Assembly (NCBI GenBank): GCA_964629655.1
Contig: CAZVQU010000002.1
Location: 162,814 to 226,813, forward strand
Direction of reading: 5' to 3'
DNA length: 64,000 nucleotides
Origin: an uncultured Planctomycetia bacterium
GTDB taxonomy: Bacteria; Omnitrophota; Gorgyraeia; Duberdicusellales; 4484-171
A program made the translations under genes and the position numbers. The notes beneath the pieces are model-generated. The model worked only from the letters and a program-made list of their open reading frames with translations. It did not search any database and was not told where the DNA came from. Below, piece after piece: positions 1 through 64,000 of the stretch (positions are counted from its first letter, which is position 1; every line of letters begins with the position of its first letter).

Positions 1-1098
1 AGACCTGAAACGTTTGTTCCTTGTAATTATTTCCCAAACCTTCAAAAATAAAGCTGCCAGAACAATTGAGAACCCGAACGAAGGCAGATAAAGATATCTC
101 TCTGAGATAATATTGCACACCGGAATAAGATTTGAATAAGGTGCGTAAGTGATAAAAAACCACATTATTCCAAAAGAAACCGGCTTAAAATTACGCCGGC
201 ACTTGAAGAAAGAAACTATTGCTATCCCAATTATACTTAGAGACAGGAAGAAAGCCGGACTAAAGGCTTGAATGTTAGTAACGTTAAAAGCAAAAGGGTG
301 GACAAGCCCACGCTGAAGCGGCAAGTAAAGAATCTTTAGATAATAAACAAAAGCCTTGGCAGCTACCACTAAGTATCTAAAACCCCTGACGTAGAAAATC
401 AGATGCATGAATTCATTCTTTGATACAAAGAATAAGCTGATAAAAAGAAAAGATACGGCCGAGAGCAAAATTAATAGCATTATTCGCAGCCGGCGCAGAA
501 AAATGTCGTTCTCACTTCTCTGTCGAAAGAATATGTCATAGGAAATAAACAGGAGCGGCAAAACTGCCACTGCATTGCCGGCTAGAAAACAAAGGCTGAA
601 AGCAACTACTGAAAAAGTTAAATTAAAAATAGATCTGTCTGACTTAACATAAAATAAAAAAGAGGCGATGAAAAATAGGCTCGATAAAGCATAGGGGCCG
701 CCAGAAATCCAACTAACCGCTTCAGTATGGATTGGATGAAGAGCAAAAATAAGGCTACTTAGGAAAGATAAGGCTCGATTATTAAATAAGACGCTGCAAA
801 GAAGAAAAACAAGGATTACACACCCAATGTGAGCTAAAACATTAGCTAAGTGATAGGGATAAGGATTCTGGCCCCAAAAATTCCAGATAAAAACTTTTGG
901 TATTTCAACTAAGACTCCGGGATGTATCGAAAAATATTTCGAAAAGTACGTCCCAGCATCATGTATCCTTTTATTCCTTAATATGCCTACGGTATCATCA
1001 ATTAAAAAGTCACCTTGTAGAGAATTTGCATAGACCGCAAAAGCAATAAGACCTAGCAATACAATTAAACCCCAATCTTTTAACTTGCTAGAGTGCAT
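1..1098 (-). CDS. TMTC/PMT-family (GT-C type) polytopic membrane glycosyltransferase, N-terminal part; C-terminus lies beyond the window start
   Basis: Manual translation from ATG at 1098..1096 (RBS AGGA 6 nt upstream): MHSSKLKDWGLIVLLGLIAFAVYANSLQGDFLIDDTVGILRNKRIH..., multiple TM helices, FxDD motif near N-terminus typical of PMT/TMTC-like proteins. Not in ORF track because the stop lies outside the window. Confidence 0.55.
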   Translation of the reverse strand, partial: MHSSKLKDWGLIVLLGLIAFAVYANSLQGDFLIDDTVGILRNKRIHDAGTYFSKYFSIHPGVLVEIPKVFIWNFWGQNPYPYHLANVLAHIGCVILVFLLCSVLFNNRALSFLSSLIFALHPIHTEAVSWISGGPYALSSLFFIASFLFYVKSDRSIFNLTFSVVAFSLCFLAGNAVAVLPLLFISYDIFFRQRSENDIFLRRLRIMLLILLSAVSFLFISLFFVSKNEFMHLIFYVRGFRYLVVAAKAFVYYLKILYLPLQRGLVHPFAFNVTNIQAFSPAFFLSLSIIGIAIVSFFKCRRNFKPVSFGIMWFFITYAPYSNLIPVCNIISERYLYLPSFGFSIVLAALFLKVWEIITRNKRFRS

Positions 1099-1125
1099 GG
1101 GCTGTTCCTAAAGAATAAAGATACG

Positions 1126-1184
1126 TTTTAATAAAAAACAAGGCTGACTCCTCATCCGTTAAAATCAACAATGAAAAGTCAGCC
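1126..1184 (-). terminator. Putative intrinsic terminator downstream of the pilin gene
   Basis: Inverted repeat GGCTGACT...AGTCAGCC (1142-1149 / 1177-1184, 8-bp stem, long loop) followed on the minus strand by TTGTTTTTTATT. Confidence 0.35.
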
Positions 1185-1231
1185 ATTATTTGTATCGTAA
1201 AAAAATAATTAATTTAGTTAAACACTCAGTT

Positions 1232-1627
1232 TTAGAATCCTGAACCCTGAGTCTCGGTAGCTGAGCTCCAAATCCTGCCAGTATTTGCATCATAAATCCA
1301 TCCAGCAGCTGAATTTGCTGTCTCAGATGCTCCAGCTACAAAGCTAGCTGAGTTCGTGTAAGGGTTTTCGGGGACTTGTCCGTTAGACATAACGCCGTTA
1401 GTTGCTTGACTCATTTCAGCTAGCGTAGGCCAAGCAGCTGCACCTGAAGCAGCTGTTTTAGCATACCAAATTGAAATACCGCTACGCAACCCTCCCAGGC
1501 CTCCTTTAAGTGCTGATTCTTTAGCTTCATCTTGTAAATTGAAAAATGTAGGTGTAGCGACCGCCGCTAGAATTCCTAAAATGACCATTACCATAACTAA
1601 TTCAATCAGTGTAAAACCTTTTCTCAC
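1232..1627 (-). CDS. Type IV pilin / pseudopilin (prepilin-type N-terminal cleavage/methylation domain)
   Basis: N-terminus (GTG start) RKGFTLIELVMVMVILGILAAVA = class III signal peptide with G^FTLIEL motif; 131 aa; strong RBS AGGAGGTG 6 nt upstream. Confidence 0.85.
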   Translation of the reverse strand: MRKGFTLIELVMVMVILGILAAVATPTFFNLQDEAKESALKGGLGGLRSGISIWYAKTAASGAAAWPTLAEMSQATNGVMSNGQVPENPYTNSASFVAGASETANSAAGWIYDANTGRIWSSATETQGSGF

Positions 1628-1672
1628 TAGACACCTCCTTGTTGTAACATAGATAGCACTTCTTTCATCTAC

Positions 1673-2887
1673 CTAGTTCGGTTTAAATACTCTTATTAAA
1701 TTCCACATCGGCATAAATATTCCCAAAGCCATAATTAAAACCATGACCGCTAAAATGAAAATAAGTATTGGCTCAATATAAGTAGTTAGGTTATTGATCA
1801 TATAGGCTGCTTCACGATCATAATAATCAGCAGCACTTAAAAGTAACTCGTCAGTCTTTCCTGATTGTTCACCAATGGCAACCATTTGAGTTACCACCGG
1901 GGGAAATAAATTGGAAATCTTCATTGGCTCGGATATGCCCTTGCCTTGGCTAACACTCTCTCGGATATTTTGGATTGCTCGAACAATTATACTATTTCCC
2001 GACGAAATAGCAACTAAATCCAGGACTTTTAAAATAGGCACTCCGCTCTTCATTAATATGGCGGTAACTCTAGCAAAGCGCGACATTACTAACATTGATA
2101 CAAGTGGACCAAAGACAGGAACGCTTAATTTAAAGTTATCCCAGAGTGTTCTTCCGGTTTTAGACTTGATGAAATATCTAAAAGCAATGATTAACCCTCC
2201 TAAGACCAGAATAAATAAATACCAGAATTCTTTTATGACTACATTTGTACTAATTAAGATACGTGTGGGAAGCGGTAAAGCTGCATTGAATTTACCATAT
2301 AGACTGGCAAAACGGGGAATCACAAAGGTAATGACAACTAAAAAGCCTAAACATAAAACCCCTAAAGCAATCATCGGGTAGCGGGTAGCCGATTTTATTC
2401 TCATCCGGGTTTCGATCTCGCGGTCAATTAGCTCTGAAAGCCTTTCTAGGACCTCGACCATTCTACCGCTAGCCTCAGCTGCTTTTACCATCCCGACATA
2501 AATATTGTTAAAAGTACTTCCATGTTTTTCTAAACCTTGAGAAAAACTTGAACCTCCTCTGATGTCACGCACGATTTCTTCTATAGTTATTTTAAAATAT
2601 TGATCTTTGGTTTGAATGGCAATTGCCTCAAGACTAGCAAGCAAGGGTACTCCGGCTTTCTGCAAAGAATAAAGCTGACGGGTAAAAGCATTTATCTCGC
2701 CAGGTTTTACGCGCTTAAATCTTTTTAGAATACCACTAGTCTTTATCTCAGCTGTCTTAGCTATAGAGACCAGAACATACCCCATCTCCTTAAGCTTCTT
2801 AGCAGCATCCCCCTTGGCTTCAGCCGAGATTACCCCAGTTACTAACCTTGCGAATTTATCCCTGGCTTTGTATTTAAAATTAGCCAT
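1673..2887 (-). CDS. pilC: Type IV pilus / type II secretion inner-membrane platform protein (PilC/GspF family)
   Basis: 404 aa, two GspF-type repeats, 3 TM segments, positioned between the PilB-like ATPase and the pilin gene. Confidence 0.8.
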   Translation of the reverse strand: MANFKYKARDKFARLVTGVISAEAKGDAAKKLKEMGYVLVSIAKTAEIKTSGILKRFKRVKPGEINAFTRQLYSLQKAGVPLLASLEAIAIQTKDQYFKITIEEIVRDIRGGSSFSQGLEKHGSTFNNIYVGMVKAAEASGRMVEVLERLSELIDREIETRMRIKSATRYPMIALGVLCLGFLVVITFVIPRFASLYGKFNAALPLPTRILISTNVVIKEFWYLFILVLGGLIIAFRYFIKSKTGRTLWDNFKLSVPVFGPLVSMLVMSRFARVTAILMKSGVPILKVLDLVAISSGNSIIVRAIQNIRESVSQGKGISEPMKISNLFPPVVTQMVAIGEQSGKTDELLLSAADYYDREAAYMINNLTTYIEPILIFILAVMVLIMALGIFMPMWNLIRVFKPN

Positions 2888-2893
2888 ATTCTG

Positions 2894-4567
2894 CTATATC
2901 TCTTCAGTCACCCTTAAAACTTCAGCTAGAGTAGTTATTCCCTTTAGGACTTTCTCCATTCCGTCATCATACAAAATTCGCATACCCAATTCTATCGCTT
3001 TTTTCTTGATCTCGTTGGCTGATGCCTTGGCTGCAACCATATTTCTGATTTCATCATTTACTACCAATAACGCATAAATTCCTATCCGGCCAAGAAATCC
3101 TGTATTTTTACATGCTCGACACCCCTTACCCTGATAAAATTTTGCATTCAAGCTCAAGTTTAAATCTTTACGCACTTCATCTGAAGGTATATGTTCTTCC
3201 TTACACTTAGGGCAAATTACCCTTACCAAGCGTTGAGCCAATATAGCGATAATTGACCCTGAAACCAAAAAAGGTTCAATGTCCATGTCTAATAGACGAG
3301 TTAAAGCGCTAGGAGCATCATTGGTGTGAAGAGTTGAAAAAACCAAATGTCCGGTTAACGAAGCTTGAATTGCTATTTCAGCAGTTTCTTTATCGCGAAT
3401 TTCACCGACCATTATAATATCCGGGTCTTGCCTTAAAATGTTTCTTAAACCATTGGCAAAGGTTAAACCAGCCTTAGGGTTGACCTGAGTCTGACGAATT
3501 AAGGGCAATTCATATTCTACCGGGTCTTCAATAGTAATTATATTCTTCTCCATGGAGTTTATAGTGGCTAGAGCTGAATAAAGGGTAGTGGTTTTCCCTG
3601 AACCAGTAGGACCGGTAACAAGAATTATCCCGTTGGGGTGCCTAATCATCTTACCAAAGATTTCCAAGACTTTATCAGAAAGCCCTAGCTCAGCTAATCC
3701 CAGAAGCACTGAAGTCTTATCAAGAATTCTAATAACGATATTCTCGCCATGAATAGTAGGAAAAGAAGAAATTCTTAAATCTAGGCTCTTATTCTCTACT
3801 TTAAGCTGCATTCTCCCGTCTTGAGGCTTACGGGTTTCAGCAATATCCATGTCTGAGACTACTTTAATTCGTGAAGCTAGAGCACTCTGCAGATGCTTAG
3901 GAAACTCCTGGATCTCATGCAAGATCCCATCAATGCGATAACGGACAAGAACCTTCTTTTGATCGGGCTCAATATGGATATCACTGGCTCCATCTTTAAC
4001 TGCCTGCATTATAATTAGATTAACTAACTTAATTACCGGAGCATCAGCAGCGATTTCAATTAACCCTTTAGGTTTCTTTTTTCCCTTCTCAGCTGCCTCT
4101 TTTGTCAACCCTTCAACCAGACTATCAACACTTCCTAAAGTACCATAATATTGATCGATAACCTTCTGTATCATATCAGGAGTTGAGAGAACTGGATCAA
4201 CTGCCTCAGCACCACTTTTCTTCCTGAGATCATCAATTGCGGTAATGTCTTGGGGATCTACCATGGCCACAGTTAAGGTATTCCCTATTTTAAACAAAGG
4301 TACAGCTTTATGTTTTTTAGCCACATTTTCAGGAACTAACTTTACCACTTCGGAATCAATTAAATAGTCATTTAAATCTATAAAAGGAATGCCTAAAGAA
4401 CCAGCCACAACCCTGACGATGTCAATCTCAGAAACAAATCCTAACTTCTCTAAGGCTTTCTCTGTAGGCATACCGGTTTTATGAACCTCTTCCTTAGCCT
4501 TATCAAGCTGCTCCTTAGTAATTATTCCTTTCTCAACTAATAACTCGATGTTTAGTTTTCTAGCCAT
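2894..4567 (-). CDS. pilB: Type IV pilus assembly ATPase PilB/GspE family with N-terminal T2SSE_N (MshEN-like) domain
   Basis: Walker A VTGPTGSGKTTTLYSAL, Asp box, His box, C-terminal tetra-Cys (CPKCK...CRAC) typical of GspE/PilB; 557 aa. Confidence 0.85.
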   Translation of the reverse strand: MARKLNIELLVEKGIITKEQLDKAKEEVHKTGMPTEKALEKLGFVSEIDIVRVVAGSLGIPFIDLNDYLIDSEVVKLVPENVAKKHKAVPLFKIGNTLTVAMVDPQDITAIDDLRKKSGAEAVDPVLSTPDMIQKVIDQYYGTLGSVDSLVEGLTKEAAEKGKKKPKGLIEIAADAPVIKLVNLIIMQAVKDGASDIHIEPDQKKVLVRYRIDGILHEIQEFPKHLQSALASRIKVVSDMDIAETRKPQDGRMQLKVENKSLDLRISSFPTIHGENIVIRILDKTSVLLGLAELGLSDKVLEIFGKMIRHPNGIILVTGPTGSGKTTTLYSALATINSMEKNIITIEDPVEYELPLIRQTQVNPKAGLTFANGLRNILRQDPDIIMVGEIRDKETAEIAIQASLTGHLVFSTLHTNDAPSALTRLLDMDIEPFLVSGSIIAILAQRLVRVICPKCKEEHIPSDEVRKDLNLSLNAKFYQGKGCRACKNTGFLGRIGIYALLVVNDEIRNMVAAKASANEIKKKAIELGMRILYDDGMEKVLKGITTLAEVLRVTEEI

Positions 4568-4637
4568 CTTCTACCTATCTCCTCAATTTCTTATTTTACT
4601 TCCTCTCTGCTAAAACCTCAACCGCTAAGAATTGTAA

Positions 4638-5759
4638 TTACGTGACTTCCGAGCTAGGTCTTGCCAAAAAGTACCCCTGTCCGGCATCAATACCGTAATC
4701 AACCAAGACCTTTAACTCCTCTTCTTTTTCAATCCCCTCGGCAATAGAAATTATGTTACTCTGCCTACAAAAACTAATTATCGCCTTAAGGAGGTTTTGC
4801 TTAACTGGATTGTCTTGGATGTCCTGAATAAGATGTCTGTCAATTTTTATAAAATCAGGCTTAATCTCAACTATTAGATCTAAAGCAGCATATCCGCTTC
4901 CAATATCATCAATAGAAGTTTTAAATCCCTTTTCCTTAAAAAATTTCAAAGTCTTTAGGAAACCAGCGAAATTATTAATTGCTGTACGTTCAGTCAGCTC
5001 TAAAACGATATTCTCAGCTTGAGCATAGCTTTCGTAAAATGAACTAAACTCTTTGAATTTTTCATCTTGAATAAGATAAGGGCTGACATTAAAAAAGGTT
5101 AAACTTTCCTTGGCCTTATCTCCTAACTTAGTTAGAGCCTTTTTATGACACATTATCTCTAAGTCAAAAAGCATACCTAGGTGGAAAGCAGTATCAAATA
5201 AAACTTCCGGGTTTGGGAAATAACTTCCCGGTAACGGCCGACTCAAGACTTCTCTACCTAAAAGACCTTGAGGGCTTAAGTAAAATATGGGTTGAAAATA
5301 AGGATTAACCAGCTCACCATTGATAATCCCCTTAACTTCATTGATTGCCTTAGCTTTATCTTTTACTCTCTCCTCAAATGGCTGATTACGCCGCAGGACT
5401 GCCTCTAGCCGTGCAAACAACTCTTCAATATCAAAAGGCTTAGTAACATAATCATCGGCACCAGTATGTAAGCCCTCAACCTTATCTTGAGAAGCATCTT
5501 TACCGGTAAGCATAACAATAGGAATTCGACTCGTTACCTTATCTGAGCGTAGCCGCCGGCAAACCTCGTAACCACTCACATCAGGCAACACCAGGTCTAG
5601 GAGAATAAGGTCGGGTGCATCTTTGACCCTTTCAAAAGCCTCTTCGGCAGTAGAAGCTACATTAACTATATAATCACGGGAATGAAGACGCATGCTAAAG
5701 ATATCTACAAAGTCACGATCGTCATCAACTAGAAGGATTCGTTTCTTTACTGTAACCAC
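4638..5759 (-). CDS. Response regulator with receiver + EAL (c-di-GMP phosphodiesterase) domains
   Basis: N-terminal REC (ILLVDDDRDF...DLILLDLVLPDVSG...MLTGK); C-terminal EAL-domain motifs ELTER, DDIGSGYAALD, IKIDRHLIQ, EGIE, QGYFLARP. Confidence 0.8.
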   Translation of the reverse strand: MVTVKKRILLVDDDRDFVDIFSMRLHSRDYIVNVASTAEEAFERVKDAPDLILLDLVLPDVSGYEVCRRLRSDKVTSRIPIVMLTGKDASQDKVEGLHTGADDYVTKPFDIEELFARLEAVLRRNQPFEERVKDKAKAINEVKGIINGELVNPYFQPIFYLSPQGLLGREVLSRPLPGSYFPNPEVLFDTAFHLGMLFDLEIMCHKKALTKLGDKAKESLTFFNVSPYLIQDEKFKEFSSFYESYAQAENIVLELTERTAINNFAGFLKTLKFFKEKGFKTSIDDIGSGYAALDLIVEIKPDFIKIDRHLIQDIQDNPVKQNLLKAIISFCRQSNIISIAEGIEKEEELKVLVDYGIDAGQGYFLARPSSEVT

Positions 5760-5769
5760 ATTAACCTCT

Positions 5770-6141
5770 TTATTGTTCTCCTAAAAGTTCCTTAATTTTT
5801 GAAAGTAATACCTGAGGCTCAAAAGGCTTTGTTATATAGGCATCTGCTCCTACCTGAGCACCCATCTCCTTATCTGAAGCTTGAGCCCGAGCAGTAAAGA
5901 GAATTATCGGAATGCTCTTATACTTCTCATCAAACTTAAGCATCCGGCAGACCTTATACCCGTCTAATTTGGGTAGCATTAAATCCAGCACTATCAAATC
6001 GGGGTTCTCAGCCCTTGCCTTATCTACAGCTTCCTGCCCATCGTAAGCAGATAAAACTTTATATCCACTAGCTTCAAGCCGCATCTTTAGCATCTCAACT
6101 AATTGAACCTCATCGTCAACCACTAAAATTCTTTTTGCCAT
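5770..6141 (-). CDS. CheY-like single-domain response regulator (paralog 4 of 4)
   Basis: 123 aa REC-only protein; DDE..D..K signature (VVDDE, LDLMLP, ILFTAR...KPF). Confidence 0.85.
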   Translation of the reverse strand: MAKRILVVDDEVQLVEMLKMRLEASGYKVLSAYDGQEAVDKARAENPDLIVLDLMLPKLDGYKVCRMLKFDEKYKSIPIILFTARAQASDKEMGAQVGADAYITKPFEPQVLLSKIKELLGEQ

Positions 6142-6165
6142 TATAGTATTTTCCTCCGGTACAGG

Positions 6166-6528
6166 CTAAACGTATCTTTTAATAAAATCTAATAACTCTT
6201 TTGTGTCAAATGGTTTGATGAAATAATCTGTTGAGCCTAAATCGTGTGTCTTAAACATAGTCTCTGTATCTCCTTTTGCCGTAAGCATCACTACCGGTGT
6301 ATGCTGAGTTTCTAAATCAGCTCTTAACCTGCGTAATACCTCAAATCCATCCATCTTTGGCATCATGATATCTAAAACAATCAGATCAGGCTTAAGGTCT
6401 TTGGCTTTCCCTAAGGCCTCTTCACCATCAGAGGCAGTACTGACTTCATAGCCTTCAGCTTCCAACCGCATCTTTAGCATCTCAACTAATTGGACTTCAT
6501 CGTCAACCACTAAAATTCTTCTTGCCAT
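6166..6528 (-). CDS. CheY-like single-domain response regulator (paralog 3 of 4)
   Basis: 120 aa REC-only protein; N-terminal 22 aa and ~70 nt nearly identical to paralog 4. Confidence 0.85.
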   Translation of the reverse strand: MARRILVVDDEVQLVEMLKMRLEAEGYEVSTASDGEEALGKAKDLKPDLIVLDIMMPKMDGFEVLRRLRADLETQHTPVVMLTAKGDTETMFKTHDLGSTDYFIKPFDTKELLDFIKRYV

Positions 6529-6545
6529 AACTACTCCTCACTTAA

Positions 6546-6917
6546 TTATTTCTTCAAAACCTTATCGACCATTAGCAATAACTTATCAGCCTCAAAAGGT
6601 TTAGCAATAAAAAGATTATCACCTATTTCTTCACTACCTTGGTTCTCGGTCATCCCATCAGCTAAGCAAGTTAAAAAGATAATTGGGATTTTAGAAAATT
6701 GATCGTCTTCCTTTAAAGCCGCACCTACCTCATTGCCAGCCATCTTTGGCATTACGATATCCAAGATGATCAAATCAGGCTTAAGGTCTTTAGCTTTCTG
6801 TAACCCCTCTTCACCATCAAAGGCAGTAATGACTTCGTAACCGTTGGCTTGAAGGCGCATCTTTAGCATAGTTACTAATTGAGGTTCGTCGTCAACTACT
6901 AAAACTCTTTTGGCCAT
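6546..6917 (-). CDS. CheY-like single-domain response regulator (paralog 2 of 4)
   Basis: 123 aa REC-only protein. Confidence 0.85.
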   Translation of the reverse strand: MAKRVLVVDDEPQLVTMLKMRLQANGYEVITAFDGEEGLQKAKDLKPDLIILDIVMPKMAGNEVGAALKEDDQFSKIPIIFLTCLADGMTENQGSEEIGDNLFIAKPFEADKLLLMVDKVLKK

Positions 6918-6942
6918 TTCACTCTCCTTATGATTTATTATA

Positions 6943-7314
6943 CTATACCTTTAAGCACTCGCTAATCTTATTTAGAAGGTCATCAGCGTCAAAAGGCTTC
7001 ACAACTAGATCATCAGCCCCGGCTTCCCTACACTTCTCGACTAAATCTTTATTGCCAGAAGCAGTAACCATGATTATTGGAATATCCTTTGCTTGGGCAT
7101 CGCTTTTAAGCTGACGGCAAAGTGACCAACCGTCAAGTTTGGGCATTACTATATCAAGAAGTATGAGGTCAGGTTTGCCCTCCTGAACCTTCTCTAATCC
7201 TTCCTCACCATCAGAAGCAGAAATCATCTCATAGCCGCTAGCCTGAAGTCGCATCCTCATCATGGTAACGAGTTCTTCCTCATCTTCAATAAGTAATATT
7301 TTCTTCTTACCCAT
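6943..7314 (-). CDS. CheY-like single-domain response regulator (paralog 1 of 4)
   Basis: 123 aa REC-only protein. Confidence 0.85.
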   Translation of the reverse strand: MGKKKILLIEDEEELVTMMRMRLQASGYEMISASDGEEGLEKVQEGKPDLILLDIVMPKLDGWSLCRQLKSDAQAKDIPIIMVTASGNKDLVEKCREAGADDLVVKPFDADDLLNKISECLKV

Positions 7315-7328
7315 GACTCCTCCTAACG

Positions 7329-10061
7329 TTATGCCTTGCCGGATAAACCAAGATTATCCAATAACCCTTGGCTGCTATTAGCCTGGTCAGGATATGTGGT
7401 TAAACCAGCTTCTAATTTGATGCTTCCGGATAAATTCTTACCCCGTAAATAATCTTTTACTATTTCGATTAACCTGTTTTCAATCCTTTGAGCATTGTCG
7501 TTATCACAAGCAGTCAGCAAAACAGCAACTCCCTGAGAAATTTTAAACGCTTTATCATTTTCTCGACGAAAAGTACTCTTTAAAGCCTTCTCAAGATCAC
7601 TGAGTGCTGTCTGCAGCTGATTATCGGTAAGTTTTTTCTTTATTTTATCAGGAAAAGTTAGGCAAATCTTGATAAGGGAAACCTTTGATTTTTCCATCAC
7701 CGCTTCGTTCACCGCTCTGTCAAGATGCTTCTTAAGAAACAGTCCGGAAACATACTTGGGCAGGGTGAAGATGAATTTTGATCCCTTACCAAGCTTACTT
7801 TTAACCTTTATGGTGCCGCCATGCTCTTCAACTAAGTTTTTGGTAATTGCTAAACCTAGCCCGGTACCTTTTGCGCCCGGCCCGGCTACCCGCCCGAACT
7901 GCTGAAACTTAGTAAATACTTTAGGTAAATCATTCTTGGATATCCCCTGACCGGTATCAGAAATTGAGATTTCTACATCGTTTTTGCTATCTATTAACTC
8001 AATTTTTATTCTGCCTTTCTCAGAAGTATATTTTATGGCATTAGAAACAAGATTATCCAAAACCTGAGTTATCTTGTCAGGATCAACAGAAATGTTTACC
8101 GGGATATCCGGTACAGAACAGTCTAAGTCCTGTTCTTTCTTTTTGCTCTCTATCTTCCACTCCTCACATATAGTTCTTACCATCTGGCGAATATCTACCA
8201 GAGATTTCTCCAGCTTTAACTTCCCGGCTTCAATCTTAGAAATATCCAAAAGATTATTTATAATCCTTGCCAAACGATCAATGTTTTCGCTGCCCATTTT
8301 AAGGATATTTTTCTGTTTCTGGTTCACTTTGCCCGGTATCTCGTCTGCAATCAAAGACACCCCTTCCTTGATTATAGACAATGGGGTACGTAACTCATGG
8401 GAAACGGTACTAATAAACTCATCTTTAAGCTTCTCAACTTTTTTACGTTCAGTAATATCCTTAGCTATATGCACTGCGCCGACAATCTTTCCTTCTTCAT
8501 CAAAAATTGGTGACACAGTAATTAAAAGAGGTATTCCGATGTGTGGGTCGTCAACTTCTTCACTGTGAGCCTTTCCGGTTTTCTCCATAGCTTGGAAAGG
8601 ACATCCCGGCCAAGAAAAATTTTGTCCATGAACTACTTCATGACATTTTTTGCCTATAATCTCCTCCGGCTTAGCCTTCATTGCTGCAGCAAAAGCTTTG
8701 TTAACCTTAACAATAGTAGAGTCTCTATCTTGGATAAAGATTAAGTCGGTTATGGAATTAAATGTTCTTTGCCATTCTTCGGCAGCTTTCTTTATTGAAC
8801 TGTCAGCTTTTTTACGTTCGGTAATATCCCGAACCGTTGCCTGGACAAACTCTTTATCTCCAATCTGCATTTTAGTTAACAAAACTGTAGCTGGAAATTC
8901 ATCTCCACTTAATCGCTTATGTTGCCATTCAAAGAAGTTTGAACCGGTTTTTAACGCCTCTCCTATCCTCACCTTAGCTTTTACCTCTGATTTTTGTCCG
9001 TCGGGCTGATACTCTGGAGATAATTTCCCCGGCCCTTTTGATATAAACTCGGCTTCATCTTTAGCACCGAACACCCTAATTGTGGCCGGGTTTCCAGAAA
9101 TAAACTTCCAATCTGGAGGAGCTAAGACCATAATCGCATCCATGGAAGACTCATAAAGTGTTCTGAATTTTTCCTCGCTTTCGGTTAAAGCTACTTCGAC
9201 CTGCTTACGTTCAGCAATTTCTCTGTTCAAAGCAACTATAGAGATAGTGCTATTTTTTAAATTTTCTGTCATCTTATCAAAAGCCCTTGAAAGTTGACCG
9301 ATTTCATCTTTTGAGCCAGTGCCTACTTTATAATCTAAATTGCCCCCTCCGATTATCTCCATCCCCTTACGTAAAGCCTTCATCGGATTAGCAATTGTTC
9401 TAGAAACAAACATACTTACGCCCAACACTGACATCAAAAATAAAAGAACGGTATAGAAAACCCTGTATTTGCTGTGATGGACTGAATTCTGCACATTTGT
9501 TACTGCCTCATTTAATGTCAGATCAGAAGCTATGATTGCTTTATTGCGCTTTAGACTCATTGTGTCAACATAAGCCTTAAGGCCACCTGCATAAATATCC
9601 TTGTTCTCCCAGTAAGCATCACTCTCCAAAATCTTAGCTGCTTCTTCTCCTTCTCCGGCATCAACGAGCTTAATCGACATATGTTCCATTTCCACCAGAG
9701 CTATGTTTGCTTTGTCGACGCTTGCAAAAAATTTTTTGCCGGACTGATCTATTCTTGCAATAGCTTGTTTTATTGTCTTGTCTAACTTGGGCTCAATATC
9801 GTAATAGCGTTGTTTCCATTTTTCATCTCCGGTAAATGCATAATTTCGCGCAGATTGAGTTAAAACTTCGTCATGATATCGGATTGATTTAGCCAATCCA
9901 TCCATAAACGTTGTCTCGGCTATTGCATAAATATCTTCTGGTATATCTCTATTTAACGGTTTAGCAATCTCATTTAGTTGACTTATGGTTACATAACCCA
10001 TAACCGCAACTAAAAAAGTAACCAACGAAAATCCTAGCAATAATTTCTGTCCTATTCTCAC
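7329..10061 (-). CDS. Sensor histidine kinase: periplasmic sensor domain, TM, HAMP, two PAS domains, HisKA, HATPase_c, plus ~170-aa uncharacterized C-terminal domain
   Basis: TM helices flanking a ~170-aa extracytoplasmic region; HAMP (IANPMKALRKGMEIIGGGNLDY); PAS with Cys-rich CHEVVHGQNFSWPGCPF; H-box HELRTPLSII; G-boxes DTGQGI and GTGLGLAITK; 910 aa. Confidence 0.85.
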   Translation of the reverse strand: MRIGQKLLLGFSLVTFLVAVMGYVTISQLNEIAKPLNRDIPEDIYAIAETTFMDGLAKSIRYHDEVLTQSARNYAFTGDEKWKQRYYDIEPKLDKTIKQAIARIDQSGKKFFASVDKANIALVEMEHMSIKLVDAGEGEEAAKILESDAYWENKDIYAGGLKAYVDTMSLKRNKAIIASDLTLNEAVTNVQNSVHHSKYRVFYTVLLFLMSVLGVSMFVSRTIANPMKALRKGMEIIGGGNLDYKVGTGSKDEIGQLSRAFDKMTENLKNSTISIVALNREIAERKQVEVALTESEEKFRTLYESSMDAIMVLAPPDWKFISGNPATIRVFGAKDEAEFISKGPGKLSPEYQPDGQKSEVKAKVRIGEALKTGSNFFEWQHKRLSGDEFPATVLLTKMQIGDKEFVQATVRDITERKKADSSIKKAAEEWQRTFNSITDLIFIQDRDSTIVKVNKAFAAAMKAKPEEIIGKKCHEVVHGQNFSWPGCPFQAMEKTGKAHSEEVDDPHIGIPLLITVSPIFDEEGKIVGAVHIAKDITERKKVEKLKDEFISTVSHELRTPLSIIKEGVSLIADEIPGKVNQKQKNILKMGSENIDRLARIINNLLDISKIEAGKLKLEKSLVDIRQMVRTICEEWKIESKKKEQDLDCSVPDIPVNISVDPDKITQVLDNLVSNAIKYTSEKGRIKIELIDSKNDVEISISDTGQGISKNDLPKVFTKFQQFGRVAGPGAKGTGLGLAITKNLVEEHGGTIKVKSKLGKGSKFIFTLPKYVSGLFLKKHLDRAVNEAVMEKSKVSLIKICLTFPDKIKKKLTDNQLQTALSDLEKALKSTFRRENDKAFKISQGVAVLLTACDNDNAQRIENRLIEIVKDYLRGKNLSGSIKLEAGLTTYPDQANSSQGLLDNLGLSGKA

Positions 10062-10239
10062 AATATATACTTTAGTTTTTTAAATAAGCTTTTTAACTTC
10101 TCCAATTAAGTCTGACAAATCACTGGTCTCGGGGCAATAATCATCAACCCCCCAATTTTCTAGCCTTTGCTGCATCTATGGCTCCACCGGAAGAAGAAAA
10201 ACCCTTAGTAACCTATTGTATATAGGCAATTTAGGCTAG

Positions 10240-11475
10240 TCAAGGCTTTTTGCCTTTCCGTTTAGAAGCTAACTTGCCTCCGGCCCGAAAGATTGCCTCC
10301 CGGCCGAATTTATCCTTTATCTTATCAATAGCCTTATGCATTCTCTCCTGCTTTTCTTCCTTGCCTTGGTCAAAAAGGGTAACCTGAACTTCACCCTGAG
10401 TGAAATTTGAGACCTTGACTCCCACTAAACGCACCCTCTTACCCTTACGGTTAAACTTATCTAAAAGCTCTTTTATAGTCTTATAGATCGTATCAATAAA
10501 ATTAGTCGGCTTATCCAGGGTCTTAGCCCGGGTAAAGGTCAAAAAACCCTCCAACCTTATCTTTAAGGTAATAGTTTTTCCCTTAAAGCCCTGTTGGCGC
10601 AGGCGACCGGACACCTTCTCGCAAAGGTTAATCAAAGCTGCATAAATTATCTTTCTATCCCCTGTGTCCTCAGCAAAGGTATATTCATTACCTACTGACT
10701 TTGTCTCATCTTCTACTTCTACCTCTCGCTCATCTATACCATTAGCCAAGGTCCAGAAGTATTCACCATTTTTACCTAATATCTGCCCTACTTCTTGCAA
10801 ATCCTTCTTGGCTAAATCACCTATGGTCTTAATTCCTAAATCATTAAAGATAACTTTACTCTTCTTGCCCAATCCGGGAATCTTATCAATATCTAAAGGC
10901 CAGAGAAAATCAAGAACTTTATCTTGACCAACCTCAACTAAACCATCAGGCTTATCAATATCTGAGGCTATTTTTGCAGCCATCTTAGTAGGAGCTAAAC
11001 CAACTGAAGCAGTTAGCTTAGTCTTCTCGTTTATTCTAGACTTTAATAACCTACAGGTCTCTCGGGGACCTCCAAAGAGATGATGACTTCCGGTTATATC
11101 TAAAAAAGCTTCATCAACGCTTATCATCTCAACCTTAGGAGTAAACTCATGGAAAATCTCGTAAATCTCATCAGATACCTGGCTATACTTCGCAGAATCC
11201 ACTGACAGGAATATACCCTTAGGGCACTTCTTATAAGCCGTAGATATTGGTTGACCGGAGTGTATGCCAAACTTTCTGGCTTGATAAGAACAGGTTGAGA
11301 CAACCCCCCTACCCTTGCCCCCCTTAGGATCAGCTCCGACTATTACTGGCTTGCCAATAAGAGCAGGATTATCCCTCTGCTCTATGGCTGCGAAAAAAGC
11401 ATCCATATCTACATGTAAAATATAGCGTATTTTAAGAATAGGGTTTATTGGGCTAATTTTAGCCTTTTTTGCCAT
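10240..11475 (-). CDS. dinB: DNA polymerase IV (Y-family translesion polymerase)
   Basis: ILHVDMDAFFAAIEQRDNPALIGKPVIVG... catalytic palm/fingers motifs; 411 aa. Confidence 0.85.
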   Translation of the reverse strand: MAKKAKISPINPILKIRYILHVDMDAFFAAIEQRDNPALIGKPVIVGADPKGGKGRGVVSTCSYQARKFGIHSGQPISTAYKKCPKGIFLSVDSAKYSQVSDEIYEIFHEFTPKVEMISVDEAFLDITGSHHLFGGPRETCRLLKSRINEKTKLTASVGLAPTKMAAKIASDIDKPDGLVEVGQDKVLDFLWPLDIDKIPGLGKKSKVIFNDLGIKTIGDLAKKDLQEVGQILGKNGEYFWTLANGIDEREVEVEDETKSVGNEYTFAEDTGDRKIIYAALINLCEKVSGRLRQQGFKGKTITLKIRLEGFLTFTRAKTLDKPTNFIDTIYKTIKELLDKFNRKGKRVRLVGVKVSNFTQGEVQVTLFDQGKEEKQERMHKAIDKIKDKFGREAIFRAGGKLASKRKGKKP

Positions 11476-11605
11476 TCTAGATTATATAGATAATTTAGTA
11501 TATATACTATGTACCCCCCTTAAAAACCTCATTTTTATCCCAAATAAGGGTATTCTAAGAGGTATTTTTTCTCCTCTTGGAGATTGTCCCTAAGGGGATG
11601 TTTCA

Positions 11606-12835
11606 CTACCACCTTAAAGCCTTGATCCGCTCTAAAACCGGGGGGTGGCTATAAGACATAAAGACCTTTAAAGGGTGGGGTGTTAAATTAGAAAGGTTAT
11701 CTACGCTTAACTTCTTTAAAGCCAGAATAAAAGCCTCGGGCTTTTTGTAGGTAGAGGCTACATATTTATCCGCCTCATACTCATGTTTTCGCGAAAGAAC
11801 ACTCCTAGCTAAAGAAAGAATTATATTAATCGGTGTATAGAGAAAACTAAAAAATAAAAGGCTAGCGTAAATTGAAAGATTATCCATTCGAAAAGCAGCA
11901 AACATCCCGGGATTATTAATAAAAAGAGAAAGAATAAAAAACATCAAACCATTGGTAAGGATCGAGATAACCATCATCTTTAAAATATGTTTCTTCTTAT
12001 AGTGGCCCATCTCATGAGCCAATACTGAGACTAACTCATCAACGCTATGGTTCTTAATTAAGGTGTCAAACAAAACAATCCGCCGATACTTACCAAAACC
12101 AGTAAAAAAAGCATTAGACTTAGAAGAACGCCGTGAACCATCCATCTTAAATAAACCCCTTAACTTAAAATTTTGGCTTTGAGCATAAGTTTGGATGGCT
12201 TGCTTTAATTCTCCTTCCTCCAGAGGAGTGAACTTATTGAACAAAGGCATTATTACTATCGGAGCAATAAAGATTATAAAAAACTCAAATATAGTTACTC
12301 CTAGCCAACAGAAGAGCCAAGCTAGACTATCGCTCTTGATGAAAAACCAAAGAATCAAAGAAAGAAGCAGGCCACCAATAATAATTGATAGCAGCCAACC
12401 CTTTAGAATATCCAAAATGAAGGTCTTAGGCTTAGCACGGTTAAAACCGTATTTCTCCTCAATGACAAAAGTATGATATGCCGAGAAAGGTATTCCGATA
12501 ATCTGAAAGAAAAAGAATAGAATCCCGATAAAGATAAGGCCGGTAGGAATAATGCTAAAGTTAAAACTTCTAGCTACACTGTCAATAAAGTTGAATCCGC
12601 CGCTTAAAATAAGACACAGGACTACTACGGTTGTAGCTGCACCTTGAATTAGCTTAAAATAAGTATTATCCTTTAAATACTCCTGAGACTCCTTATATTT
12701 AGCTGCAATATAAAAGCCCTCAAACTCTCCTGGTAATTCCTTTTTTGCAGACCTTACGTTAAGAATCTCAATAATGAGATCTAAGATATAATTACCGATG
12801 ATGATAGCTAAAATAACTATTAGATAAATATTCAT
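11606..12835 (-). CDS. M48A family zinc metalloprotease (Ste24/CAAX prenyl protease-like), polytopic membrane protein
   Basis: 7 predicted TM helices and HEXXH zinc site VLAHEMGHYKKKH; 409 aa. Confidence 0.75.
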   Translation of the reverse strand: MNIYLIVILAIIIGNYILDLIIEILNVRSAKKELPGEFEGFYIAAKYKESQEYLKDNTYFKLIQGAATTVVVLCLILSGGFNFIDSVARSFNFSIIPTGLIFIGILFFFFQIIGIPFSAYHTFVIEEKYGFNRAKPKTFILDILKGWLLSIIIGGLLLSLILWFFIKSDSLAWLFCWLGVTIFEFFIIFIAPIVIMPLFNKFTPLEEGELKQAIQTYAQSQNFKLRGLFKMDGSRRSSKSNAFFTGFGKYRRIVLFDTLIKNHSVDELVSVLAHEMGHYKKKHILKMMVISILTNGLMFFILSLFINNPGMFAAFRMDNLSIYASLLFFSFLYTPINIILSLARSVLSRKHEYEADKYVASTYKKPEAFILALKKLSVDNLSNLTPHPLKVFMSYSHPPVLERIKALRW

Positions 12836-12870
12836 CTTTTTCTCTTAAAGGAGGGACGAGCTCTCAGAGC

Positions 12871-13932
12871 CTACTTATTTAAATGTATAGTCTGAGTGGG
12901 AAAAGCAAACTCAATTTTTTTCTTCTCAAACTCTTCTTTGATAAGGAAGTTTATCTCCTGCTGAATATTCATATACTTATTATAGTCACTGCTTAAGACA
13001 TAATAGACAACTTCAAAAACAAGGTTAAAATCACCATAAGAGGAGAAATGAGCCCGGTCAAATACTGTATCCTTAATGCTCTTAATAGCTTTCTCAATTA
13101 TCTGGGGTATTTCTTTTAAGGTTTTAAGGCGTGTGTCATAGACCACACCTAATTTGAAAACTACTCTCCGCTTCTGCATCCGCTTATAATTACGTACCCG
13201 GGAATTAGTAAGGTCGGAGTTAGAAAAAACTAATTGCTCACCGCCTAAGCTACGGATACGGGTAGTCTTAATTCCGATATGCTCTATTGTCCCCAAAAGG
13301 TCTCCGACAATAATAAAGTCGCCAACCTCAAAGGGCCGATCAAAGAGTATAGAAAAATAACTGAATAAATCCTTTAGTACTGCTTGAGCTGCCAGAGCAA
13401 TAGCAACACCGCCAATACCTAAGCCGGCAATTACCGCTGATATTTTAAATCCCAGATTATCCAAAAAGAATATAGCTGCTCCTGACCAAAGAATAAACCT
13501 GATCACTTTAAGTATGCCTTTAAGGCTATGATCAGTAGCTGAACTCTGCCTGGTCTTTCGGGAGTAAGTTTGAAAACCATAGGTGATTAACAGTGAGGCT
13601 ATGCGGACAGTAAAAATAGTTACTACCGCCATACCGACAATATTAATACCTTTAACAATTAAGTCCCCTAGGGTTAGAATCTGAACGCTTAAGTAGAGTG
13701 CACCAAGATAAAGAAAAGGAACAACCACTCTTTTAAAAACACCGACTATAAAGTCATCTAGGGTAGTGGCGGTCTTCTTGGCCCAGTTCTCTAATCTCTT
13801 TAAAATGATCGCTTCAAAAATTTTAATTATAATAACACTAAGTAAGAATACACCTACGCAGATTAAATAATCCAAAACCCGGTTGCTTAGAAAGCTTAGC
13901 TCTAAAATCTCTTTAAACATATTCTCCTCCAT
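12871..13932 (-). CDS. Small-conductance mechanosensitive channel (MscS family)
   Basis: TM3-beta domain signature GIGGVAIALAAQAVLKDLFSYFSILFDRPFEVGDFI...GTIEHIGIKTTRIR; 353 aa. Confidence 0.8.
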   Translation of the reverse strand: MEENMFKEILELSFLSNRVLDYLICVGVFLLSVIIIKIFEAIILKRLENWAKKTATTLDDFIVGVFKRVVVPFLYLGALYLSVQILTLGDLIVKGINIVGMAVVTIFTVRIASLLITYGFQTYSRKTRQSSATDHSLKGILKVIRFILWSGAAIFFLDNLGFKISAVIAGLGIGGVAIALAAQAVLKDLFSYFSILFDRPFEVGDFIIVGDLLGTIEHIGIKTTRIRSLGGEQLVFSNSDLTNSRVRNYKRMQKRRVVFKLGVVYDTRLKTLKEIPQIIEKAIKSIKDTVFDRAHFSSYGDFNLVFEVVYYVLSSDYNKYMNIQQEINFLIKEEFEKKKIEFAFPTQTIHLNK

Positions 13933-13934
13933 CT

Positions 13935-15128
13935 TTAATTCTTAAGGGCTGAGTTAGAAGACTTGACTCTCTGGACACTTAAAGCCTCTTGTATCTGCTG
14001 ATCACCGACAAAACCCAGTTCTTTAAGGACCTCACCTAATACTATTCCCCTCTTCCAATGCAGATTTAAAGCCTCATCTAATTGTTCATAAGAGATTGCC
14101 TGGTTCTGAAGCAATATCTGACCCAAGGGTTGGTAGGGATAGGCTGGGGTCTTCTTATTAACTTGGGGTACCTTGTTAGCAAAAGAAACCGAATCCCTTC
14201 GCTCAGCCATAAATATACTCTCGGGAATTGTTTTTAAAAATCTCTTTATCTCGGCAATCCGTTCATTGACCTCGATAATACTCTTGACCTTAGAAGAATC
14301 ATCTTTGTTGAACACAGCAATAGACACACTCATCAACGGTGACTTCTTTATCTTCCGGGCCCGATCCCTAGCCATAACAAAGCCCTTGGTACGGTCACTA
14401 GCTGAATAGTGGAAAGGGGTAATGTTGTCAAAGAAATTAATAAAATTCTTACAGACCCTCTCATATTTATCAGGAGTAGTAATAAAAGCAAAGTCATCAC
14501 CGCCGATATGACTGATAAAATCGTCACCATTACCGAAATCTTTCAAGGTTGTAAATAATAAATAAGCGGTCTGCAAAATTACTCTATCCCCCTTGCGATA
14601 TCCATAAACGTCATTAAAAGACTTAAAATTATCGATATCTACGTAAGCAAAAGAAAAAGGCATACCAGAGCTTAACCTCTCCTTAAGCGTATCTTCAAGA
14701 ATCTTTCCTCCAGGAAGGCCGGTTAAAGGGCTAGCATAAATACTATGTTTTGCCCTTCTTACTGACATCTCAATTCTTATCCGTAAATCCAGAGGATCTG
14801 GCGGTTTAATAAGATAGTCATCTACCCCCTGTTTAAGATTTAGAAGTTGAGCTCGCAAGTGACGCTTATTAATTAAGGTTATTACCGGAATGAAAGCAGT
14901 GGTGAAGTCTTTTTTTAGATTTCGACAGATATCAAGCTGTTGTTTGCTGGCTGTTTGAACATCAACCACGATAACATCAGGAGAGACTTTCTTGATTTCT
15001 TCAATGTCAGAGTCTGGTGAAGAATCTTTCAAGAAAACTTCATACCCCCAGCCATCAAAGCAAAAACTAAGTACATCCTTAAGCTTGCTATCTGAAGACA
15101 CGATCAAGATCTTCTTAATTTTATCCAT
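13935..15128 (-). CDS. Three-domain c-di-GMP signalling protein: atypical receiver + GGDEF-type cyclase domain (GGDDF variant) + C-terminal T2SSE_N/MshEN-like domain
   Basis: N-terminal REC-like fold with SSDS replacing the acidic DD pair; GGDEF domain with YGYRKGD and HIGGDDFAFI; C-terminal LGEVLKELGFVGDQQIQEALSVQ matches the MshEN/T2SSE_N c-di-GMP-binding repeat. Confidence 0.7.
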   Translation of the reverse strand: MDKIKKILIVSSDSKLKDVLSFCFDGWGYEVFLKDSSPDSDIEEIKKVSPDVIVVDVQTASKQQLDICRNLKKDFTTAFIPVITLINKRHLRAQLLNLKQGVDDYLIKPPDPLDLRIRIEMSVRRAKHSIYASPLTGLPGGKILEDTLKERLSSGMPFSFAYVDIDNFKSFNDVYGYRKGDRVILQTAYLLFTTLKDFGNGDDFISHIGGDDFAFITTPDKYERVCKNFINFFDNITPFHYSASDRTKGFVMARDRARKIKKSPLMSVSIAVFNKDDSSKVKSIIEVNERIAEIKRFLKTIPESIFMAERRDSVSFANKVPQVNKKTPAYPYQPLGQILLQNQAISYEQLDEALNLHWKRGIVLGEVLKELGFVGDQQIQEALSVQRVKSSNSALKN

Positions 15129-15178
15129 ATAATAGAATTATATCACAGGACTAAGAAAATCATATAGGAATTCGACTC

Positions 15179-18100
15179 CTAATCCTTCTTTTTGGCTTGT
15201 TCTTTTTCCTCGATTATTCTCTTAGCTATTTCTTTAGGAACTTGGGTGTATTTTTTAAAGTGCATAGAGCAATTAGCCCTTCCGCTGCTTAAAGAACGCA
15301 TATTAGTAGCATAACCGAACATCTCCGATAGTGGGGCCTCAGCCATGATTGTCTTTTGAGTCCCTTTAGTCTCCATGCCTAAAATCTTTCCTCGCTTAGA
15401 ACAGACATAACCGACAAGGTTGCTGGTATACTCATCAGGAGCATTTATCTCTAGCTCCATACAGGGCTCAAGCAATACTGGGTCACACTTCATAAAAGCG
15501 CTCTTAAAACAACTCCTGGCGGTTAGCTTAAAAGCTAACTCTGAAGAATCAACATCATGATAAGAACCATCAACTAATTTTACCTTTACGTCTACTACCG
15601 GATAGCCGGCACAAGGGCCCTGCTTCATGGCTTCAATAATTCCTTTTTCAACAGCCGGAATATAATTTCTTGGTATAACCCCACCGGTAATGGCATCTTC
15701 GAACTCAAAGCCTTCTCCGGGGGCATTCGGTGAGAGCTCAATCACCACATGGCCATATTGGCCCCGGCCTCCGGTCTGTTTTATATGTTTATACTCTTCA
15801 GTTATACTATTGAGTATTGCTTCTTTATAAGCTACCTTAGGCTGCCCAACAGTAGCGCTAACTTTGAATTCTTCTTTTAATCTATCTACAATTATCTCTA
15901 AATGCAATTCGCCCATCCCTGAGAGAATGGTCTCTGAAGTCTCCTCATCTATATGAGCCTTAAAGGTAGGGTCTTCCTCGGATAGCTTAGCTAAGCCTTT
16001 ACTTAATTTATCCTGTTCACTTCTGCTATCAGGTCTAATGCTGATTGAAATTACCGGTTCGGAGAATTCAATTGACTCTAAGATAATCGGGCTCTCCGGA
16101 TTGGTAAGGGTATCTCCGGTTAAAGTGCTACTTAAACCAACTACTGCTGCGATATCTCCGGTAAAAACAGCATCTAAGTTCTCACGTTGATTAGCATGCA
16201 TCTGGACAATTCTTCCAACCCTTTCCTTCTTCTCCTTAGTAGCATTGTATATATAAGTTCCGGCTTTTAGATATCCGGAGTAGACCCGGATATAGACTAA
16301 TTTACCAATATGTTGATCAGCCTGAATCTTAAAAGCTAAGGCTGAGAAAGGTTCCTGGTCTGATGGCTTACGCTGGAGCTTATTCTCTGAATCAGAAGCA
16401 TCATGTCCTTGTATTGGTGGAATATCTAAGGGTGAAGGAAGATACAGAGTTACCGCGTCAAGAAGACTCTGTACTCCTTTATTTTTAAAAGCTGAACCGC
16501 AAAGCACCGGAACAATCTTGCGGGCTATCGCCCCTTTGCGAATAGCTTTTTTTAATTCCTCTTCGGTAATTGACTTCTCATCTTTTAAGTACTTTTCAGT
16601 AAGAAGACTATCCTCAGCTGCCGCTTTCTCTAGAAGGGTATGCCGATACTTATCACAGGTATCTTTATATTCTTGAGGAATCTCTTCAACTTTGAAATCA
16701 TTTCCTAAAGTATCATCTTCGTAGACATAGGCTTTCATAGTAATAAGATCAATTACTCCTTTAAAATTCTCTTCAGCCCCAATCGGAATCTGTAAAGCTA
16801 AAGCATTAGCACCTAACTCTTTCTCAATACTCCCTAAAACCGCAAAAAAATCTGCACCCATGCGGTCCATCTTATTAACAAAAACAATTTTAGGTACCTC
16901 ATATTTATCAGATTGACGCCAGACCGTCTCTGATTGGGGCTCAACCCCTCCAACAGCACAGAAAACTGCTACTGCTCCATCTAAGACCCGTAAACTCCTC
17001 TCAACTTCAGCAGTAAAATCTACATGCCCGGGAGTGTCAATAATGCTAACCCGATAATCTCCCCAAATACAAGTAGTGGCAGCTGAAGTAATAGTAATCC
17101 CTCTCTCCTGTTCCTGTTTCATCCAGTCCATCTGGGCAGCACCATCATGAACCTCTCCGATCTTATGAGAACGGCCGGTATAAAAGAGAATCCTTTCGGT
17201 TAAGGTGGTCTTACCGGCATCAATATGGGCCATAATCCCGATATTTCGTAATTTAGCTAGGTCATTCTTTCTAACTAAAGGGGGCTCTTCTTTCCCTGCC
17301 TTTGGCGGGACTTCTCCTTCACTACGCTCAGGACTTTGCTCTGGTCGCTTTTTGGGCTTTTCCTTAACTTTCTCTTTAGACTCTTCTGCCTTAACCTCTT
17401 CTTTAGGTTTTTCTTCTTTCTTCTCTTCAACTACCTCTTGAGGCTTGGTAACCTCAGCTGCCAGTACTTCTTCTTTAACCTCGGAAGGAAGCACTTCTGC
17501 GGTCTTCTTCTCTTCCTCTTCTTTTGCCTTCTCTTGCTTAATGGAAACTTCAACTATTGGCTCTATGCCTTGTTCTTTAAGCTGATGAGCCAAACGCATC
17601 CGCTCTTTGTCTTTGGCCTCTATCTCTTTACTCCTCAGCTCTACTTCTTTCTTACTAATTTCTAAATGCTGCTTTAACTCCTCTTTTTCTTCAACTAAAC
17701 TATTGTACTCCTCTTTAGAAACCCAGCCGCTCTCCTTTTCTCTCTTCCTTAACTTTGCTACTTCTTCCTTCTGAGCCCGTAAATCACCTACTACCTTAAC
17801 CATCCTCTCGTCAGCAGATTTGATCTTTTTCTCTAAAGCTCCTCTTTCATCCTTTAAGCTCTTGATATTTCCCTCTAAAAGCTTTACTTCTCTGTGGGCA
17901 TCCGAGACATCCCTTTTTAGATTCACATTCTTAGTAAATTCCTGCTCTAATTGTTTTTCCTTATCGAGAAGACTCTTCCTAAGCTCTCGCTCCGGTCCTT
18001 TTTCTTTCTTTAAGAGCTTCTGCTGATAAGTGAGCCACTTTTTACTTTGCTTATCTTTCTCTCTTAGCTCAGCTTCTTTCTTCTTTAAGTTTTCTAGCTC

Positions 18101-18343
18101 CTTTTTCATAACAGAGCTGCGGACCTTAATTTTTTCTAAAGCGGCAAGCTCAGCCTTATAGTCAAAAACTTTTTTCCTTAAGGATTGACTCTTATCGGTT
18201 AGGTCTACGATTCTCTTCTCGATAGCCCGGACTTGAACTTTTTCTTTAGTCTTTTTCCTGGCATCTTTGGCATCTTCGCTGTTTAAGGAGTAGACAACAA
18301 GGACTATAGCTGAAGCAATAAGTATCGAGGCAAAAATAATCAT
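15179..18343 (-). CDS. Elongation factor G homolog fused to a ~365-aa N-terminal extension (TM helix + K/E-rich coiled coil)
   Basis: Residues ~366-1054 are a full EF-G ([33 protein letters not shown]-prime, domains II-V). Residues 1-365 are [20 protein letters not shown] (TM) followed by heptad-rich KE repeats. No in-frame ATG/GTG/TTG start precedes the EF-G core. Confidence 0.75.
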
Positions 18344-18371
18344 TATGTCTTAGAAAAGCTTATTCTGATTC

Positions 18372-18818
18372 TTAATCCCTGGCAATAGAACGAACGATAT
18401 CTTTCTTGGTGATTACTCCTACTAGTTTACCTGCCTCTGCCACTGGGCAGTAGTAACTAGCCTTCTCAATCATAGCTGTGGCAGCATCTTCAACGCTCGT
18501 CTCAGGGCTTAGGATAACAATGTCTTTTTCTAGAATATCAGCAACTTTAGTAGCAGTAACCTTTTTTATCTCTTCTTCGTACTTTTTCATCCCTAAGGTC
18601 AGAAATCCTAGGGAAATATGCAAAAATGTAGGCAAGTGGACCTTTTTGTCCTGAAAAATTACCCCTTCCTCTTGGACAATGCCCAATAAGACACCGTTAT
18701 TATCTACTACCGGAGCACCACTTATATTCTTTTCAATAAATAATTCTGCTAAGGCATGCACATTTGTAGCTGGGGTAACAGCAATCGGGTCTGTGGTCAT
18801 TATATCCTTTACCTGCAT
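18372..18818 (-). CDS. CBS-domain pair protein
   Basis: Two CBS motifs (DIMTTDPIAV...; ...LVGVITKKDIVRSI); 148 aa. Confidence 0.75.
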   Translation of the reverse strand: MQVKDIMTTDPIAVTPATNVHALAELFIEKNISGAPVVDNNGVLLGIVQEEGVIFQDKKVHLPTFLHISLGFLTLGMKKYEEEIKKVTATKVADILEKDIVILSPETSVEDAATAMIEKASYYCPVAEAGKLVGVITKKDIVRSIARD

Positions 18819-18928
18819 CTGGCCTCCTTTAATAATCCCGAAAAGGTCGGGGGAATTAAACCCTGAACATCACCGAAGGGCCTAAATTAATATTTACTTA
18901 AAATTATATCACATATTTGCAGAAATTA

Positions 18929-18937
18929 TGATATAAT
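18929..18937 (+). promoter_or_regulatory. Putative extended -10 element (TGaTATAAT) for the only plus-strand gene
   Basis: TGnTATAAT at 18929-18937, 9 nt before the ATG at 18947, implying a leaderless or near-leaderless transcript. Confidence 0.3.
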
Positions 18938-18946
18938 CTCTGCATT

Positions 18947-19393
18947 ATGCTGGAAGATAAGATTTACCAGGATTACACTCAGGCTCTTAGGGCTAAAGAT
19001 AGGCAAAAAATTGATTTCTTAAGCCTTATCCGGGCTGATATAAAAAATCAGGCTATTGACCTCAAAAAAGATAAGCTTGAGGATGCAGAAGTCTTGGCAG
19101 TATTGAAAAAAGCCCAGAAAAAGCTTCAAGATGCTAAAGAAAGCATTGCTAAATCTGAACGTACTGATCTCCTCGAAGGCCTAGAGAAAGAACTTGCTAT
19201 CGTAGGAGAATATCTGCCTAAACCTCTCGAAGATGCTCAAATTCTAGAAATTGTTAATACAGTAATAAGTGAGCTTTCAGCCTCTTCAATGAAAGATATG
19301 GGCAAAGTCATGAAAGAAACCTTAGCCAGGGTAGGTGTTCGAGCTGATTCCAAAAAGGTAAGTCGCCTGGTTAAAGAAAAACTCTCCTCTTAA
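18947..19393 (+). CDS. GatB/YqeY-domain protein
   Basis: 148 aa; YqeY-like helical protein (ALRAKD...LSLIRADIKNQAID...EYLPKPL...); only plus-strand gene in the window. Confidence 0.7.
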   Translation: MLEDKIYQDYTQALRAKDRQKIDFLSLIRADIKNQAIDLKKDKLEDAEVLAVLKKAQKKLQDAKESIAKSERTDLLEGLEKELAIVGEYLPKPLEDAQILEIVNTVISELSASSMKDMGKVMKETLARVGVRADSKKVSRLVKEKLSS

Positions 19394-19412
19394 ACTAATC
19401 TTTATTTAAATT

Positions 19413-19709
19413 TTAAGAAGCTAAATCCTTAAAGAGTTCTTCTACGAATTCAACTACAGGGTGGGTATTTTTTTCTTTCGCCTTGGCAATAAGGTAGGCT
19501 AACTTCTGAGGCTGCTCTATCTCCTTGCGTATCTTATCCAAGTCAAAATCAACCTCTTGGTCAAAGTATTTAACTAAATCAATAAGAAAGTCGTCGCAGG
19601 TATATCCGGTTTTATAGTCTCCTAGTTGACTCAACTTAAAACTTTTAGCTTGGCGCTGAAACCGGATTTCTCTACCTTCGCTGTCAAAGGCCTTCTTGTC
19701 ATCTTCCAT
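19413..19709 (-). CDS. Hypothetical protein (98 aa, acidic)
   Basis: Intact ORF; no recognisable motif. Confidence 0.4.
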   Translation of the reverse strand: MEDDKKAFDSEGREIRFQRQAKSFKLSQLGDYKTGYTCDDFLIDLVKYFDQEVDFDLDKIRKEIEQPQKLAYLIAKAKEKNTHPVVEFVEELFKDLAS

Positions 19710-19738
19710 CTTATTAAATCTTACCTAAAAAGGCTCTC

Positions 19739-19972
19739 TTACATCTTAGCTAAAGCTTCCTGAATCAAAGGCAAGATCCCTTCGGCTTCGTCTTTAGCTA
19801 AACGACCTAACTTAGTGAATCTATATTCACCTTCATTAGTTTGATTCTCTCGGGTAATCTGCAGCTTCTTAACTCCCTTATTGTAAGAGTAAACGCTGAC
19901 AGTAATCTTAGTTCCCTCACCCTCCCAAGCGCTAGAAAACAATTGTTCGTCTAAACTACCATCGTATGGCAT
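19739..19972 (-). CDS. Hypothetical small protein, possibly PC4/YdbC-like ssDNA-binding fold
   Basis: 77 aa; KITVSVYSYNKGVKKLQITRE...GEYRFTKLGRLAKDEAEGILPLIQ pattern resembles bacterial PC4-like proteins; weak. Confidence 0.35.
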   Translation of the reverse strand: MPYDGSLDEQLFSSAWEGEGTKITVSVYSYNKGVKKLQITRENQTNEGEYRFTKLGRLAKDEAEGILPLIQEALAKM

Positions 19973-20060
19973 ATGCCCTCCTTTATTATCCTAAGCCAGT
20001 AAAATCACTTTCTTATATTCTAACCAAAGACTTTTCCTTGTCAAGGTTATCTAGGAATTG

Positions 20061-20777
20061 CTAACAGCTAGGACGAGTAAGATGTTTTTCTACGAATTCG
20101 GCAATTTTCTCTTGTTTCTCAGGAGTTATGTTGTGAAATTCTAAACCCATCCCTGGATAATCCTCAGACTGAATCTCTTCATCAGCTAGCCAAACCACCT
20201 TAACATCAGCTTCTATGGTTCCTGTCTGAGGTTGAAGATCCATCCGGGTAACTAATAACTCTCCTATCGAGAATATCTTGTTGCTAACTATAAATACTCC
20301 TTCGGCGCTTAAATTTACTATTTTACCCTCATGGAATGGTTCATCCTTAAGAAGTTTTTGTCTGTATTCAATAGCAGTATCAAAAGGTATCCGCTCGAAC
20401 CTCCTTCTTAAAGGATCCTGAGCTAAACGTTCCATCTCTCGCTCATGCTTAATCGCTTCTAAGGCTTGCTCTTCGCTAATATGAAATTTAAAGATTCTAT
20501 CCATGCCAACAATTGAGAATAGCCTCATTACATGCGAAGGAACATTATATAACTCAATTTTTCCCTTATGGTTTAAGACATTCTTATATATAACTGAAAT
20601 CAAAGACACTCCTACGTAATCGACTAAGTTTACGCTTTCAAAATTACAAATTATATCTTTAGCCTGGTGGTTGAGAACCCATCCTACAGTCTCAACAAAA
20701 TCTGAGGCATCAATACCAATGCTACCTTCTAACTCTAAGATTGCTACCCCTTCTTTTATTTTAATCTTAATTCTCAT
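20061..20777 (-). CDS. STAS (anti-sigma-factor antagonist SpoIIAA-like) domain fused to a C-terminal PilZ (c-di-GMP-binding) domain
   Basis: N-terminal STAS fold (EGVAILELEGSIGIDASDF...YVGVSLISVI); C-terminal PilZ with RRRFERIP (RxxxR) and VNLSAEG (D/NxSxxG); 238 aa; 4-nt overlap with uppP. Confidence 0.7.
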   Translation of the reverse strand: MRIKIKIKEGVAILELEGSIGIDASDFVETVGWVLNHQAKDIICNFESVNLVDYVGVSLISVIYKNVLNHKGKIELYNVPSHVMRLFSIVGMDRIFKFHISEEQALEAIKHEREMERLAQDPLRRRFERIPFDTAIEYRQKLLKDEPFHEGKIVNLSAEGVFIVSNKIFSIGELLVTRMDLQPQTGTIEADVKVVWLADEEIQSEDYPGMGLEFHNITPEKQEKIAEFVEKHLTRPSC

Positions 20778-21529
20778 ACGATTAGAGTAAGTAACGCCAG
20801 CAATAAACAGTAGTAAGCGAAGTTCTTAAACCTCCTGCTTATTAAAGTTCTTTTAACTAAACTCAAAGCGATTAATCCGAAAACAAAAGCAACTATGAAT
20901 CCCAAACCCATATTTTTCAAAGCAAAATTAGGCGAAGCCATCTCCTTAGAGATACTCTGGCCCAATCCTTTAAACTCAATAAAAAAAGCACCGACGATAA
21001 GAGGAATTGCCATTAAAAAAGAAAGAATAAAAGCTTCGCTACGTTTAAAACCTCTTCTTAATAACCCGACAATAGTGATACCAGAACGGGATACTCCCGG
21101 TAAGGGAGAAAGTCCCTGCAAAAGCCCTAAGAAAAGAATATCTTTGAACTTTATACTACCAATATCTCTTTGGCCCGAAGAAGGCCGAATACTAAGCAAT
21201 ATTCCGGCATTAGCTAGAAAACAAAAAGTCAGCATGAGGGTAGTGTCGAAGAGCTCCTTAAGATAAAATCTAATCCCTAACCCCATAATCCCGCTTATTA
21301 AGGTTATTAGGAGAATGCTCAGTAGAATCCTCACTTTACAAAATAGTTTAATCTTCTTGAAAAAAAAGACAATTATAGCCAGGAGTGTTGCTAAGTGTAG
21401 AAAAACAAAAAAGGGAAGATGATCTCCCCTTATTCTTAGTAATTTTTGTATGAGAAATAAATGGCCGGAGCTGCTTATCGGCAGGAATTCAGTTACCCCC
21501 TGCACAATACCAAGAAATATCAATTTCAC
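20774..21529 (-). CDS. uppP: Undecaprenyl-diphosphatase
   Basis: GIVQGVTEFLPISSSGHLFLIQ signature, 8 TM; 251 aa. Confidence 0.85.
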   Translation of the reverse strand: MKLIFLGIVQGVTEFLPISSSGHLFLIQKLLRIRGDHLPFFVFLHLATLLAIIVFFFKKIKLFCKVRILLSILLITLISGIMGLGIRFYLKELFDTTLMLTFCFLANAGILLSIRPSSGQRDIGSIKFKDILFLGLLQGLSPLPGVSRSGITIVGLLRRGFKRSEAFILSFLMAIPLIVGAFFIEFKGLGQSISKEMASPNFALKNMGLGFIVAFVFGLIALSLVKRTLISRRFKNFAYYCLLLALLTLIV

Positions 21530-21533
21530 TGGA

Positions 21534-22901
21534 TTAACCCTTTAAAAGAAGATAGCCTAGAAATCCCAAAACACCCAAACCAACGACTACGCATAAGTAC
21601 TCCAGAAAACCTGAATCATTCTTCTCTAATGGCGCCCCGTCAAGAGAATAAGATGTCTCTCCTGACGACTCCTGGCTCTCTTCAGCTTCCTCTAAAGGTA
21701 TTTCTTTTTCTTTCGACGCCGGTTCTTCCAATCCCTCTTCTTCAAGTTCTATAGCGGCTTCTGGTGAAGGTTCGGGCACCTCTTCGGCTTTTTTTACTTC
21801 CTTCTTTTCTTCTATTACCTCTTCCACCTTTTCCTCTTCCAAGGAAAGCTCTGCTTTCTCTTCCAAGGGAGGTTCGGCCTTGGCTTCTTCCTTATCCTGA
21901 ATGACAACAGGCTCTGCCTCTTGGGGTTTCTCTCCGGGGTCTCCCTTGCCTAGCTCAGGTTTTCCTAAGATATCATCAACCTTATCCAAAGAAGCTTCGA
22001 TGTCCTCTCCGGGGAAATACTCTATATCTTCTTCCTTCTCGCTTTCATCCTTCGGCTTCACTTCCAAGGACTCCCCTTGGCTTTGGTCCTCTTTAAGAGG
22101 AACTTGCTCTTCTCTAATCTCAGGAGTTTGCTCCGGTTGTTCTTCCTCTATCTCTCTGACTTCAGAAACTGGTATTTCTTCTTCCTTTATTTCTTCCGTT
22201 GCTTCTTCAGCCTTCTTCTCTTCCAAGGGAGGTTCGACCTTGGCTTCTTCCTTATCCTGAATGACAACAGGCTCTGCCTCCTGGGGTTTATCTCCGGGGT
22301 CTCCCTTGCCTAGCTCAGGTTTTCCTAAGATATCATCAACCTTATCCAAAGAAGCTTCGATGTCCTCTCCGGGGAAATACTCTATATCTTCTTCCTTCTC
22401 GCTTTCATCCTTCGGCTTCACTTCCAAGGACTCCCCTTGGCTTTGGTCCTCTTTAAGAGGAACTTGCTCTTCTCTAATCTCAGGAGTTTGCTCCGGTTGT
22501 TCTTCCTCTATCTCTCTGACTTCAGAAACTGGTATTTCTTCTTCCTTTATTTCTTCCGTTGCTTCTTCAGCCTTCTTCTCTTCCAAGGGAGGTTCGACCT
22601 TGGCTTCTTCCTTATCCTGAATGACAACAGGCTCTGCCTCCTGGGGTTTATCTTCCTCAAGAGAAGGCTTCGCCTCCTCTTTTACCTTTTCCTCTTCCGG
22701 AGAGAGAGATTCTGGCTGCGCTTGGGCAGAAACCTCTGCTGCTTCTTCAACTTCTGAAACTTTATCCATTAACTCGCCTAAAACTGTGCGGCAATCATGG
22801 CAAACGCAAAGATGCTCCTCTACCGTTTGGATTTCTTCCTCACTGGCAGTATGCTGGAAGTACCTAGGAATTACTCTCTTAATCTCTTCGCACTCCATCA
22901 A
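21534..22901 (-). CDS. Membrane-anchored anti-sigma factor-like protein: N-terminal zf-HC2 domain, ~380-aa acidic E/K/P-rich repetitive linker, C-terminal TM helix
   Basis: CEEIKRVIPRYF...EEHLCVCHDCRTVLGEL matches the zf-HC2 anti-sigma zinc finger; C-terminal LEYLCVVVGLGVLGFLGYLLL; contains 2.2 tandem copies of a 120-aa repeat. Confidence 0.65.
   Translation of the reverse strand: MMECEEIKRVIPRYFQHTASEEEIQTVEEHLCVCHDCRTVLGELMDKVSEVEEAAEVSAQAQPESLSPEEEKVKEEAKPSLEEDKPQEAEPVVIQDKEEAKVEPPLEEKKAEEATEEIKEEEIPVSEVREIEEEQPEQTPEIREEQVPLKEDQSQGESLEVKPKDESEKEEDIEYFPGEDIEASLDKVDDILGKPELGKGDPGDKPQEAEPVVIQDKEEAKVEPPLEEKKAEEATEEIKEEEIPVSEVREIEEEQPEQTPEIREEQVPLKEDQSQGESLEVKPKDESEKEEDIEYFPGEDIEASLDKVDDILGKPELGKGDPGEKPQEAEPVVIQDKEEAKAEPPLEEKAELSLEEEKVEEVIEEKKEVKKAEEVPEPSPEAAIELEEEGLEEPASKEKEIPLEEAEESQESSGETSYSLDGAPLEKNDSGFLEYLCVVVGLGVLGFLGYLLLKG
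21857..22653. repeat. Direct tandem repeat, 360-bp unit, 2.2 copies, ~99% identical, in-frame inside the anti-sigma-like gene
   Basis: Anchor CTTGGCTTCTTCCTTATCCTGAATGACAACAGGCTCTGCCTC recurs at 21879, 22239 and 22599 (period exactly 360). Copies differ by 2-3 SNPs; the third copy diverges at ~22654. Confidence 0.9.
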
Positions 22902-22979
22902 AAATATTATATCAAAGACAACGAATATTACAAGACGATAATTCCTACGATTTTTAAAAAAGGCAAAAAAGAGGGGTTT

Positions 22980-23648
22980 TCAGAGTGGTATTAAGTCGCA
23001 ATAATAAAAACGTTCATCCCGCAAGATGACTTCACCTAATTTATAAGGTATTTTTTCTTTGAATATCGGGCCATCATAAACAAAAGAGTGAAATTCGCCA
23101 TTCTCACCGCAGGGATCAATACTCACTGGAAGTTGAGATAGAAAATCCTGGTCAAATTCTCTACCCACGAACTCCTTTCCCAGAATTCTTGAATCAACGC
23201 AAGTGATAACCGCTTTAAAGCCTGAGGCTATGAAACTTTGAGCAAGAGATTTGGTATTTCTCTGCCACAAAGGAAAAATTGCCTTCAAACCTACTTTTGA
23301 TAGCTTATCCTCGCGATATTTGCGAATATCCTCTAAGAATATATCGCCAAAAGCTACTTGGAAAGCGCCGCTTTGCTTACATTCCTCTAAGGCCTTGCGC
23401 ATTTTTGTTTCATATTCCTGACTAGACCGGGCCTTTGAGATAAGTACTTTTTTCAGCTCAATCCCGATTGATACAGCTTGCTTCTCCAACAATGCTTCCC
23501 GGACACCATGCATGCTAATTCTACCGTAATCGTTAGTTACAGTTGTCAGGAGGGAAAAAATATCATAGTTTCCGCTTTTTTGGGCCTCATAGAAAGCCAT
23601 GGCACTGTCTTTACCACTACTCCAACAAAATAATATTCTTTGTTTCAT
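22980..23648 (-). CDS. PP-loop ATP pyrophosphatase of the Dph6/MJ0570 (DUF71, ATP_bind_4) family, paralog A
   Basis: N-terminal SSGKDS PP-loop, C-terminal ENGEFHSFVYDGPIF signature; 222 aa; last gene of the B12-riboswitch operon. Confidence 0.7.
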   Translation of the reverse strand: MKQRILFCWSSGKDSAMAFYEAQKSGNYDIFSLLTTVTNDYGRISMHGVREALLEKQAVSIGIELKKVLISKARSSQEYETKMRKALEECKQSGAFQVAFGDIFLEDIRKYREDKLSKVGLKAIFPLWQRNTKSLAQSFIASGFKAVITCVDSRILGKEFVGREFDQDFLSQLPVSIDPCGENGEFHSFVYDGPIFKEKIPYKLGEVILRDERFYYCDLIPL

Positions 23649-23672
23649 TTACGGTTTTAAGAATAACTTAAT

Positions 23673-25541
23673 CTAAAACGTATATTTTGCCCCCAGATAC
23701 CAGGAAAATTTAGGAGTCTGGTAACCATTTGCAAGTTCATAATCATCGCTAAGAATATTTTCGAATCTTAAAAATGTATTGAGCTTATCATTTACTTTAT
23801 AATTAAAATCAACACCGCCTAAAATGTATGATTTCAATTTTACGTTAGATGAATCCATCCTGTTGCCCACGTAAGAAACATTAGCAGATATATCTAATTT
23901 TTTAAAGGCAGTTTTTATTTTACAGGTTACCTTACTGTTTGGCCTGCGAGTAAGCCGTGTTCCATCGGATAATTTTTCTGTATCCATATGGGCGTAGGCT
24001 ACAGTTAAAGTTGTATTATCGCCAAGCAAATATTCAGCAAAGCTCTCAATACCGTAAATTCTTGCTTTTCCAGTATTTTTATACTCCCCAGCCCAAAGAC
24101 CGGTTGAAACCCATTCTATAGAATTTTTAATATGGGTATGAAAATAAGTTGAGCCAAGGATTAAATACTCACCTAGCTCTTGCTCAAAGCCTGCTTCATA
24201 ACTTTCTGACTCTTCGGGATTCAAATTTTCATTTCCATAACTACCATTAAAAAGTTGATAGAGTGACGGGGCCTTAAATCCTTCTCCAAAAGAACCTTTT
24301 AGTTTTGTACCAGTCCCTTCTATGGAATAACTCCCTGAGAGGCTAAAAGTATTATGTCTGTTAAATTGTGAGTGATCTTCCAAACGGAAAGATGCAGCGA
24401 GAAATAGATTGTCAATAGGCGTAAAAATGTTTTCTATATAATATCCTTTAGTATTCGCTGTCGTCTTTGGGCCAAGAGAAATTCCAAAAGCGCTATCCCT
24501 ACGACTTTCGCCAAGTTCTCTTAGATAATCAAAGCCAAAAACAATCTGGTCAAAATCACAAAGTTGGTAATCTCCCTGCCATTTTGCTTGATAAGTTTTA
24601 CCATTATTCCACCCATGTGTTGTCGCGCTTTGCCAATCCTTCCGATAAGTTCGTGTATACCCAAAAATTGCCTTGTAAGAAAAACGGTCCGATAATTGAT
24701 GTTTTAAATTTATTCCTCCAACTCCTTGGTAAAAATATGCATAATTGTCGCCATCATCCGTAGGTAAATAAGGAGGGATCCCACTATTTGCGTCGTATTC
24801 GTACTTAGCATACGTATAATCCACAAGCAATCCCACATCAATATCGTTAGTTAGTATATAATCAAGCCTTAACGAAGAATTCAAATTATAGTAGGGATCC
24901 TTTTCATGATTTCCGTCTTTATATTTGCTAGAATAAAACCCATTCACGTCAGCTCTTGATACAGACAAAGAATAGCTTAGTTTATCTATCTCACCCTGGG
25001 AGGAAAGCTTTTCGCGATAAGTTTGGTAACTTCCAAATTCTTGGGTATACGAGAGAGTCGGTTTACCCTGACCTTTACGCGTTATAAGGCTGACGGTTCC
25101 GCCAATGGAATCTGAACCATACAAAGAGCTATAAGGGCCCTTTGATACTTCTATTGTCTCAAGATTATCAAGTGACATATAGGTATACCCATAAAAATAA
25201 GCCGCGGTAACAATCGGATCGTATAATTTTATGCCATCAAGCAAAACCTGGGTATGCTCAGAATCAGCACCTCTTATGAAAACTCCGGTAATCCCGCCTA
25301 CTCCTCCGGAAGTGGAATAGCTTACGCTAGGAATACCCTTTATCGCGTCGGTTAAAGTAAAAACCCCCTTGTCATTTAACCCTTCGGCCGAAATCACATC
25401 GGTTGACGAAGGATCCTGGGAAACGCTTACCCCTATCCTGTAAGGGGTAACTACAATTCCTTCTAACTCAATTGCTTCTTGAGCACTACAAAGCTGAACC
25501 GGGATAATTCCTAAAAGAAGAATAAGAAACTTTTTAATCAT
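23673..25541 (-). CDS. btuB: TonB-dependent outer-membrane receptor, BtuB-like (cobalamin/corrinoid)
   Basis: Signal peptide, TonB box GIVVTPY, plug domain (FIRGADSEHTQVLLDGIKL), 22-strand barrel ending in aromatic terminal YTF; 622 aa; in B12-riboswitch operon. Confidence 0.75.
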   Translation of the reverse strand: MIKKFLILLLGIIPVQLCSAQEAIELEGIVVTPYRIGVSVSQDPSSTDVISAEGLNDKGVFTLTDAIKGIPSVSYSTSGGVGGITGVFIRGADSEHTQVLLDGIKLYDPIVTAAYFYGYTYMSLDNLETIEVSKGPYSSLYGSDSIGGTVSLITRKGQGKPTLSYTQEFGSYQTYREKLSSQGEIDKLSYSLSVSRADVNGFYSSKYKDGNHEKDPYYNLNSSLRLDYILTNDIDVGLLVDYTYAKYEYDANSGIPPYLPTDDGDNYAYFYQGVGGINLKHQLSDRFSYKAIFGYTRTYRKDWQSATTHGWNNGKTYQAKWQGDYQLCDFDQIVFGFDYLRELGESRRDSAFGISLGPKTTANTKGYYIENIFTPIDNLFLAASFRLEDHSQFNRHNTFSLSGSYSIEGTGTKLKGSFGEGFKAPSLYQLFNGSYGNENLNPEESESYEAGFEQELGEYLILGSTYFHTHIKNSIEWVSTGLWAGEYKNTGKARIYGIESFAEYLLGDNTTLTVAYAHMDTEKLSDGTRLTRRPNSKVTCKIKTAFKKLDISANVSYVGNRMDSSNVKLKSYILGGVDFNYKVNDKLNTFLRFENILSDDYELANGYQTPKFSWYLGAKYTF

Positions 25542-25593
25542 ACCTGCCTCCGCTTAAATTGTGATTAACCTACCAGTATAATTTCACTCAGAC

Positions 25594-26307
25594 TTAAGAA
25601 ACGTCTATGAACCAATAACCGTCTTTTAAAACCTTTTGTTTTATCTCCAGATGCAGCGGCGAAGTAAAAATCGGACCGTCAGTAACAACACTATGAAACT
25701 CTCCGTTTTCACCACAGATATCAACACCGGCGACTTCCAACTGGTTAATTAAATCAGTGTCTATGTTTTTGCCTAAAAATCTTCTATCTAAAGAGTTTTC
25801 TTTAACAGCAATGATTGTAGCCTTAAATCCATCTTTGAGAAACTGCTTTAGAATCAAACCACGGGGTTTCTGCCAAAGAGGATGGTAGGCCTTAACCTGG
25901 GAATAAGAACATGCCTTTTCTACCCACTGACGGTGAGATTCGATATCGATGTCACCGAAAACACCGGTTTTAATTCCCTGCTCTTTGAGTTTGCCAAGGG
26001 CTGAGATGAAAACTGTCTCATAATTTATCCAGGAAGCAGCATGAAAAATCACCGGAATACCTAAAGCTGCCGCTTGCTTCTTAATCAGCCTAGTGCTTAA
26101 GCCATGAGACCGGGACCGCTTGCCGTCTTCAGTCAACATTGTTAAGAGCAGAGCCGGTTTGCCCCATTTTTTGATTGCATAATGCAGAGCCAGGCAACAA
26201 TCCTTTCCGCCACTCCATGAGCAGAAAAAAGAACGGCCTTTAGTTGGCCTTCTGCTCTTTTTAGCGATATCCTTTGTTTTACACAGAGTTAATTTTGCTA
26301 ACATCAT
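25594..26307 (-). CDS. PP-loop ATP pyrophosphatase of the Dph6/MJ0570 (DUF71) family, paralog B
   Basis: WSGGKDC PP-loop, C-terminal ENGEFHSVVTDGPIF; 237 aa; 4-nt overlap with upstream ABC ATPase gene. Confidence 0.7.
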   Translation of the reverse strand: MMLAKLTLCKTKDIAKKSRRPTKGRSFFCSWSGGKDCCLALHYAIKKWGKPALLLTMLTEDGKRSRSHGLSTRLIKKQAAALGIPVIFHAASWINYETVFISALGKLKEQGIKTGVFGDIDIESHRQWVEKACSYSQVKAYHPLWQKPRGLILKQFLKDGFKATIIAVKENSLDRRFLGKNIDTDLINQLEVAGVDICGENGEFHSVVTDGPIFTSPLHLEIKQKVLKDGYWFIDVS

Positions 26308-27092
26308 TTTCCCTTAGAAACTAGTATTACGTAAGGCTTGGCAGAAATAGGATTTTCTTTCACTACCACAACAGTCTTGTACACAGATTCGATATTCTGA
26401 TAAGTCAGAACCGAAGCAGGTTCGCCATCCTTAAATATCTCTCCCTGATTAAGCAAAATAAGCCGGTTGCAATATTCACTAGCTAAATTTAAATCATGCA
26501 TAACTAAAATTATAGTAAGTTTGGTCTCCTGATTCAGTCTTTTTAATAAATCCAATATCTGTATCTTGTGCCCAATATCTAAGTGCGAAGTAGGCTCATC
26601 CAATAACAAGAGAATCGGCTCTTGGGCTAGAGCCTTAGCAATAATAACCCTCTGACGCTCTCCGGCGCTTAACTGATTTATTTGTTTAGCTTCCAGATGC
26701 AGTGAATCTGTCGACGAAAGAGCTTTCTTGGCAATTGCTAAATCTTTACTACTCTCAAATTGAAGCCTCTTAAGATGGGGGGTTCTCCCCAAAAGTGCAA
26801 TCTCCCAAACAGTAAATGAGAAATTAATCAAAGTCTCTTGAGGAACAAAGGCAATTTTCCGGCAAAGTTCTTTAAGCTTTATCTTACTTATATCTTTATC
26901 CTCAAAAACCACGCTTCCCCCCCGAGGGCAGAGAGCCTTGCTAATCAACTTAAGCAAGGTAGATTTACCTGAGCCGTTAGGGCCGATTATTCCTAAAAAA
27001 TCACCTTTCCCTACCTCAAACGAAACATCATTTATTACCAATTTTTGATCGTAGGCTCCGGATAAATTATCTACTTTTAGCAAAATGCTCAT
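26304..27092 (-). CDS. btuD: ABC transporter ATP-binding protein, BtuD/FecE family
   Basis: Walker A GPNGSGKST, signature LSAGERQRV, Walker B LLLDEP; 262 aa. Confidence 0.8.
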   Translation of the reverse strand: MSILLKVDNLSGAYDQKLVINDVSFEVGKGDFLGIIGPNGSGKSTLLKLISKALCPRGGSVVFEDKDISKIKLKELCRKIAFVPQETLINFSFTVWEIALLGRTPHLKRLQFESSKDLAIAKKALSSTDSLHLEAKQINQLSAGERQRVIIAKALAQEPILLLLDEPTSHLDIGHKIQILDLLKRLNQETKLTIILVMHDLNLASEYCNRLILLNQGEIFKDGEPASVLTYQNIESVYKTVVVVKENPISAKPYVILVSKGK

Positions 27093-27095
27093 AGA

Positions 27096-28058
27096 CTACT
27101 TGATTTTTTGTTCTCTTCTCAATAAAAATATAAAAATTGGTGCTCCAACTAAAGATGTAATGACTCCAATCGAAATTTCAACCGGCGAAAAAAGACTGCG
27201 TGCTAAGGTATCTGATAAAATTAAGAATGCAGCTCCCGATAAGCAAGACGCGGGGATAAGAACCTTATGATTGGGGCCGACAACCATTCGCATCATATGG
27301 GGAATAATCAATCCGACAAATCCGATTATCCCGGTAATTGAAACTAAGGCTCCGGTAATTAAGGCAGTGGTGACGAATAATATTTTCTTCACTGTCTCAA
27401 CCTCAATACCTAAATGAACAGCCTCTTCCTCGCCAAGGCTTATCGCATTTAAATCCTGGAAAAGAATAAAAATCGGTATAATCCCTAAACAAACTATACT
27501 GCCGACTATTAAAAGAAGTTTAAAATTGTAGACTTCCAGACTTCCCAATAACCACCAAAGTATTCCACGCAAAGCCTGATTGTTTGATATCGATACCAAA
27601 AACACGATTAGCCCTGAGATAGCTATCGCCACAATTACTCCTGATAAAATAAGTGACTGAACCGAAATTCTTCCATTTTGCTTAGCAAGGTTATATACTA
27701 AAATAATACTTAATAAGGCTCCGATGAAGGCAACTAAAGGAATTAGACTAATCGAAAGCCCGAAGAATATTCCCAAAGCAGCACCAAGCCCAGCTCCGCT
27801 TGAAGTCCCTAATAAATAGGGTTCGGCGAGCGGGTTTCGTAAAATTGCTTGTAATACCGCTCCTGAGACACCTAAACCAGCTCCAGCGAATAACCCCAAC
27901 ATAATTCTTGCTAAACGTAATTGCAAAATATTCCGGTTGGCTTGAGAGAACAACTCTCCCAAAGGAATCTTTACTGAACCATAATAAACTCCTAAGGCTA
28001 TACTAGCTAAGAGGATTAAAAATAATATTAGAAGTTTTTTCCGGTTATTTACGTTCAT
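27096..28058 (-). CDS. btuC: ABC transporter permease, FecCD/BtuC family
   Basis: 320 aa, ~9 TM helices, FecCD-family conserved Gly-rich segments. Confidence 0.8.
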   Translation of the reverse strand: MNVNNRKKLLILFLILLASIALGVYYGSVKIPLGELFSQANRNILQLRLARIMLGLFAGAGLGVSGAVLQAILRNPLAEPYLLGTSSGAGLGAALGIFFGLSISLIPLVAFIGALLSIILVYNLAKQNGRISVQSLILSGVIVAIAISGLIVFLVSISNNQALRGILWWLLGSLEVYNFKLLLIVGSIVCLGIIPIFILFQDLNAISLGEEEAVHLGIEVETVKKILFVTTALITGALVSITGIIGFVGLIIPHMMRMVVGPNHKVLIPASCLSGAAFLILSDTLARSLFSPVEISIGVITSLVGAPIFIFLLRREQKIK

Positions 28059-28906
28059 TCTGGATACAGCCTCTTATGAATTGCCTCCAGACCTTCGACT
28101 AACCTCGGTCCGGGCCGGAAAAAAAGATTGGGGTCGATATCCCGATAGATACGGTTATTCTTTACGGCCGCAATATTTCCCCAACCTAACCGGCTTCCAA
28201 TCTTAAGTGCATCCGGATTCTTATTCATATACCCGAGAATAATGCAGTCGGGATTACGCTCTAGGACTTGTTCACTGCTAAAATAGCTGTAGCTTCTAGG
28301 AAGATCACTGGCTATATTTATACCCCCGGCTAAACTAATCAACTCACCTACAAAAGACCCACTACCGGCAGTCATTAAAGGATCGACCCCAATTTCAATA
28401 AATACGCTTAGCCGCTTGGCTTGGGGAATAAGTTTAACCTTATCGTTAATCCGTTCAATCCTCTCCTCCATTTGCCTAATTAGTAATTCGGCCTTTTGCT
28501 CTCGATGAATAAGCTTTGCGATTTCCCTTATCGAACTAAATAGCTCTTTAAAACTTGCCGGGTCGCTAACGAAAACTTTCATACCAAGTCTGCGTAAATC
28601 ATCGACTATCGAAGCTTGTTCCAGGCCGGTAGCAAAAACTATATCCGGTTTTAAAAAGACAATTTTTTCGATACTCGGCTGGCTAAAAGTACCCGCCTTT
28701 TCCTTAGCCTTGGCCTTAGGCGGATAATTACAGAATGTACTTACCCCGACAATCTCATCATCGAGCCCTAAACGGAATAATATTTCGGTTACCGACGGAG
28801 CAATTGAAACAACCCTCTGTTTGGGAACCGCCTGCGAAAGTAGTGGCCTGGGGCCAAAACAGATAAGTATGACTACTAAGCTGCTGAGTAAAATATTCTT
28901 TCTCAT
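28055..28906 (-). CDS. btuF: Periplasmic corrinoid-binding protein, BtuF-like (class III SBP); start reassigned to internal Met
   Basis: VVSIAPSVTEILFRLGLDDEIVGVSTFCNYPP...KPDIVFAT matches BtuF. ORF-track start 29011 would place a terminator hairpin inside the CDS, so the ATG at 28906 (MRKNILLSSLVVILICFG signal peptide) is preferred. Confidence 0.7.
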   Translation of the reverse strand: MRKNILLSSLVVILICFGPRPLLSQAVPKQRVVSIAPSVTEILFRLGLDDEIVGVSTFCNYPPKAKAKEKAGTFSQPSIEKIVFLKPDIVFATGLEQASIVDDLRRLGMKVFVSDPASFKELFSSIREIAKLIHREQKAELLIRQMEERIERINDKVKLIPQAKRLSVFIEIGVDPLMTAGSGSFVGELISLAGGINIASDLPRSYSYFSSEQVLERNPDCIILGYMNKNPDALKIGSRLGWGNIAAVKNNRIYRDIDPNLFFRPGPRLVEGLEAIHKRLYPE

Positions 28907-28942
28907 CTCTAAAATAAAAAATCCCCGACTGTTATGTCGGGG
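28907..28942 (-). terminator. Riboswitch expression-platform terminator (attenuator)
   Basis: Minus strand CCCCGAC-ATAACA-GTCGGGG (7-bp GC-rich stem) immediately followed by ATTTTTTATTTT, ending 1 nt before the btuF start codon. Confidence 0.6.
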
Positions 28943-29014
28943 TGCACCCTCTTTTCTTGGCCCGGAAATAAAAAATTTTAGGTTATTATTCCGCGTAAAA
29001 CCTAAATTCAATTC

Positions 29015-29195
29015 TTCTCGGCAGGTCTTCTGACTCTCTCACTTTTCCTAGCGGTCTTCCCATCAGCCTCAAGCTGATAGTGACACGAAGTGCTAAGAAA
29101 ATTTTCCTGGCTTATGCCTAGGGTGGGATTACAGCACCGGGAGTGTCTCCGATTCTCACGGAGTTCCCTATTATGCCTTACGGCACCGAAAAAAA
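29015..29195 (-). ncRNA. Cobalamin (adenosylcobalamin) riboswitch aptamer
   Basis: Minus strand reads CGGTGCCGTAAGGCATAATAGGGAACTCCGTGAGAATCGGAGACACTCCCGGTGCTGTAA...AAGCCAGGAAAA...AGAAGACCTGCCGAG. This matches the conserved cobalamin-riboswitch core (AATAGGGAA / GTGAGAATC / CCGGTGCTGTAA) and B12 box (AGCCAGGA...GAAGACCTGCC), upstream of a btu operon. Confidence 0.75.
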
Positions 29196-29223
29196 TAATC
29201 CTTAACTCCCAAAGAACAACTTT

Positions 29224-29251
29224 ATTCTATCTTTACCGACTATCTTGTCAA
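29224..29251 (-). promoter_or_regulatory. Putative sigma-70 promoter of the riboswitch/btu operon
   Basis: Minus strand TTGACA (29251-29246), 16-nt spacer, TAGAAT (29229-29224), ~25 nt upstream of the aptamer. Confidence 0.4.
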
Positions 29252-29262
29252 CATTTTTATCA

Positions 29263-29335
29263 TGCGCCCGGGCCGACTCGAACAGCCACATCAGCCTTAG
29301 GAGGGCCGCGCTCTATCCTGTTGAGCTACGGGCGC
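29263..29335 (-). tRNA. tRNA-Arg (anticodon CCU)
   Basis: 73-nt cloverleaf found by eye: acceptor GCGCCCG/CGGGCGC, D-arm GCTC-AACAGGATA-GAGC, anticodon arm CGGCC-CUCCUAA-GGCUG (CCU), 4-nt variable loop, T-arm GGCTG-TTCGAGT-CGGCC, discriminator A, no encoded CCA. Confidence 0.85.
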
Positions 29336-29355
29336 GAATCGAATAAAGATTATAA

Positions 29356-29868
29356 TTAATATTTGATTAAAGAAAGTACCGGGTATTTCTTTAGTCTATT
29401 TCGCCCTTTTAGGAAAGTCAACTCAATGAGAAAGATAATCGCTGTAACTTTCCCCTTTAATTTTTCAACTAGCTTCGCCGAAGCTAAAGCAGTTCCCCCG
29501 GTGGCTAACAGGTCATCTAAAACCAGAATCTTTGAACCGGAAGAAAAAGCATCACGATGGATCTCTAATGAATCTTTACCATACTCCAAAGAATAGGTAT
29601 AGCAGTAAGTTTTCCCGGGAAGCTTTCCGGGCTTTCTTACTGGAACAAACCCGCAATTTAAACGATAAGCTAAGGCTGAGCCAAAGATAAAACCTCGGGA
29701 TTCTGCAGCCACAATATAGTCGATTTTTTTCCCTTTTAAAGCCTTGGCCATATCATTGATTGCCCTTCTGAATGCTCCCTTGTCATTAAGCAAGGTGGTT
29801 ATATCTTTAAAAAGAATACCTTTCTTGGGAAAATCAGGAATATCGCGGATATGTTTTTCTAATTTCAT
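29356..29868 (-). CDS. apt: Adenine phosphoribosyltransferase
   Basis: 170 aa; PRPP-binding motif ILVLDDLLATGGTALA and Apt-specific N-terminus IRDIPDFPKKGILFKDIT. Confidence 0.85.
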   Translation of the reverse strand: MKLEKHIRDIPDFPKKGILFKDITTLLNDKGAFRRAINDMAKALKGKKIDYIVAAESRGFIFGSALAYRLNCGFVPVRKPGKLPGKTYCYTYSLEYGKDSLEIHRDAFSSGSKILVLDDLLATGGTALASAKLVEKLKGKVTAIIFLIELTFLKGRNRLKKYPVLSLIKY

Positions 29869-29881
29869 AAGAATCTCCAGC

Positions 29882-30703
29882 CTAAGCCTCTATTTTTTTC
29901 TTCTGTTGGTCAACGACATAAGTACGCAGCCTTTTAAGAGCCTCTTTCTCAATTTGCCGCACTCTTTCTCGAGATACCTTTAATACTTTAGCCACCTCAG
30001 CCAAGGTATGAGCCCTGCCATTAGTTATTCCGAAACGTAAATCTAAAACTAATCTTTCACGTCCAGTAGTAAAACTAAGCAGTTCCTCTATCTTCTCGTG
30101 ATTAAAAACTTTATCTGCAGCTGAAGTTGTCATTGTGCTGTCATCGGTAGCAATAAAATCAGCAAGCTGTGAATCACCGTCACCACCTACCGGTGCATCT
30201 AAAGAAGATTGTTTCTGGGTCCAAAGCTCAATCTCAGCCACCCTCTTCACAGTTACTCTTAAACCTTTAGCAACTTCTCCTCGACGAGGTTCCCGGCCTA
30301 ATTTCTGGCGTAAGACCTCTTTAGCCCGTTTATGTTTTGCAATAAGTTCACTCATATAAACCGGGACACGAATGGTCTTGCCTTGATCAATAAGTGCCCG
30401 GGTTACGGCTTGACGTATCCACCAGGCAGCGTATGTAGAGAAACGGTAACCTTTACGGGCGTCAAACTTATCAATAGCCCGCATAAGGCCGATATTACCT
30501 TCAGCAATTAAATCCATTAAAGAAAGGTTGTAGTGAGAGTAGTGTTTGACAATGCTTACAACCAGCTTTAAGTTACAATTAATTATTTTACGCCGAGATA
30601 CCCGGCTACCGCGCTTGGCCTTTCGGATAAGCTCAACCTCTTCCTTTTTCTTTAATATTGGAAGATCTTTAATCCTCTCTAGATAAGCTTTAATTGCTTC
30701 CAT
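29882..30703 (-). CDS. RNA polymerase sigma factor, sigma-70 family (RpoD/RpoS-like group 2, regions 1.2-4.2)
   Basis: [37 protein letters not shown] (region 2), [28 protein letters not shown] (region 4.2); 273 aa. Confidence 0.8.
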
Positions 30704-30720
30704 ATTCTTCTAAAACCTTT

Positions 30721-33417
30721 CTATTTTTTACTCCTGCCTTTTTCTTGTATTGCTATTTGAGCAGCAGCTAGCCTGGCAATCGGAACCCGATAGGGGGAAC
30801 AGCTAACGTAATTTAAGCCGGCTTTGTGGCAAAATTTAACCGACTTCGGATCTCCTCCGTGCTCTCCGCATATACCGCATTTAAGTTTCTTATTTGTTTT
30901 TCTGCCTAAGTCTACGGCTGTTTTTAAAAGCTGGCCTACGCCCTCCTGATCAATTGTCTGAAATGGATCATCGGGTAGAATTTTCTTCTCTATATATTCC
31001 GGTAGAAAAACTCCGGCATCATCGCGGCTATAACCAAAGGTCATCTGGGTAAGGTCATTTGTCCCAAAAGAGAAAAATTCAGCCTTTGCCGCAACCTTAT
31101 CAGCAGTTAATGCTGCCCGAGGAATTTCAATCATTGTTCCTACCGTATATTTTACATTTGATTTCGATTTACTAATAATGCTCTTGGCAGCTTTTCGAAC
31201 AATTTCTTCCAGATAGTCAAATTCGTTAACTGTGCCAATAAGCGGAATCATAATCTCAGGAATAACCTTAATTCCCGCCTTGGCCACATTACAAGCTGCT
31301 TCGATTATCGCTGTTGTCTGCATCAGGCAAAGTTCAGGATAAGTAATCGACAATCTACAACCGCGATGGCCGAGCATCGGGTTTAACTCGTGTAGCTTCT
31401 TAACAAGATCCTCTACCTTTGCCGGTGAGATTTTCAAACGCTTAGCCATTTCTTTTTGCCCGTCTGGATCATTAGGCAAAAATTCATGCAGCGGCGGATC
31501 GAGAAGCCGTATTGTCACCGGAAGCCCATTCATCTCCTTAAAAATCCCCTCAAAGTCTTTTCTCTGGTAAGGTAACAATTTCTTAAGAGCTTTCTCTCTT
31601 GTTTTGCTATCCTGGGCTAGAATAAACTCACGAACAGCCCAAATCCTCTCTCCTTCAAAAAACATATGTTCAGTTCTGGTAAGACCAATACCTTCAGCGC
31701 CTAATCTCCGAGCTGCCATTGAATCTTTAGGTGTGTCAGCGTTAGTACGAACTTTAAGTGTTCGGTATTGATCTGCCCATTTCATTGTCTGAATAAACAT
31801 CTTGTAAATTGGACTCTTCTTAGCCCGAGGATTATTTTCAACAACTCCGGCAATTACCGGGCTGGTTGTCGACTTCACATCGCCGAGCATAACCTCTCCG
31901 GTTGCACCGTTTAGGGAAAGATAATCGCCCTCCTTGACTATGACTCCTTCAACCGATATCTGTTTTTTAGAGTAGTTAATATTTAAAGCGCTGCATCCGG
32001 CGATACAACACTTACCCCAACCTCTGGCAACTACAGCTGCATGTGAAGTCATTCCACCGGTTGAGGTCAATATTCCCTCAGCAGCATCCATTCCGGCTAC
32101 ATCCTCCGGAGAGGTCTCATGGCGGACAAGAATAACCTTTTTCCCCTTCTTCTTCCAGGCTTCTGCATCATCAGCTGTGAATACCACATGCCCTGAAGCA
32201 GCACCCGGTCCAGCCGGAAGGCCCTTGGCTACCTTTTTAGCTTTACTGGCAGCTACAGGGTCAAAAATCGGAAAGAGAAGCTGATTAAGCTGTTCACCCT
32301 CAATCCGCAGGAGAGCTTCTTGAGCTGTAATCATTTTTTCTCCTACCATATCGTATGCAATCTTAACTGCTGCAAGCCCGGTACGTTTACCGGTACGTGT
32401 CTGAAGCATAAAAAGCCTGCCTTCCTGTATGGTAAATTCTACATCCTGTATATCTCTATAGTGTTTCTCAAGTTTTTTTCTTATATCATCGAGTTGTTTA
32501 TAAATTTTCGGCATTTCCTTTTTAAGATCATTTATAGGCTCAGGAGTCCTTATCCCGGCTACTACATCTTCACCCTGAGCGTTAATAAGAAACTCGCCAA
32601 AAAATTCATTATCTCCGGTTGAAGGATTACGGGTGAAGGCTACTCCGGTTCCGGAAGTATTACCCATATTCCCAAAAACCATTGTTTGAACATTAACTGC
32701 TGTACCAAGAAGTCCGGTAATTTTATTTATTCTTCTGTAAATTACGGCTCTCTCAATATTCCATGAGCCAAATACCGCGTTAACTGCAGACATTAGCTGT
32801 TTTTTTGCGTCAGTCGGAAAAGGTTTCTTTACATATCTCTTATATACATCCTTATACTGACCGACTAGTTCTTTAAGCTGAACAACTGTAAGGTCATTAT
32901 CTTGTTTTGCTCTATATTTTTTCTTAATAGCTGTTAATTTTTCTTCAAAATGCTCATGGTCGACTCCCATAACAACATTTCCGAACATATCAATAAAGCG
33001 TCGATAAGCATCCCAGGCAAGGCGTTGATTGCCGGTTTTCTTTGCAAGACCGATTACTGCATCATCATTTAACCCAAGATTAAGAACAGTATCCATCATC
33101 CCCGGCATTGAGACTGCGGCACCGCTGCGCACTGAAACCAGCAAAGGATTCTTAGAATCCCCCAACTTTGCGCCCATGCTTTTCTCTAACATAGCAATAT
33201 TAGCATCTATTTGTTTTTGTAGCTCAGAAGGATATTTCCTTCCATGTTTATAGTAGTAGTCACAAACTTCGGTTGAAATTGTGAATCCCGGAGGCACCGG
33301 AACTCCGATACTGCACATCTCAGCTAGATTTGCACCTTTGCCGCCTAGAATATTCTTCATTGTAGCGTTACCATCAGATTTTCCCTTGCTGAAAAAATAT
33401 ACAAATTTTTTAGCCAT
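30721..33417 (-). CDS. ppdK: Pyruvate, phosphate dikinase
   Basis: 898 aa; N-terminal ATP-grasp (MKNILGGKGANLAEM), central phospho-His domain (GGMTSHAAVVARGWGKCCI), C-terminal PEP-utilizing TIM barrel. Confidence 0.9.
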   Translation of the reverse strand: MAKKFVYFFSKGKSDGNATMKNILGGKGANLAEMCSIGVPVPPGFTISTEVCDYYYKHGRKYPSELQKQIDANIAMLEKSMGAKLGDSKNPLLVSVRSGAAVSMPGMMDTVLNLGLNDDAVIGLAKKTGNQRLAWDAYRRFIDMFGNVVMGVDHEHFEEKLTAIKKKYRAKQDNDLTVVQLKELVGQYKDVYKRYVKKPFPTDAKKQLMSAVNAVFGSWNIERAVIYRRINKITGLLGTAVNVQTMVFGNMGNTSGTGVAFTRNPSTGDNEFFGEFLINAQGEDVVAGIRTPEPINDLKKEMPKIYKQLDDIRKKLEKHYRDIQDVEFTIQEGRLFMLQTRTGKRTGLAAVKIAYDMVGEKMITAQEALLRIEGEQLNQLLFPIFDPVAASKAKKVAKGLPAGPGAASGHVVFTADDAEAWKKKGKKVILVRHETSPEDVAGMDAAEGILTSTGGMTSHAAVVARGWGKCCIAGCSALNINYSKKQISVEGVIVKEGDYLSLNGATGEVMLGDVKSTTSPVIAGVVENNPRAKKSPIYKMFIQTMKWADQYRTLKVRTNADTPKDSMAARRLGAEGIGLTRTEHMFFEGERIWAVREFILAQDSKTREKALKKLLPYQRKDFEGIFKEMNGLPVTIRLLDPPLHEFLPNDPDGQKEMAKRLKISPAKVEDLVKKLHELNPMLGHRGCRLSITYPELCLMQTTAIIEAACNVAKAGIKVIPEIMIPLIGTVNEFDYLEEIVRKAAKSIISKSKSNVKYTVGTMIEIPRAALTADKVAAKAEFFSFGTNDLTQMTFGYSRDDAGVFLPEYIEKKILPDDPFQTIDQEGVGQLLKTAVDLGRKTNKKLKCGICGEHGGDPKSVKFCHKAGLNYVSCSPYRVPIARLAAAQIAIQEKGRSKK

Positions 33418-33439
33418 CTCTCTTCTCTCCTCCCTATGA

Positions 33440-33469
33440 ATTAACCCTTTGGCTTCGCTCAGGGTTAAT
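33440..33469 (-). other. Perfect 8-bp hairpin (ATTAACCC/GGGTTAAT, 14-nt loop) in the glyQS-ppdK intergenic region, just upstream of the ppdK RBS
   Basis: Seen directly; no U-tract, so not a canonical terminator. Confidence 0.3.
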
Positions 33470-33488
33470 GCTGAGCAACGCCGAAGTA

Positions 33489-34826
33489 TTAATTAAATTT
33501 TACTCGTTGTTTAAGAAATTCCTTAACTTTAGTTTTGTCAACCCTCTCCTGCTCCATGCTATCTCTATCCCTGATGGTAACCTTTCCATCATTTAAGCTT
33601 TCTACATCAACAGTGATGCAAAAAGGAGTCCCAATTTCGTCTTGGCGGCGATAAAGCTTGCCAATTGCTGCTGTGTCGTCATAAAGGGCAGGCAACTCAT
33701 CTTTTATATCACAAAAAATACTTTTTGCAAGCTCAACTACTTCCGGTTTATTCTTCAGCAAAGGAAAAACTGCTGCTGAATAAGGTGCCAGGTCCGGTTT
33801 TAATTTCAAAACATTCCTGACTCTACCCTTAACCTCCTCACTGCAGAAGGCGTCGGAAAGGCAAGCAAAAAAAGTCCTGTCTACTCCGGCTGAAGGTTCA
33901 ATAACATAAGGAATAAACTTCTCACTACTAGTGTTATCAAAATATGATAGGTCTTTCTTGCTTACTCTAGCATGTTCACTTAAATCAAAATCTCCCCGAT
34001 TGGCTATTCCCTCTAATTCACTCCAGCCAAAGGGAAATTCAAACTCAACATCAGTGCAAGACTTAGCGTAATGGGCCAACTCATCCCTAGCATGCTCCCT
34101 TAACCTTAGGTTCTCTTTCTTCAAACCAATTCTTTCAATGTAGAAATTAAATCTCTCTTTAACCCAATACTTATAAAACTGATCAGCCTCTTTAGGATGG
34201 ACAAAATATTCAATCTCCATCTGATCGAATTCTTTCATCCTAAACACAAAGCTACCGGTAGTAACTTCATTTCTAAAGGCTTTGCCAATCTGGGCTATAC
34301 CTAAGGGGAGTTTTTTAGAGGTAGTCTTAAGAACATTAGCAAAATTTACAAATATCCCTTGAGCAGTCTCAGGACGCAGATAAGCATAATTAGGTTCATC
34401 CTCAGTAGCACTCATATTAGTCTTTAGCATGAGGTTGAACTTGCGGGGTTTATTCTTATCGGTGTCTATCTCCTGCTTACACTCCAGGCAGCTATAGACT
34501 GTGCCGCCTATCTTTTCCAGCTTATCGACTCGAAATCTCTTCTTACAATTCGGACAATCAATGAGTAAATCAGCAAATCCCTGGAGATGGCCAGACGCCA
34601 TGAAAACCTGGTCCTTCATGATTATGCTACTGTCTAAACCAACGATATCAGCTCTTTTCTCTACATACTCCTTCCACCAGATATCCTTGATTCGTTTTTT
34701 AAGCCTTGAGCCTAAAGGACCATAATCCCAAATGCTAGAGAGCCCTCCGTAGATCTCCGAGCCACCGAAGATAAAACCTCTTCTCTTACATAAGGATACT
34801 ATTTGTGCTAACTTATCCTGACTCAT
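33489..34826 (-). CDS. glyQS: Glycine--tRNA ligase (alpha2 dimeric class II type)
   Basis: 445 aa; N-terminus RGFIFGGSEIYGGLSSIWDYGPLG and class II motifs plus C-terminal anticodon-binding domain. Confidence 0.85.
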   Translation of the reverse strand: MSQDKLAQIVSLCKRRGFIFGGSEIYGGLSSIWDYGPLGSRLKKRIKDIWWKEYVEKRADIVGLDSSIIMKDQVFMASGHLQGFADLLIDCPNCKKRFRVDKLEKIGGTVYSCLECKQEIDTDKNKPRKFNLMLKTNMSATEDEPNYAYLRPETAQGIFVNFANVLKTTSKKLPLGIAQIGKAFRNEVTTGSFVFRMKEFDQMEIEYFVHPKEADQFYKYWVKERFNFYIERIGLKKENLRLREHARDELAHYAKSCTDVEFEFPFGWSELEGIANRGDFDLSEHARVSKKDLSYFDNTSSEKFIPYVIEPSAGVDRTFFACLSDAFCSEEVKGRVRNVLKLKPDLAPYSAAVFPLLKNKPEVVELAKSIFCDIKDELPALYDDTAAIGKLYRRQDEIGTPFCITVDVESLNDGKVTIRDRDSMEQERVDKTKVKEFLKQRVKFN

Positions 34827-34894
34827 TTTAAGTTATTATTATACCCTAAAAACTGTTTTTTTTAAGAGAAATTTTCGCGAAGTAAAGACGCGGG

Positions 34895-35698
34895 CTATTT
34901 TGAAGGTCGCTTGCGAAAATCCTTTATCTTTGATGATGAATCTGTTGTATTACTGCTCATAACCTCTTTTATCTTGGTATCTGCCGCAGCGTAACGGTCT
35001 TTAGGTTTGGGGTGGCTGCGCAGAAAAATCGGCATAGCAGTAGAACCATACTCCTTTTCTATCTCTTCAAACCGCTTAAAAACAAGAAGGGATGCTTTAG
35101 GGTCAAATCCGGCCTGATAACCATAGCTAACTCCTAAGGAGTCAGCTAAATACTCATCCTTGCGGGAAAAACCCAGACTAACATACTTATCGACCTCGGC
35201 AATTAAATCTCCGATGGCCTTTTGGTTGGACTGGCCTGATAAAACTGCCATGACCAGCTGCAGACCAAAGATCTTTTCAAATCTTTTAAAACCATGCCGA
35301 GCACAGATATGGCCAACCTCATGGGCCATAACAAAAGCTAACTCCGGTTCAGTGAATGAATCAAGCAACCCTTTATTGACAAAGATATGCCCGCCTAGGA
35401 GAGCGTAAGCATTTATATCCTCACTATCAATAATATAGAATTGATAATCTAAGTAACTGCGGTGACTAGTAGCAACTACCCGCTCTCCGATTTCTTTTAG
35501 GTAAGCTAAAGCCTCGGGGTCATTGACCATCTTGGTTTTGGAAATCATTTGTTTAGCTAAGCTATTACCTAATTTAATCTCATATTTTTCATCAAAAAGA
35601 TGCATCTCTCTTCGGCCAGTAGCCGGGTTATATACAGTTATGCAACCAACAAGCAAAAGTGTGAGTATCGCGACAATCCAAACAGTTCTTTTCTTCAT
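34895..35698 (-). CDS. M48 family metallopeptidase lipoprotein (BepA/YfgC-like)
   Basis: Lipobox LLVGC, HEXXH site MAHEVGHICARH; 267 aa. Confidence 0.7.
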   Translation of the reverse strand: MKKRTVWIVAILTLLLVGCITVYNPATGRREMHLFDEKYEIKLGNSLAKQMISKTKMVNDPEALAYLKEIGERVVATSHRSYLDYQFYIIDSEDINAYALLGGHIFVNKGLLDSFTEPELAFVMAHEVGHICARHGFKRFEKIFGLQLVMAVLSGQSNQKAIGDLIAEVDKYVSLGFSRKDEYLADSLGVSYGYQAGFDPKASLLVFKRFEEIEKEYGSTAMPIFLRSHPKPKDRYAAADTKIKEVMSSNTTDSSSKIKDFRKRPSK

Positions 35699-35699
35699 T

Positions 35700-36467
35700 T
35701 TACTCCCCTTCTAATACTTCTATCTCGTAAGGACTATTAACAATAACCTCAGGTCCATTATACTCCTGAATCCTTCCGTTAACACGTATTTTCTTTCCAT
35801 TATAAAAATCTAAAGGGTTAATGCCTCTTCGGCTAAAGGCATTGAGGACATTATTAAAGATAACTACGCTAAAGTCTTTCTTGTAATCCTGGCCAAAATT
35901 TAAAAATACACACTTTGCTGATTTATAGCTACCGAGAACTACCCCCTCGACGCTCCTTATCTGATTAATATACTTATTGGCCTGGCTGTGGTTAATAACC
36001 GGAAAACTGCCCCATAAGCCATTTTTTGCCTCACGAGCTCTTTTTTGTGCGTCTATAAAAAGCTCAACATACTTTACATTCGGCGGATAAGTATAGAGAA
36101 CGGCATACCCTTGCTCTATTAACCTTGCATTTACAAAAGTCTCCTCGAGAAAGCAATAGCCTAAGAGCCGGCCATAACGATCGGTCTTCTCGATATCAAA
36201 TTCAATCCGGACGAGTTTTCCTTCTACCAACTTTCGGTTAAACTCTTTTGCTTCTAAGCTAAATGGTTGAGGCCGGTACTTAAAATCACCGGCTTTTTCT
36301 TTTATTCTTACCTCAGGAGTATCTAGGCCAATATAGCGCAAAAGCCTTCCGTTGGAAAGCTTAATAGTATCGCCATCGATAACCTCTAAGACTCTTATTT
36401 GAGAATAATTAGATTGGCTGCAGGAAAGGATTAAAAGAAGACTTAAAAGGAATAATCTCTTTATCAC
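35700..36467 (-). CDS. Thermonuclease (SNase/micrococcal nuclease-like) lipoprotein with C-terminal extra domain
   Basis: Lipobox ILSCS; SNase core VIDGDTIKL...LRYIGLDTPE...RYGRLLGY; 255 aa. Confidence 0.7.
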   Translation of the reverse strand: MIKRLFLLSLLLILSCSQSNYSQIRVLEVIDGDTIKLSNGRLLRYIGLDTPEVRIKEKAGDFKYRPQPFSLEAKEFNRKLVEGKLVRIEFDIEKTDRYGRLLGYCFLEETFVNARLIEQGYAVLYTYPPNVKYVELFIDAQKRAREAKNGLWGSFPVINHSQANKYINQIRSVEGVVLGSYKSAKCVFLNFGQDYKKDFSVVIFNNVLNAFSRRGINPLDFYNGKKIRVNGRIQEYNGPEVIVNSPYEIEVLEGE

Positions 36468-36835
36468 TTAAAATCAGAGAGTATCTTTAAGAATATTTTC
36501 TGGGCAAATTGTGCCTTTGGCATTAAAAGTTGACGTGCTGATACTTTCAACCTCTGGGTATTCGTACTAATACTGTCTATCTTCACAGCTATGTTATGCT
36601 CGGAGAGCTTAGCCTTTATCGCGCCTTTAGACTCATTGCTAACTACTATCTCAGCCTCCATCGCTTCCAGCTTATCCAGACAAAGATCCCATAATACCCG
36701 ATACTCTACGTTTACATTACCGGAAGCAGTAGCATTACTTAAACTATATCCGGTCACTACTCCGGCACCAATAAGAACCGGGATACATCCTGATATTAGT
36801 GCTAACCCTAAAATTAAACTAATTATCTTTTTCAT
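36464..36835 (-). CDS. Small lipoprotein, function unknown
   Basis: Signal peptide with lipobox LISGC; 123 aa. Confidence 0.5.
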   Translation of the reverse strand: MKKIISLILGLALISGCIPVLIGAGVVTGYSLSNATASGNVNVEYRVLWDLCLDKLEAMEAEIVVSNESKGAIKAKLSEHNIAVKIDSISTNTQRLKVSARQLLMPKAQFAQKIFLKILSDFK

Positions 36836-36912
36836 ATTATTAACTCCTTTATATTAACTATAGCAAAATTATATTATTTTGCAAGGGTTGGTTGATAAAA
36901 AAAACAACTAGG

Positions 36913-37527
36913 TTAACCAACCGAAATACCGAGATTCTTTAAATCCACCAACAGCTGTTTAAAGCTAGTAAATTGCAGACACTGTAAGTAAAAGTCCTTG
37001 GCTTTTGTAATCAAATCTTCGCGGTCATCAATATAAATTATATCTTCAAAATCTACCCCGGCTGTATCTTTTAAGACCTGGTAGATTGCCTTTTCAGGCT
37101 TAACTGACTTAACTTTGAAAGAGAGAATCAACTGGTTAAAAAGGGAAAAAATTCCCCGGTGCTCTTTGAAAAGATGTTCAAAATGGAGCTCATTTATATT
37201 AGAAATAAGATACAAAGGATATCTTCCTTTGAGATATCTTACTAAGTCTATCACATCTTTTTTAGGTGAGAATATCTTACACCAAGCATCAACAAAACAA
37301 TCATAGCTTAAAGTCGCTTTGAAGGTATTTTTAAAGTAAGAATAAAACTCACTAGGGCTAAGTTCTCCTTTCTCAAAACTTGTTCCAAAGTCATTCTCAA
37401 ACAATTCTTTAATCACCTCTTCGATTGGCACACCAATCTTATCTTTGATCCTCTCTAAAGCAATATTATAGTCAAAATCAAAGAGTACTCTTCCTAAATC
37501 AAATGCAATTACTTTTTTGCTTTCCAT
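36913..37527 (-). CDS. HAD-superfamily hydrolase
   Basis: N-terminal DxD motif (IAFDLGRVLFDFD), C-terminal YIDDRED; 204 aa. Confidence 0.65.
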   Translation of the reverse strand: MESKKVIAFDLGRVLFDFDYNIALERIKDKIGVPIEEVIKELFENDFGTSFEKGELSPSEFYSYFKNTFKATLSYDCFVDAWCKIFSPKKDVIDLVRYLKGRYPLYLISNINELHFEHLFKEHRGIFSLFNQLILSFKVKSVKPEKAIYQVLKDTAGVDFEDIIYIDDREDLITKAKDFYLQCLQFTSFKQLLVDLKNLGISVG

Positions 37528-38462
37528 AGACTTTTTCTCCCCAAAAAAGATTGAGCGCTCTTAGTGAGGCTTTCTCTGGCCTTAAAAGGTGTTTTAAACC
37601 CTAATGATCTTATTCTCTCTAAGCTATAAACTCTATCCTTAGAGAAGAAACCTATTTTTCTACCGATAAAAGGCAGCCTTATCACTACTGGCTTCAACCA
37701 AGCTGAAAGATTAGGCAGTGGCTTTACCTTTAGGGCTTTGGCGAAAGTATCAAATACCTCTCTTACCGTGAGGACCTCTTCATCACCAAGGAAAAAAGAA
37801 CCTTCCAAAGCCTCTTGCTTATCCAACAAAAAAATCATCGCCTCAGCAATATTCTTCACATAGCCAAGATGAAACTTAGCCTTTCCCTTATCAATTAGAG
37901 GAAAAAGCCTATACTTAGTAAGAAAAAGCAAAACTTTCAGCATGTGAGGCTCATCTTCTCCATAAACCATGGGAGGACGGACAATCACTATATTCAAACC
38001 CTTTTCTCTATAGTTAAGAATTACTTTTTCAGCCTCAATCTTAGACTCGCCATAGATATTAGTAGCTTTAAATGGTAGCTCTTCAGTAAGAGGTACTTGG
38101 TGATTTCCACTTACAACAGATACTGAACTAGTATAAACCATCTTTTTCACTCCTAAAGATAGGGCCAGTTCGCAGATGTTCTCGCTACCTAACACGTTGG
38201 TTCTATGAAGAAGGTTAGGATTTTTATTCTCTACATAGGCAGCATTATGAAATATAACGTCGATCTTATAATTGAGGAGTTTACTCAAAGAAGCCTTATC
38301 AGTAATGTCACCATAGATAAGTTTTGCTCCGTAAGGTTCTAAAGCTTTTGCTTTGGCCGGATTTCTTACAAAGCAAAAAAGAGCATGCCCGCCTTTATTA
38401 AAAAGGCCTTCCACTAAACTCTTGCCGATAAACCCAGTGGCTCCGGTTATAAGTATATTCAT
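37509..38462 (-). CDS. NAD-dependent epimerase/dehydratase (extended SDR)
   Basis: ILITGATGFIGKSLVEGL Rossmann motif, YGESK catalytic motif; 317 aa. Confidence 0.75.
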   Translation of the reverse strand: MNILITGATGFIGKSLVEGLFNKGGHALFCFVRNPAKAKALEPYGAKLIYGDITDKASLSKLLNYKIDVIFHNAAYVENKNPNLLHRTNVLGSENICELALSLGVKKMVYTSSVSVVSGNHQVPLTEELPFKATNIYGESKIEAEKVILNYREKGLNIVIVRPPMVYGEDEPHMLKVLLFLTKYRLFPLIDKGKAKFHLGYVKNIAEAMIFLLDKQEALEGSFFLGDEEVLTVREVFDTFAKALKVKPLPNLSAWLKPVVIRLPFIGRKIGFFSKDRVYSLERIRSLGFKTPFKARESLTKSAQSFLGRKSLWKAKK

Positions 38463-39439
38463 ACCTTCTCTTTGACCTTCTCAATCTCGCTGAGCCTCTC
38501 GGCTAAAATACCTTCTATTGTTCTTAAGTCTTCTTCACTAATCTTCCAGCCGACACTACCTAAGTTATCATATAGCTGAGCAAGCTTTCTGGTCCCGGCA
38601 ATAGCCGAGGCTATTCCCTTCTGGTTATAGTTCCAATTTAATACCAATTGAGCTAAAGTTTTCCCTTGACTGTCAGCTAAATTTTTTAGCTTAAGGAGAG
38701 TTGTTTTGTTTATTGAGAAGCAGGGTTCTTCTAATTCCTGCCTTTTCATCTTGCGATTAATATCACTGGGGACCTTTGCACCATCTAAGAAGAACTTTCC
38801 GGTTAATAAACCACTATATAAAGGAGCGTAGGTGACGATGCTAATAGAGTTCTCAAGGCAAAAGGGCACAATACTCTCTTCAATCCCCCGGTCAAACATG
38901 CTATAGGGAGGTTGTAAGCTATGGATCGGCGAATGCTTTTTAAACTCATCCATCTGGGCCACAGAGTAATTGCTGACTCCGATAGCTTTAATAACACCCT
39001 CTTGGTAAAACTTATGCATTATCTCAGCAACCTGCCCGATCGGCGTATCAGGATCGTGCCAATGTACTTGATAAAGATCAAAATAATCTGTCTTAAGGCG
39101 TCTACGCGAGGCATCAATTTCGTCAAACATCCTCTTTCTCGATAAATCATGGAAAATACTTCTCCCATCCCAGCGCAAGCCTAATTTTGTGGCTAAAATT
39201 ACTTTCTCTCTTATATTTTCCGTAGCAATAAATGTTCCGATAACCTCTTCGGAGTGCCCGCGTCCATAGATCGGAGCAGTATCAATAAAGTTAACTCCTC
39301 TAGCTATTGACTCTTCTAACACTGCCAGGGAATCCTTATCCTCTTGATGACCCCACCACTTATCATCGCCAAAAGCCCAAGTGCCTAAACAAATTGATGA
39401 AACCTCTAGTGAAGAACTTCCTAGTTTTCTATATTCCAT
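38459..39439 (-). CDS. Aldo/keto reductase
   Basis: LGTWAFGD...FIDTAPIYGRGHSEEVIG AKR signature; 326 aa. Confidence 0.8.
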   Translation of the reverse strand: MEYRKLGSSSLEVSSICLGTWAFGDDKWWGHQEDKDSLAVLEESIARGVNFIDTAPIYGRGHSEEVIGTFIATENIREKVILATKLGLRWDGRSIFHDLSRKRMFDEIDASRRRLKTDYFDLYQVHWHDPDTPIGQVAEIMHKFYQEGVIKAIGVSNYSVAQMDEFKKHSPIHSLQPPYSMFDRGIEESIVPFCLENSISIVTYAPLYSGLLTGKFFLDGAKVPSDINRKMKRQELEEPCFSINKTTLLKLKNLADSQGKTLAQLVLNWNYNQKGIASAIAGTRKLAQLYDNLGSVGWKISEEDLRTIEGILAERLSEIEKVKEKV

Positions 39440-39453
39440 ATATTCGACTCCCT

Positions 39454-40950
39454 TTAAAAATAAAGATCTCTCTGGCCACCCTTAATTCTCTGATAATATT
39501 CTATAACCTTAGGATAAGTCCTTGGCATAAGAGTTTTGATCTCTGCTAACTCCTTGCGAATAATTTCCTCACCATCTTTTCTAGTTTCGCCAGTAGCAAA
39601 ATCATCTAACCACTCCCTAAAGGTAAGCACAGCATTTAATTTGCAAAGTTTACCCTCCTCTCCGGTCCTTAAAAGTTCCATAATGCACTTGCCGGTTCTT
39701 CCGCAACGATAACCGGCAGTACAAAAAGAAGTGATATGGCCGGCATAAGAGAGTTCCCTTACTACCTCATCCAAGCTCCTGGTATCTCCTAAAAAGAATT
39801 GTTGCCTTTGACCTTCTTGTTCCCTATAGCGGTCACTATAGGCGCCGATACCAATACGTGTAGAGGCATCAGTCTGGGTACAGCCTAAAGGAATAGATTC
39901 TCTTCGCATCTGGGCATTTTCCCGGGCGGTAATAATCATTCCGGCATGAGGAACAGCTAATCTTATAATCGTAATCAGTTTTTTAAAATCCTGATCACTT
40001 ACTTTATAACGAGACTCTTGGGTAAAAGGTGTATTAGCTGCCGGCTCAAGACGCGGAAAAGAAATTGTATGTGGCCCAACACCAAATCTTGCTTCTAGTT
40101 CCCGTGAGTGCAGAAGAAGACTTAAAACTTCAGACTTCCAGTCATATAAACCAAAAAGAACGCCAATGCCAACATCGTCGATACCAGCTTCAAATGCCCG
40201 ATGCATACAATATAATCGCCACTGATAATCAGCTTTTAGAGTTCCTTTGGGATGAAGAGCCTGATAAGTATCGGGATGGTAGGTCTCTTGGAATACCTGA
40301 TAGGTTCCTATTCCGCTGTTTTTCAAAATTTTAAGGTCCTCAATAGATAAAGGCGCAGCATTGACATTAACTCTACGGATCTGACCATAGCCTCTCCTAG
40401 TCTTTGTTTTAACTCCATAGATTGTTTTTATGGTTGAGTTCATATAATCTATATCAGTCTGAGGATGTTCTCCGTAGACTACTACCAAGCGTTTATGTCC
40501 AATCTCACCAGCTAAAACCTCAGTCTCACTCTTGACCTCATTTAAACCAAGCATTCTCCTATGAACATTAAAATTATCTTTTCTAAACCCACAATAAAGA
40601 CAATTATTCACACAAAGATTACTCATATACAAAGGAGCAAAGGTAACTATTCTGTTATCATAAACCTTCTTCTTAACCTCTCCAGCAACCTCAGCCATTC
40701 TTGCCAGCGAATCTCTATCCTCAACACTTAATAATAGCGCTGTTTCTTCAAGCCCTAAGGTCTCAATAGCTAGAGACTTATCAAGAATATCTTTAATTTG
40801 TGCCTTAGATGGTTTAAAATTAACAGCTAAAGCTCTCTCGATTGCTTCTTGATCAATAAAAAGCCTACCCTTATCTAGGTATTTTTCTACCTGCTCTTCT
40901 TTAATCTGGCTCTTTACCCAAGAATCTGGTGAACTTGTCTTTGTAGACAT
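39454..40950 (-). CDS. Radical SAM enzyme of the ThiH/HydG (tyrosine-lyase) family, HydG-like with C-terminal Cys-containing extension
   Basis: LGLEETALLLSVED...YDNRIVTFAPLYMSNLCVNNCLYCGFR (CX3CX2C after a HydG-type ~100-aa N-terminal domain); 498 aa, longer than ThiH; C-terminal FCTAGYRCGRTGKC...LC...LNAVLTF Cys cluster. Confidence 0.6.
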   Translation of the reverse strand: MSTKTSSPDSWVKSQIKEEQVEKYLDKGRLFIDQEAIERALAVNFKPSKAQIKDILDKSLAIETLGLEETALLLSVEDRDSLARMAEVAGEVKKKVYDNRIVTFAPLYMSNLCVNNCLYCGFRKDNFNVHRRMLGLNEVKSETEVLAGEIGHKRLVVVYGEHPQTDIDYMNSTIKTIYGVKTKTRRGYGQIRRVNVNAAPLSIEDLKILKNSGIGTYQVFQETYHPDTYQALHPKGTLKADYQWRLYCMHRAFEAGIDDVGIGVLFGLYDWKSEVLSLLLHSRELEARFGVGPHTISFPRLEPAANTPFTQESRYKVSDQDFKKLITIIRLAVPHAGMIITARENAQMRRESIPLGCTQTDASTRIGIGAYSDRYREQEGQRQQFFLGDTRSLDEVVRELSYAGHITSFCTAGYRCGRTGKCIMELLRTGEEGKLCKLNAVLTFREWLDDFATGETRKDGEEIIRKELAEIKTLMPRTYPKVIEYYQRIKGGQRDLYF

Positions 40951-40953
40951 ATT

Positions 40954-41607
40954 TTATCCTGCTTTGCCCTGTCTTCGTTTAGTAAGAAATATTAAACTCT
41001 CCAACTCAGAAGCCATATCAACATTAGACACTGATACGGCTTGAGGCACCTTTAGCACTATCGGTGCAAAATTTAAAATGCCCTTTATGCCTGAAGAAGC
41101 TAATTCATCAGCAACTCCTTGGGCAGCTTCCGGAGGCGTAGAGATTATTGCAACCTTGATGTTATTCTGCTTGACAATATCCTTTATCTCTTTTATGTGA
41201 TTAATCTTTACCCCTTTTCGGGCCTTACCTATCTTATCTTTGTCAATGTCAAAAGCAAAAGTTATTTTAATGTTGAATTTAGAGAATCCTTCGAAACCTA
41301 AGAGCGCCATACCTAACTTCCCTACGCCGACTATGGCAATCGCCCGCTCTTTGTTTATTCCTAATATATTTTCTATCTCTTCAGTTAACCTGACAACATT
41401 ATAACCAACTCCTCTCTTGCCAAACCCGCCAAAGAAGGAGAGATCTTTTCTAAATTGTGCCGGAGTAACATTAAGGAACTTTGTCAGTTTATTTGAAGAA
41501 ATAATATCTATGCCCTGCTCTTTCAATCTCTTTAAATTCCGCAAATAGAGGCTGAGACGCTTAATCGTCTCCAAAGAAAAGCCATTCTTGTTATTTCTTC
41601 TTTCCAT
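40954..41607 (-). CDS. rex: Redox-sensing transcriptional repressor Rex
   Basis: Winged-helix N-terminus (TIKRLSLYLRNLKRL) plus Rossmann NADH-binding domain (IAIVGVGKLGMALL); 217 aa. Confidence 0.85.
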   Translation of the reverse strand: MERRNNKNGFSLETIKRLSLYLRNLKRLKEQGIDIISSNKLTKFLNVTPAQFRKDLSFFGGFGKRGVGYNVVRLTEEIENILGINKERAIAIVGVGKLGMALLGFEGFSKFNIKITFAFDIDKDKIGKARKGVKINHIKEIKDIVKQNNIKVAIISTPPEAAQGVADELASSGIKGILNFAPIVLKVPQAVSVSNVDMASELESLIFLTKRRQGKAG

Positions 41608-41610
41608 AAC

Positions 41611-42918
41611 CTAATTAACCTCGCTTACACCTAAATCAGTAGGAGCCCGGCCTAAAGATTTAAGTAAAGCTATAGTCTGATCAATTTGCCTATCTATTAA
41701 CTCCTTATCATAAGCCCTATTAGGATAAATTTCATACAGTTTTCGATACTTAACTGGTGTAACGTTAAGCATCAAAGAATTAGCACCCGAAAGTAACCCC
41801 TGCTTGCGCGTAGCCGGCGCATAAGTTTCTAAGGCTGTGGTTACTAGAATTTTGGCTCGCTGGGGATCGATCAGGCGGGCCAAAGCTAAGGCCTTTAAAA
41901 CCAGCTCCTCTGTAGGGCTTTTGAGATCTCCCAAAGCTGTCTCAGGGTGTGGTAGAAATGGTCCAAAAGAGTACATTTCAGCGCTTAATTCTCTAGCCAG
42001 ATGAATATCATTTATAACATCCTGGTTAGTCTGTCCGGGTAGACCAACAAGCGCACCGGTCATGATTAAATAACCCAATAAGTGAGCCTTCCTGATATGC
42101 TCTAATCTGGTTTCCAGTTTCCTCCCGGGATGAAGCCGAGCATAGATATCTGGATTGGAACTCTCAAAACGCATAAGCAGGGCTCTGGCTCCGGCAAGAT
42201 AGAGCTCCTCTAAAGCCTCTAATCCTACTTCACCAAAACTGATACAAATTAATACCGGAACCTTTTCTTTAATTTTCTTTATGGTTATAGCTAGCTTCTC
42301 AACGCTATATCCGGGATCTTCTCCACTCTGTAAGAGGAGAGCCTGAAAACCATATTTCTCTACCGCTTCAACGGCAGTTTCGATAATCTCCTCCTGAGTC
42401 ATCCGGTAACGAGGCAGATCTTTATTGTGGGTTGATATCCCACAATAAGCACACTGCTGCTGACAATGATTTGAAATTTCAATTATTCCGTGGATACAGC
42501 AGGAATTTTTATGGTATTTTTGGCGTAAGAAATTTGCCGATTTATAAAGAAGCTGGCAAGACTGTTGATCGTCTAAGTCAAGCAAATACAATAATTCGTC
42601 TTTCTTTAAGGGAATATTCTCTAGGGCCTTATCTAAAATGAGATGTAGTTTCTTGTCGCTACCCTCTCCTGAGTCCAGCCGGGAGAGACGTAAATCAACA
42701 TCTTGAAGCTCGAAGAATAATTCCTGCCAGGCTGATAAGGTCTCTTTAGCTTCATCTTCTTTAACTTTTTTTATTACAAACCCGCCTTGAGCACAGATAT
42801 AGTCTCCAACGGCAATATCATAAAACTCATTAATTGCTCTTTTCTCTTCACCGAAGTAGTCTACTAAAACCTGTTTTCCCCAAATCTTTTTTACTTTTCC
42901 GGGAATCGCGTAACACAT
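41611..42918 (-). CDS. Fusion protein: HypC/HupF-family domain (N-terminal ~75 aa) + HydE/BioB-like radical SAM enzyme
   Basis: N-terminus MCYAIPGKVKKIWGKQVLVDYFGEEKRAINEFYDIAVGDYICAQGGFVIKKVKEDEAKETL aligns with HypC (MC-x-x-VPG...VGDWVLVHVGFA...EAxxTL). Downstream, HGIIEISNHCQQQCAYCGI (CX3CX2C) and the LLQSGEDP, MRFESSNP, GLPGQT motifs are typical of HydE/biotin-synthase-like enzymes; 435 aa. Confidence 0.7.
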   Translation of the reverse strand: MCYAIPGKVKKIWGKQVLVDYFGEEKRAINEFYDIAVGDYICAQGGFVIKKVKEDEAKETLSAWQELFFELQDVDLRLSRLDSGEGSDKKLHLILDKALENIPLKKDELLYLLDLDDQQSCQLLYKSANFLRQKYHKNSCCIHGIIEISNHCQQQCAYCGISTHNKDLPRYRMTQEEIIETAVEAVEKYGFQALLLQSGEDPGYSVEKLAITIKKIKEKVPVLICISFGEVGLEALEELYLAGARALLMRFESSNPDIYARLHPGRKLETRLEHIRKAHLLGYLIMTGALVGLPGQTNQDVINDIHLARELSAEMYSFGPFLPHPETALGDLKSPTEELVLKALALARLIDPQRAKILVTTALETYAPATRKQGLLSGANSLMLNVTPVKYRKLYEIYPNRAYDKELIDRQIDQTIALLKSLGRAPTDLGVSEVN

Positions 42919-42956
42919 AATAAAACTTAAACCTATTAAAGTTAGTTGAATTATCC

Positions 42957-43199
42957 CTATTCACAATCAAAGGAAACAACTTCTATGCGCGTGCTGGGGA
43001 AAAAAATAATCTCTAAGCTAGCACCTTCAAGTATAGTCCCCTTAGCCAAAAGGTTAAAAGTCTCCCTAAACGACTCTTCTTTAACGCCGGTAAGCTCTCC
43101 GATCTTTAACCTTAACTTAGTTATATTCTTTGCCCCTTCTTCTTCGGCATGCTTAACTATGCCTTTAATTACTGGTTCTATTAAGTGAGTCTCATGCAT
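42957..43199 (-). CDS. HypA-like nickel-insertion protein, truncated (Ni-binding N-domain only, zinc finger missing)
   Basis: MHETHLIEPVIKGIVKHAEEEGAKNITKLRLKIGELTGV... aligns with HypA (MHE Ni-binding motif) but ends after 80 aa with a single Cys; no CxxC...CxxC. Confidence 0.6.
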   Translation of the reverse strand: MHETHLIEPVIKGIVKHAEEEGAKNITKLRLKIGELTGVKEESFRETFNLLAKGTILEGASLEIIFFPSTRIEVVSFDCE

Positions 43200-43653
43200 T
43201 GACTACCTCCAAAATATTTCCTGACACCTCATCTAATACCGCTTTAAGCTCCTCTGACATCTCTGAACCTAGTTCAATACTTTGAGGCTGAACCCCAAGC
43301 ATATAGATATTCGCCTCTGTCTCTTTGGTTAAATAATCCATAAACATTACCGGAGAGACATCGTGAGTAGTAAATCCACACCTTGCTATATCTTCTCCCT
43401 TTAAAATCTCGCATTCACCAGGATTCTTGCCTAGATGAACAGCATCAACAATTAAAACCGTATCGGGGTTTTCTTTGGCGATTTTACCCAGATAATTCTC
43501 AGGAGCAGTCCCGCCGTCTAAACAGATAACCTTAGCCTCATTCTTTATCTTTTCAACTAGTAAAGGTCCGAAGCCATCATCCCCGCGGATAATGTTTCCA
43601 ATACCAATAATAATAACCTTTCCCTTGATAATATCTTTCAAATTAGTTTGCAT
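43192..43653 (-). CDS. Hydrogenase maturation endopeptidase (HycI/HyaD family)
   Basis: IIGIGNIIRGDDGFGPLLVEKI...LDGGTAPEN...VLIVDAVHLG; 153 aa. Confidence 0.8.
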   Translation of the reverse strand: MQTNLKDIIKGKVIIIGIGNIIRGDDGFGPLLVEKIKNEAKVICLDGGTAPENYLGKIAKENPDTVLIVDAVHLGKNPGECEILKGEDIARCGFTTHDVSPVMFMDYLTKETEANIYMLGVQPQSIELGSEMSEELKAVLDEVSGNILEVVNA

Positions 43654-43666
43654 TGTAATTACGCGG

Positions 43667-44272
43667 TCAGGTAGTTTCCCTTCTGCAGCTAGCGCAAAGA
43701 ATTTTTACTCGGTCGGAACGTCCTTGGTCAGCTAAGGCCGATATGATATTCTGATCTATAATGCCTAAGCGCTTGAGACGAGGAAGATATAGCGTTGGGC
43801 TGGAAAAACTAAGCTCTCCTATCCTTTTAACAATCCACTCTAGATGGTCACGGCAAGCAATAGCTTCGCCACAAATCTCACAGAGTTGCAACTCTTTCTC
43901 TATACGCTCGTCAGACTTACTGCGATCAAAAAAGGAAAGCTCCCAATCATTAGATAATTTAATACCCTGATTATCGGCAATACAGGCAGCCTCGCATTGA
44001 CCGCAGAATATACAGGTATCAGTATAGTGAATCATGACCCTTCGCGGATCACTCTTACCGTCAATAAGATCTAAACAATCAATCGCCTCTACCGGACAAA
44101 CCTCTTTACAAGCAGTACAGCCTACACACTTTTCCTCGTTAAACTTAGGCTGCCCTCTAAAATTAGGGTGAGGCTGGTGTGGCTGGATAGGAAACTTTGA
44201 AGTATAAGGCCCTTTTATAAGAGCTTTTATGGCTTCAATTAATTCTCTGATCTTTGGTAACCGTATTTGCAT
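43667..44272 (-). CDS. NuoI/MbhN-like 2x[4Fe-4S] ferredoxin subunit with Cys-rich C-terminal extension
   Basis: CVGCTACKEVCP and CIFCGQCEAACI motifs; extra CEICGEAIAC...CASC at the C-terminus; 201 aa. Confidence 0.7.
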   Translation of the reverse strand: MQIRLPKIRELIEAIKALIKGPYTSKFPIQPHQPHPNFRGQPKFNEEKCVGCTACKEVCPVEAIDCLDLIDGKSDPRRVMIHYTDTCIFCGQCEAACIADNQGIKLSNDWELSFFDRSKSDERIEKELQLCEICGEAIACRDHLEWIVKRIGELSFSSPTLYLPRLKRLGIIDQNIISALADQGRSDRVKILCASCRRETT

Positions 44273-44294
44273 CTTCTGACCTCAAACTCCTAAG

Positions 44295-44630
44295 CTAGAC
44301 TTCTCCCTCTTTATCTTCTAGATACTTATCGACAACGCTCTCTTTGCTAAGCTTCACCCCTGCCCTATGTGCACCTCTGGCTATAGCATGGGCAGCCACC
44401 GGAGAGGTTAATAACAAAAATATCATACATAAAAGTGCTTTCATTCCGGCAGCTGTAGGACCAACAACAATAAATGTCCCGAATAGAATACTGCAAGTGC
44501 CTAAAGTAACGCACTTTGTTGCAGCTTGGAGACGATTATATACATCAGGAAGACGTACCAGGCCTAAAACACCGAAAAGATTAAAAGCTAATCCTAAACC
44601 GATAAATGTCAAACCGATAATGCTACTCAT
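44295..44630 (-). CDS. Mrp/Mnh antiporter subunit G-like membrane protein (MbhC-like)
   Basis: 111 aa, 3 TM; LVRLPDVYNRLQAATK signature of MnhG/PhaG. Confidence 0.65.
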   Translation of the reverse strand: MSSIIGLTFIGLGLAFNLFGVLGLVRLPDVYNRLQAATKCVTLGTCSILFGTFIVVGPTAAGMKALLCMIFLLLTSPVAAHAIARGAHRAGVKLSKESVVDKYLEDKEGEV

Positions 44631-45009
44631 CGAACCCTCTTCCTTCTAAGTATTTAGAAAGCGCTAAAGTACTTATAAAACTCTGCAAGGCCCAGGCTAT
44701 TCCGATATCAATATACCAAGATCTCCCGGTAGAAATGGTCAGTATTGCGCACAAACCAGCAATCATAATACCCAAAATATCAATTGCCACTACACGGTCA
44801 GCACCAGTCGGCCCCTTGTAAATACGATAGAGACATAAAAAACAGGCTAGGATAAGTATGTAGCGGGCCCTTCCTACAAACCCGATGAAGGGAAGATCGG
44901 AACAAAAAAGAAAAGGAAGCGGCCGGATTATTATTAAACCTACGATCCCTCCCAAAACAATTGCGCCAATAAACCATTTAGTTCTTTTCATCTTAACCTC
45001 TCTAGTCAA
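44623..45009 (-). CDS. Mrp/Mnh antiporter subunit F-like membrane protein (MbhB-like)
   Basis: 128 aa, 3 TM, MrpF-like. Confidence 0.55.
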   Translation of the reverse strand: MTREVKMKRTKWFIGAIVLGGIVGLIIIRPLPFLFCSDLPFIGFVGRARYILILACFLCLYRIYKGPTGADRVVAIDILGIMIAGLCAILTISTGRSWYIDIGIAWALQSFISTLALSKYLEGRGFDE

Positions 45010-45499
45010 AAATCTTTTTTAGTATTTTTTCAAAGCGTTGGACAATAATTTTTGTAGCGCCTTCGGTATCTTTTGCTCTTACATTAATCCAGTGTATATA
45101 TAAAACACCACTATCCTTATCTATATCCACACTCATAGTGCCGGGGGTCAAGGTTATAGAATTAGCTAAAAAAGTAAGAGCAGTATCGCTCTTTAGGCTT
45201 GTCTTCACTTTAACAATTCCCGGTTTTATCGGTAAATCAGGATGCAATACGCGATAAGCAACATCAACATTTGCTTTAATAAGCTCCCATAAAAATACCG
45301 GTAAATAATGGGCAACGAAATACCAGTACCGCCAAGGATGCTTTAAGACATGCGGACGGGTAAGGAATAAATCTCCGGTTAGAATAGCTACAAAAGCTGC
45401 CACAAAAATTCCAGTTATAAGGTGCTGGGAATCGGGAACCCAGCTTAAAAGACACCAGCCTAAAAATGCTACCAGAAAAAGTATTATCCTACTTTTCAT
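45002..45499 (-). CDS. Mrp/Mnh antiporter subunit E-like protein (MbhA-like)
   Basis: 165 aa; LWELIKANVDVAYRVL...TLTPGTMSVDID MnhE signature. Confidence 0.6.
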   Translation of the reverse strand: MKSRIILFLVAFLGWCLLSWVPDSQHLITGIFVAAFVAILTGDLFLTRPHVLKHPWRYWYFVAHYLPVFLWELIKANVDVAYRVLHPDLPIKPGIVKVKTSLKSDTALTFLANSITLTPGTMSVDIDKDSGVLYIHWINVRAKDTEGATKIIVQRFEKILKKIFD

Positions 45500-45501
45500 T
45501 T

Positions 45502-47007
45502 CTACCTCACTGCCTCAAAAACTATCGGGCCATATTTTACACCTTTGGTGAGCACATCTGCAGCTGGTTTTAAGAAAACTTCTTTTATTCCCGGCAAAAG
45601 CAAAACTCCTCCGATAATACAGATACCGGCTAAAGCTATCATAGCCAAAACCATAAAAACAGGGACTTCTTTTATTTTGCGCCATTTTTCTCTTAGCTTA
45701 CCAAAAAAACCATACTTCATAACCTTAGTGAATGAAGCTAAAGTCAATACGCTGGCTAAAACTGCCCAAAAAGCATAACCAGGATGGCCAGCGCTTACAG
45801 CAGCAATTATAATCAACAGCTTACTCCAAAATCCATTAAAAGGCGGGATTCCGGCAATAGACATCGAAGCAGTAAGGCCAGTGGTGCTGGTTACCGGCAT
45901 TTTCTCTCTTAACCCACCCATTTTTTGTAAATCCCGGGTTCCTGCAGAATACTCTACTGCTCCCGAATTCAGAAACAAGAGCGACTTAAATATTGAATGG
46001 TTAAAGAGATGAAACAGACCGCCTAATATACCTAACGGTGTGCCTAAGCCAATGCCTAGAACAACATAACCGATTTGACTTATTGAATGGTATGCTAAGA
46101 GACGCTTAAAATCCCACTGACCAATCGCTAAGAATACTCCGATCACCATCGAAATTGCCCCCAGAAACATCAGCAAAGAAGAGATTTTTAAGCTTAATCC
46201 AATCACATTAAAAAATATCCTACAAATAGTATAAACACCTAGAGACTTTATCAGGACTCCTGAAAGCATGGCTGATATCGGAGCCGGTGCCGAAGGATGA
46301 GCATCAGGAAGCCAAGCATGAAAAGGAACTAATGCAGCTTTTAATCCGAAACCCATGATAAATAAAACACTTACTATAAGACCGATATTGCCAACGCCTT
46401 TCTCGGCCAAGATTACTGCCATATCAGCCATATTCAATGTTGAGGTATAACTATACAAGAATACAATTCCGATAAGAATAAAAAGGGAGCCAACAGTACT
46501 CATAACTGCATATTTAAAAGCAGCTTCTAACTCATGACGTTCAGTTCCGAAAGCAACTAAAGCATAGCTTGCTACTGAAGCAATCTCTAAAAATACAAAC
46601 AGGTTAAAAATATCGCCGGTAATAATTACCCCGTTCATTCCGGCTAACATCAAAAGGAATAAGGCATAAAACTTCCACTTAGAAGTATACTTCTCCATGT
46701 AATTTATCGCATAGATCGAGATTATAAAAGCAACTAAGTTTACAGTAACAAGCATGAATGAAGTTAGGCCATCAAGAACTAAGCCTATACCAACCGGCGG
46801 CTTCCAGTAACCAACACTGTAAACTACAGTTCCGTAAGAATTAGATAGCTTTACCGCAAAAATAGAGAGACAAAGTAAGGTAAAAGTAGTCAAGTTACCC
46901 AATGCATCTGGCAACCACTTTATTCTTTTACCAACCAGAGCAATTAAAAAAGCTCCTGATAACGCTATAGCTACAAAAAGAGGTATTATATTAATGCCTG
47001 GAATCAT
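45502..47007 (-). CDS. Proton/sodium-translocating antiporter-like subunit (MrpD/NuoN/MbhH family)
   Basis: 501 aa, ~14 TM, NuoL/M/N-family conserved core. Confidence 0.75.
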   Translation of the reverse strand: MIPGINIIPLFVAIALSGAFLIALVGKRIKWLPDALGNLTTFTLLCLSIFAVKLSNSYGTVVYSVGYWKPPVGIGLVLDGLTSFMLVTVNLVAFIISIYAINYMEKYTSKWKFYALFLLMLAGMNGVIITGDIFNLFVFLEIASVASYALVAFGTERHELEAAFKYAVMSTVGSLFILIGIVFLYSYTSTLNMADMAVILAEKGVGNIGLIVSVLFIMGFGLKAALVPFHAWLPDAHPSAPAPISAMLSGVLIKSLGVYTICRIFFNVIGLSLKISSLLMFLGAISMVIGVFLAIGQWDFKRLLAYHSISQIGYVVLGIGLGTPLGILGGLFHLFNHSIFKSLLFLNSGAVEYSAGTRDLQKMGGLREKMPVTSTTGLTASMSIAGIPPFNGFWSKLLIIIAAVSAGHPGYAFWAVLASVLTLASFTKVMKYGFFGKLREKWRKIKEVPVFMVLAMIALAGICIIGGVLLLPGIKEVFLKPAADVLTKGVKYGPIVFEAVR

Positions 47008-47348
47008 CCTCGCAACTCCCTAATTTTTGTAATATCAAAAGTACCGTATTTTTCATAAATTCTCATAGCAATAGCAACTAATAAAGCTGTAGTCGCTAAA
47101 CCAATAACAATAGCTGTAAGGACCAAAGCGTGCGGTAGGGGATCAACCATAGTAGAAGCAGATATGTCTGCTTGAGATGAGAATATCGGAGCTCTGCCGC
47201 CGATACGATAGGCTACCAAGATAAAAAAGAGATTAACAGCATACTCGCATATAATAATCCCCACAATAATCTTAATAATATTACGCTTTCGTAAAATACA
47301 ATATAGCCCTACGCAAAAAAGCACTAAGCAAAGAAAATATATCATCAT
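47004..47348 (-). CDS. MrpC/NuoK-like small membrane subunit
   Basis: 114 aa, 3 TM. Confidence 0.6.
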   Translation of the reverse strand: MMIYFLCLVLFCVGLYCILRKRNIIKIIVGIIICEYAVNLFFILVAYRIGGRAPIFSSQADISASTMVDPLPHALVLTAIVIGLATTALLVAIAMRIYEKYGTFDITKIRELRG

Positions 47349-47797
47349 TGTTTACTCTCCGATTCCAATTTTACTAAGACCAAGGCAACAAATATTGCAA
47401 ACAGTCCGGCACCAACCTTAAGACTAATAGCTATATTGCAAAGAGGGATAATCCCGGCACTAAATAACTCATAAGGACTTCCTTTAGTCATGAAGTTTAA
47501 GAAAAAATATCCTCCGGTAAAACCTAGCAAAGCTATAGCTAAAAACATTATTGCTCCGGCGTTCTCTAAAAATGAGACCATTCCTTTAGGGAATTTCTTC
47601 AAAGCAACCTCCTTGCCGTAAGCTAACATAAGATGGATGAAGGAAAGGGCAATGATAACCCCTCCGGCAAATCCTCCACCGGGAGATAAGTGACCATGCG
47701 TGAGAATATAAATACCGTAGAGCAATATCAAGCCTATTGTAAGACGGGTAATAGTCTTAACAATTACTGACATACCTTTGTCGTGTTCTCTACTCAT
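47345..47797 (-). CDS. MrpB/MnhB-like membrane subunit
   Basis: HGHLSPGGGFAGGVIIALSFI motif typical of MrpB; 150 aa. Confidence 0.65.
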   Translation of the reverse strand: MSREHDKGMSVIVKTITRLTIGLILLYGIYILTHGHLSPGGGFAGGVIIALSFIHLMLAYGKEVALKKFPKGMVSFLENAGAIMFLAIALLGFTGGYFFLNFMTKGSPYELFSAGIIPLCNIAISLKVGAGLFAIFVALVLVKLESESKQ

Positions 47798-48335
47798 CTT
47801 CTTCTATGACCTCATCTTGTTTTTTTCTGCCGATTTTACGCACAACAGCCAAAACTCCGATTACAGCAGTGAATAGCACTGTGGCCTCACCTAAAGTATC
47901 ATAGGCTCTAAAATCTAATATTACCGAAGAAACAACATTAGCTGCACCGGTCTGGCTTAGCCCCTTAGCAAGATATATTTTGGCAACTTTCATAATTGGA
48001 TAACCAAAACTAGGCAATTCCCTTAAAGCCTTGATAACGACAAATAAGAATATGGCGATAAAGCTGAGAGTAATAAGTGTATTTAGAAACCATCTGCCAG
48101 TAGTAGCGAAAGGTAAATCTTTCTTCAAGGTCGCTCGAATCAAAATCATCAAACACAATATCTCAACTACAAGCTGGGTAATTGCTACATCCGGTGCTTT
48201 TAAAATTAAAAAGACCATAGAAAGTGCTATGCCCACTGCACCAACGGTTACCACCGAAGAAAGTAAATCCTTCACCTCGATAGCAATTACTGCACCGATG
48301 ATCATAAATATTAGAAGAATGTATAGCTCAATCAT
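47790..48335 (-). CDS. MnhB-domain (DUF4040) membrane subunit (MbhD/E-like); start placed at internal ATG 48335
   Basis: ANVVSSVILDFRAYDTLGEATVLFTAVIGV MnhB-domain signature. The ORF-track start at 48389 overlaps the upstream gene by 49 nt, whereas the ATG at 48335 lies 5 nt after the upstream stop. Confidence 0.55.
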   Translation of the reverse strand: MIELYILLIFMIIGAVIAIEVKDLLSSVVTVGAVGIALSMVFLILKAPDVAITQLVVEILCLMILIRATLKKDLPFATTGRWFLNTLITLSFIAIFLFVVIKALRELPSFGYPIMKVAKIYLAKGLSQTGAANVVSSVILDFRAYDTLGEATVLFTAVIGVLAVVRKIGRKKQDEVIEEDE

Positions 48336-48340
48336 AAGAC

Positions 48341-49996
48341 CTACCGCAACAGAATATAGAATATTATCGCCATACCTAAAAGGCACCAAGCCATGTAGGT
48401 AGGAAGTATCCCATTGTGAATGAAACGCAATACCTTGTTAAAACCAAAAGTTATCTTCGAACCAACCTCGTAGACATCAAAGACCTTCTTCTTGGCTAAT
48501 TTGTATATAGCTTTAAGGAAACCGAACTCTTGAATCGTATGATAGAAGTCAATGCCGGAGACTCGCATATCAGGATGCTTTTCTAAAAACTCTCCTCCGA
48601 CGAAACTTTCGGTCTCTCTTGTCTTAGTCGCCTTACCAAGAAGATAGATTACCATACCAATAATAATTCCGATGACTATTAAAACTGTAGCTAAACCAGC
48701 ATCCCAAACCCCAGTGAATCCAACTCCCCCTCCTAAACTAGGGAAGACAAACATTTTAAGCGGAACTGTGAGAGCAAAGACTCCAAAAACAATACAAAGT
48801 ATAGCTAAAAAGCATTGAGGAATCCACATACTCGGACCAACATCTCTTAAAACCTTGCCGGCAACTCCTGATTCGCAAGAAGGCTGGCCCAAGAATACAG
48901 CATGAATTAACTTCATAAAACTAGCTAAGGTAAGAGCGCTACCAAACATAGCCGCAACCAACCAAACTATCCAGAGATATCCTCCACCCTTAGCAGTCTC
49001 GATTATGCCCTGATAAATCATCCACTTCGAAGCAAAGCCATTAAAAGGCGGAACCCCGGAAATTGCTAAAGACGCTATAAGAAAGGTAACGAATGTAATT
49101 GGCATAGCTTTAGCTAAACCACCTAATTTTCCCAAATCTGTAGTCCCGGCCTTCTTCTCTACTGAGCCGCCGGAAAAGAATAAACAGGATTTATAAATTG
49201 CATGATTTAACATGTGAAATAGACCACCAGCAATTCCAATTGGATTTCCGGTTCCAATACCTAAGACCATATATCCAACCTGGCTAACAGCATGGTATCC
49301 TAAGAGCCTCTTTAAATCGTGTTGAATTAGAGCCATCATAACTGCAGCTACGATCGTAATGCTGCCGACTACCATCAAAAAAGTATTCATGCCGTTGTCC
49401 ATCTGAAAGATATTCAACGATAATCTAGCCAAGAAATAAATACCAAGAAGCTTATCCAAAGAGGCTGGTAGAAAAGCAGTGACTGGTGTCGGTCCATCTT
49501 CGGCAGCATCAGGAACCCAGGTATGAAAAGGCATAGCTCCGGCCTTAGCAAAGGCACCGGCTGCCAGGTACAAATAAGCCAAGACTGCTACGTGAGTATT
49601 CAAAGGTATACTCATCTTATCAATCTGGAAATTCTTGGTTAATGCCCAGATAAAAGCTACCCCCAAAAGCATTAGGGCGTCGGTTCCACCAATTATAATA
49701 AAAGCTTTCTTTGCTGTAGCTTGAGTCTGAGCCTTTTTCCCAAAACCAATTAAAAGATACAAAAGCATACCCAAGAAACCCCAGAAGACCATAAACAGAA
49801 TAATATTGTTGGAAAAAACAGCGCCTAAAGAAGCTAAAAGGGTAAGAACTATATATAGGTAATAACGAATTAGCTCCTTGCCTCTCTTCATAAAACCTAC
49901 TGAATAGATAATCGTCAGTAGTGAGAATATTCCAATAAATATCCCTACAAATATAGAAAGTTTATCGAATTTGAAAAATTGTTCAATCAAGCTCAT
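48341..49996 (-). CDS. MrpA/NuoL-like large antiporter-type membrane subunit
   Basis: 551 aa, ~16 TM, NuoL-family core (WVPDAAEDGPTPVTAF...). Confidence 0.75.
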   Translation of the reverse strand: MSLIEQFFKFDKLSIFVGIFIGIFSLLTIIYSVGFMKRGKELIRYYLYIVLTLLASLGAVFSNNIILFMVFWGFLGMLLYLLIGFGKKAQTQATAKKAFIIIGGTDALMLLGVAFIWALTKNFQIDKMSIPLNTHVAVLAYLYLAAGAFAKAGAMPFHTWVPDAAEDGPTPVTAFLPASLDKLLGIYFLARLSLNIFQMDNGMNTFLMVVGSITIVAAVMMALIQHDLKRLLGYHAVSQVGYMVLGIGTGNPIGIAGGLFHMLNHAIYKSCLFFSGGSVEKKAGTTDLGKLGGLAKAMPITFVTFLIASLAISGVPPFNGFASKWMIYQGIIETAKGGGYLWIVWLVAAMFGSALTLASFMKLIHAVFLGQPSCESGVAGKVLRDVGPSMWIPQCFLAILCIVFGVFALTVPLKMFVFPSLGGGVGFTGVWDAGLATVLIVIGIIIGMVIYLLGKATKTRETESFVGGEFLEKHPDMRVSGIDFYHTIQEFGFLKAIYKLAKKKVFDVYEVGSKITFGFNKVLRFIHNGILPTYMAWCLLGMAIIFYILLR

Positions 49997-51177
49997 TTAA
50001 TACCTAATTTACTCTTTACTTGTGCAGTCTTCTCTTGTGAGAGCCGTATTAGATCTTCTCCGTTGTAAATCTTCTTCCCTTTAGTATTACGTACAGCCAT
50101 TCTCTCGGTACAGCAATAACAAGGGTCAATAGCTGCAAAGATTATAGTTGCGTCAGATATAGTCTGGCCAACAACAGTTGATTTATAAGTTGGTAAATTC
50201 ATAAAAGTTGGCGCTCTAACCTTATGACGAGCCGGTCGGTTAGTGCCGTCACTCTTCACATAATGGAAACACTCTCCTCTTGGCGCTTCAATCTGGCCAA
50301 TACCTTCTCCGGGAGGAATGCTCTTAATTTTAGCGTCGATCTCACCTTTAGGAAGGTTCAAGAGACAGTGTTTTATTATTTTTATAGATTCAAAGGTCTC
50401 CAAAACTCTTACTACTAACTTATCAAAGACATCACCATTGGAAGTTACAATCATATCCCAGTCTAACTCCTGGTAAGCTCCATAAGGACAATCTTTTCGC
50501 AAGTCCTTAGCTACGCCTGATGCTCTTGAGGTCGGACCCAGAGCCGAATACCTTATAGCGTCTTCTTTGGTAAGTACGCCTATTCCTTTAGTCCGGGCAT
50601 GCAACACCGGATCATCAATAACTGCCTTTTTAAGCATTATCAATGTCGGTATAATTGAATCTATTTTCTTCAAAACTGTCGGTATGTCATCTGCTTTTAT
50701 GTCTCTTCTTACTCCTCCGGGTTTAAACATAGCGTAATTATTTCTATTTCCTGATAGAATTTCCATAGCATCTAGTATTTCTTCTCTTAACTTCCAAGCC
50801 CACATGTATACTGTATTATACCCTAAGAAGTGTCCTGCTAAGCCCAACCAAAGAAGATGGGAGTGTATCCTCTCACCCTCAGCAATTATAGTTCGGATAT
50901 ACTTGGCCCGCTCGGGTACCTCCAAAGAAATAACATCCTCAACCGCCCTGGTATAAGCAAAAGGGTGGCTAGTAGAACAAATACCGCAAATTCTCTCAAC
51001 CAGAAAAGTTGATTGGTCAAAGGTTTTGCGTTCGGAAAGTTTTTCTATGCCCCGATGGTTATAGCCTACTTCAACCTCAACAGCGACAATCTTTTCACCC
51101 TCAACAGTAAGCGTAAAAAACTCCGGTTCTTCCTGCAAAGGATGATAAGGTCCTATCGGTACTATTGTTCTTGCCAT
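49993..51177 (-). CDS. Group 4 (energy-converting, membrane-bound) [NiFe] hydrogenase catalytic large subunit (MbhL/EchE/HycE-like)
   Basis: N-terminal L1 motif ERICGICSTSH and C-terminal L2 motif AIDPCYCCTERM, the four Ni-Fe-ligating cysteines absent from NuoD; 394 aa. Confidence 0.85.
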   Translation of the reverse strand: MARTIVPIGPYHPLQEEPEFFTLTVEGEKIVAVEVEVGYNHRGIEKLSERKTFDQSTFLVERICGICSTSHPFAYTRAVEDVISLEVPERAKYIRTIIAEGERIHSHLLWLGLAGHFLGYNTVYMWAWKLREEILDAMEILSGNRNNYAMFKPGGVRRDIKADDIPTVLKKIDSIIPTLIMLKKAVIDDPVLHARTKGIGVLTKEDAIRYSALGPTSRASGVAKDLRKDCPYGAYQELDWDMIVTSNGDVFDKLVVRVLETFESIKIIKHCLLNLPKGEIDAKIKSIPPGEGIGQIEAPRGECFHYVKSDGTNRPARHKVRAPTFMNLPTYKSTVVGQTISDATIIFAAIDPCYCCTERMAVRNTKGKKIYNGEDLIRLSQEKTAQVKSKLGIK

Positions 51178-51653
51178 TATACTCCTCTATCTCTAATTGC
51201 TTTCCCATCCCACTCTTTGTAGTCTTTACGTAAAGGATAAGAATCTTTCGGCCACTCATCAGGTAAAAGAAGTTTTCTTAAATCAGGATGGCCCTTAAAA
51301 TTAATTCCCAACATCTCAGTAATCTCCCGTTCAATCCAATTTGCCGCTTCAAATGAAGGCGTAAGCGAGTCTATCTCTAGCTTTGGCTTGGCTAACTTTA
51401 CTCTTAAAGAAATTACTAGATTTATATCGTCAAAGGTAAAATGATATAAGATCTCCATATGAGAACGGGCATCAACGCCGGATGCAATACTAAACCTGGC
51501 CTTTAAGTTTTTAAAAATATATTCTGCAACCTTAACAAGCGAAGAAGGCTTAATCTCGATATATACCCGAGTAGAAGACTTATCAACAAGATCAATAATG
51601 TCCTCCTTAAATTTCTGGTTAATATCTCCTAAAACGCCACTTCTGTCCATCAT
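51177..51653 (-). CDS. NuoC/MbhK-like subunit of group 4 hydrogenase
   Basis: 158 aa; NuoC-family fold (EREITEMLGINFKGHPDLRKLLLPDEW). Confidence 0.7.
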   Translation of the reverse strand: MMDRSGVLGDINQKFKEDIIDLVDKSSTRVYIEIKPSSLVKVAEYIFKNLKARFSIASGVDARSHMEILYHFTFDDINLVISLRVKLAKPKLEIDSLTPSFEAANWIEREITEMLGINFKGHPDLRKLLLPDEWPKDSYPLRKDYKEWDGKAIRDRGV

Positions 51654-52090
51654 TTCCCCTTCTTCTTGATTGTACCTTGTACCTTTCCGATTAGTTTAAC
51701 TACACCGGCAATAATAGCCTCTGGCTTAGGTGGACATCCCGGAATGTAAACATCCACCGGAATAATCTTATCTATCGGAACCGGACAATTGTAGCTATGT
51801 ATAAACATACCCCTAGACAAAGAGCACTCTCCGATTGCCACCACTAAACAAGGTTTAGGCACCTGATCATATAATCTCTTGACTCGCTCCATTGATTTTC
51901 TATTAGCTGAACCAGTAACCAAGAGCACATCAGCATGCCTTATGCTCCCGGCCAAAATCATGCCAAACCTCTCGATATCAAACCTGGGAGTAAGGCAATC
52001 CAATATCTCGATATCGCAATTATTGCAGCTGCCGGTAGCAAGATGAAAGACCCAGGGTGATTTTAATAATGCTTTTAACTTTACACTCAT
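51650..52090 (-). CDS. [NiFe] hydrogenase small subunit of NuoB type (MbhJ/EchC/HycG-like), proximal [4Fe-4S]
   Basis: GSCNNCDIE ... GECS ... GCPP cysteine pattern of NuoB-like subunits; 146 aa. Confidence 0.8.
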   Translation of the reverse strand: MSVKLKALLKSPWVFHLATGSCNNCDIEILDCLTPRFDIERFGMILAGSIRHADVLLVTGSANRKSMERVKRLYDQVPKPCLVVAIGECSLSRGMFIHSYNCPVPIDKIIPVDVYIPGCPPKPEAIIAGVVKLIGKVQGTIKKKGK

Positions 52091-52091
52091 A

Positions 52092-53015
52092 TTACTTTCC
52101 GATTAATGCTAAAGCAACTGCCAATGCGGCGATTATGGTCATCGGGCCCCAGAAAAACCGCATTGCCTGATCAATCCTTACCCGAGGATTGGTATTTCTA
52201 ATAACTGTTATGAGAGCAACTATGCCCACATACTTTAATATTCCAAAAAGTAAGTGTATCCCGTCAAACCTTAAACCGCCCATAAGAAGAATCATTAAAA
52301 AAAACGGCAAGACAAATAAAAGCATATTTTTAGTGAGTCTGTAGATAGCCAGTCCTGTTCCTGAATATTCGATTAGCGGACCGCCGACTATCTCGGTTTC
52401 AGCCTCAGGAATATCAAAGGGAACTAAAGCTAATTTAGCCTGCACACACATTATAAGCACGATGAAAGCTAATATCCCTGATAAATTTCCCAAGATTACT
52501 CCATTTTGAGCCTGGGCAGTTATGATTTCCCCTAAGCGTATAGAAAAGTTAGATTTTATAACCGGAACTAATACTGCCAAAACAAAGGGAAGCTCATAAC
52601 TCAAGATTAGTTTCATCTCCCGAGATGCCCCCAAGCTCGCTAAGGGATTACGAGAAGCAAAACCACCAATAATAATACTCATTGAAGGGATAGTTAATAA
52701 ATATAAAACTACTATTAAATCGCCAAGGAAAGTCTTACCGGGATTAATATTGTTCAGCCACAGGAGAGTAGATACTAAGATTACACCAGCAAGCCCAACA
52801 ACCGGAGCCATAAGAAAGGTCGACTTTGACGAACCGACCGGTACAAGATTCTCTTTCCCAAGAAGCTTTACAATGTCTATTAAGGGCTGCAGAATCGGTG
52901 GTCCCTTCCGATACTGAACCCGGGCAGTAACTTTACGGTCTATCCAACTAGCCAGCAACCCAATAACCGCTGTTGCCAGAAAACCAAATACTAAAAAATA
53001 GAATAAATAAATCAT
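52092..53015 (-). CDS. NuoH/MbhM/HycD-like membrane subunit
   Basis: 307 aa, 8 TM, NuoH-family. Confidence 0.75.
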   Translation of the reverse strand: MIYLFYFLVFGFLATAVIGLLASWIDRKVTARVQYRKGPPILQPLIDIVKLLGKENLVPVGSSKSTFLMAPVVGLAGVILVSTLLWLNNINPGKTFLGDLIVVLYLLTIPSMSIIIGGFASRNPLASLGASREMKLILSYELPFVLAVLVPVIKSNFSIRLGEIITAQAQNGVILGNLSGILAFIVLIMCVQAKLALVPFDIPEAETEIVGGPLIEYSGTGLAIYRLTKNMLLFVLPFFLMILLMGGLRFDGIHLLFGILKYVGIVALITVIRNTNPRVRIDQAMRFFWGPMTIIAALAVALALIGK

Positions 53016-53578
53016 GCCCTGTCTCTTTCCCAGTGAGTTGAATGAACTATCAAATTATCACCGACTAAAAATGTATTTTCGTCAAGCTCAACGCTTCCTT
53101 CTTTTAAACTTAAAGCTCCATGAGGGCAACTCTTTATACATAGAGGTTCACTCTTGGCCTCTCTTCTGTCTAAACAAAAATCACAATTATGAATCAAGTA
53201 AGGCACATGCTCAGGATATATAGTGCCATAGGGACAAGCATGGGAACAAGATTTACAACTTACACAACGCATATTATGACGTATTAACAGTTTATTTTTA
53301 TCTTCTTGCTGTTCTAAGGCATCGGCTGGACAAGAGTCAACGCAGTGAGGCTCCTCGCACCGACGACAGACAAGAGCATAGGTAGCAAGCTCAGCCACCG
53401 AGATAATACCATTATTCACCGGGCTCTGAGTGTGGTAATAATAACTGCATTCAAGCACGCACTCTTTACATTCACCAGAAGCACAAAGGTCTAAGTCAAC
53501 GAATAGCCTCCTATCCTTTGATTTTTTAGCATTTACGTTTAACTTGCCTTGATGTAATTGTTCTGCGCTTGAACTCAT
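53012..53578 (-). CDS. HycB-like polyferredoxin (four [4Fe-4S]-binding Cys motifs)
   Basis: CASGECKECVLEC, CRRCEEPHCVDSCP, CVSCKSCSHACP, CDFC...CIKSCP; 188 aa. Confidence 0.75.
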   Translation of the reverse strand: MSSSAEQLHQGKLNVNAKKSKDRRLFVDLDLCASGECKECVLECSYYYHTQSPVNNGIISVAELATYALVCRRCEEPHCVDSCPADALEQQEDKNKLLIRHNMRCVSCKSCSHACPYGTIYPEHVPYLIHNCDFCLDRREAKSEPLCIKSCPHGALSLKEGSVELDENTFLVGDNLIVHSTHWERDRA

Positions 53579-53579
53579 T

Positions 53580-54404
53580 TTAATCCCAAATTTCGTGAAA
53601 GTTCTTTATCTTATCGTAGGTAAAAACCGGACCATCTTTGCAAGCATAGTAGATTCCGATTCGACAATGCCCACACTTACCAATACCACAAGACATGTTC
53701 TTCTCCATCGAAAGGTAGATATTCTCATCGACAAAGCCCATCTCGAGGAGTTTCTTGGTGGCAAATTTCATCATTATCGGCGGCCCACAAACAACAGCAA
53801 TGCCTTTTCCGCAATCCATGCCTAAATCATCTAATATGGTAGTGACAACACCAACATTACCATTCCACTGGCTATCGCCCTTATCTACAGTAAGCTTTAA
53901 GTCTAAATCATCCCGCTGGGCCCATTCGCCCATCTCGCCTCTATAGACTAATTCTTGAGAAGTCTTACAACCACCTCTAAAAATCAGCTTTTTAAACTCA
54001 CTGCTCCTATGAAAAAGTGCATACATAAGACTACGCAGAGGTGCAAAACCGCACCCTCCTCCAACAACCAAAACTTCTTTTCCTTTAAACTCATCTAAGG
54101 GGTATCCTTGCCCCATCGGGCCCCTTACGCCAATAATATCTCCTTTCTTTAGCTGATGAATCTTCTCAGTAACTTTGCCAACCCTCATCACAGTAACTTC
54201 CATTAAGTCCTTTACCGTAGATTTTGAAGACGGAGTAAAAGGAGCCTCTCCTACCCCAGGGATAGTTACCTCTATAAACTGACCGGTAGCAAAACCGATC
54301 GGTTCCTGTGGCTTAAACTTAATAGTCTTTATGGTAGGAGTCTCCTCGATAACTTCCACAATCTCAGCTTTAATCGATCGATAAGGATTTTTACAATTAA
54401 TCAT
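53580..54404 (-). CDS. FAD/NAD(P)-binding oxidoreductase with C-terminal [2Fe-2S] (AsrB / sulfhydrogenase gamma / PyrK family)
   Basis: FNR-like fold (RFTP... VVGGGCGFAPLRSL) and C-terminal CGIGKCGHCRIG cluster; 274 aa. Confidence 0.7.
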   Translation of the reverse strand: MINCKNPYRSIKAEIVEVIEETPTIKTIKFKPQEPIGFATGQFIEVTIPGVGEAPFTPSSKSTVKDLMEVTVMRVGKVTEKIHQLKKGDIIGVRGPMGQGYPLDEFKGKEVLVVGGGCGFAPLRSLMYALFHRSSEFKKLIFRGGCKTSQELVYRGEMGEWAQRDDLDLKLTVDKGDSQWNGNVGVVTTILDDLGMDCGKGIAVVCGPPIMMKFATKKLLEMGFVDENIYLSMEKNMSCGIGKCGHCRIGIYYACKDGPVFTYDKIKNFHEIWD

Positions 54405-55422
54405 TGGCTACTAGCTTATTTAATACTTTCCTAATATCTATCTTGGCCGGACAAGCCGAAATGCAACGACCACAGCCAGTACAGGCATAAACACCAGCAA
54501 CTTTAGGAAAAAAATCAAACTTCTTTTCAAATCTATTTCGCAGTCGCATCCAGAGTTTTTCCCGGGGATTAGCTCCGCCAGCAACTCTAGCAAAGTCCTT
54601 TATCATGCATGAATCCCAAATTCGCAGGCGAGCCATCTTTTTCTCGTCTTTCTGATCATACAAAAGAAAACAATGGCAAGTAGGGCAAATTACATTACAG
54701 GCTCCGCATTCAACGCAGGTTTGGGCTTCGTCTTTCCAGATGTTAGCATCATAATTCTTCTCAATAATGCCTTCAAAACTATCTTGCACAGGAATTTTAT
54801 TAGTTTTAATATTCTCATCTACTGCGCTTACTACCTCAAGCCGTTGCCCATCTCTGGCTTTAACTTCTTCCTTACCAGCCTCACTAAATAATGATGAATT
54901 TTTGCTGATCAGGGCCTCTCCCTTCCCAGAACCAGACTCAACAGCAAAACCACCTTTAACTTCAGATAAATTAAGGTCAAAATATTTTTGGGGATATGGC
55001 TTAAGGCCTAAGGCCAAACAAAAACAAGTATCAATCGCACAGGTACAATCTGCAGAAATAATAAGATTTTCTTCTCGAGGTTTATTGTAGAAAGGTTCCG
55101 GGCAATCTTGATTTTGGAAGACATAATCCTGAACTTTAAAACCTTTTAAGTCGCAGGCTTTAACACCAACCACAGCTAAAGGCTTATCGCCAGAACGAGA
55201 AACATCGTCTTTGAATCCTTCAGCAACTACTTCTCTTGCTCGGAAAAAAAATGACTTCAGAGGCTCTAAAGCTCTTACCTCGCCAATTACAACATCGTCA
55301 CCAAAAGAATCATACCTTTGATAAAGACGCTGTTCGCCTTTTTTTACCGGTAAGCAAACAGTATAGTCATTCTTTAAATTATCTAGAAATACAGCGAAAT
55401 CGCTTAATGAGATGTAATGCAT
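54397..55422 (-). CDS. Iron-sulfur subunit of AsrA / sulfhydrogenase beta type (2x CxxCxxCxxxCP)
   Basis: CVECGACNVICPTC and CTGCGRCISACP; 341 aa; first gene of the hydrogenase operon. Confidence 0.65.
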   Translation of the reverse strand: MHYISLSDFAVFLDNLKNDYTVCLPVKKGEQRLYQRYDSFGDDVVIGEVRALEPLKSFFFRAREVVAEGFKDDVSRSGDKPLAVVGVKACDLKGFKVQDYVFQNQDCPEPFYNKPREENLIISADCTCAIDTCFCLALGLKPYPQKYFDLNLSEVKGGFAVESGSGKGEALISKNSSLFSEAGKEEVKARDGQRLEVVSAVDENIKTNKIPVQDSFEGIIEKNYDANIWKDEAQTCVECGACNVICPTCHCFLLYDQKDEKKMARLRIWDSCMIKDFARVAGGANPREKLWMRLRNRFEKKFDFFPKVAGVYACTGCGRCISACPAKIDIRKVLNKLVAND

Positions 55423-55481
55423 CCAGCCCCGAATTTTAAGTTGTTAATTGTGGTAAGTTACCTAAAAGGTACTTTAATACT

Positions 55482-55499
55482 TTGTGAATAAAATCACAA
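55482..55499. promoter_or_regulatory. Rex operator (TTGTGAA-N4-ATCACAA) in the promoter of the hydrogenase operon
   Basis: TTGTGAATAAAATCACAA, 17/18 match to the palindromic Rex consensus TTGTGAAnnnnTTCACAA, 60 bp upstream of the first operon gene. It overlaps a putative minus-strand -35/-10 (TTGTGA-17-TAAAGT). rex is encoded in the same locus. Confidence 0.7.
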
Positions 55500-55588
55500 T
55501 CAAGATAATTAATCGTATCATACAAGAATAAACTTGTCAAACAATTTTTATGTTTTTGATTGCGTTAGGTCTGTCTTAATCTAGCAGA

Positions 55589-55876
55589 TTACCCTTTAAC
55601 ATCTACATATTTAGCTAAGGTAGGGTTGAATTTGCTCAAAAAAATCATCATTCCCCAAAGTAAAGTTGTCGCTACGACAATAAGCACTCCCAGAACTAAA
55701 TCCTTAGGCGTGTTTGCAGAAACAAGGAACAACTCGCCATTGTAAAGGTGATCTATTACTCCGAACATGGCTCCTCCGTAAAACATCAGGGTCAACCACC
55801 AAACTTTGATACTCCTGTTCCTCTTCCAAGTTAATGAAGTAACTGCGGCTGCAGCTATTGATACAACATAACACAT
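55589..55876 (-). CDS. Small hypothetical membrane protein (3 TM)
   Basis: 95 aa hydrophobic ORF. Confidence 0.45.
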   Translation of the reverse strand: MCYVVSIAAAAVTSLTWKRNRSIKVWWLTLMFYGGAMFGVIDHLYNGELFLVSANTPKDLVLGVLIVVATTLLWGMMIFLSKFNPTLAKYVDVKG

Positions 55877-55934
55877 ATCTGACCTCCTCTTATTTATTTC
55901 TCCTTTTAAAAAGATACTACTTTTCTAAAATATG

Positions 55935-56963
55935 TCAAATGCTAAGAAATGAAATTGCTTTATCAACCACCTCTTGAGGGGTAATTTCTTCAAGGCAAAG
56001 AAAACCTTTCATGCAATTATGAGCTAAGCACTTGGTGCAGCCGACATCTTTATGAAAATAGAAACTTTTGCTGCCTCGTGGTCCCCATCGCAGGGGCGAA
56101 AGCCCTGAATCATCTCTGCCGAAAATGGAAATTACCGGAGTATTAAAACTAGCAGCAATATGAACCGGGCCGGAATCGTTAGAGATAAAAAGGGCTGCTT
56201 GTTTAAGTAAGGCTCCTAGCTCTGGGGTATTTAATCTTCCCCTTAGGTCAATAACGCCGCTATCCCTAACTAATTCCTCCCCGTGTTTTCTCTCGCTCTG
56301 CGAGGTTATTACAATTATCTTAAAATCCACTTTTTCGCTTAGCAATTTAATTACCTTCTGAAAAGACTCCTGAGGCCACCGCTTAGAAGGACAAGACGCT
56401 GAAGGATGAATGACAATGAATTTATCACTTATCCCTACCCCCTCGTCGTTAAGCAATTGTTCCACTGCTGCCCTAGCCTTAGATTTAATCGGGAAATAAG
56501 TATTAGTATTCTTAATCGGAATGTCCAGCTCTTTTAAAAGATCCAATGTATATTCGAGTTCATGCTTTTTGCCTTCTTGTTTCGTATGCTTAATCCTTTT
56601 AGTGAGTAACCTGCCTAACTTTTTATCCCATCCTACTCTTTGGGGTATTGCAGCTAAAAAGGTAATTAGATGAGCTCTGTTCGTAGGATGCAATATGAGA
56701 GCAAGGTCGAATTTCTTCTTGCGTAAATAAAGGGAAAATTTGATTGAAGCCCAAAGATTCTTTTGTTCTCGATACTTATCATAAATAATAACCTCATCTA
56801 AGTCCGGATTTCCCTCTAGAGCACTTCGGGTATATGGCCGGCAGAGAAAAGCAATATGAGCTTTGGGAAAGGCGAGACGCAAATTCCTAATCACTGGCGT
56901 AGAGAGCACAACATCTCCTAGCCTATCAGTACGAACTATTAAAATCTTATTTGGTTTTTGCAT
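55935..56963 (-). CDS. Glycosyltransferase family 9 (LPS heptosyltransferase-like)
   Basis: ILIVRTDRLGDVVLSTPVIRNL N-terminus and C-terminal NDSGPVHIAAS motif; 342 aa. Confidence 0.8.
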   Translation of the reverse strand: MQKPNKILIVRTDRLGDVVLSTPVIRNLRLAFPKAHIAFLCRPYTRSALEGNPDLDEVIIYDKYREQKNLWASIKFSLYLRKKKFDLALILHPTNRAHLITFLAAIPQRVGWDKKLGRLLTKRIKHTKQEGKKHELEYTLDLLKELDIPIKNTNTYFPIKSKARAAVEQLLNDEGVGISDKFIVIHPSASCPSKRWPQESFQKVIKLLSEKVDFKIIVITSQSERKHGEELVRDSGVIDLRGRLNTPELGALLKQAALFISNDSGPVHIAASFNTPVISIFGRDDSGLSPLRWGPRGSKSFYFHKDVGCTKCLAHNCMKGFLCLEEITPQEVVDKAISFLSI

Positions 56964-57882
56964 CCTTTAATATTTTATTTATAGCAGCAATAACCTCTTG
57001 GGGCGTTATCTTCATGCATTCACCGTTACGACTACATCTTGCCGTCTCGCAAGGCAGACAATCTAGCTCCTCCTTTCGTAAAACTACCGAACGTTTTGAA
57101 CGCGGATATGATCTTTCATAACTAGTTGGACCGAAAAGACAAACCACCGGCAGGCCGAGATAGCTCCCCATATGGGTAATGCTTGAATCAACTCCTAAAA
57201 GCAAACTCGCATATTTCTTAAGGAGATAAAAGATATCGCAGATACCGGTCTTACCCACCAAATCAATGACCCCCTTTTGCTTAAGTATATCCTTATAAAA
57301 TCCCCTATCTTGTTCCTGACCTAGAATAATAATGTTTTGTTTATCCTTAAAATATGAGACCACATCCTTGAGGTTAGCATATGGATATTGTTTTATATCT
57401 GAGCGTGAGCTGCAAGCAACAAATATAGCTTTTTTTATCCCCAAAGAATCCCATTTATTTTTTTCATCGTCTGTGAGAATAAAATTACTCTCTTCGCGAG
57501 TCTCTTTAGGAGCAATCTTGCTTATCAAGCTAAGATATTTATCCTCTATATGCACTTTATTAGAAAACCGGCGGATAAAAGGTGTCCTCTTGCCGATACC
57601 CAGAGCAACTGGAAGAAAGGAGTTCTTTAAGTCAGCAATCACATCATACTTGCCTCTTAAGTAACGACAGAATTTTATCTTTGCTCGTAGTTTCCAGGAC
57701 TTATCGAAGAGGATAACTTCATCGATAAAGCGATTGCGCATAAAAAATTTATGGGTCTGCGGGGAGGTGATAGCTGAGATTTTAGCCTGAGGATAGTTAG
57801 AGTGCAGCCTGTCTAGAACCGGTAAAGCGACGATTGCATCACCTAAATTAGTAGGGAAATTTATTATTATCCTCTTAACCAT
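56947..57882 (-). CDS. Glycosyltransferase family 9 (heptosyltransferase-like)
   Basis: NLGDAIVALPVL... and C-terminal GVDSSITHMGSYLGLPVVCLFGPT; 311 aa. Confidence 0.75.
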   Translation of the reverse strand: MVKRIIINFPTNLGDAIVALPVLDRLHSNYPQAKISAITSPQTHKFFMRNRFIDEVILFDKSWKLRAKIKFCRYLRGKYDVIADLKNSFLPVALGIGKRTPFIRRFSNKVHIEDKYLSLISKIAPKETREESNFILTDDEKNKWDSLGIKKAIFVACSSRSDIKQYPYANLKDVVSYFKDKQNIIILGQEQDRGFYKDILKQKGVIDLVGKTGICDIFYLLKKYASLLLGVDSSITHMGSYLGLPVVCLFGPTSYERSYPRSKRSVVLRKEELDCLPCETARCSRNGECMKITPQEVIAAINKILKDAKTK

Positions 57883-58894
57883 TAGTTAATATATTTTTAG
57901 CTTGAGAATAGACTTCACTGACACTTAAATCCTTTAGACAAGTATTATCCTGGCAATCAAGCCTATAGCAAGGTATCTGGCAATCGACATTCTTCTTAAC
58001 CACCTTAACCGCTACTCCTCGCGGTACTGTAGCCGAAGGCGAAGTAGGACCAAAAATGACCACGGTATTTACTCCTAAAGACGCAGCTAAGTGGGCTGGC
58101 CCGGAGTCATTAGATATAAAAAGCTTTAAATTTTGCATTAGAGCACCTAGGCTCTTAAGGCTAGTCTTGCCGCAAAAGTTAAAGGACTTTTGACTCATCT
58201 TGGCTCTAACCTCCTCAATAAGTGTCCGCTGTGCTTGGGTTCCGATAAAAATAATTGCGGCCTTAAAATCCCTGACTAAAGAATCAGCCAAATTAGCAAA
58301 ATAACTCCTCGGCCAGCGCTTAAGCTCCCAGTTAGCTGAAGGATTTATACCAATAAGAAAAGCGTGATCTTTCTTTAATGGCTCTAAGTCCTTACCAACC
58401 TCATCCTTAACATCCTCAGGTATAAAAAAACTAGGCAATCTATCTTCAACAGCAATACCAGATTTCTCAAAAAGATAGAGATAGTGATCTTGACGATGAG
58501 GAGAGTCCCCAGAAGGCTCTATCTTTTTATTAAGAATCAAAGAATTCTTAATGCGCCGGTACCCGATTCTTAATTTTATGCCGGCTAAAAAACAAACCAG
58601 GGCTCGGGTAAATGAGCGATGGATAAGAAAGACCGTATCGAATTTCTTCTTTCTTAAAAGCTGAATGAATTTCAACTTAGCGAAAAAACCTCTCTGTCGA
58701 CCTCTTTCGTCAAAAACTATTACCTCATCGATATAAGGATTGTCTTGGAAAACATCTTTTACTCTATCAACCGTCATAACCCCTAGGTAAGATCCGGGAA
58801 GCTTCTTCTTCAAAGCTTTGAAAGCCGGAGTAGTGAGTAGTGAGTCACCTAGCCAATTGACACCTACAACTAAGATTTTTTTCATATTCTTCAT
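57875..58894 (-). CDS. Glycosyltransferase family 9 (heptosyltransferase WaaF/WaaC-like)
   Basis: NWLGDSLLTTPAFKAL... and NDSGPAHLAASLGVNTVVIFGPT; 339 aa. Confidence 0.8.
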   Translation of the reverse strand: MKNMKKILVVGVNWLGDSLLTTPAFKALKKKLPGSYLGVMTVDRVKDVFQDNPYIDEVIVFDERGRQRGFFAKLKFIQLLRKKKFDTVFLIHRSFTRALVCFLAGIKLRIGYRRIKNSLILNKKIEPSGDSPHRQDHYLYLFEKSGIAVEDRLPSFFIPEDVKDEVGKDLEPLKKDHAFLIGINPSANWELKRWPRSYFANLADSLVRDFKAAIIFIGTQAQRTLIEEVRAKMSQKSFNFCGKTSLKSLGALMQNLKLFISNDSGPAHLAASLGVNTVVIFGPTSPSATVPRGVAVKVVKKNVDCQIPCYRLDCQDNTCLKDLSVSEVYSQAKNILTNG

Positions 58895-58905
58895 TGTCCT
58901 AAATA

Positions 58906-59682
58906 CTAATAAGGTTTCTTGGGTTTTCTGAAGGAATTGTAGAATCCGCTTAACTTAGCCCAAAGTTTATAACCTAAATCCCGATTGGTAATTTTAATTC
59001 TCCGCAAGGCAAAACGGTTAAGTTTTCGGGAAAAACCTCTATTGGTAGCGCAAGCGCATAGATATCCAGCCTCTTCGACATCAGACAAAGCTTCTTCAGT
59101 AAATCCGCCTATAGGATAAGAGAGTGCTCCGACGTCTTGGGAAAAGTTTTTCTCTAGCTGCCTCTTTGACTGGAAAATCTCCCTTTTCATTATCAATCTC
59201 TCTTGATCCGGCAAATAGGCATGGCTTAAGGTATGTGAACCAATATTAACTTTTATCTTATCATCAGTCAAAAAAGATACGATATTTTCTCTGGACAAGA
59301 AACCGTCTCTTCCTATTTTTTTGGCAATGACAAAGATGGTTACTGGGTAGCCAAACTCTTTTAACACCTCCATAGCCTTAAGATTATCTTTGTATCCATC
59401 ATCAAAAGTTATTACTACTAAATTTCGGGGGATAGCCTCTGCCTCCTTAAGCAATTTGCAATACTCCGGGAGAGAAACTACCTTGTAACCACCAACCCTA
59501 ATGAATTCCATTTGTTTACGAAAAACTTCAGAATCTACTGCAGCGTAAGTAGCTACCCTTGACTTATCTAAAGAGTGATACATTAATATCGGGGTTGCAT
59601 AATTTTGGTTAAGATATATCCAGAATGAACCTACCAAGAGAGCTACTACAAGAAAAAATAATGTTAATTTTTTCATTGGCAA
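58906..59682 (-). CDS. Polysaccharide deacetylase (NodB homology domain), secreted/membrane-anchored
   Basis: N-terminal TM; VVITFDDGYKDN catalytic motif; 258 aa. Confidence 0.75.
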   Translation of the reverse strand: MPMKKLTLFFLVVALLVGSFWIYLNQNYATPILMYHSLDKSRVATYAAVDSEVFRKQMEFIRVGGYKVVSLPEYCKLLKEAEAIPRNLVVITFDDGYKDNLKAMEVLKEFGYPVTIFVIAKKIGRDGFLSRENIVSFLTDDKIKVNIGSHTLSHAYLPDQERLIMKREIFQSKRQLEKNFSQDVGALSYPIGGFTEEALSDVEEAGYLCACATNRGFSRKLNRFALRRIKITNRDLGYKLWAKLSGFYNSFRKPKKPY

Positions 59683-60746
59683 ACCTCTCTGTATACCCTT
59701 TCTGTATCGGTTGCCATACGTTGGCTTGAAAAGCGCAAGACGTCTTGGCTGGCCTGCTGCACAACTTTCCGGCGTAAATTATCGTTAGAAATAATATCTT
59801 CCATTCTCTCAACCAGAGCAAGGCTACTATAATTGTAAAACAAAAGGCCATTCTCTCGATCTCTTATAATTTCGGCAATACCCCCGGTATTGTAGCCAAT
59901 TACCGGAACACCCTTAGAGAAAGCTTCAAGAATTGAATAGCCAAAACCTTCTTTCTGGGAAGGCATTAATAGCAAATCTATAATATCTAAAAATTGATTA
60001 GGCCGGCAATCAATAAACCTAACTTTCTCCTCTAGCCCCTCTTGCTTCAAATATGCCCGCAATTGACTATCCAGCCTGCCCCTACCGGAAACTAACAAGT
60101 AAGCATTCTTGTGTCTAGCGGCAAGCTTAGCAATCGCATCAGCAGCCAAAAAGTGACCTTTTTCCTGCGAGACTCTGCCCAGGATGCCTATTAAATAATC
60201 TTGATTACTAAAACCCCAGTCGCCTCTAATAGCCTCTTTAGATGAAAACTCATCACTATTAATTCCATTATAAACAACCTTTATCTTCTCATCTTTTATA
60301 TTCAAATCCTTTATCAAGTGCTCTTTTACTGCTTTACTTACGGCAATACTGATTACTCCTGAGAGTTTAAATTGCTTCCTGAAGATTGACGGCCGATAAA
60401 ATCCATGATAGGCACCTATGTAGGGAAGATTGAAACGCTTATAGAGAAGAAATCCCAGGAACTGGGTTACCCGGGTATTGCAATGGACTACATCGAAATT
60501 CTCTCGACGGATAAACTTGCCTAAAGCTAGAAAAGAAAAAAGTATTTTCAGACTGCAGATAGATTTTGTTTTAATCGGAATATTCTTATAATTTACGCCG
60601 TTCTCACTTAACCTTCCAATCCACTCTCCGCCGCTACAGGCGACCCAAACATTATGATTTTGCCTCCTTAAAGATGCGCTTAAGTTAAGAACATAGCGGG
60701 AAAGACCTCCGGGATTAAGGTGAGTAGTAAGAATAAGGATATTCAC
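59673..60746 (-). CDS. Glycosyltransferase family 4 (GT-B, GT1 superfamily)
   Basis: EGFGYSILEAFSKGVPVI E-X7-E-region motif; 357 aa. Confidence 0.8.
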   Translation of the reverse strand: MNILILTTHLNPGGLSRYVLNLSASLRRQNHNVWVACSGGEWIGRLSENGVNYKNIPIKTKSICSLKILFSFLALGKFIRRENFDVVHCNTRVTQFLGFLLYKRFNLPYIGAYHGFYRPSIFRKQFKLSGVISIAVSKAVKEHLIKDLNIKDEKIKVVYNGINSDEFSSKEAIRGDWGFSNQDYLIGILGRVSQEKGHFLAADAIAKLAARHKNAYLLVSGRGRLDSQLRAYLKQEGLEEKVRFIDCRPNQFLDIIDLLLMPSQKEGFGYSILEAFSKGVPVIGYNTGGIAEIIRDRENGLLFYNYSSLALVERMEDIISNDNLRRKVVQQASQDVLRFSSQRMATDTERVYREVCQ

Positions 60747-62800
60747 CTCTTAAGTATCTCCTTTATTTTAGCTAAGACTCTTGAAGGAGAAATCTTAGCC
60801 AAACAGGCATTTGTTTCTTCAAGCCCGCACTTTGACCGGTAACAAAAAGAGCAAGGCATCTTTTCGCAAAAAACATGGAGGTCCTTGCTCTTAACTGTAT
60901 GGCGAGCCGGATCAGTAGGGCCAAAAAGGGCAATGGTAGGAATACCTAAGGCTACAGATAAATGCAGAGTTGCAGTATCAGGAGTAATGAATGCCTTTAA
61001 ATCCTTCATCACCTGAGGCAGGGTACGCAAAGTAGTCTTTCCACAAAGGTTAAGTGGTGAAGGCACAATAGACTTCTCTATTTTCCTAGCCTCCTCTCTT
61101 GAATCTTCATCTCCAAGGAGAACCACTCGAGAATTATTAAAATTCTTATGTACTAAGTCAATTAACCTTAGGATATGTCCCCGAGGCCAATTCTTTGACC
61201 GCCACTTTCGCGAAGCTGATATGTTTACACCAATAAGTTCAGCTGCCGGCAAAGCAATGGGACGTTCGGGCTCTTGAGGCCAAAAGACTAGTTTCTTTTC
61301 AGCAAATTTAATACCCAATAGCTGTAATATTCTCTCTTGGGAAAGCAACGGAGAATCCGGACGATTATATTTTATCCTCTTGGTCAACAAGAAACCTCCC
61401 CGAAAAGAATAACCAAAGGATTGTCGGGGAAAACTCAAAAAAGAGATGAGATGAGATGAACGACTATTTTGTAAATCCACTATATAATCAAATGAATAAC
61501 GCCTTAAGGCCCGAGTGATGCTAAATATATTCTTAATCTTCTTATACTTGCCCTCTAAGGTAATGACTTCATCAACATAGGGACAATCACAGAAGAAAGA
61601 GTGATATTTTTTGAGAGTTAAAAGACTGATAAAACTGCGTGGAAACTCGTCACGCAACGCCTTCAAAGAAGGTAAGCTTAATATTAAATCACCAAAAGAA
61701 GAAATCTTAATTACCAGAATTCTTAATGTCTCAGCGGTTTTCTTGTAAACTTCTTCAGTCTTTAACAAGCACTCCTCCATAGTATACTTTCGCTCTACCC
61801 CTTCCCGGGCTTGCTTGACTAACTTTTCAGCAAAATTAGAATCATCCAAAATCTTAAGAATACCTTCGGATATAGCTGAGCTGTCTCCTGGCTCAACCAA
61901 GAGTCCGTTTTTTCCATCCTCAATTATCTCTTTGAATCCTCCTACAGCAGTAGCAATAACCGGAACTCCGCAAGCAAAAGCCTCGATAGCTACCCTGCCA
62001 AAAGACTCTTCAATTACTGATGGTGCGACTAGAATGCGAGCCTTGGCCAGAATCGCTTCAACATCTTGCGTAAAACCAACAAATTCAACATTATAGTTTA
62101 GAGAAAAACGGCTTACCAAGGTTTTTAAATAATCTAAATATCTCTGTTTAGATTTATCGGCAGAACCAACTATCTTTAACTTTAGATAAGGATTAAATCT
62201 AACTACCTTTTTGAATCCTTTAATCAAATGCTCATAGCCTTTACTCGGAGAAATTCGACCAATGCTAACAATATAATTACTGTTCTTTCGGCTTTTATAG
62301 TCAGTAAAGCTAAACTTATCTAAATCAACCCAACGGCTTATAATACTTACCTTAGCTTCTGGCACCCCAAACTTATCACGCATATGGCGGGCAACTACCC
62401 GGGAAGGCGCAATAACAAATTTGCCCCACCCCATAACTTCACTAAAGAAACGATTCTTATAAATCCCATGGGCTGTGGTAACGAAATGAGTGAGACTGGA
62501 ACGAGAAGCAAAAAAACTTATCCAGCCCGGTACTCGGCTACGGGCATGAACGATATCTATCTTTTCATCTTTAATAATCTTCCTTAGTTTAGGAATAAGA
62601 AGTAATCCTAACGGCGATTTCTTATAGACCGGCAACGTGTAATGCTTAATCCCCTCAGCCTCTAGCTCGCTAGCTAGCTGACCTCCTCCGCTGACAATAA
62701 CGGTGGTGATATCCTTATCCTTAAAGAACCTGGCCAGGTCATAGACCCCTCTTTCGACACCACCGACACACATCCGAGGAAGAATTTGCATTACCCTCAT
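60743..62800 (-). CDS. Bifunctional fusion: N-terminal GT4 glycosyltransferase + C-terminal GT9 heptosyltransferase-like domain
   Basis: N-terminal half with ESFGRVAIEAFACGVPVIATAVGG; C-terminal half starts ILVIKISSFGDLILSLPSLKAL and ends with the GT9 PDTATLHLSVALGIPTIALFGPT motif; 685 aa. Confidence 0.75.
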   Translation of the reverse strand: MRVMQILPRMCVGGVERGVYDLARFFKDKDITTVIVSGGGQLASELEAEGIKHYTLPVYKKSPLGLLLIPKLRKIIKDEKIDIVHARSRVPGWISFFASRSSLTHFVTTAHGIYKNRFFSEVMGWGKFVIAPSRVVARHMRDKFGVPEAKVSIISRWVDLDKFSFTDYKSRKNSNYIVSIGRISPSKGYEHLIKGFKKVVRFNPYLKLKIVGSADKSKQRYLDYLKTLVSRFSLNYNVEFVGFTQDVEAILAKARILVAPSVIEESFGRVAIEAFACGVPVIATAVGGFKEIIEDGKNGLLVEPGDSSAISEGILKILDDSNFAEKLVKQAREGVERKYTMEECLLKTEEVYKKTAETLRILVIKISSFGDLILSLPSLKALRDEFPRSFISLLTLKKYHSFFCDCPYVDEVITLEGKYKKIKNIFSITRALRRYSFDYIVDLQNSRSSHLISFLSFPRQSFGYSFRGGFLLTKRIKYNRPDSPLLSQERILQLLGIKFAEKKLVFWPQEPERPIALPAAELIGVNISASRKWRSKNWPRGHILRLIDLVHKNFNNSRVVLLGDEDSREEARKIEKSIVPSPLNLCGKTTLRTLPQVMKDLKAFITPDTATLHLSVALGIPTIALFGPTDPARHTVKSKDLHVFCEKMPCSFCYRSKCGLEETNACLAKISPSRVLAKIKEILKR

Positions 62801-64000
62801 AGTAATTTCTCCAAAGCTCTTCCTACTGCCTCTTTATTCTTATCGAAAATCAGTGAAGTCTTTAGTTTCATTGAGCTTATGTTATAAGGTTTTCTTAAAA
62901 AACTTATCTCTCCCTCCATCGACTTTAGGAAAACTCTGCGCTTATCATCCTCGGGTTCAAGAAACACGCACACACAGGGTTTCTGTAAAGACGCAATCTC
63001 TGAAACCATAGAGATACTCTCACTGCTAACAAAAATAACATCGGCTAGATCGCCAAAACCTTCAAAAACAAAATCGTAATTATTCTTATTAGCTACAACT
63101 AAAGCCTCTAAATTAGTAAAGCCTTTTAACTCTTTCTCTAAATAGTCTTCAGCTTCCTTGGGGGTACGCCGAGACGTGCTAATAAGAATCTTATAGCCTT
63201 CTTTTAAGGAAAATTCTTTTAGCTTGGGAATGAAGAGTTTTAGATTTTCGACAAACTCTTCTTTCTCTGAAATCGGCCCTCCCAAAAAGAAAGAAATCTT
63301 CTTATCTTTGCCCAAGTTAAAAAACTCTCTGCAATCTTTCACCTTTCCTTCAAGATTATCGGGATAAAATAAAGCTCCCTTAATCATTACAGCAAAATCA
63401 CTCTGTATCCGATCGTGCTCAGGAATAATTGCTAGGTCAAATTTTCGCAAAGGTATATTTGGACGTAAAACCGTAACTGCTTTCGCTCCCAAATAAGAAG
63501 AAACCAACTTATTCACCGGGGCAATAAAACTCCCCGCGCTTATTACAATATCAGCATAAGTTCTGTCTAACTCCTGCCAGGTCTTTTTATCAACCAGATG
63601 GGTTAGAAAGGTCCCGCAACTAAGCCAGTTTCTCCCGGCAAAGAAAGCTATCATATCAGCGAATATCCTCCCAAACTTATTCTTATACTTAACCTCGATG
63701 ACCTTGCTTCTTATCTGCAAACCTTCTACAGGCAATAAAGACAGTAGAGCTTTCGCTTGCTTAAGATGGCCGGGTTTACCGTCACTTAAGATTAGGATAT
63801 CACGATCCACCTTATGTTTGAAACGCTTATAATACCAGAAATACTCCCAGGGATACTTCTTTAGGAGTTCTTCGTAAATTTTATTTAATTCTGTTAATAC
63901 TTCTCTATCATCCCTGCCTTCAACATCTATAGGCTCACTTATTTCCAGTAGATGAGAAAAATTCTTCCGGCGGCGGCAAAAAGTAATATATATCTTCTTA
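62797..64000 (-). CDS. ELM1/DUF1022-family protein (putative LPS-core-associated glycosyltransferase); reading frame stays open to the window end, so the true N-terminus may lie beyond 64000
   Basis: ILSDGKPGHLKQAKAL N-terminal motif of the ELM1 family. The ORF track begins at GTG 63810, but the same frame has no stop for a further 63 codons up to the window edge (...YEELLKKYPWEYFWYYKRFKHK-VDRDIL...). Confidence 0.5.
   Translation of the reverse strand, partial: KKIYITFCRRRKNFSHLLEISEPIDVEGRDDREVLTELNKIYEELLKKYPWEYFWYYKRFKHKVDRDILILSDGKPGHLKQAKALLSLLPVEGLQIRSKVIEVKYKNKFGRIFADMIAFFAGRNWLSCGTFLTHLVDKKTWQELDRTYADIVISAGSFIAPVNKLVSSYLGAKAVTVLRPNIPLRKFDLAIIPEHDRIQSDFAVMIKGALFYPDNLEGKVKDCREFFNLGKDKKISFFLGGPISEKEEFVENLKLFIPKLKEFSLKEGYKILISTSRRTPKEAEDYLEKELKGFTNLEALVVANKNNYDFVFEGFGDLADVIFVSSESISMVSEIASLQKPCVCVFLEPEDDKRRVFLKSMEGEISFLRKPYNISSMKLKTSLIFDKNKEAVGRALEKLL

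Follow-up and report, generated by a model that had tools for sequence, protein, structure and literature searches.

The locus raises the question of which regulator, acting at which site, governs a long hydrogenase operon that carries a gene for the redox-sensing repressor Rex among its own maturation genes. Ahead of the first gene of this operon (gene 1), the window (the whole stretch of DNA that was analysed, 64 kb in length) contains an 18-bp inverted repeat at positions 55482..55499, which reads TTGTGAATAAAATCACAA on the plus strand and TTGTGATTTTATTCACAA in the sense of the operon, i.e. on the minus strand. Compared with the Rex consensus TTGTGAANNNNTTCACAA (TTGTGAA-N4-TTCACAA; Ravcheev et al. 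2012, as quoted in PMC6391272), 13 of the 14 specified bases of TTGTGAATAAAATCACAA agreed; the single mismatch affects position 7/12 of the repeat, where the motif derived from the relatives of this locus holds little information. The repeat is intergenic, 59 nt separate it from the ATG (55422) of gene 1, and the same operon contains a cognate rex gene. An earlier note on this DNA had given both the coordinates and the sequence of the palindrome exactly. The match of 17 in 18 positions that it reported concerned a real palindrome, but was reached by treating the four N positions as matches (13/14 if restricted to specified bases), and its placement upstream of the first operon gene was borne out, with a measured gap of 59 nt instead of the reported 60 bp. 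Its assignment of the palindrome to the Rex type was upheld by the consensus match as well as by the linkage of box and rex, which is conserved across many related genomes. According to the evidence detailed below, the palindrome is in all probability the operator of the Rex protein encoded in the same operon; this putative function, binding included, is predicted from sequence.

Within the complete 64-kb window, the operator was the sole match to the consensus with at most one mismatch; dinucleotide-preserving shuffles of the window yielded a mean of 0.01 such sites (one shuffle in 100 contained one). Based on a weight matrix built from the relatives, the operator reached 25.7 bits versus 8.8 bits for the next best site of the window. 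At a tolerance of up to three mismatches the count of Rex matches in the window was not above chance: the candidates for second Rex sites at 37166 and 59516 (three mismatches each) were rejected because of their low weight-matrix scores (only 5.6 and 7.8 bits, respectively), and the latter falls within an open reading frame (58906-59682). Rex boxes inside the operon, including positions before the maturation genes, were found neither in the window nor in the related loci L165 and L167.

The operon consists of 20 packed genes on the minus strand (from 55422 down to 39454) that overlap or leave gaps of no more than some tens of bases; the closest named relatives of the encoded proteins stem from Candidatus Omnitrophota MAGs. 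Based on Pfam and NCBIfam, the first three genes (53012..55422) constitute an “oxidoreductase” module: a 341-aa FeS protein (Fer4_22; best NCBIfam matches to sulfhydrogenase beta/AsrA), a 274-aa FAD/NAD(P)-binding protein similar to sulfhydrogenase gamma/AsrB, and a 188-aa 4Fe-4S ferredoxin, with all NCBIfam matches of the three being below the equivalog cut-offs. The subsequent block (43192..53015) encodes the core of an Mbh-Mrp-type group 4 [NiFe] hydrogenase, as recognized from the translations, Pfam and the Pfam labels of the L165/L167 orthologues; it comprises NuoH-, NuoB- and NuoC-like subunits, Mrp antiporter-like subunits, a 4Fe-4S subunit, the [NiFe] large subunit (49993-51177; metal-binding motifs RICGICSTSH and DPCYCC in the translation) and the HycI protease (43192-43653). 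The maturation block around rex (39454..43199; Pfam, NCBIfam) has a gene order conserved in L165-L168. It starts with a truncated HypA of 80 aa (42957-43199) whose match to the HypA model is limited to positions 1-68 of 116 and scores below the cut-off, and it continues with a HypC::HydE-like radical-SAM fusion (41611-42918; 237.9 bits with the HydE model at a cut-off of 254.6). The rex gene (40954-41607) follows and is located, as the earlier note had described, between this fusion and a HydG-type radical-SAM gene (39454-40950) that passes the equivalog cut-off of HydG, a maturase of [FeFe] hydrogenases (451 versus 312 bits). The orthologues of the HypA-like reading frame in L165 and L167 likewise have a length of 80 aa, and the order of the genes from 39454 to 42918 recurs in two other species (L165, 8690-12154; L167, 8681-12160). 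HypD, HypE and HypF were not seen in the operon; the HypC::HydE-like fusion together with HydG may supply the CO/CN ligands of a [NiFe] site by an alternative route. A literature search on HydG/HydE with HypC and Mbh retrieved nothing on the fusion.

Matches to internal promoters (43 versus 40.7) and internal terminators (11 versus 14.1) in the operon were at shuffle expectation; in consequence, a single transcript is plausible. As rex and the maturation genes belong to the same packed unit, a single operator plausibly governs the whole set including rex, which is presumed to be autoregulated as a member of the operon. The joint control of hydrogenase and maturation genes, suggested before, agrees with the arrangement of all these genes in one tightly packed unit behind the operator. 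Two observations concern the surroundings: in L165, a bAvd gene and an RVT_1 reverse transcriptase (16479-18413), the signature of a diversity-generating retroelement, are located a few kb 3' of the operon, and in the window four consecutive reading frames of 120-123 aa (5770-7314, minus strand), which look like tandem paralogues, lie beside a 910-aa reading frame (7329-10061).

The rex product (217 aa; 40954..41607, minus strand) shows the architecture of an N-terminal winged-helix (PF06971) and a C-terminal Rossmann domain (PF02629). Its scores exceeded the cut-offs of several NCBIfam Rex models, among them NF003995 (257.9 bits, cut-off 126) and NF003993 (239.6 bits, cut-off 217), and it matched T-Rex (1XCB) with E = 1e-46 and Thermotoga maritima Rex (5ZZ5/7WB3) with E = 7e-45. 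The DNA-contacting residues of T. maritima Rex (R12, S33, Q46, R48, K49, S52, G58, R60, G61 and Y64; PMC8836258) are all identical in the window protein (R17, S38, Q51, R53, K54, S57, G63, R65, G66 and Y69). The latter also keeps the NAD(H)-site residues, i.e. the GxGxxG motif (G94-V-G-K-L-G99), D120, K125 and D197, all retained by at least 116 of the 120 orthologues; the counterparts of the three charged residues in T. maritima Rex are D115 (binding the adenine ribose), K120 and D191. At the position of the nicotinamide-stacking tyrosine (Y98 in T-Rex, Y100 in T. maritima Rex), the window protein possesses Phe105, by which the phenyl ring is retained and the hydroxyl group lost. Phenylalanine is present at this site in 119/120 in-operon Rex orthologues, tyrosine in 49/49 “upstream-type” Rex proteins (41-46% identical), which are encoded directly 5' of gene 1 in other lineages. 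In T. maritima Rex, the tyrosine is hydrogen-bonded to the ribose of NAD+ or, when NADH is bound, to Asp191, and is part of the NADH-dependent switch (PMC8836258); in consequence, proteins with phenylalanine in its place may sense the redox state with a different strength or specificity. It is conceivable, if rather doubtful, that the in-operon Rex represents a distinct Phe-type subfamily with cofactor sensing altered relative to canonical Rex, which would serve as a dedicated local regulator and tie synthesis and HydG/HydE-assisted maturation of an NAD(P)H-linked, ion-translocating hydrogenase to the pyridine-nucleotide redox state; according to this reading, the in-operon rex is always wedged between the HypC::HydE-like radical-SAM fusion and HydG. 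If it were true, NADH disposal would be the role of the “oxidoreductase” module in this widespread hydrogenase type.

The location of the operator relative to the promoter was deduced from a consensus scan of the window and an alignment of the upstream region with five relatives at 70-90% protein identity (alignment A2). The predicted promoter on the minus strand, TTGACA-17-TGnTACGAT, is composed of the -35 hexamer TTGACA (55535..55540) and an extended -10 element (55512..55520: TG at 55520-55519, A, and TACGAT at 55517-55512); it scored 10/12 plus the TG extension and conforms to a conserved sigma-70 promoter of the extended -10 type (TTGACA, spacer of 16-18 nt, TGnTATAAT-like). The -35 hexamer, the TG, the -10 positions T1, A2, A5 and T6 and the Rex box were invariant in the alignment; the spacer, the leader and everything 5' of the -35 hexamer were divergent. 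Placed by promoter geometry only, the predicted transcription start is 6-8 nt past the -10 element (55504..55506, minus strand). The remainder of the 5' untranslated leader (55423..55481, minus strand) includes a G-rich ribosome-binding stretch (GGGG at 55427-55430), and the AGG/GGG stretch ahead of the ATG is conserved in the alignment. Directly following the box, the triplet AGT (55479-55481, minus strand; TTCACAA-AGT) is invariant in all six aligned sequences beyond the canonical 18 bp; it may extend the operator or belong to the initial transcribed sequence. The upstream gene varies among loci (95-aa reading frame, CbiM or TatC): in the window, a predicted membrane protein of 95 aa (55589-55876, minus strand), which has no match in Pfam or NCBIfam, is encoded just 5' of the promoter; in the closest relatives (L001-L003, L172) it stays beside the operon, and more distant relatives have CbiM or TatC in its place, indicating that it is not part of the operon.

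Of 59 distinct box contexts, 50 had a promoter of at least 10/12 shortly ahead of the box, most of these promoters ending -1 to 20 nt before it. The TG extension occurred in 46/59 contexts and a perfect TTGACA upstream of the box in about 50/59, the latter being far beyond chance. On account of this conserved upstream promoter, the box of the window is positioned at roughly +8 to +25, 12 bp past the -10 element and not over the -35 hexamer (in loci of arrangement C, described below, the box abuts or overlaps the -10 element). The earlier note had instead proposed the promoter TTGTGA-17-TAAAGT, in which the Rex operator would overlap the -35 hexamer and the spacer; on this reading, bound Rex would exclude RNA polymerase there. 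Indeed, both hexamers are present at the 17-nt spacing (55499-55494 and 55476-55471), and repressor sites over -35 elements are common; this promoter, however, scored 8/12 and thus below the threshold of the scan, and its -10 hexamer is unconserved, being replaced in close relatives by TATCGA, TATAAA, TATAGG, CAAAGA or TGCCAT. The A2 and T6 of the TAAAGT position were kept in only 7/59 contexts as opposed to 50/59 contexts with the upstream promoter of at least 10/12, a comparison in which the upstream model was picked from many positions and the model with the box half-site from three. The overlap of box and -35 hexamer is therefore improbable, and the box is placed just downstream of the -10 element and the predicted start.

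The comparative set comprised 160 loci with a gene 1 homologue from genome and metagenome collections; the box count was restricted to 120 loci with at least 950 nt of upstream sequence, with 120 coding stretches of equal length as controls. In 53/120 loci the 950 nt ahead of gene 1 contained the box (up to two mismatches), which none of the 120 controls did. In a count of all inverted 5-mer dyads (gaps of 0-12) made without prior motif, TTGTG-N8-CACAA ranked first (18/81 dereplicated clusters versus 0 in the controls), and the next-ranked dyads, TTTGT-N10 and TGTGA-N6, overlap it. The dyads GAGAG-N9-CTCTC, AGAGC-N7 and TCAAG-N4 were rejected as a second operator, as they fall within the 3' end of the coding sequence of upstream-type rex. 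No recognisable box was present within 950 nt in 41/81 dereplicated relatives; control of this kind is, in consequence, not universal for this operon type. The same 18-mer was found at the orthologous position in L089, L161/L162, L169, L170 and L172; it recurs identically in relatives at only 64-90% protein identity, with diverging flanks.

The loci with a box fall into three arrangements: in arrangement A (the window type) the box is located 44-90 nt ahead of gene 1 with no rex upstream, arrangement B has the order rex, box (at -184), gene 1, and arrangement C the order box, rex, gene 1. A box with up to three mismatches was present in 24/29 clusters with rex directly upstream. The whole layout of arrangement A, i.e. 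box, promoter, operon and the 3' block HycI-HypA-HypC::rSAM-Rex-HydG, was confirmed on single contigs in two further species (L169 with L165, L170 with L167), the Rex proteins of which are 74% and 72% identical to that of the window, respectively; as the fetched flanks covered 10 kb, the position of rex at the 3' end of type A operons was established for these two species by separate look-ups. The bins of closely related rex-box-gene 1 loci (L006, L007, L010, L011, L012 and others) carry the labels Atribacterota, Planctomycetia, Latescibacterota, Spirochaetota and Omnitrophota; such disparate labels suggest either mis-binning or lateral transfer of the operon.

The same data bear on the question whether another regulator, e.g. 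of the CRP/FNR family, binds a dyad of similar sequence, with the nearby rex being coincidental. The 5+6+5 core of the box, TGTGA-N6-TCACA, is identical to the consensus core of CRP sites; since it is common to CRP and Rex sites, the core does not discriminate between them. At the position 5' of TGTGA, the CRP consensus has A; the conserved motif extends to TTGTGA...TCACAA, with a Rex-like T at this position in 92% of the sites. Furthermore, the box moves with rex in the three gene arrangements, including loci in which it lies directly upstream of rex, and among the genes of the operon and of its conserved neighbourhood none of the CRP type was recognized. Recognition by a regulator other than Rex is accordingly quite improbable. 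Even less credence is given to a role of the palindrome at the RNA level, with a hairpin of the 5' leader affecting stability or translation: with a start at about 55505 the box would be transcribed, and a 5-bp stem of -5.1 kcal/mol is possible, yet this stem is weak, in type C loci the box is at the -10 element and would be largely untranscribed, and among 83 distinct sites 135 one-sided changes that break a pair were counted against 13 compensatory ones, which indicates that the bases and not their pairing are conserved. An origin by chance within AT-rich intergenic DNA, for which the 40% G+C of the window and the frequency of short intergenic palindromes might speak, is effectively refuted by the shuffles (1/100), the locus counts (53/120 versus 0/120), the top-ranked dyad and the invariant 18-mer amid divergent flanks.

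From the operator, the promoter and the gene content we infer Rex binding, repression, a response to NADH, a single transcript and the direction of the reaction, which would combine as follows. A Rex dimer would bind the two TTGTGA half-sites via its winged-helix domains and, residing at about +8 to +25, block open-complex formation or promoter escape. Rex proteins are documented to bind the operator in the NAD+-bound or apo form; NADH tilts the C-terminal helix, draws the recognition helices together and frees the DNA (PMC8836258). By analogy, the window protein is expected to respond to the NADH/NAD+ ratio: with a rising ratio, NADH would occupy the Rossmann domain, and the dimer would close and leave the DNA. 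Release of Rex would allow transcription of the whole 16-kb unit, from the oxidoreductase module and the Mbh-Mrp [NiFe] hydrogenase through HycI, HypA, the HypC::HydE-like fusion, rex and HydG, and the presence of rex within the unit would create a negative autoregulatory loop. Excess reducing equivalents would thereby induce an H2-evolving sink; induction by NADH fits this role, given that the products of the first two genes constitute a flavin/FeS module that binds NAD(P).

As Omnitrophota and their neighbours are uncultured, almost nothing is known of the regulation of their energy metabolism. The locus provides a well-supported pair of cis-element and regulator that is conserved across many environmental genomes, and the predicted promoter and operator are directly testable in vitro or in a heterologous host. 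The locus also connects an Mbh-Mrp-oxidoreductase hydrogenase to the NADH/NAD+ pool, which supports a role of the enzyme as an NADH-responsive H2 valve, and the HypC::HydE-like and HydG maturation genes are predicted to be co-regulated with the enzyme. General Rex biology remains unchanged: the control of hydrogenase genes and hydG is established in Caldicellulosiruptor, Thermotoga and clostridia.

Among the known systems, the Rex proteins of Streptomyces coelicolor, Thermus and Bacillus with their ROP operators (structures 1XCB, 3IKT and 2VT2) resemble the window system as homodimers of winged-helix (wHTH) and Rossmann domains, the palindromic operators of which overlap or follow respiratory or fermentative promoters. 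The Streptomyces rex gene is likewise autoregulated in its operon. The targets of these proteins are cytochrome bd, NADH dehydrogenase and heme genes and, unlike in the window, no hydrogenase. The Rex regulon of T. maritima comprises 12 operons, including those of hydrogen production, and the structure of the Rex-NAD+-operator complex has been determined (7WB3; PMC8836258). Protein architecture, dyad spacing and DNA contacts (Arg48/Lys49 corresponding to R53/K54, the wing Arg-Gly, and Tyr64 corresponding to Y69) are shared with the window; the proteins differ in the residue stacking on the nicotinamide (Tyr100 versus Phe105), and Thermotogales operators, e.g. TTTGAGAAATTTATCACAAA, are more degenerate than that of the window. 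In Caldicellulosiruptor bescii, Rex has been demonstrated by EMSA to bind upstream of a 19-gene Ech [NiFe] operon, [FeFe] hydrogenase genes, hydG and rex (PMC6391272). C. bescii and C. saccharolyticus resemble the window in the HydG maturase being part of the regulon, the autoregulation of rex and the relief of repression by NADH (PMC6391272). [quoted passage not shown] Mbh-Mrp-oxidoreductase group 4 [NiFe] hydrogenases have been reported from Elusimicrobia, Saganbacteria and Thermococcales (bioRxiv 10.1101/765248) and share the Mbh core, the Mrp antiporter-like subunits and the oxidoreductase module with the window. In that report the function of the oxidoreductase module is stated as unknown; neither a Rex operator nor rex is described for this operon type, Rex being mentioned only beside [FeFe] group C hydrogenases (bioRxiv 10.1101/765248). 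Our literature searches retrieved no paper linking Rex to hydrogenases of Omnitrophota and nothing relevant on Rex with Mbh/Mrp. In view of the C. bescii and T. maritima precedents, the control of a hydrogenase operon by a Rex operator ahead of it is of an already known kind; new are the lineage (Omnitrophota and neighbours), the type of hydrogenase, the embedding of rex and HydG in the operon, and the putative Phe-type Rex subfamily.
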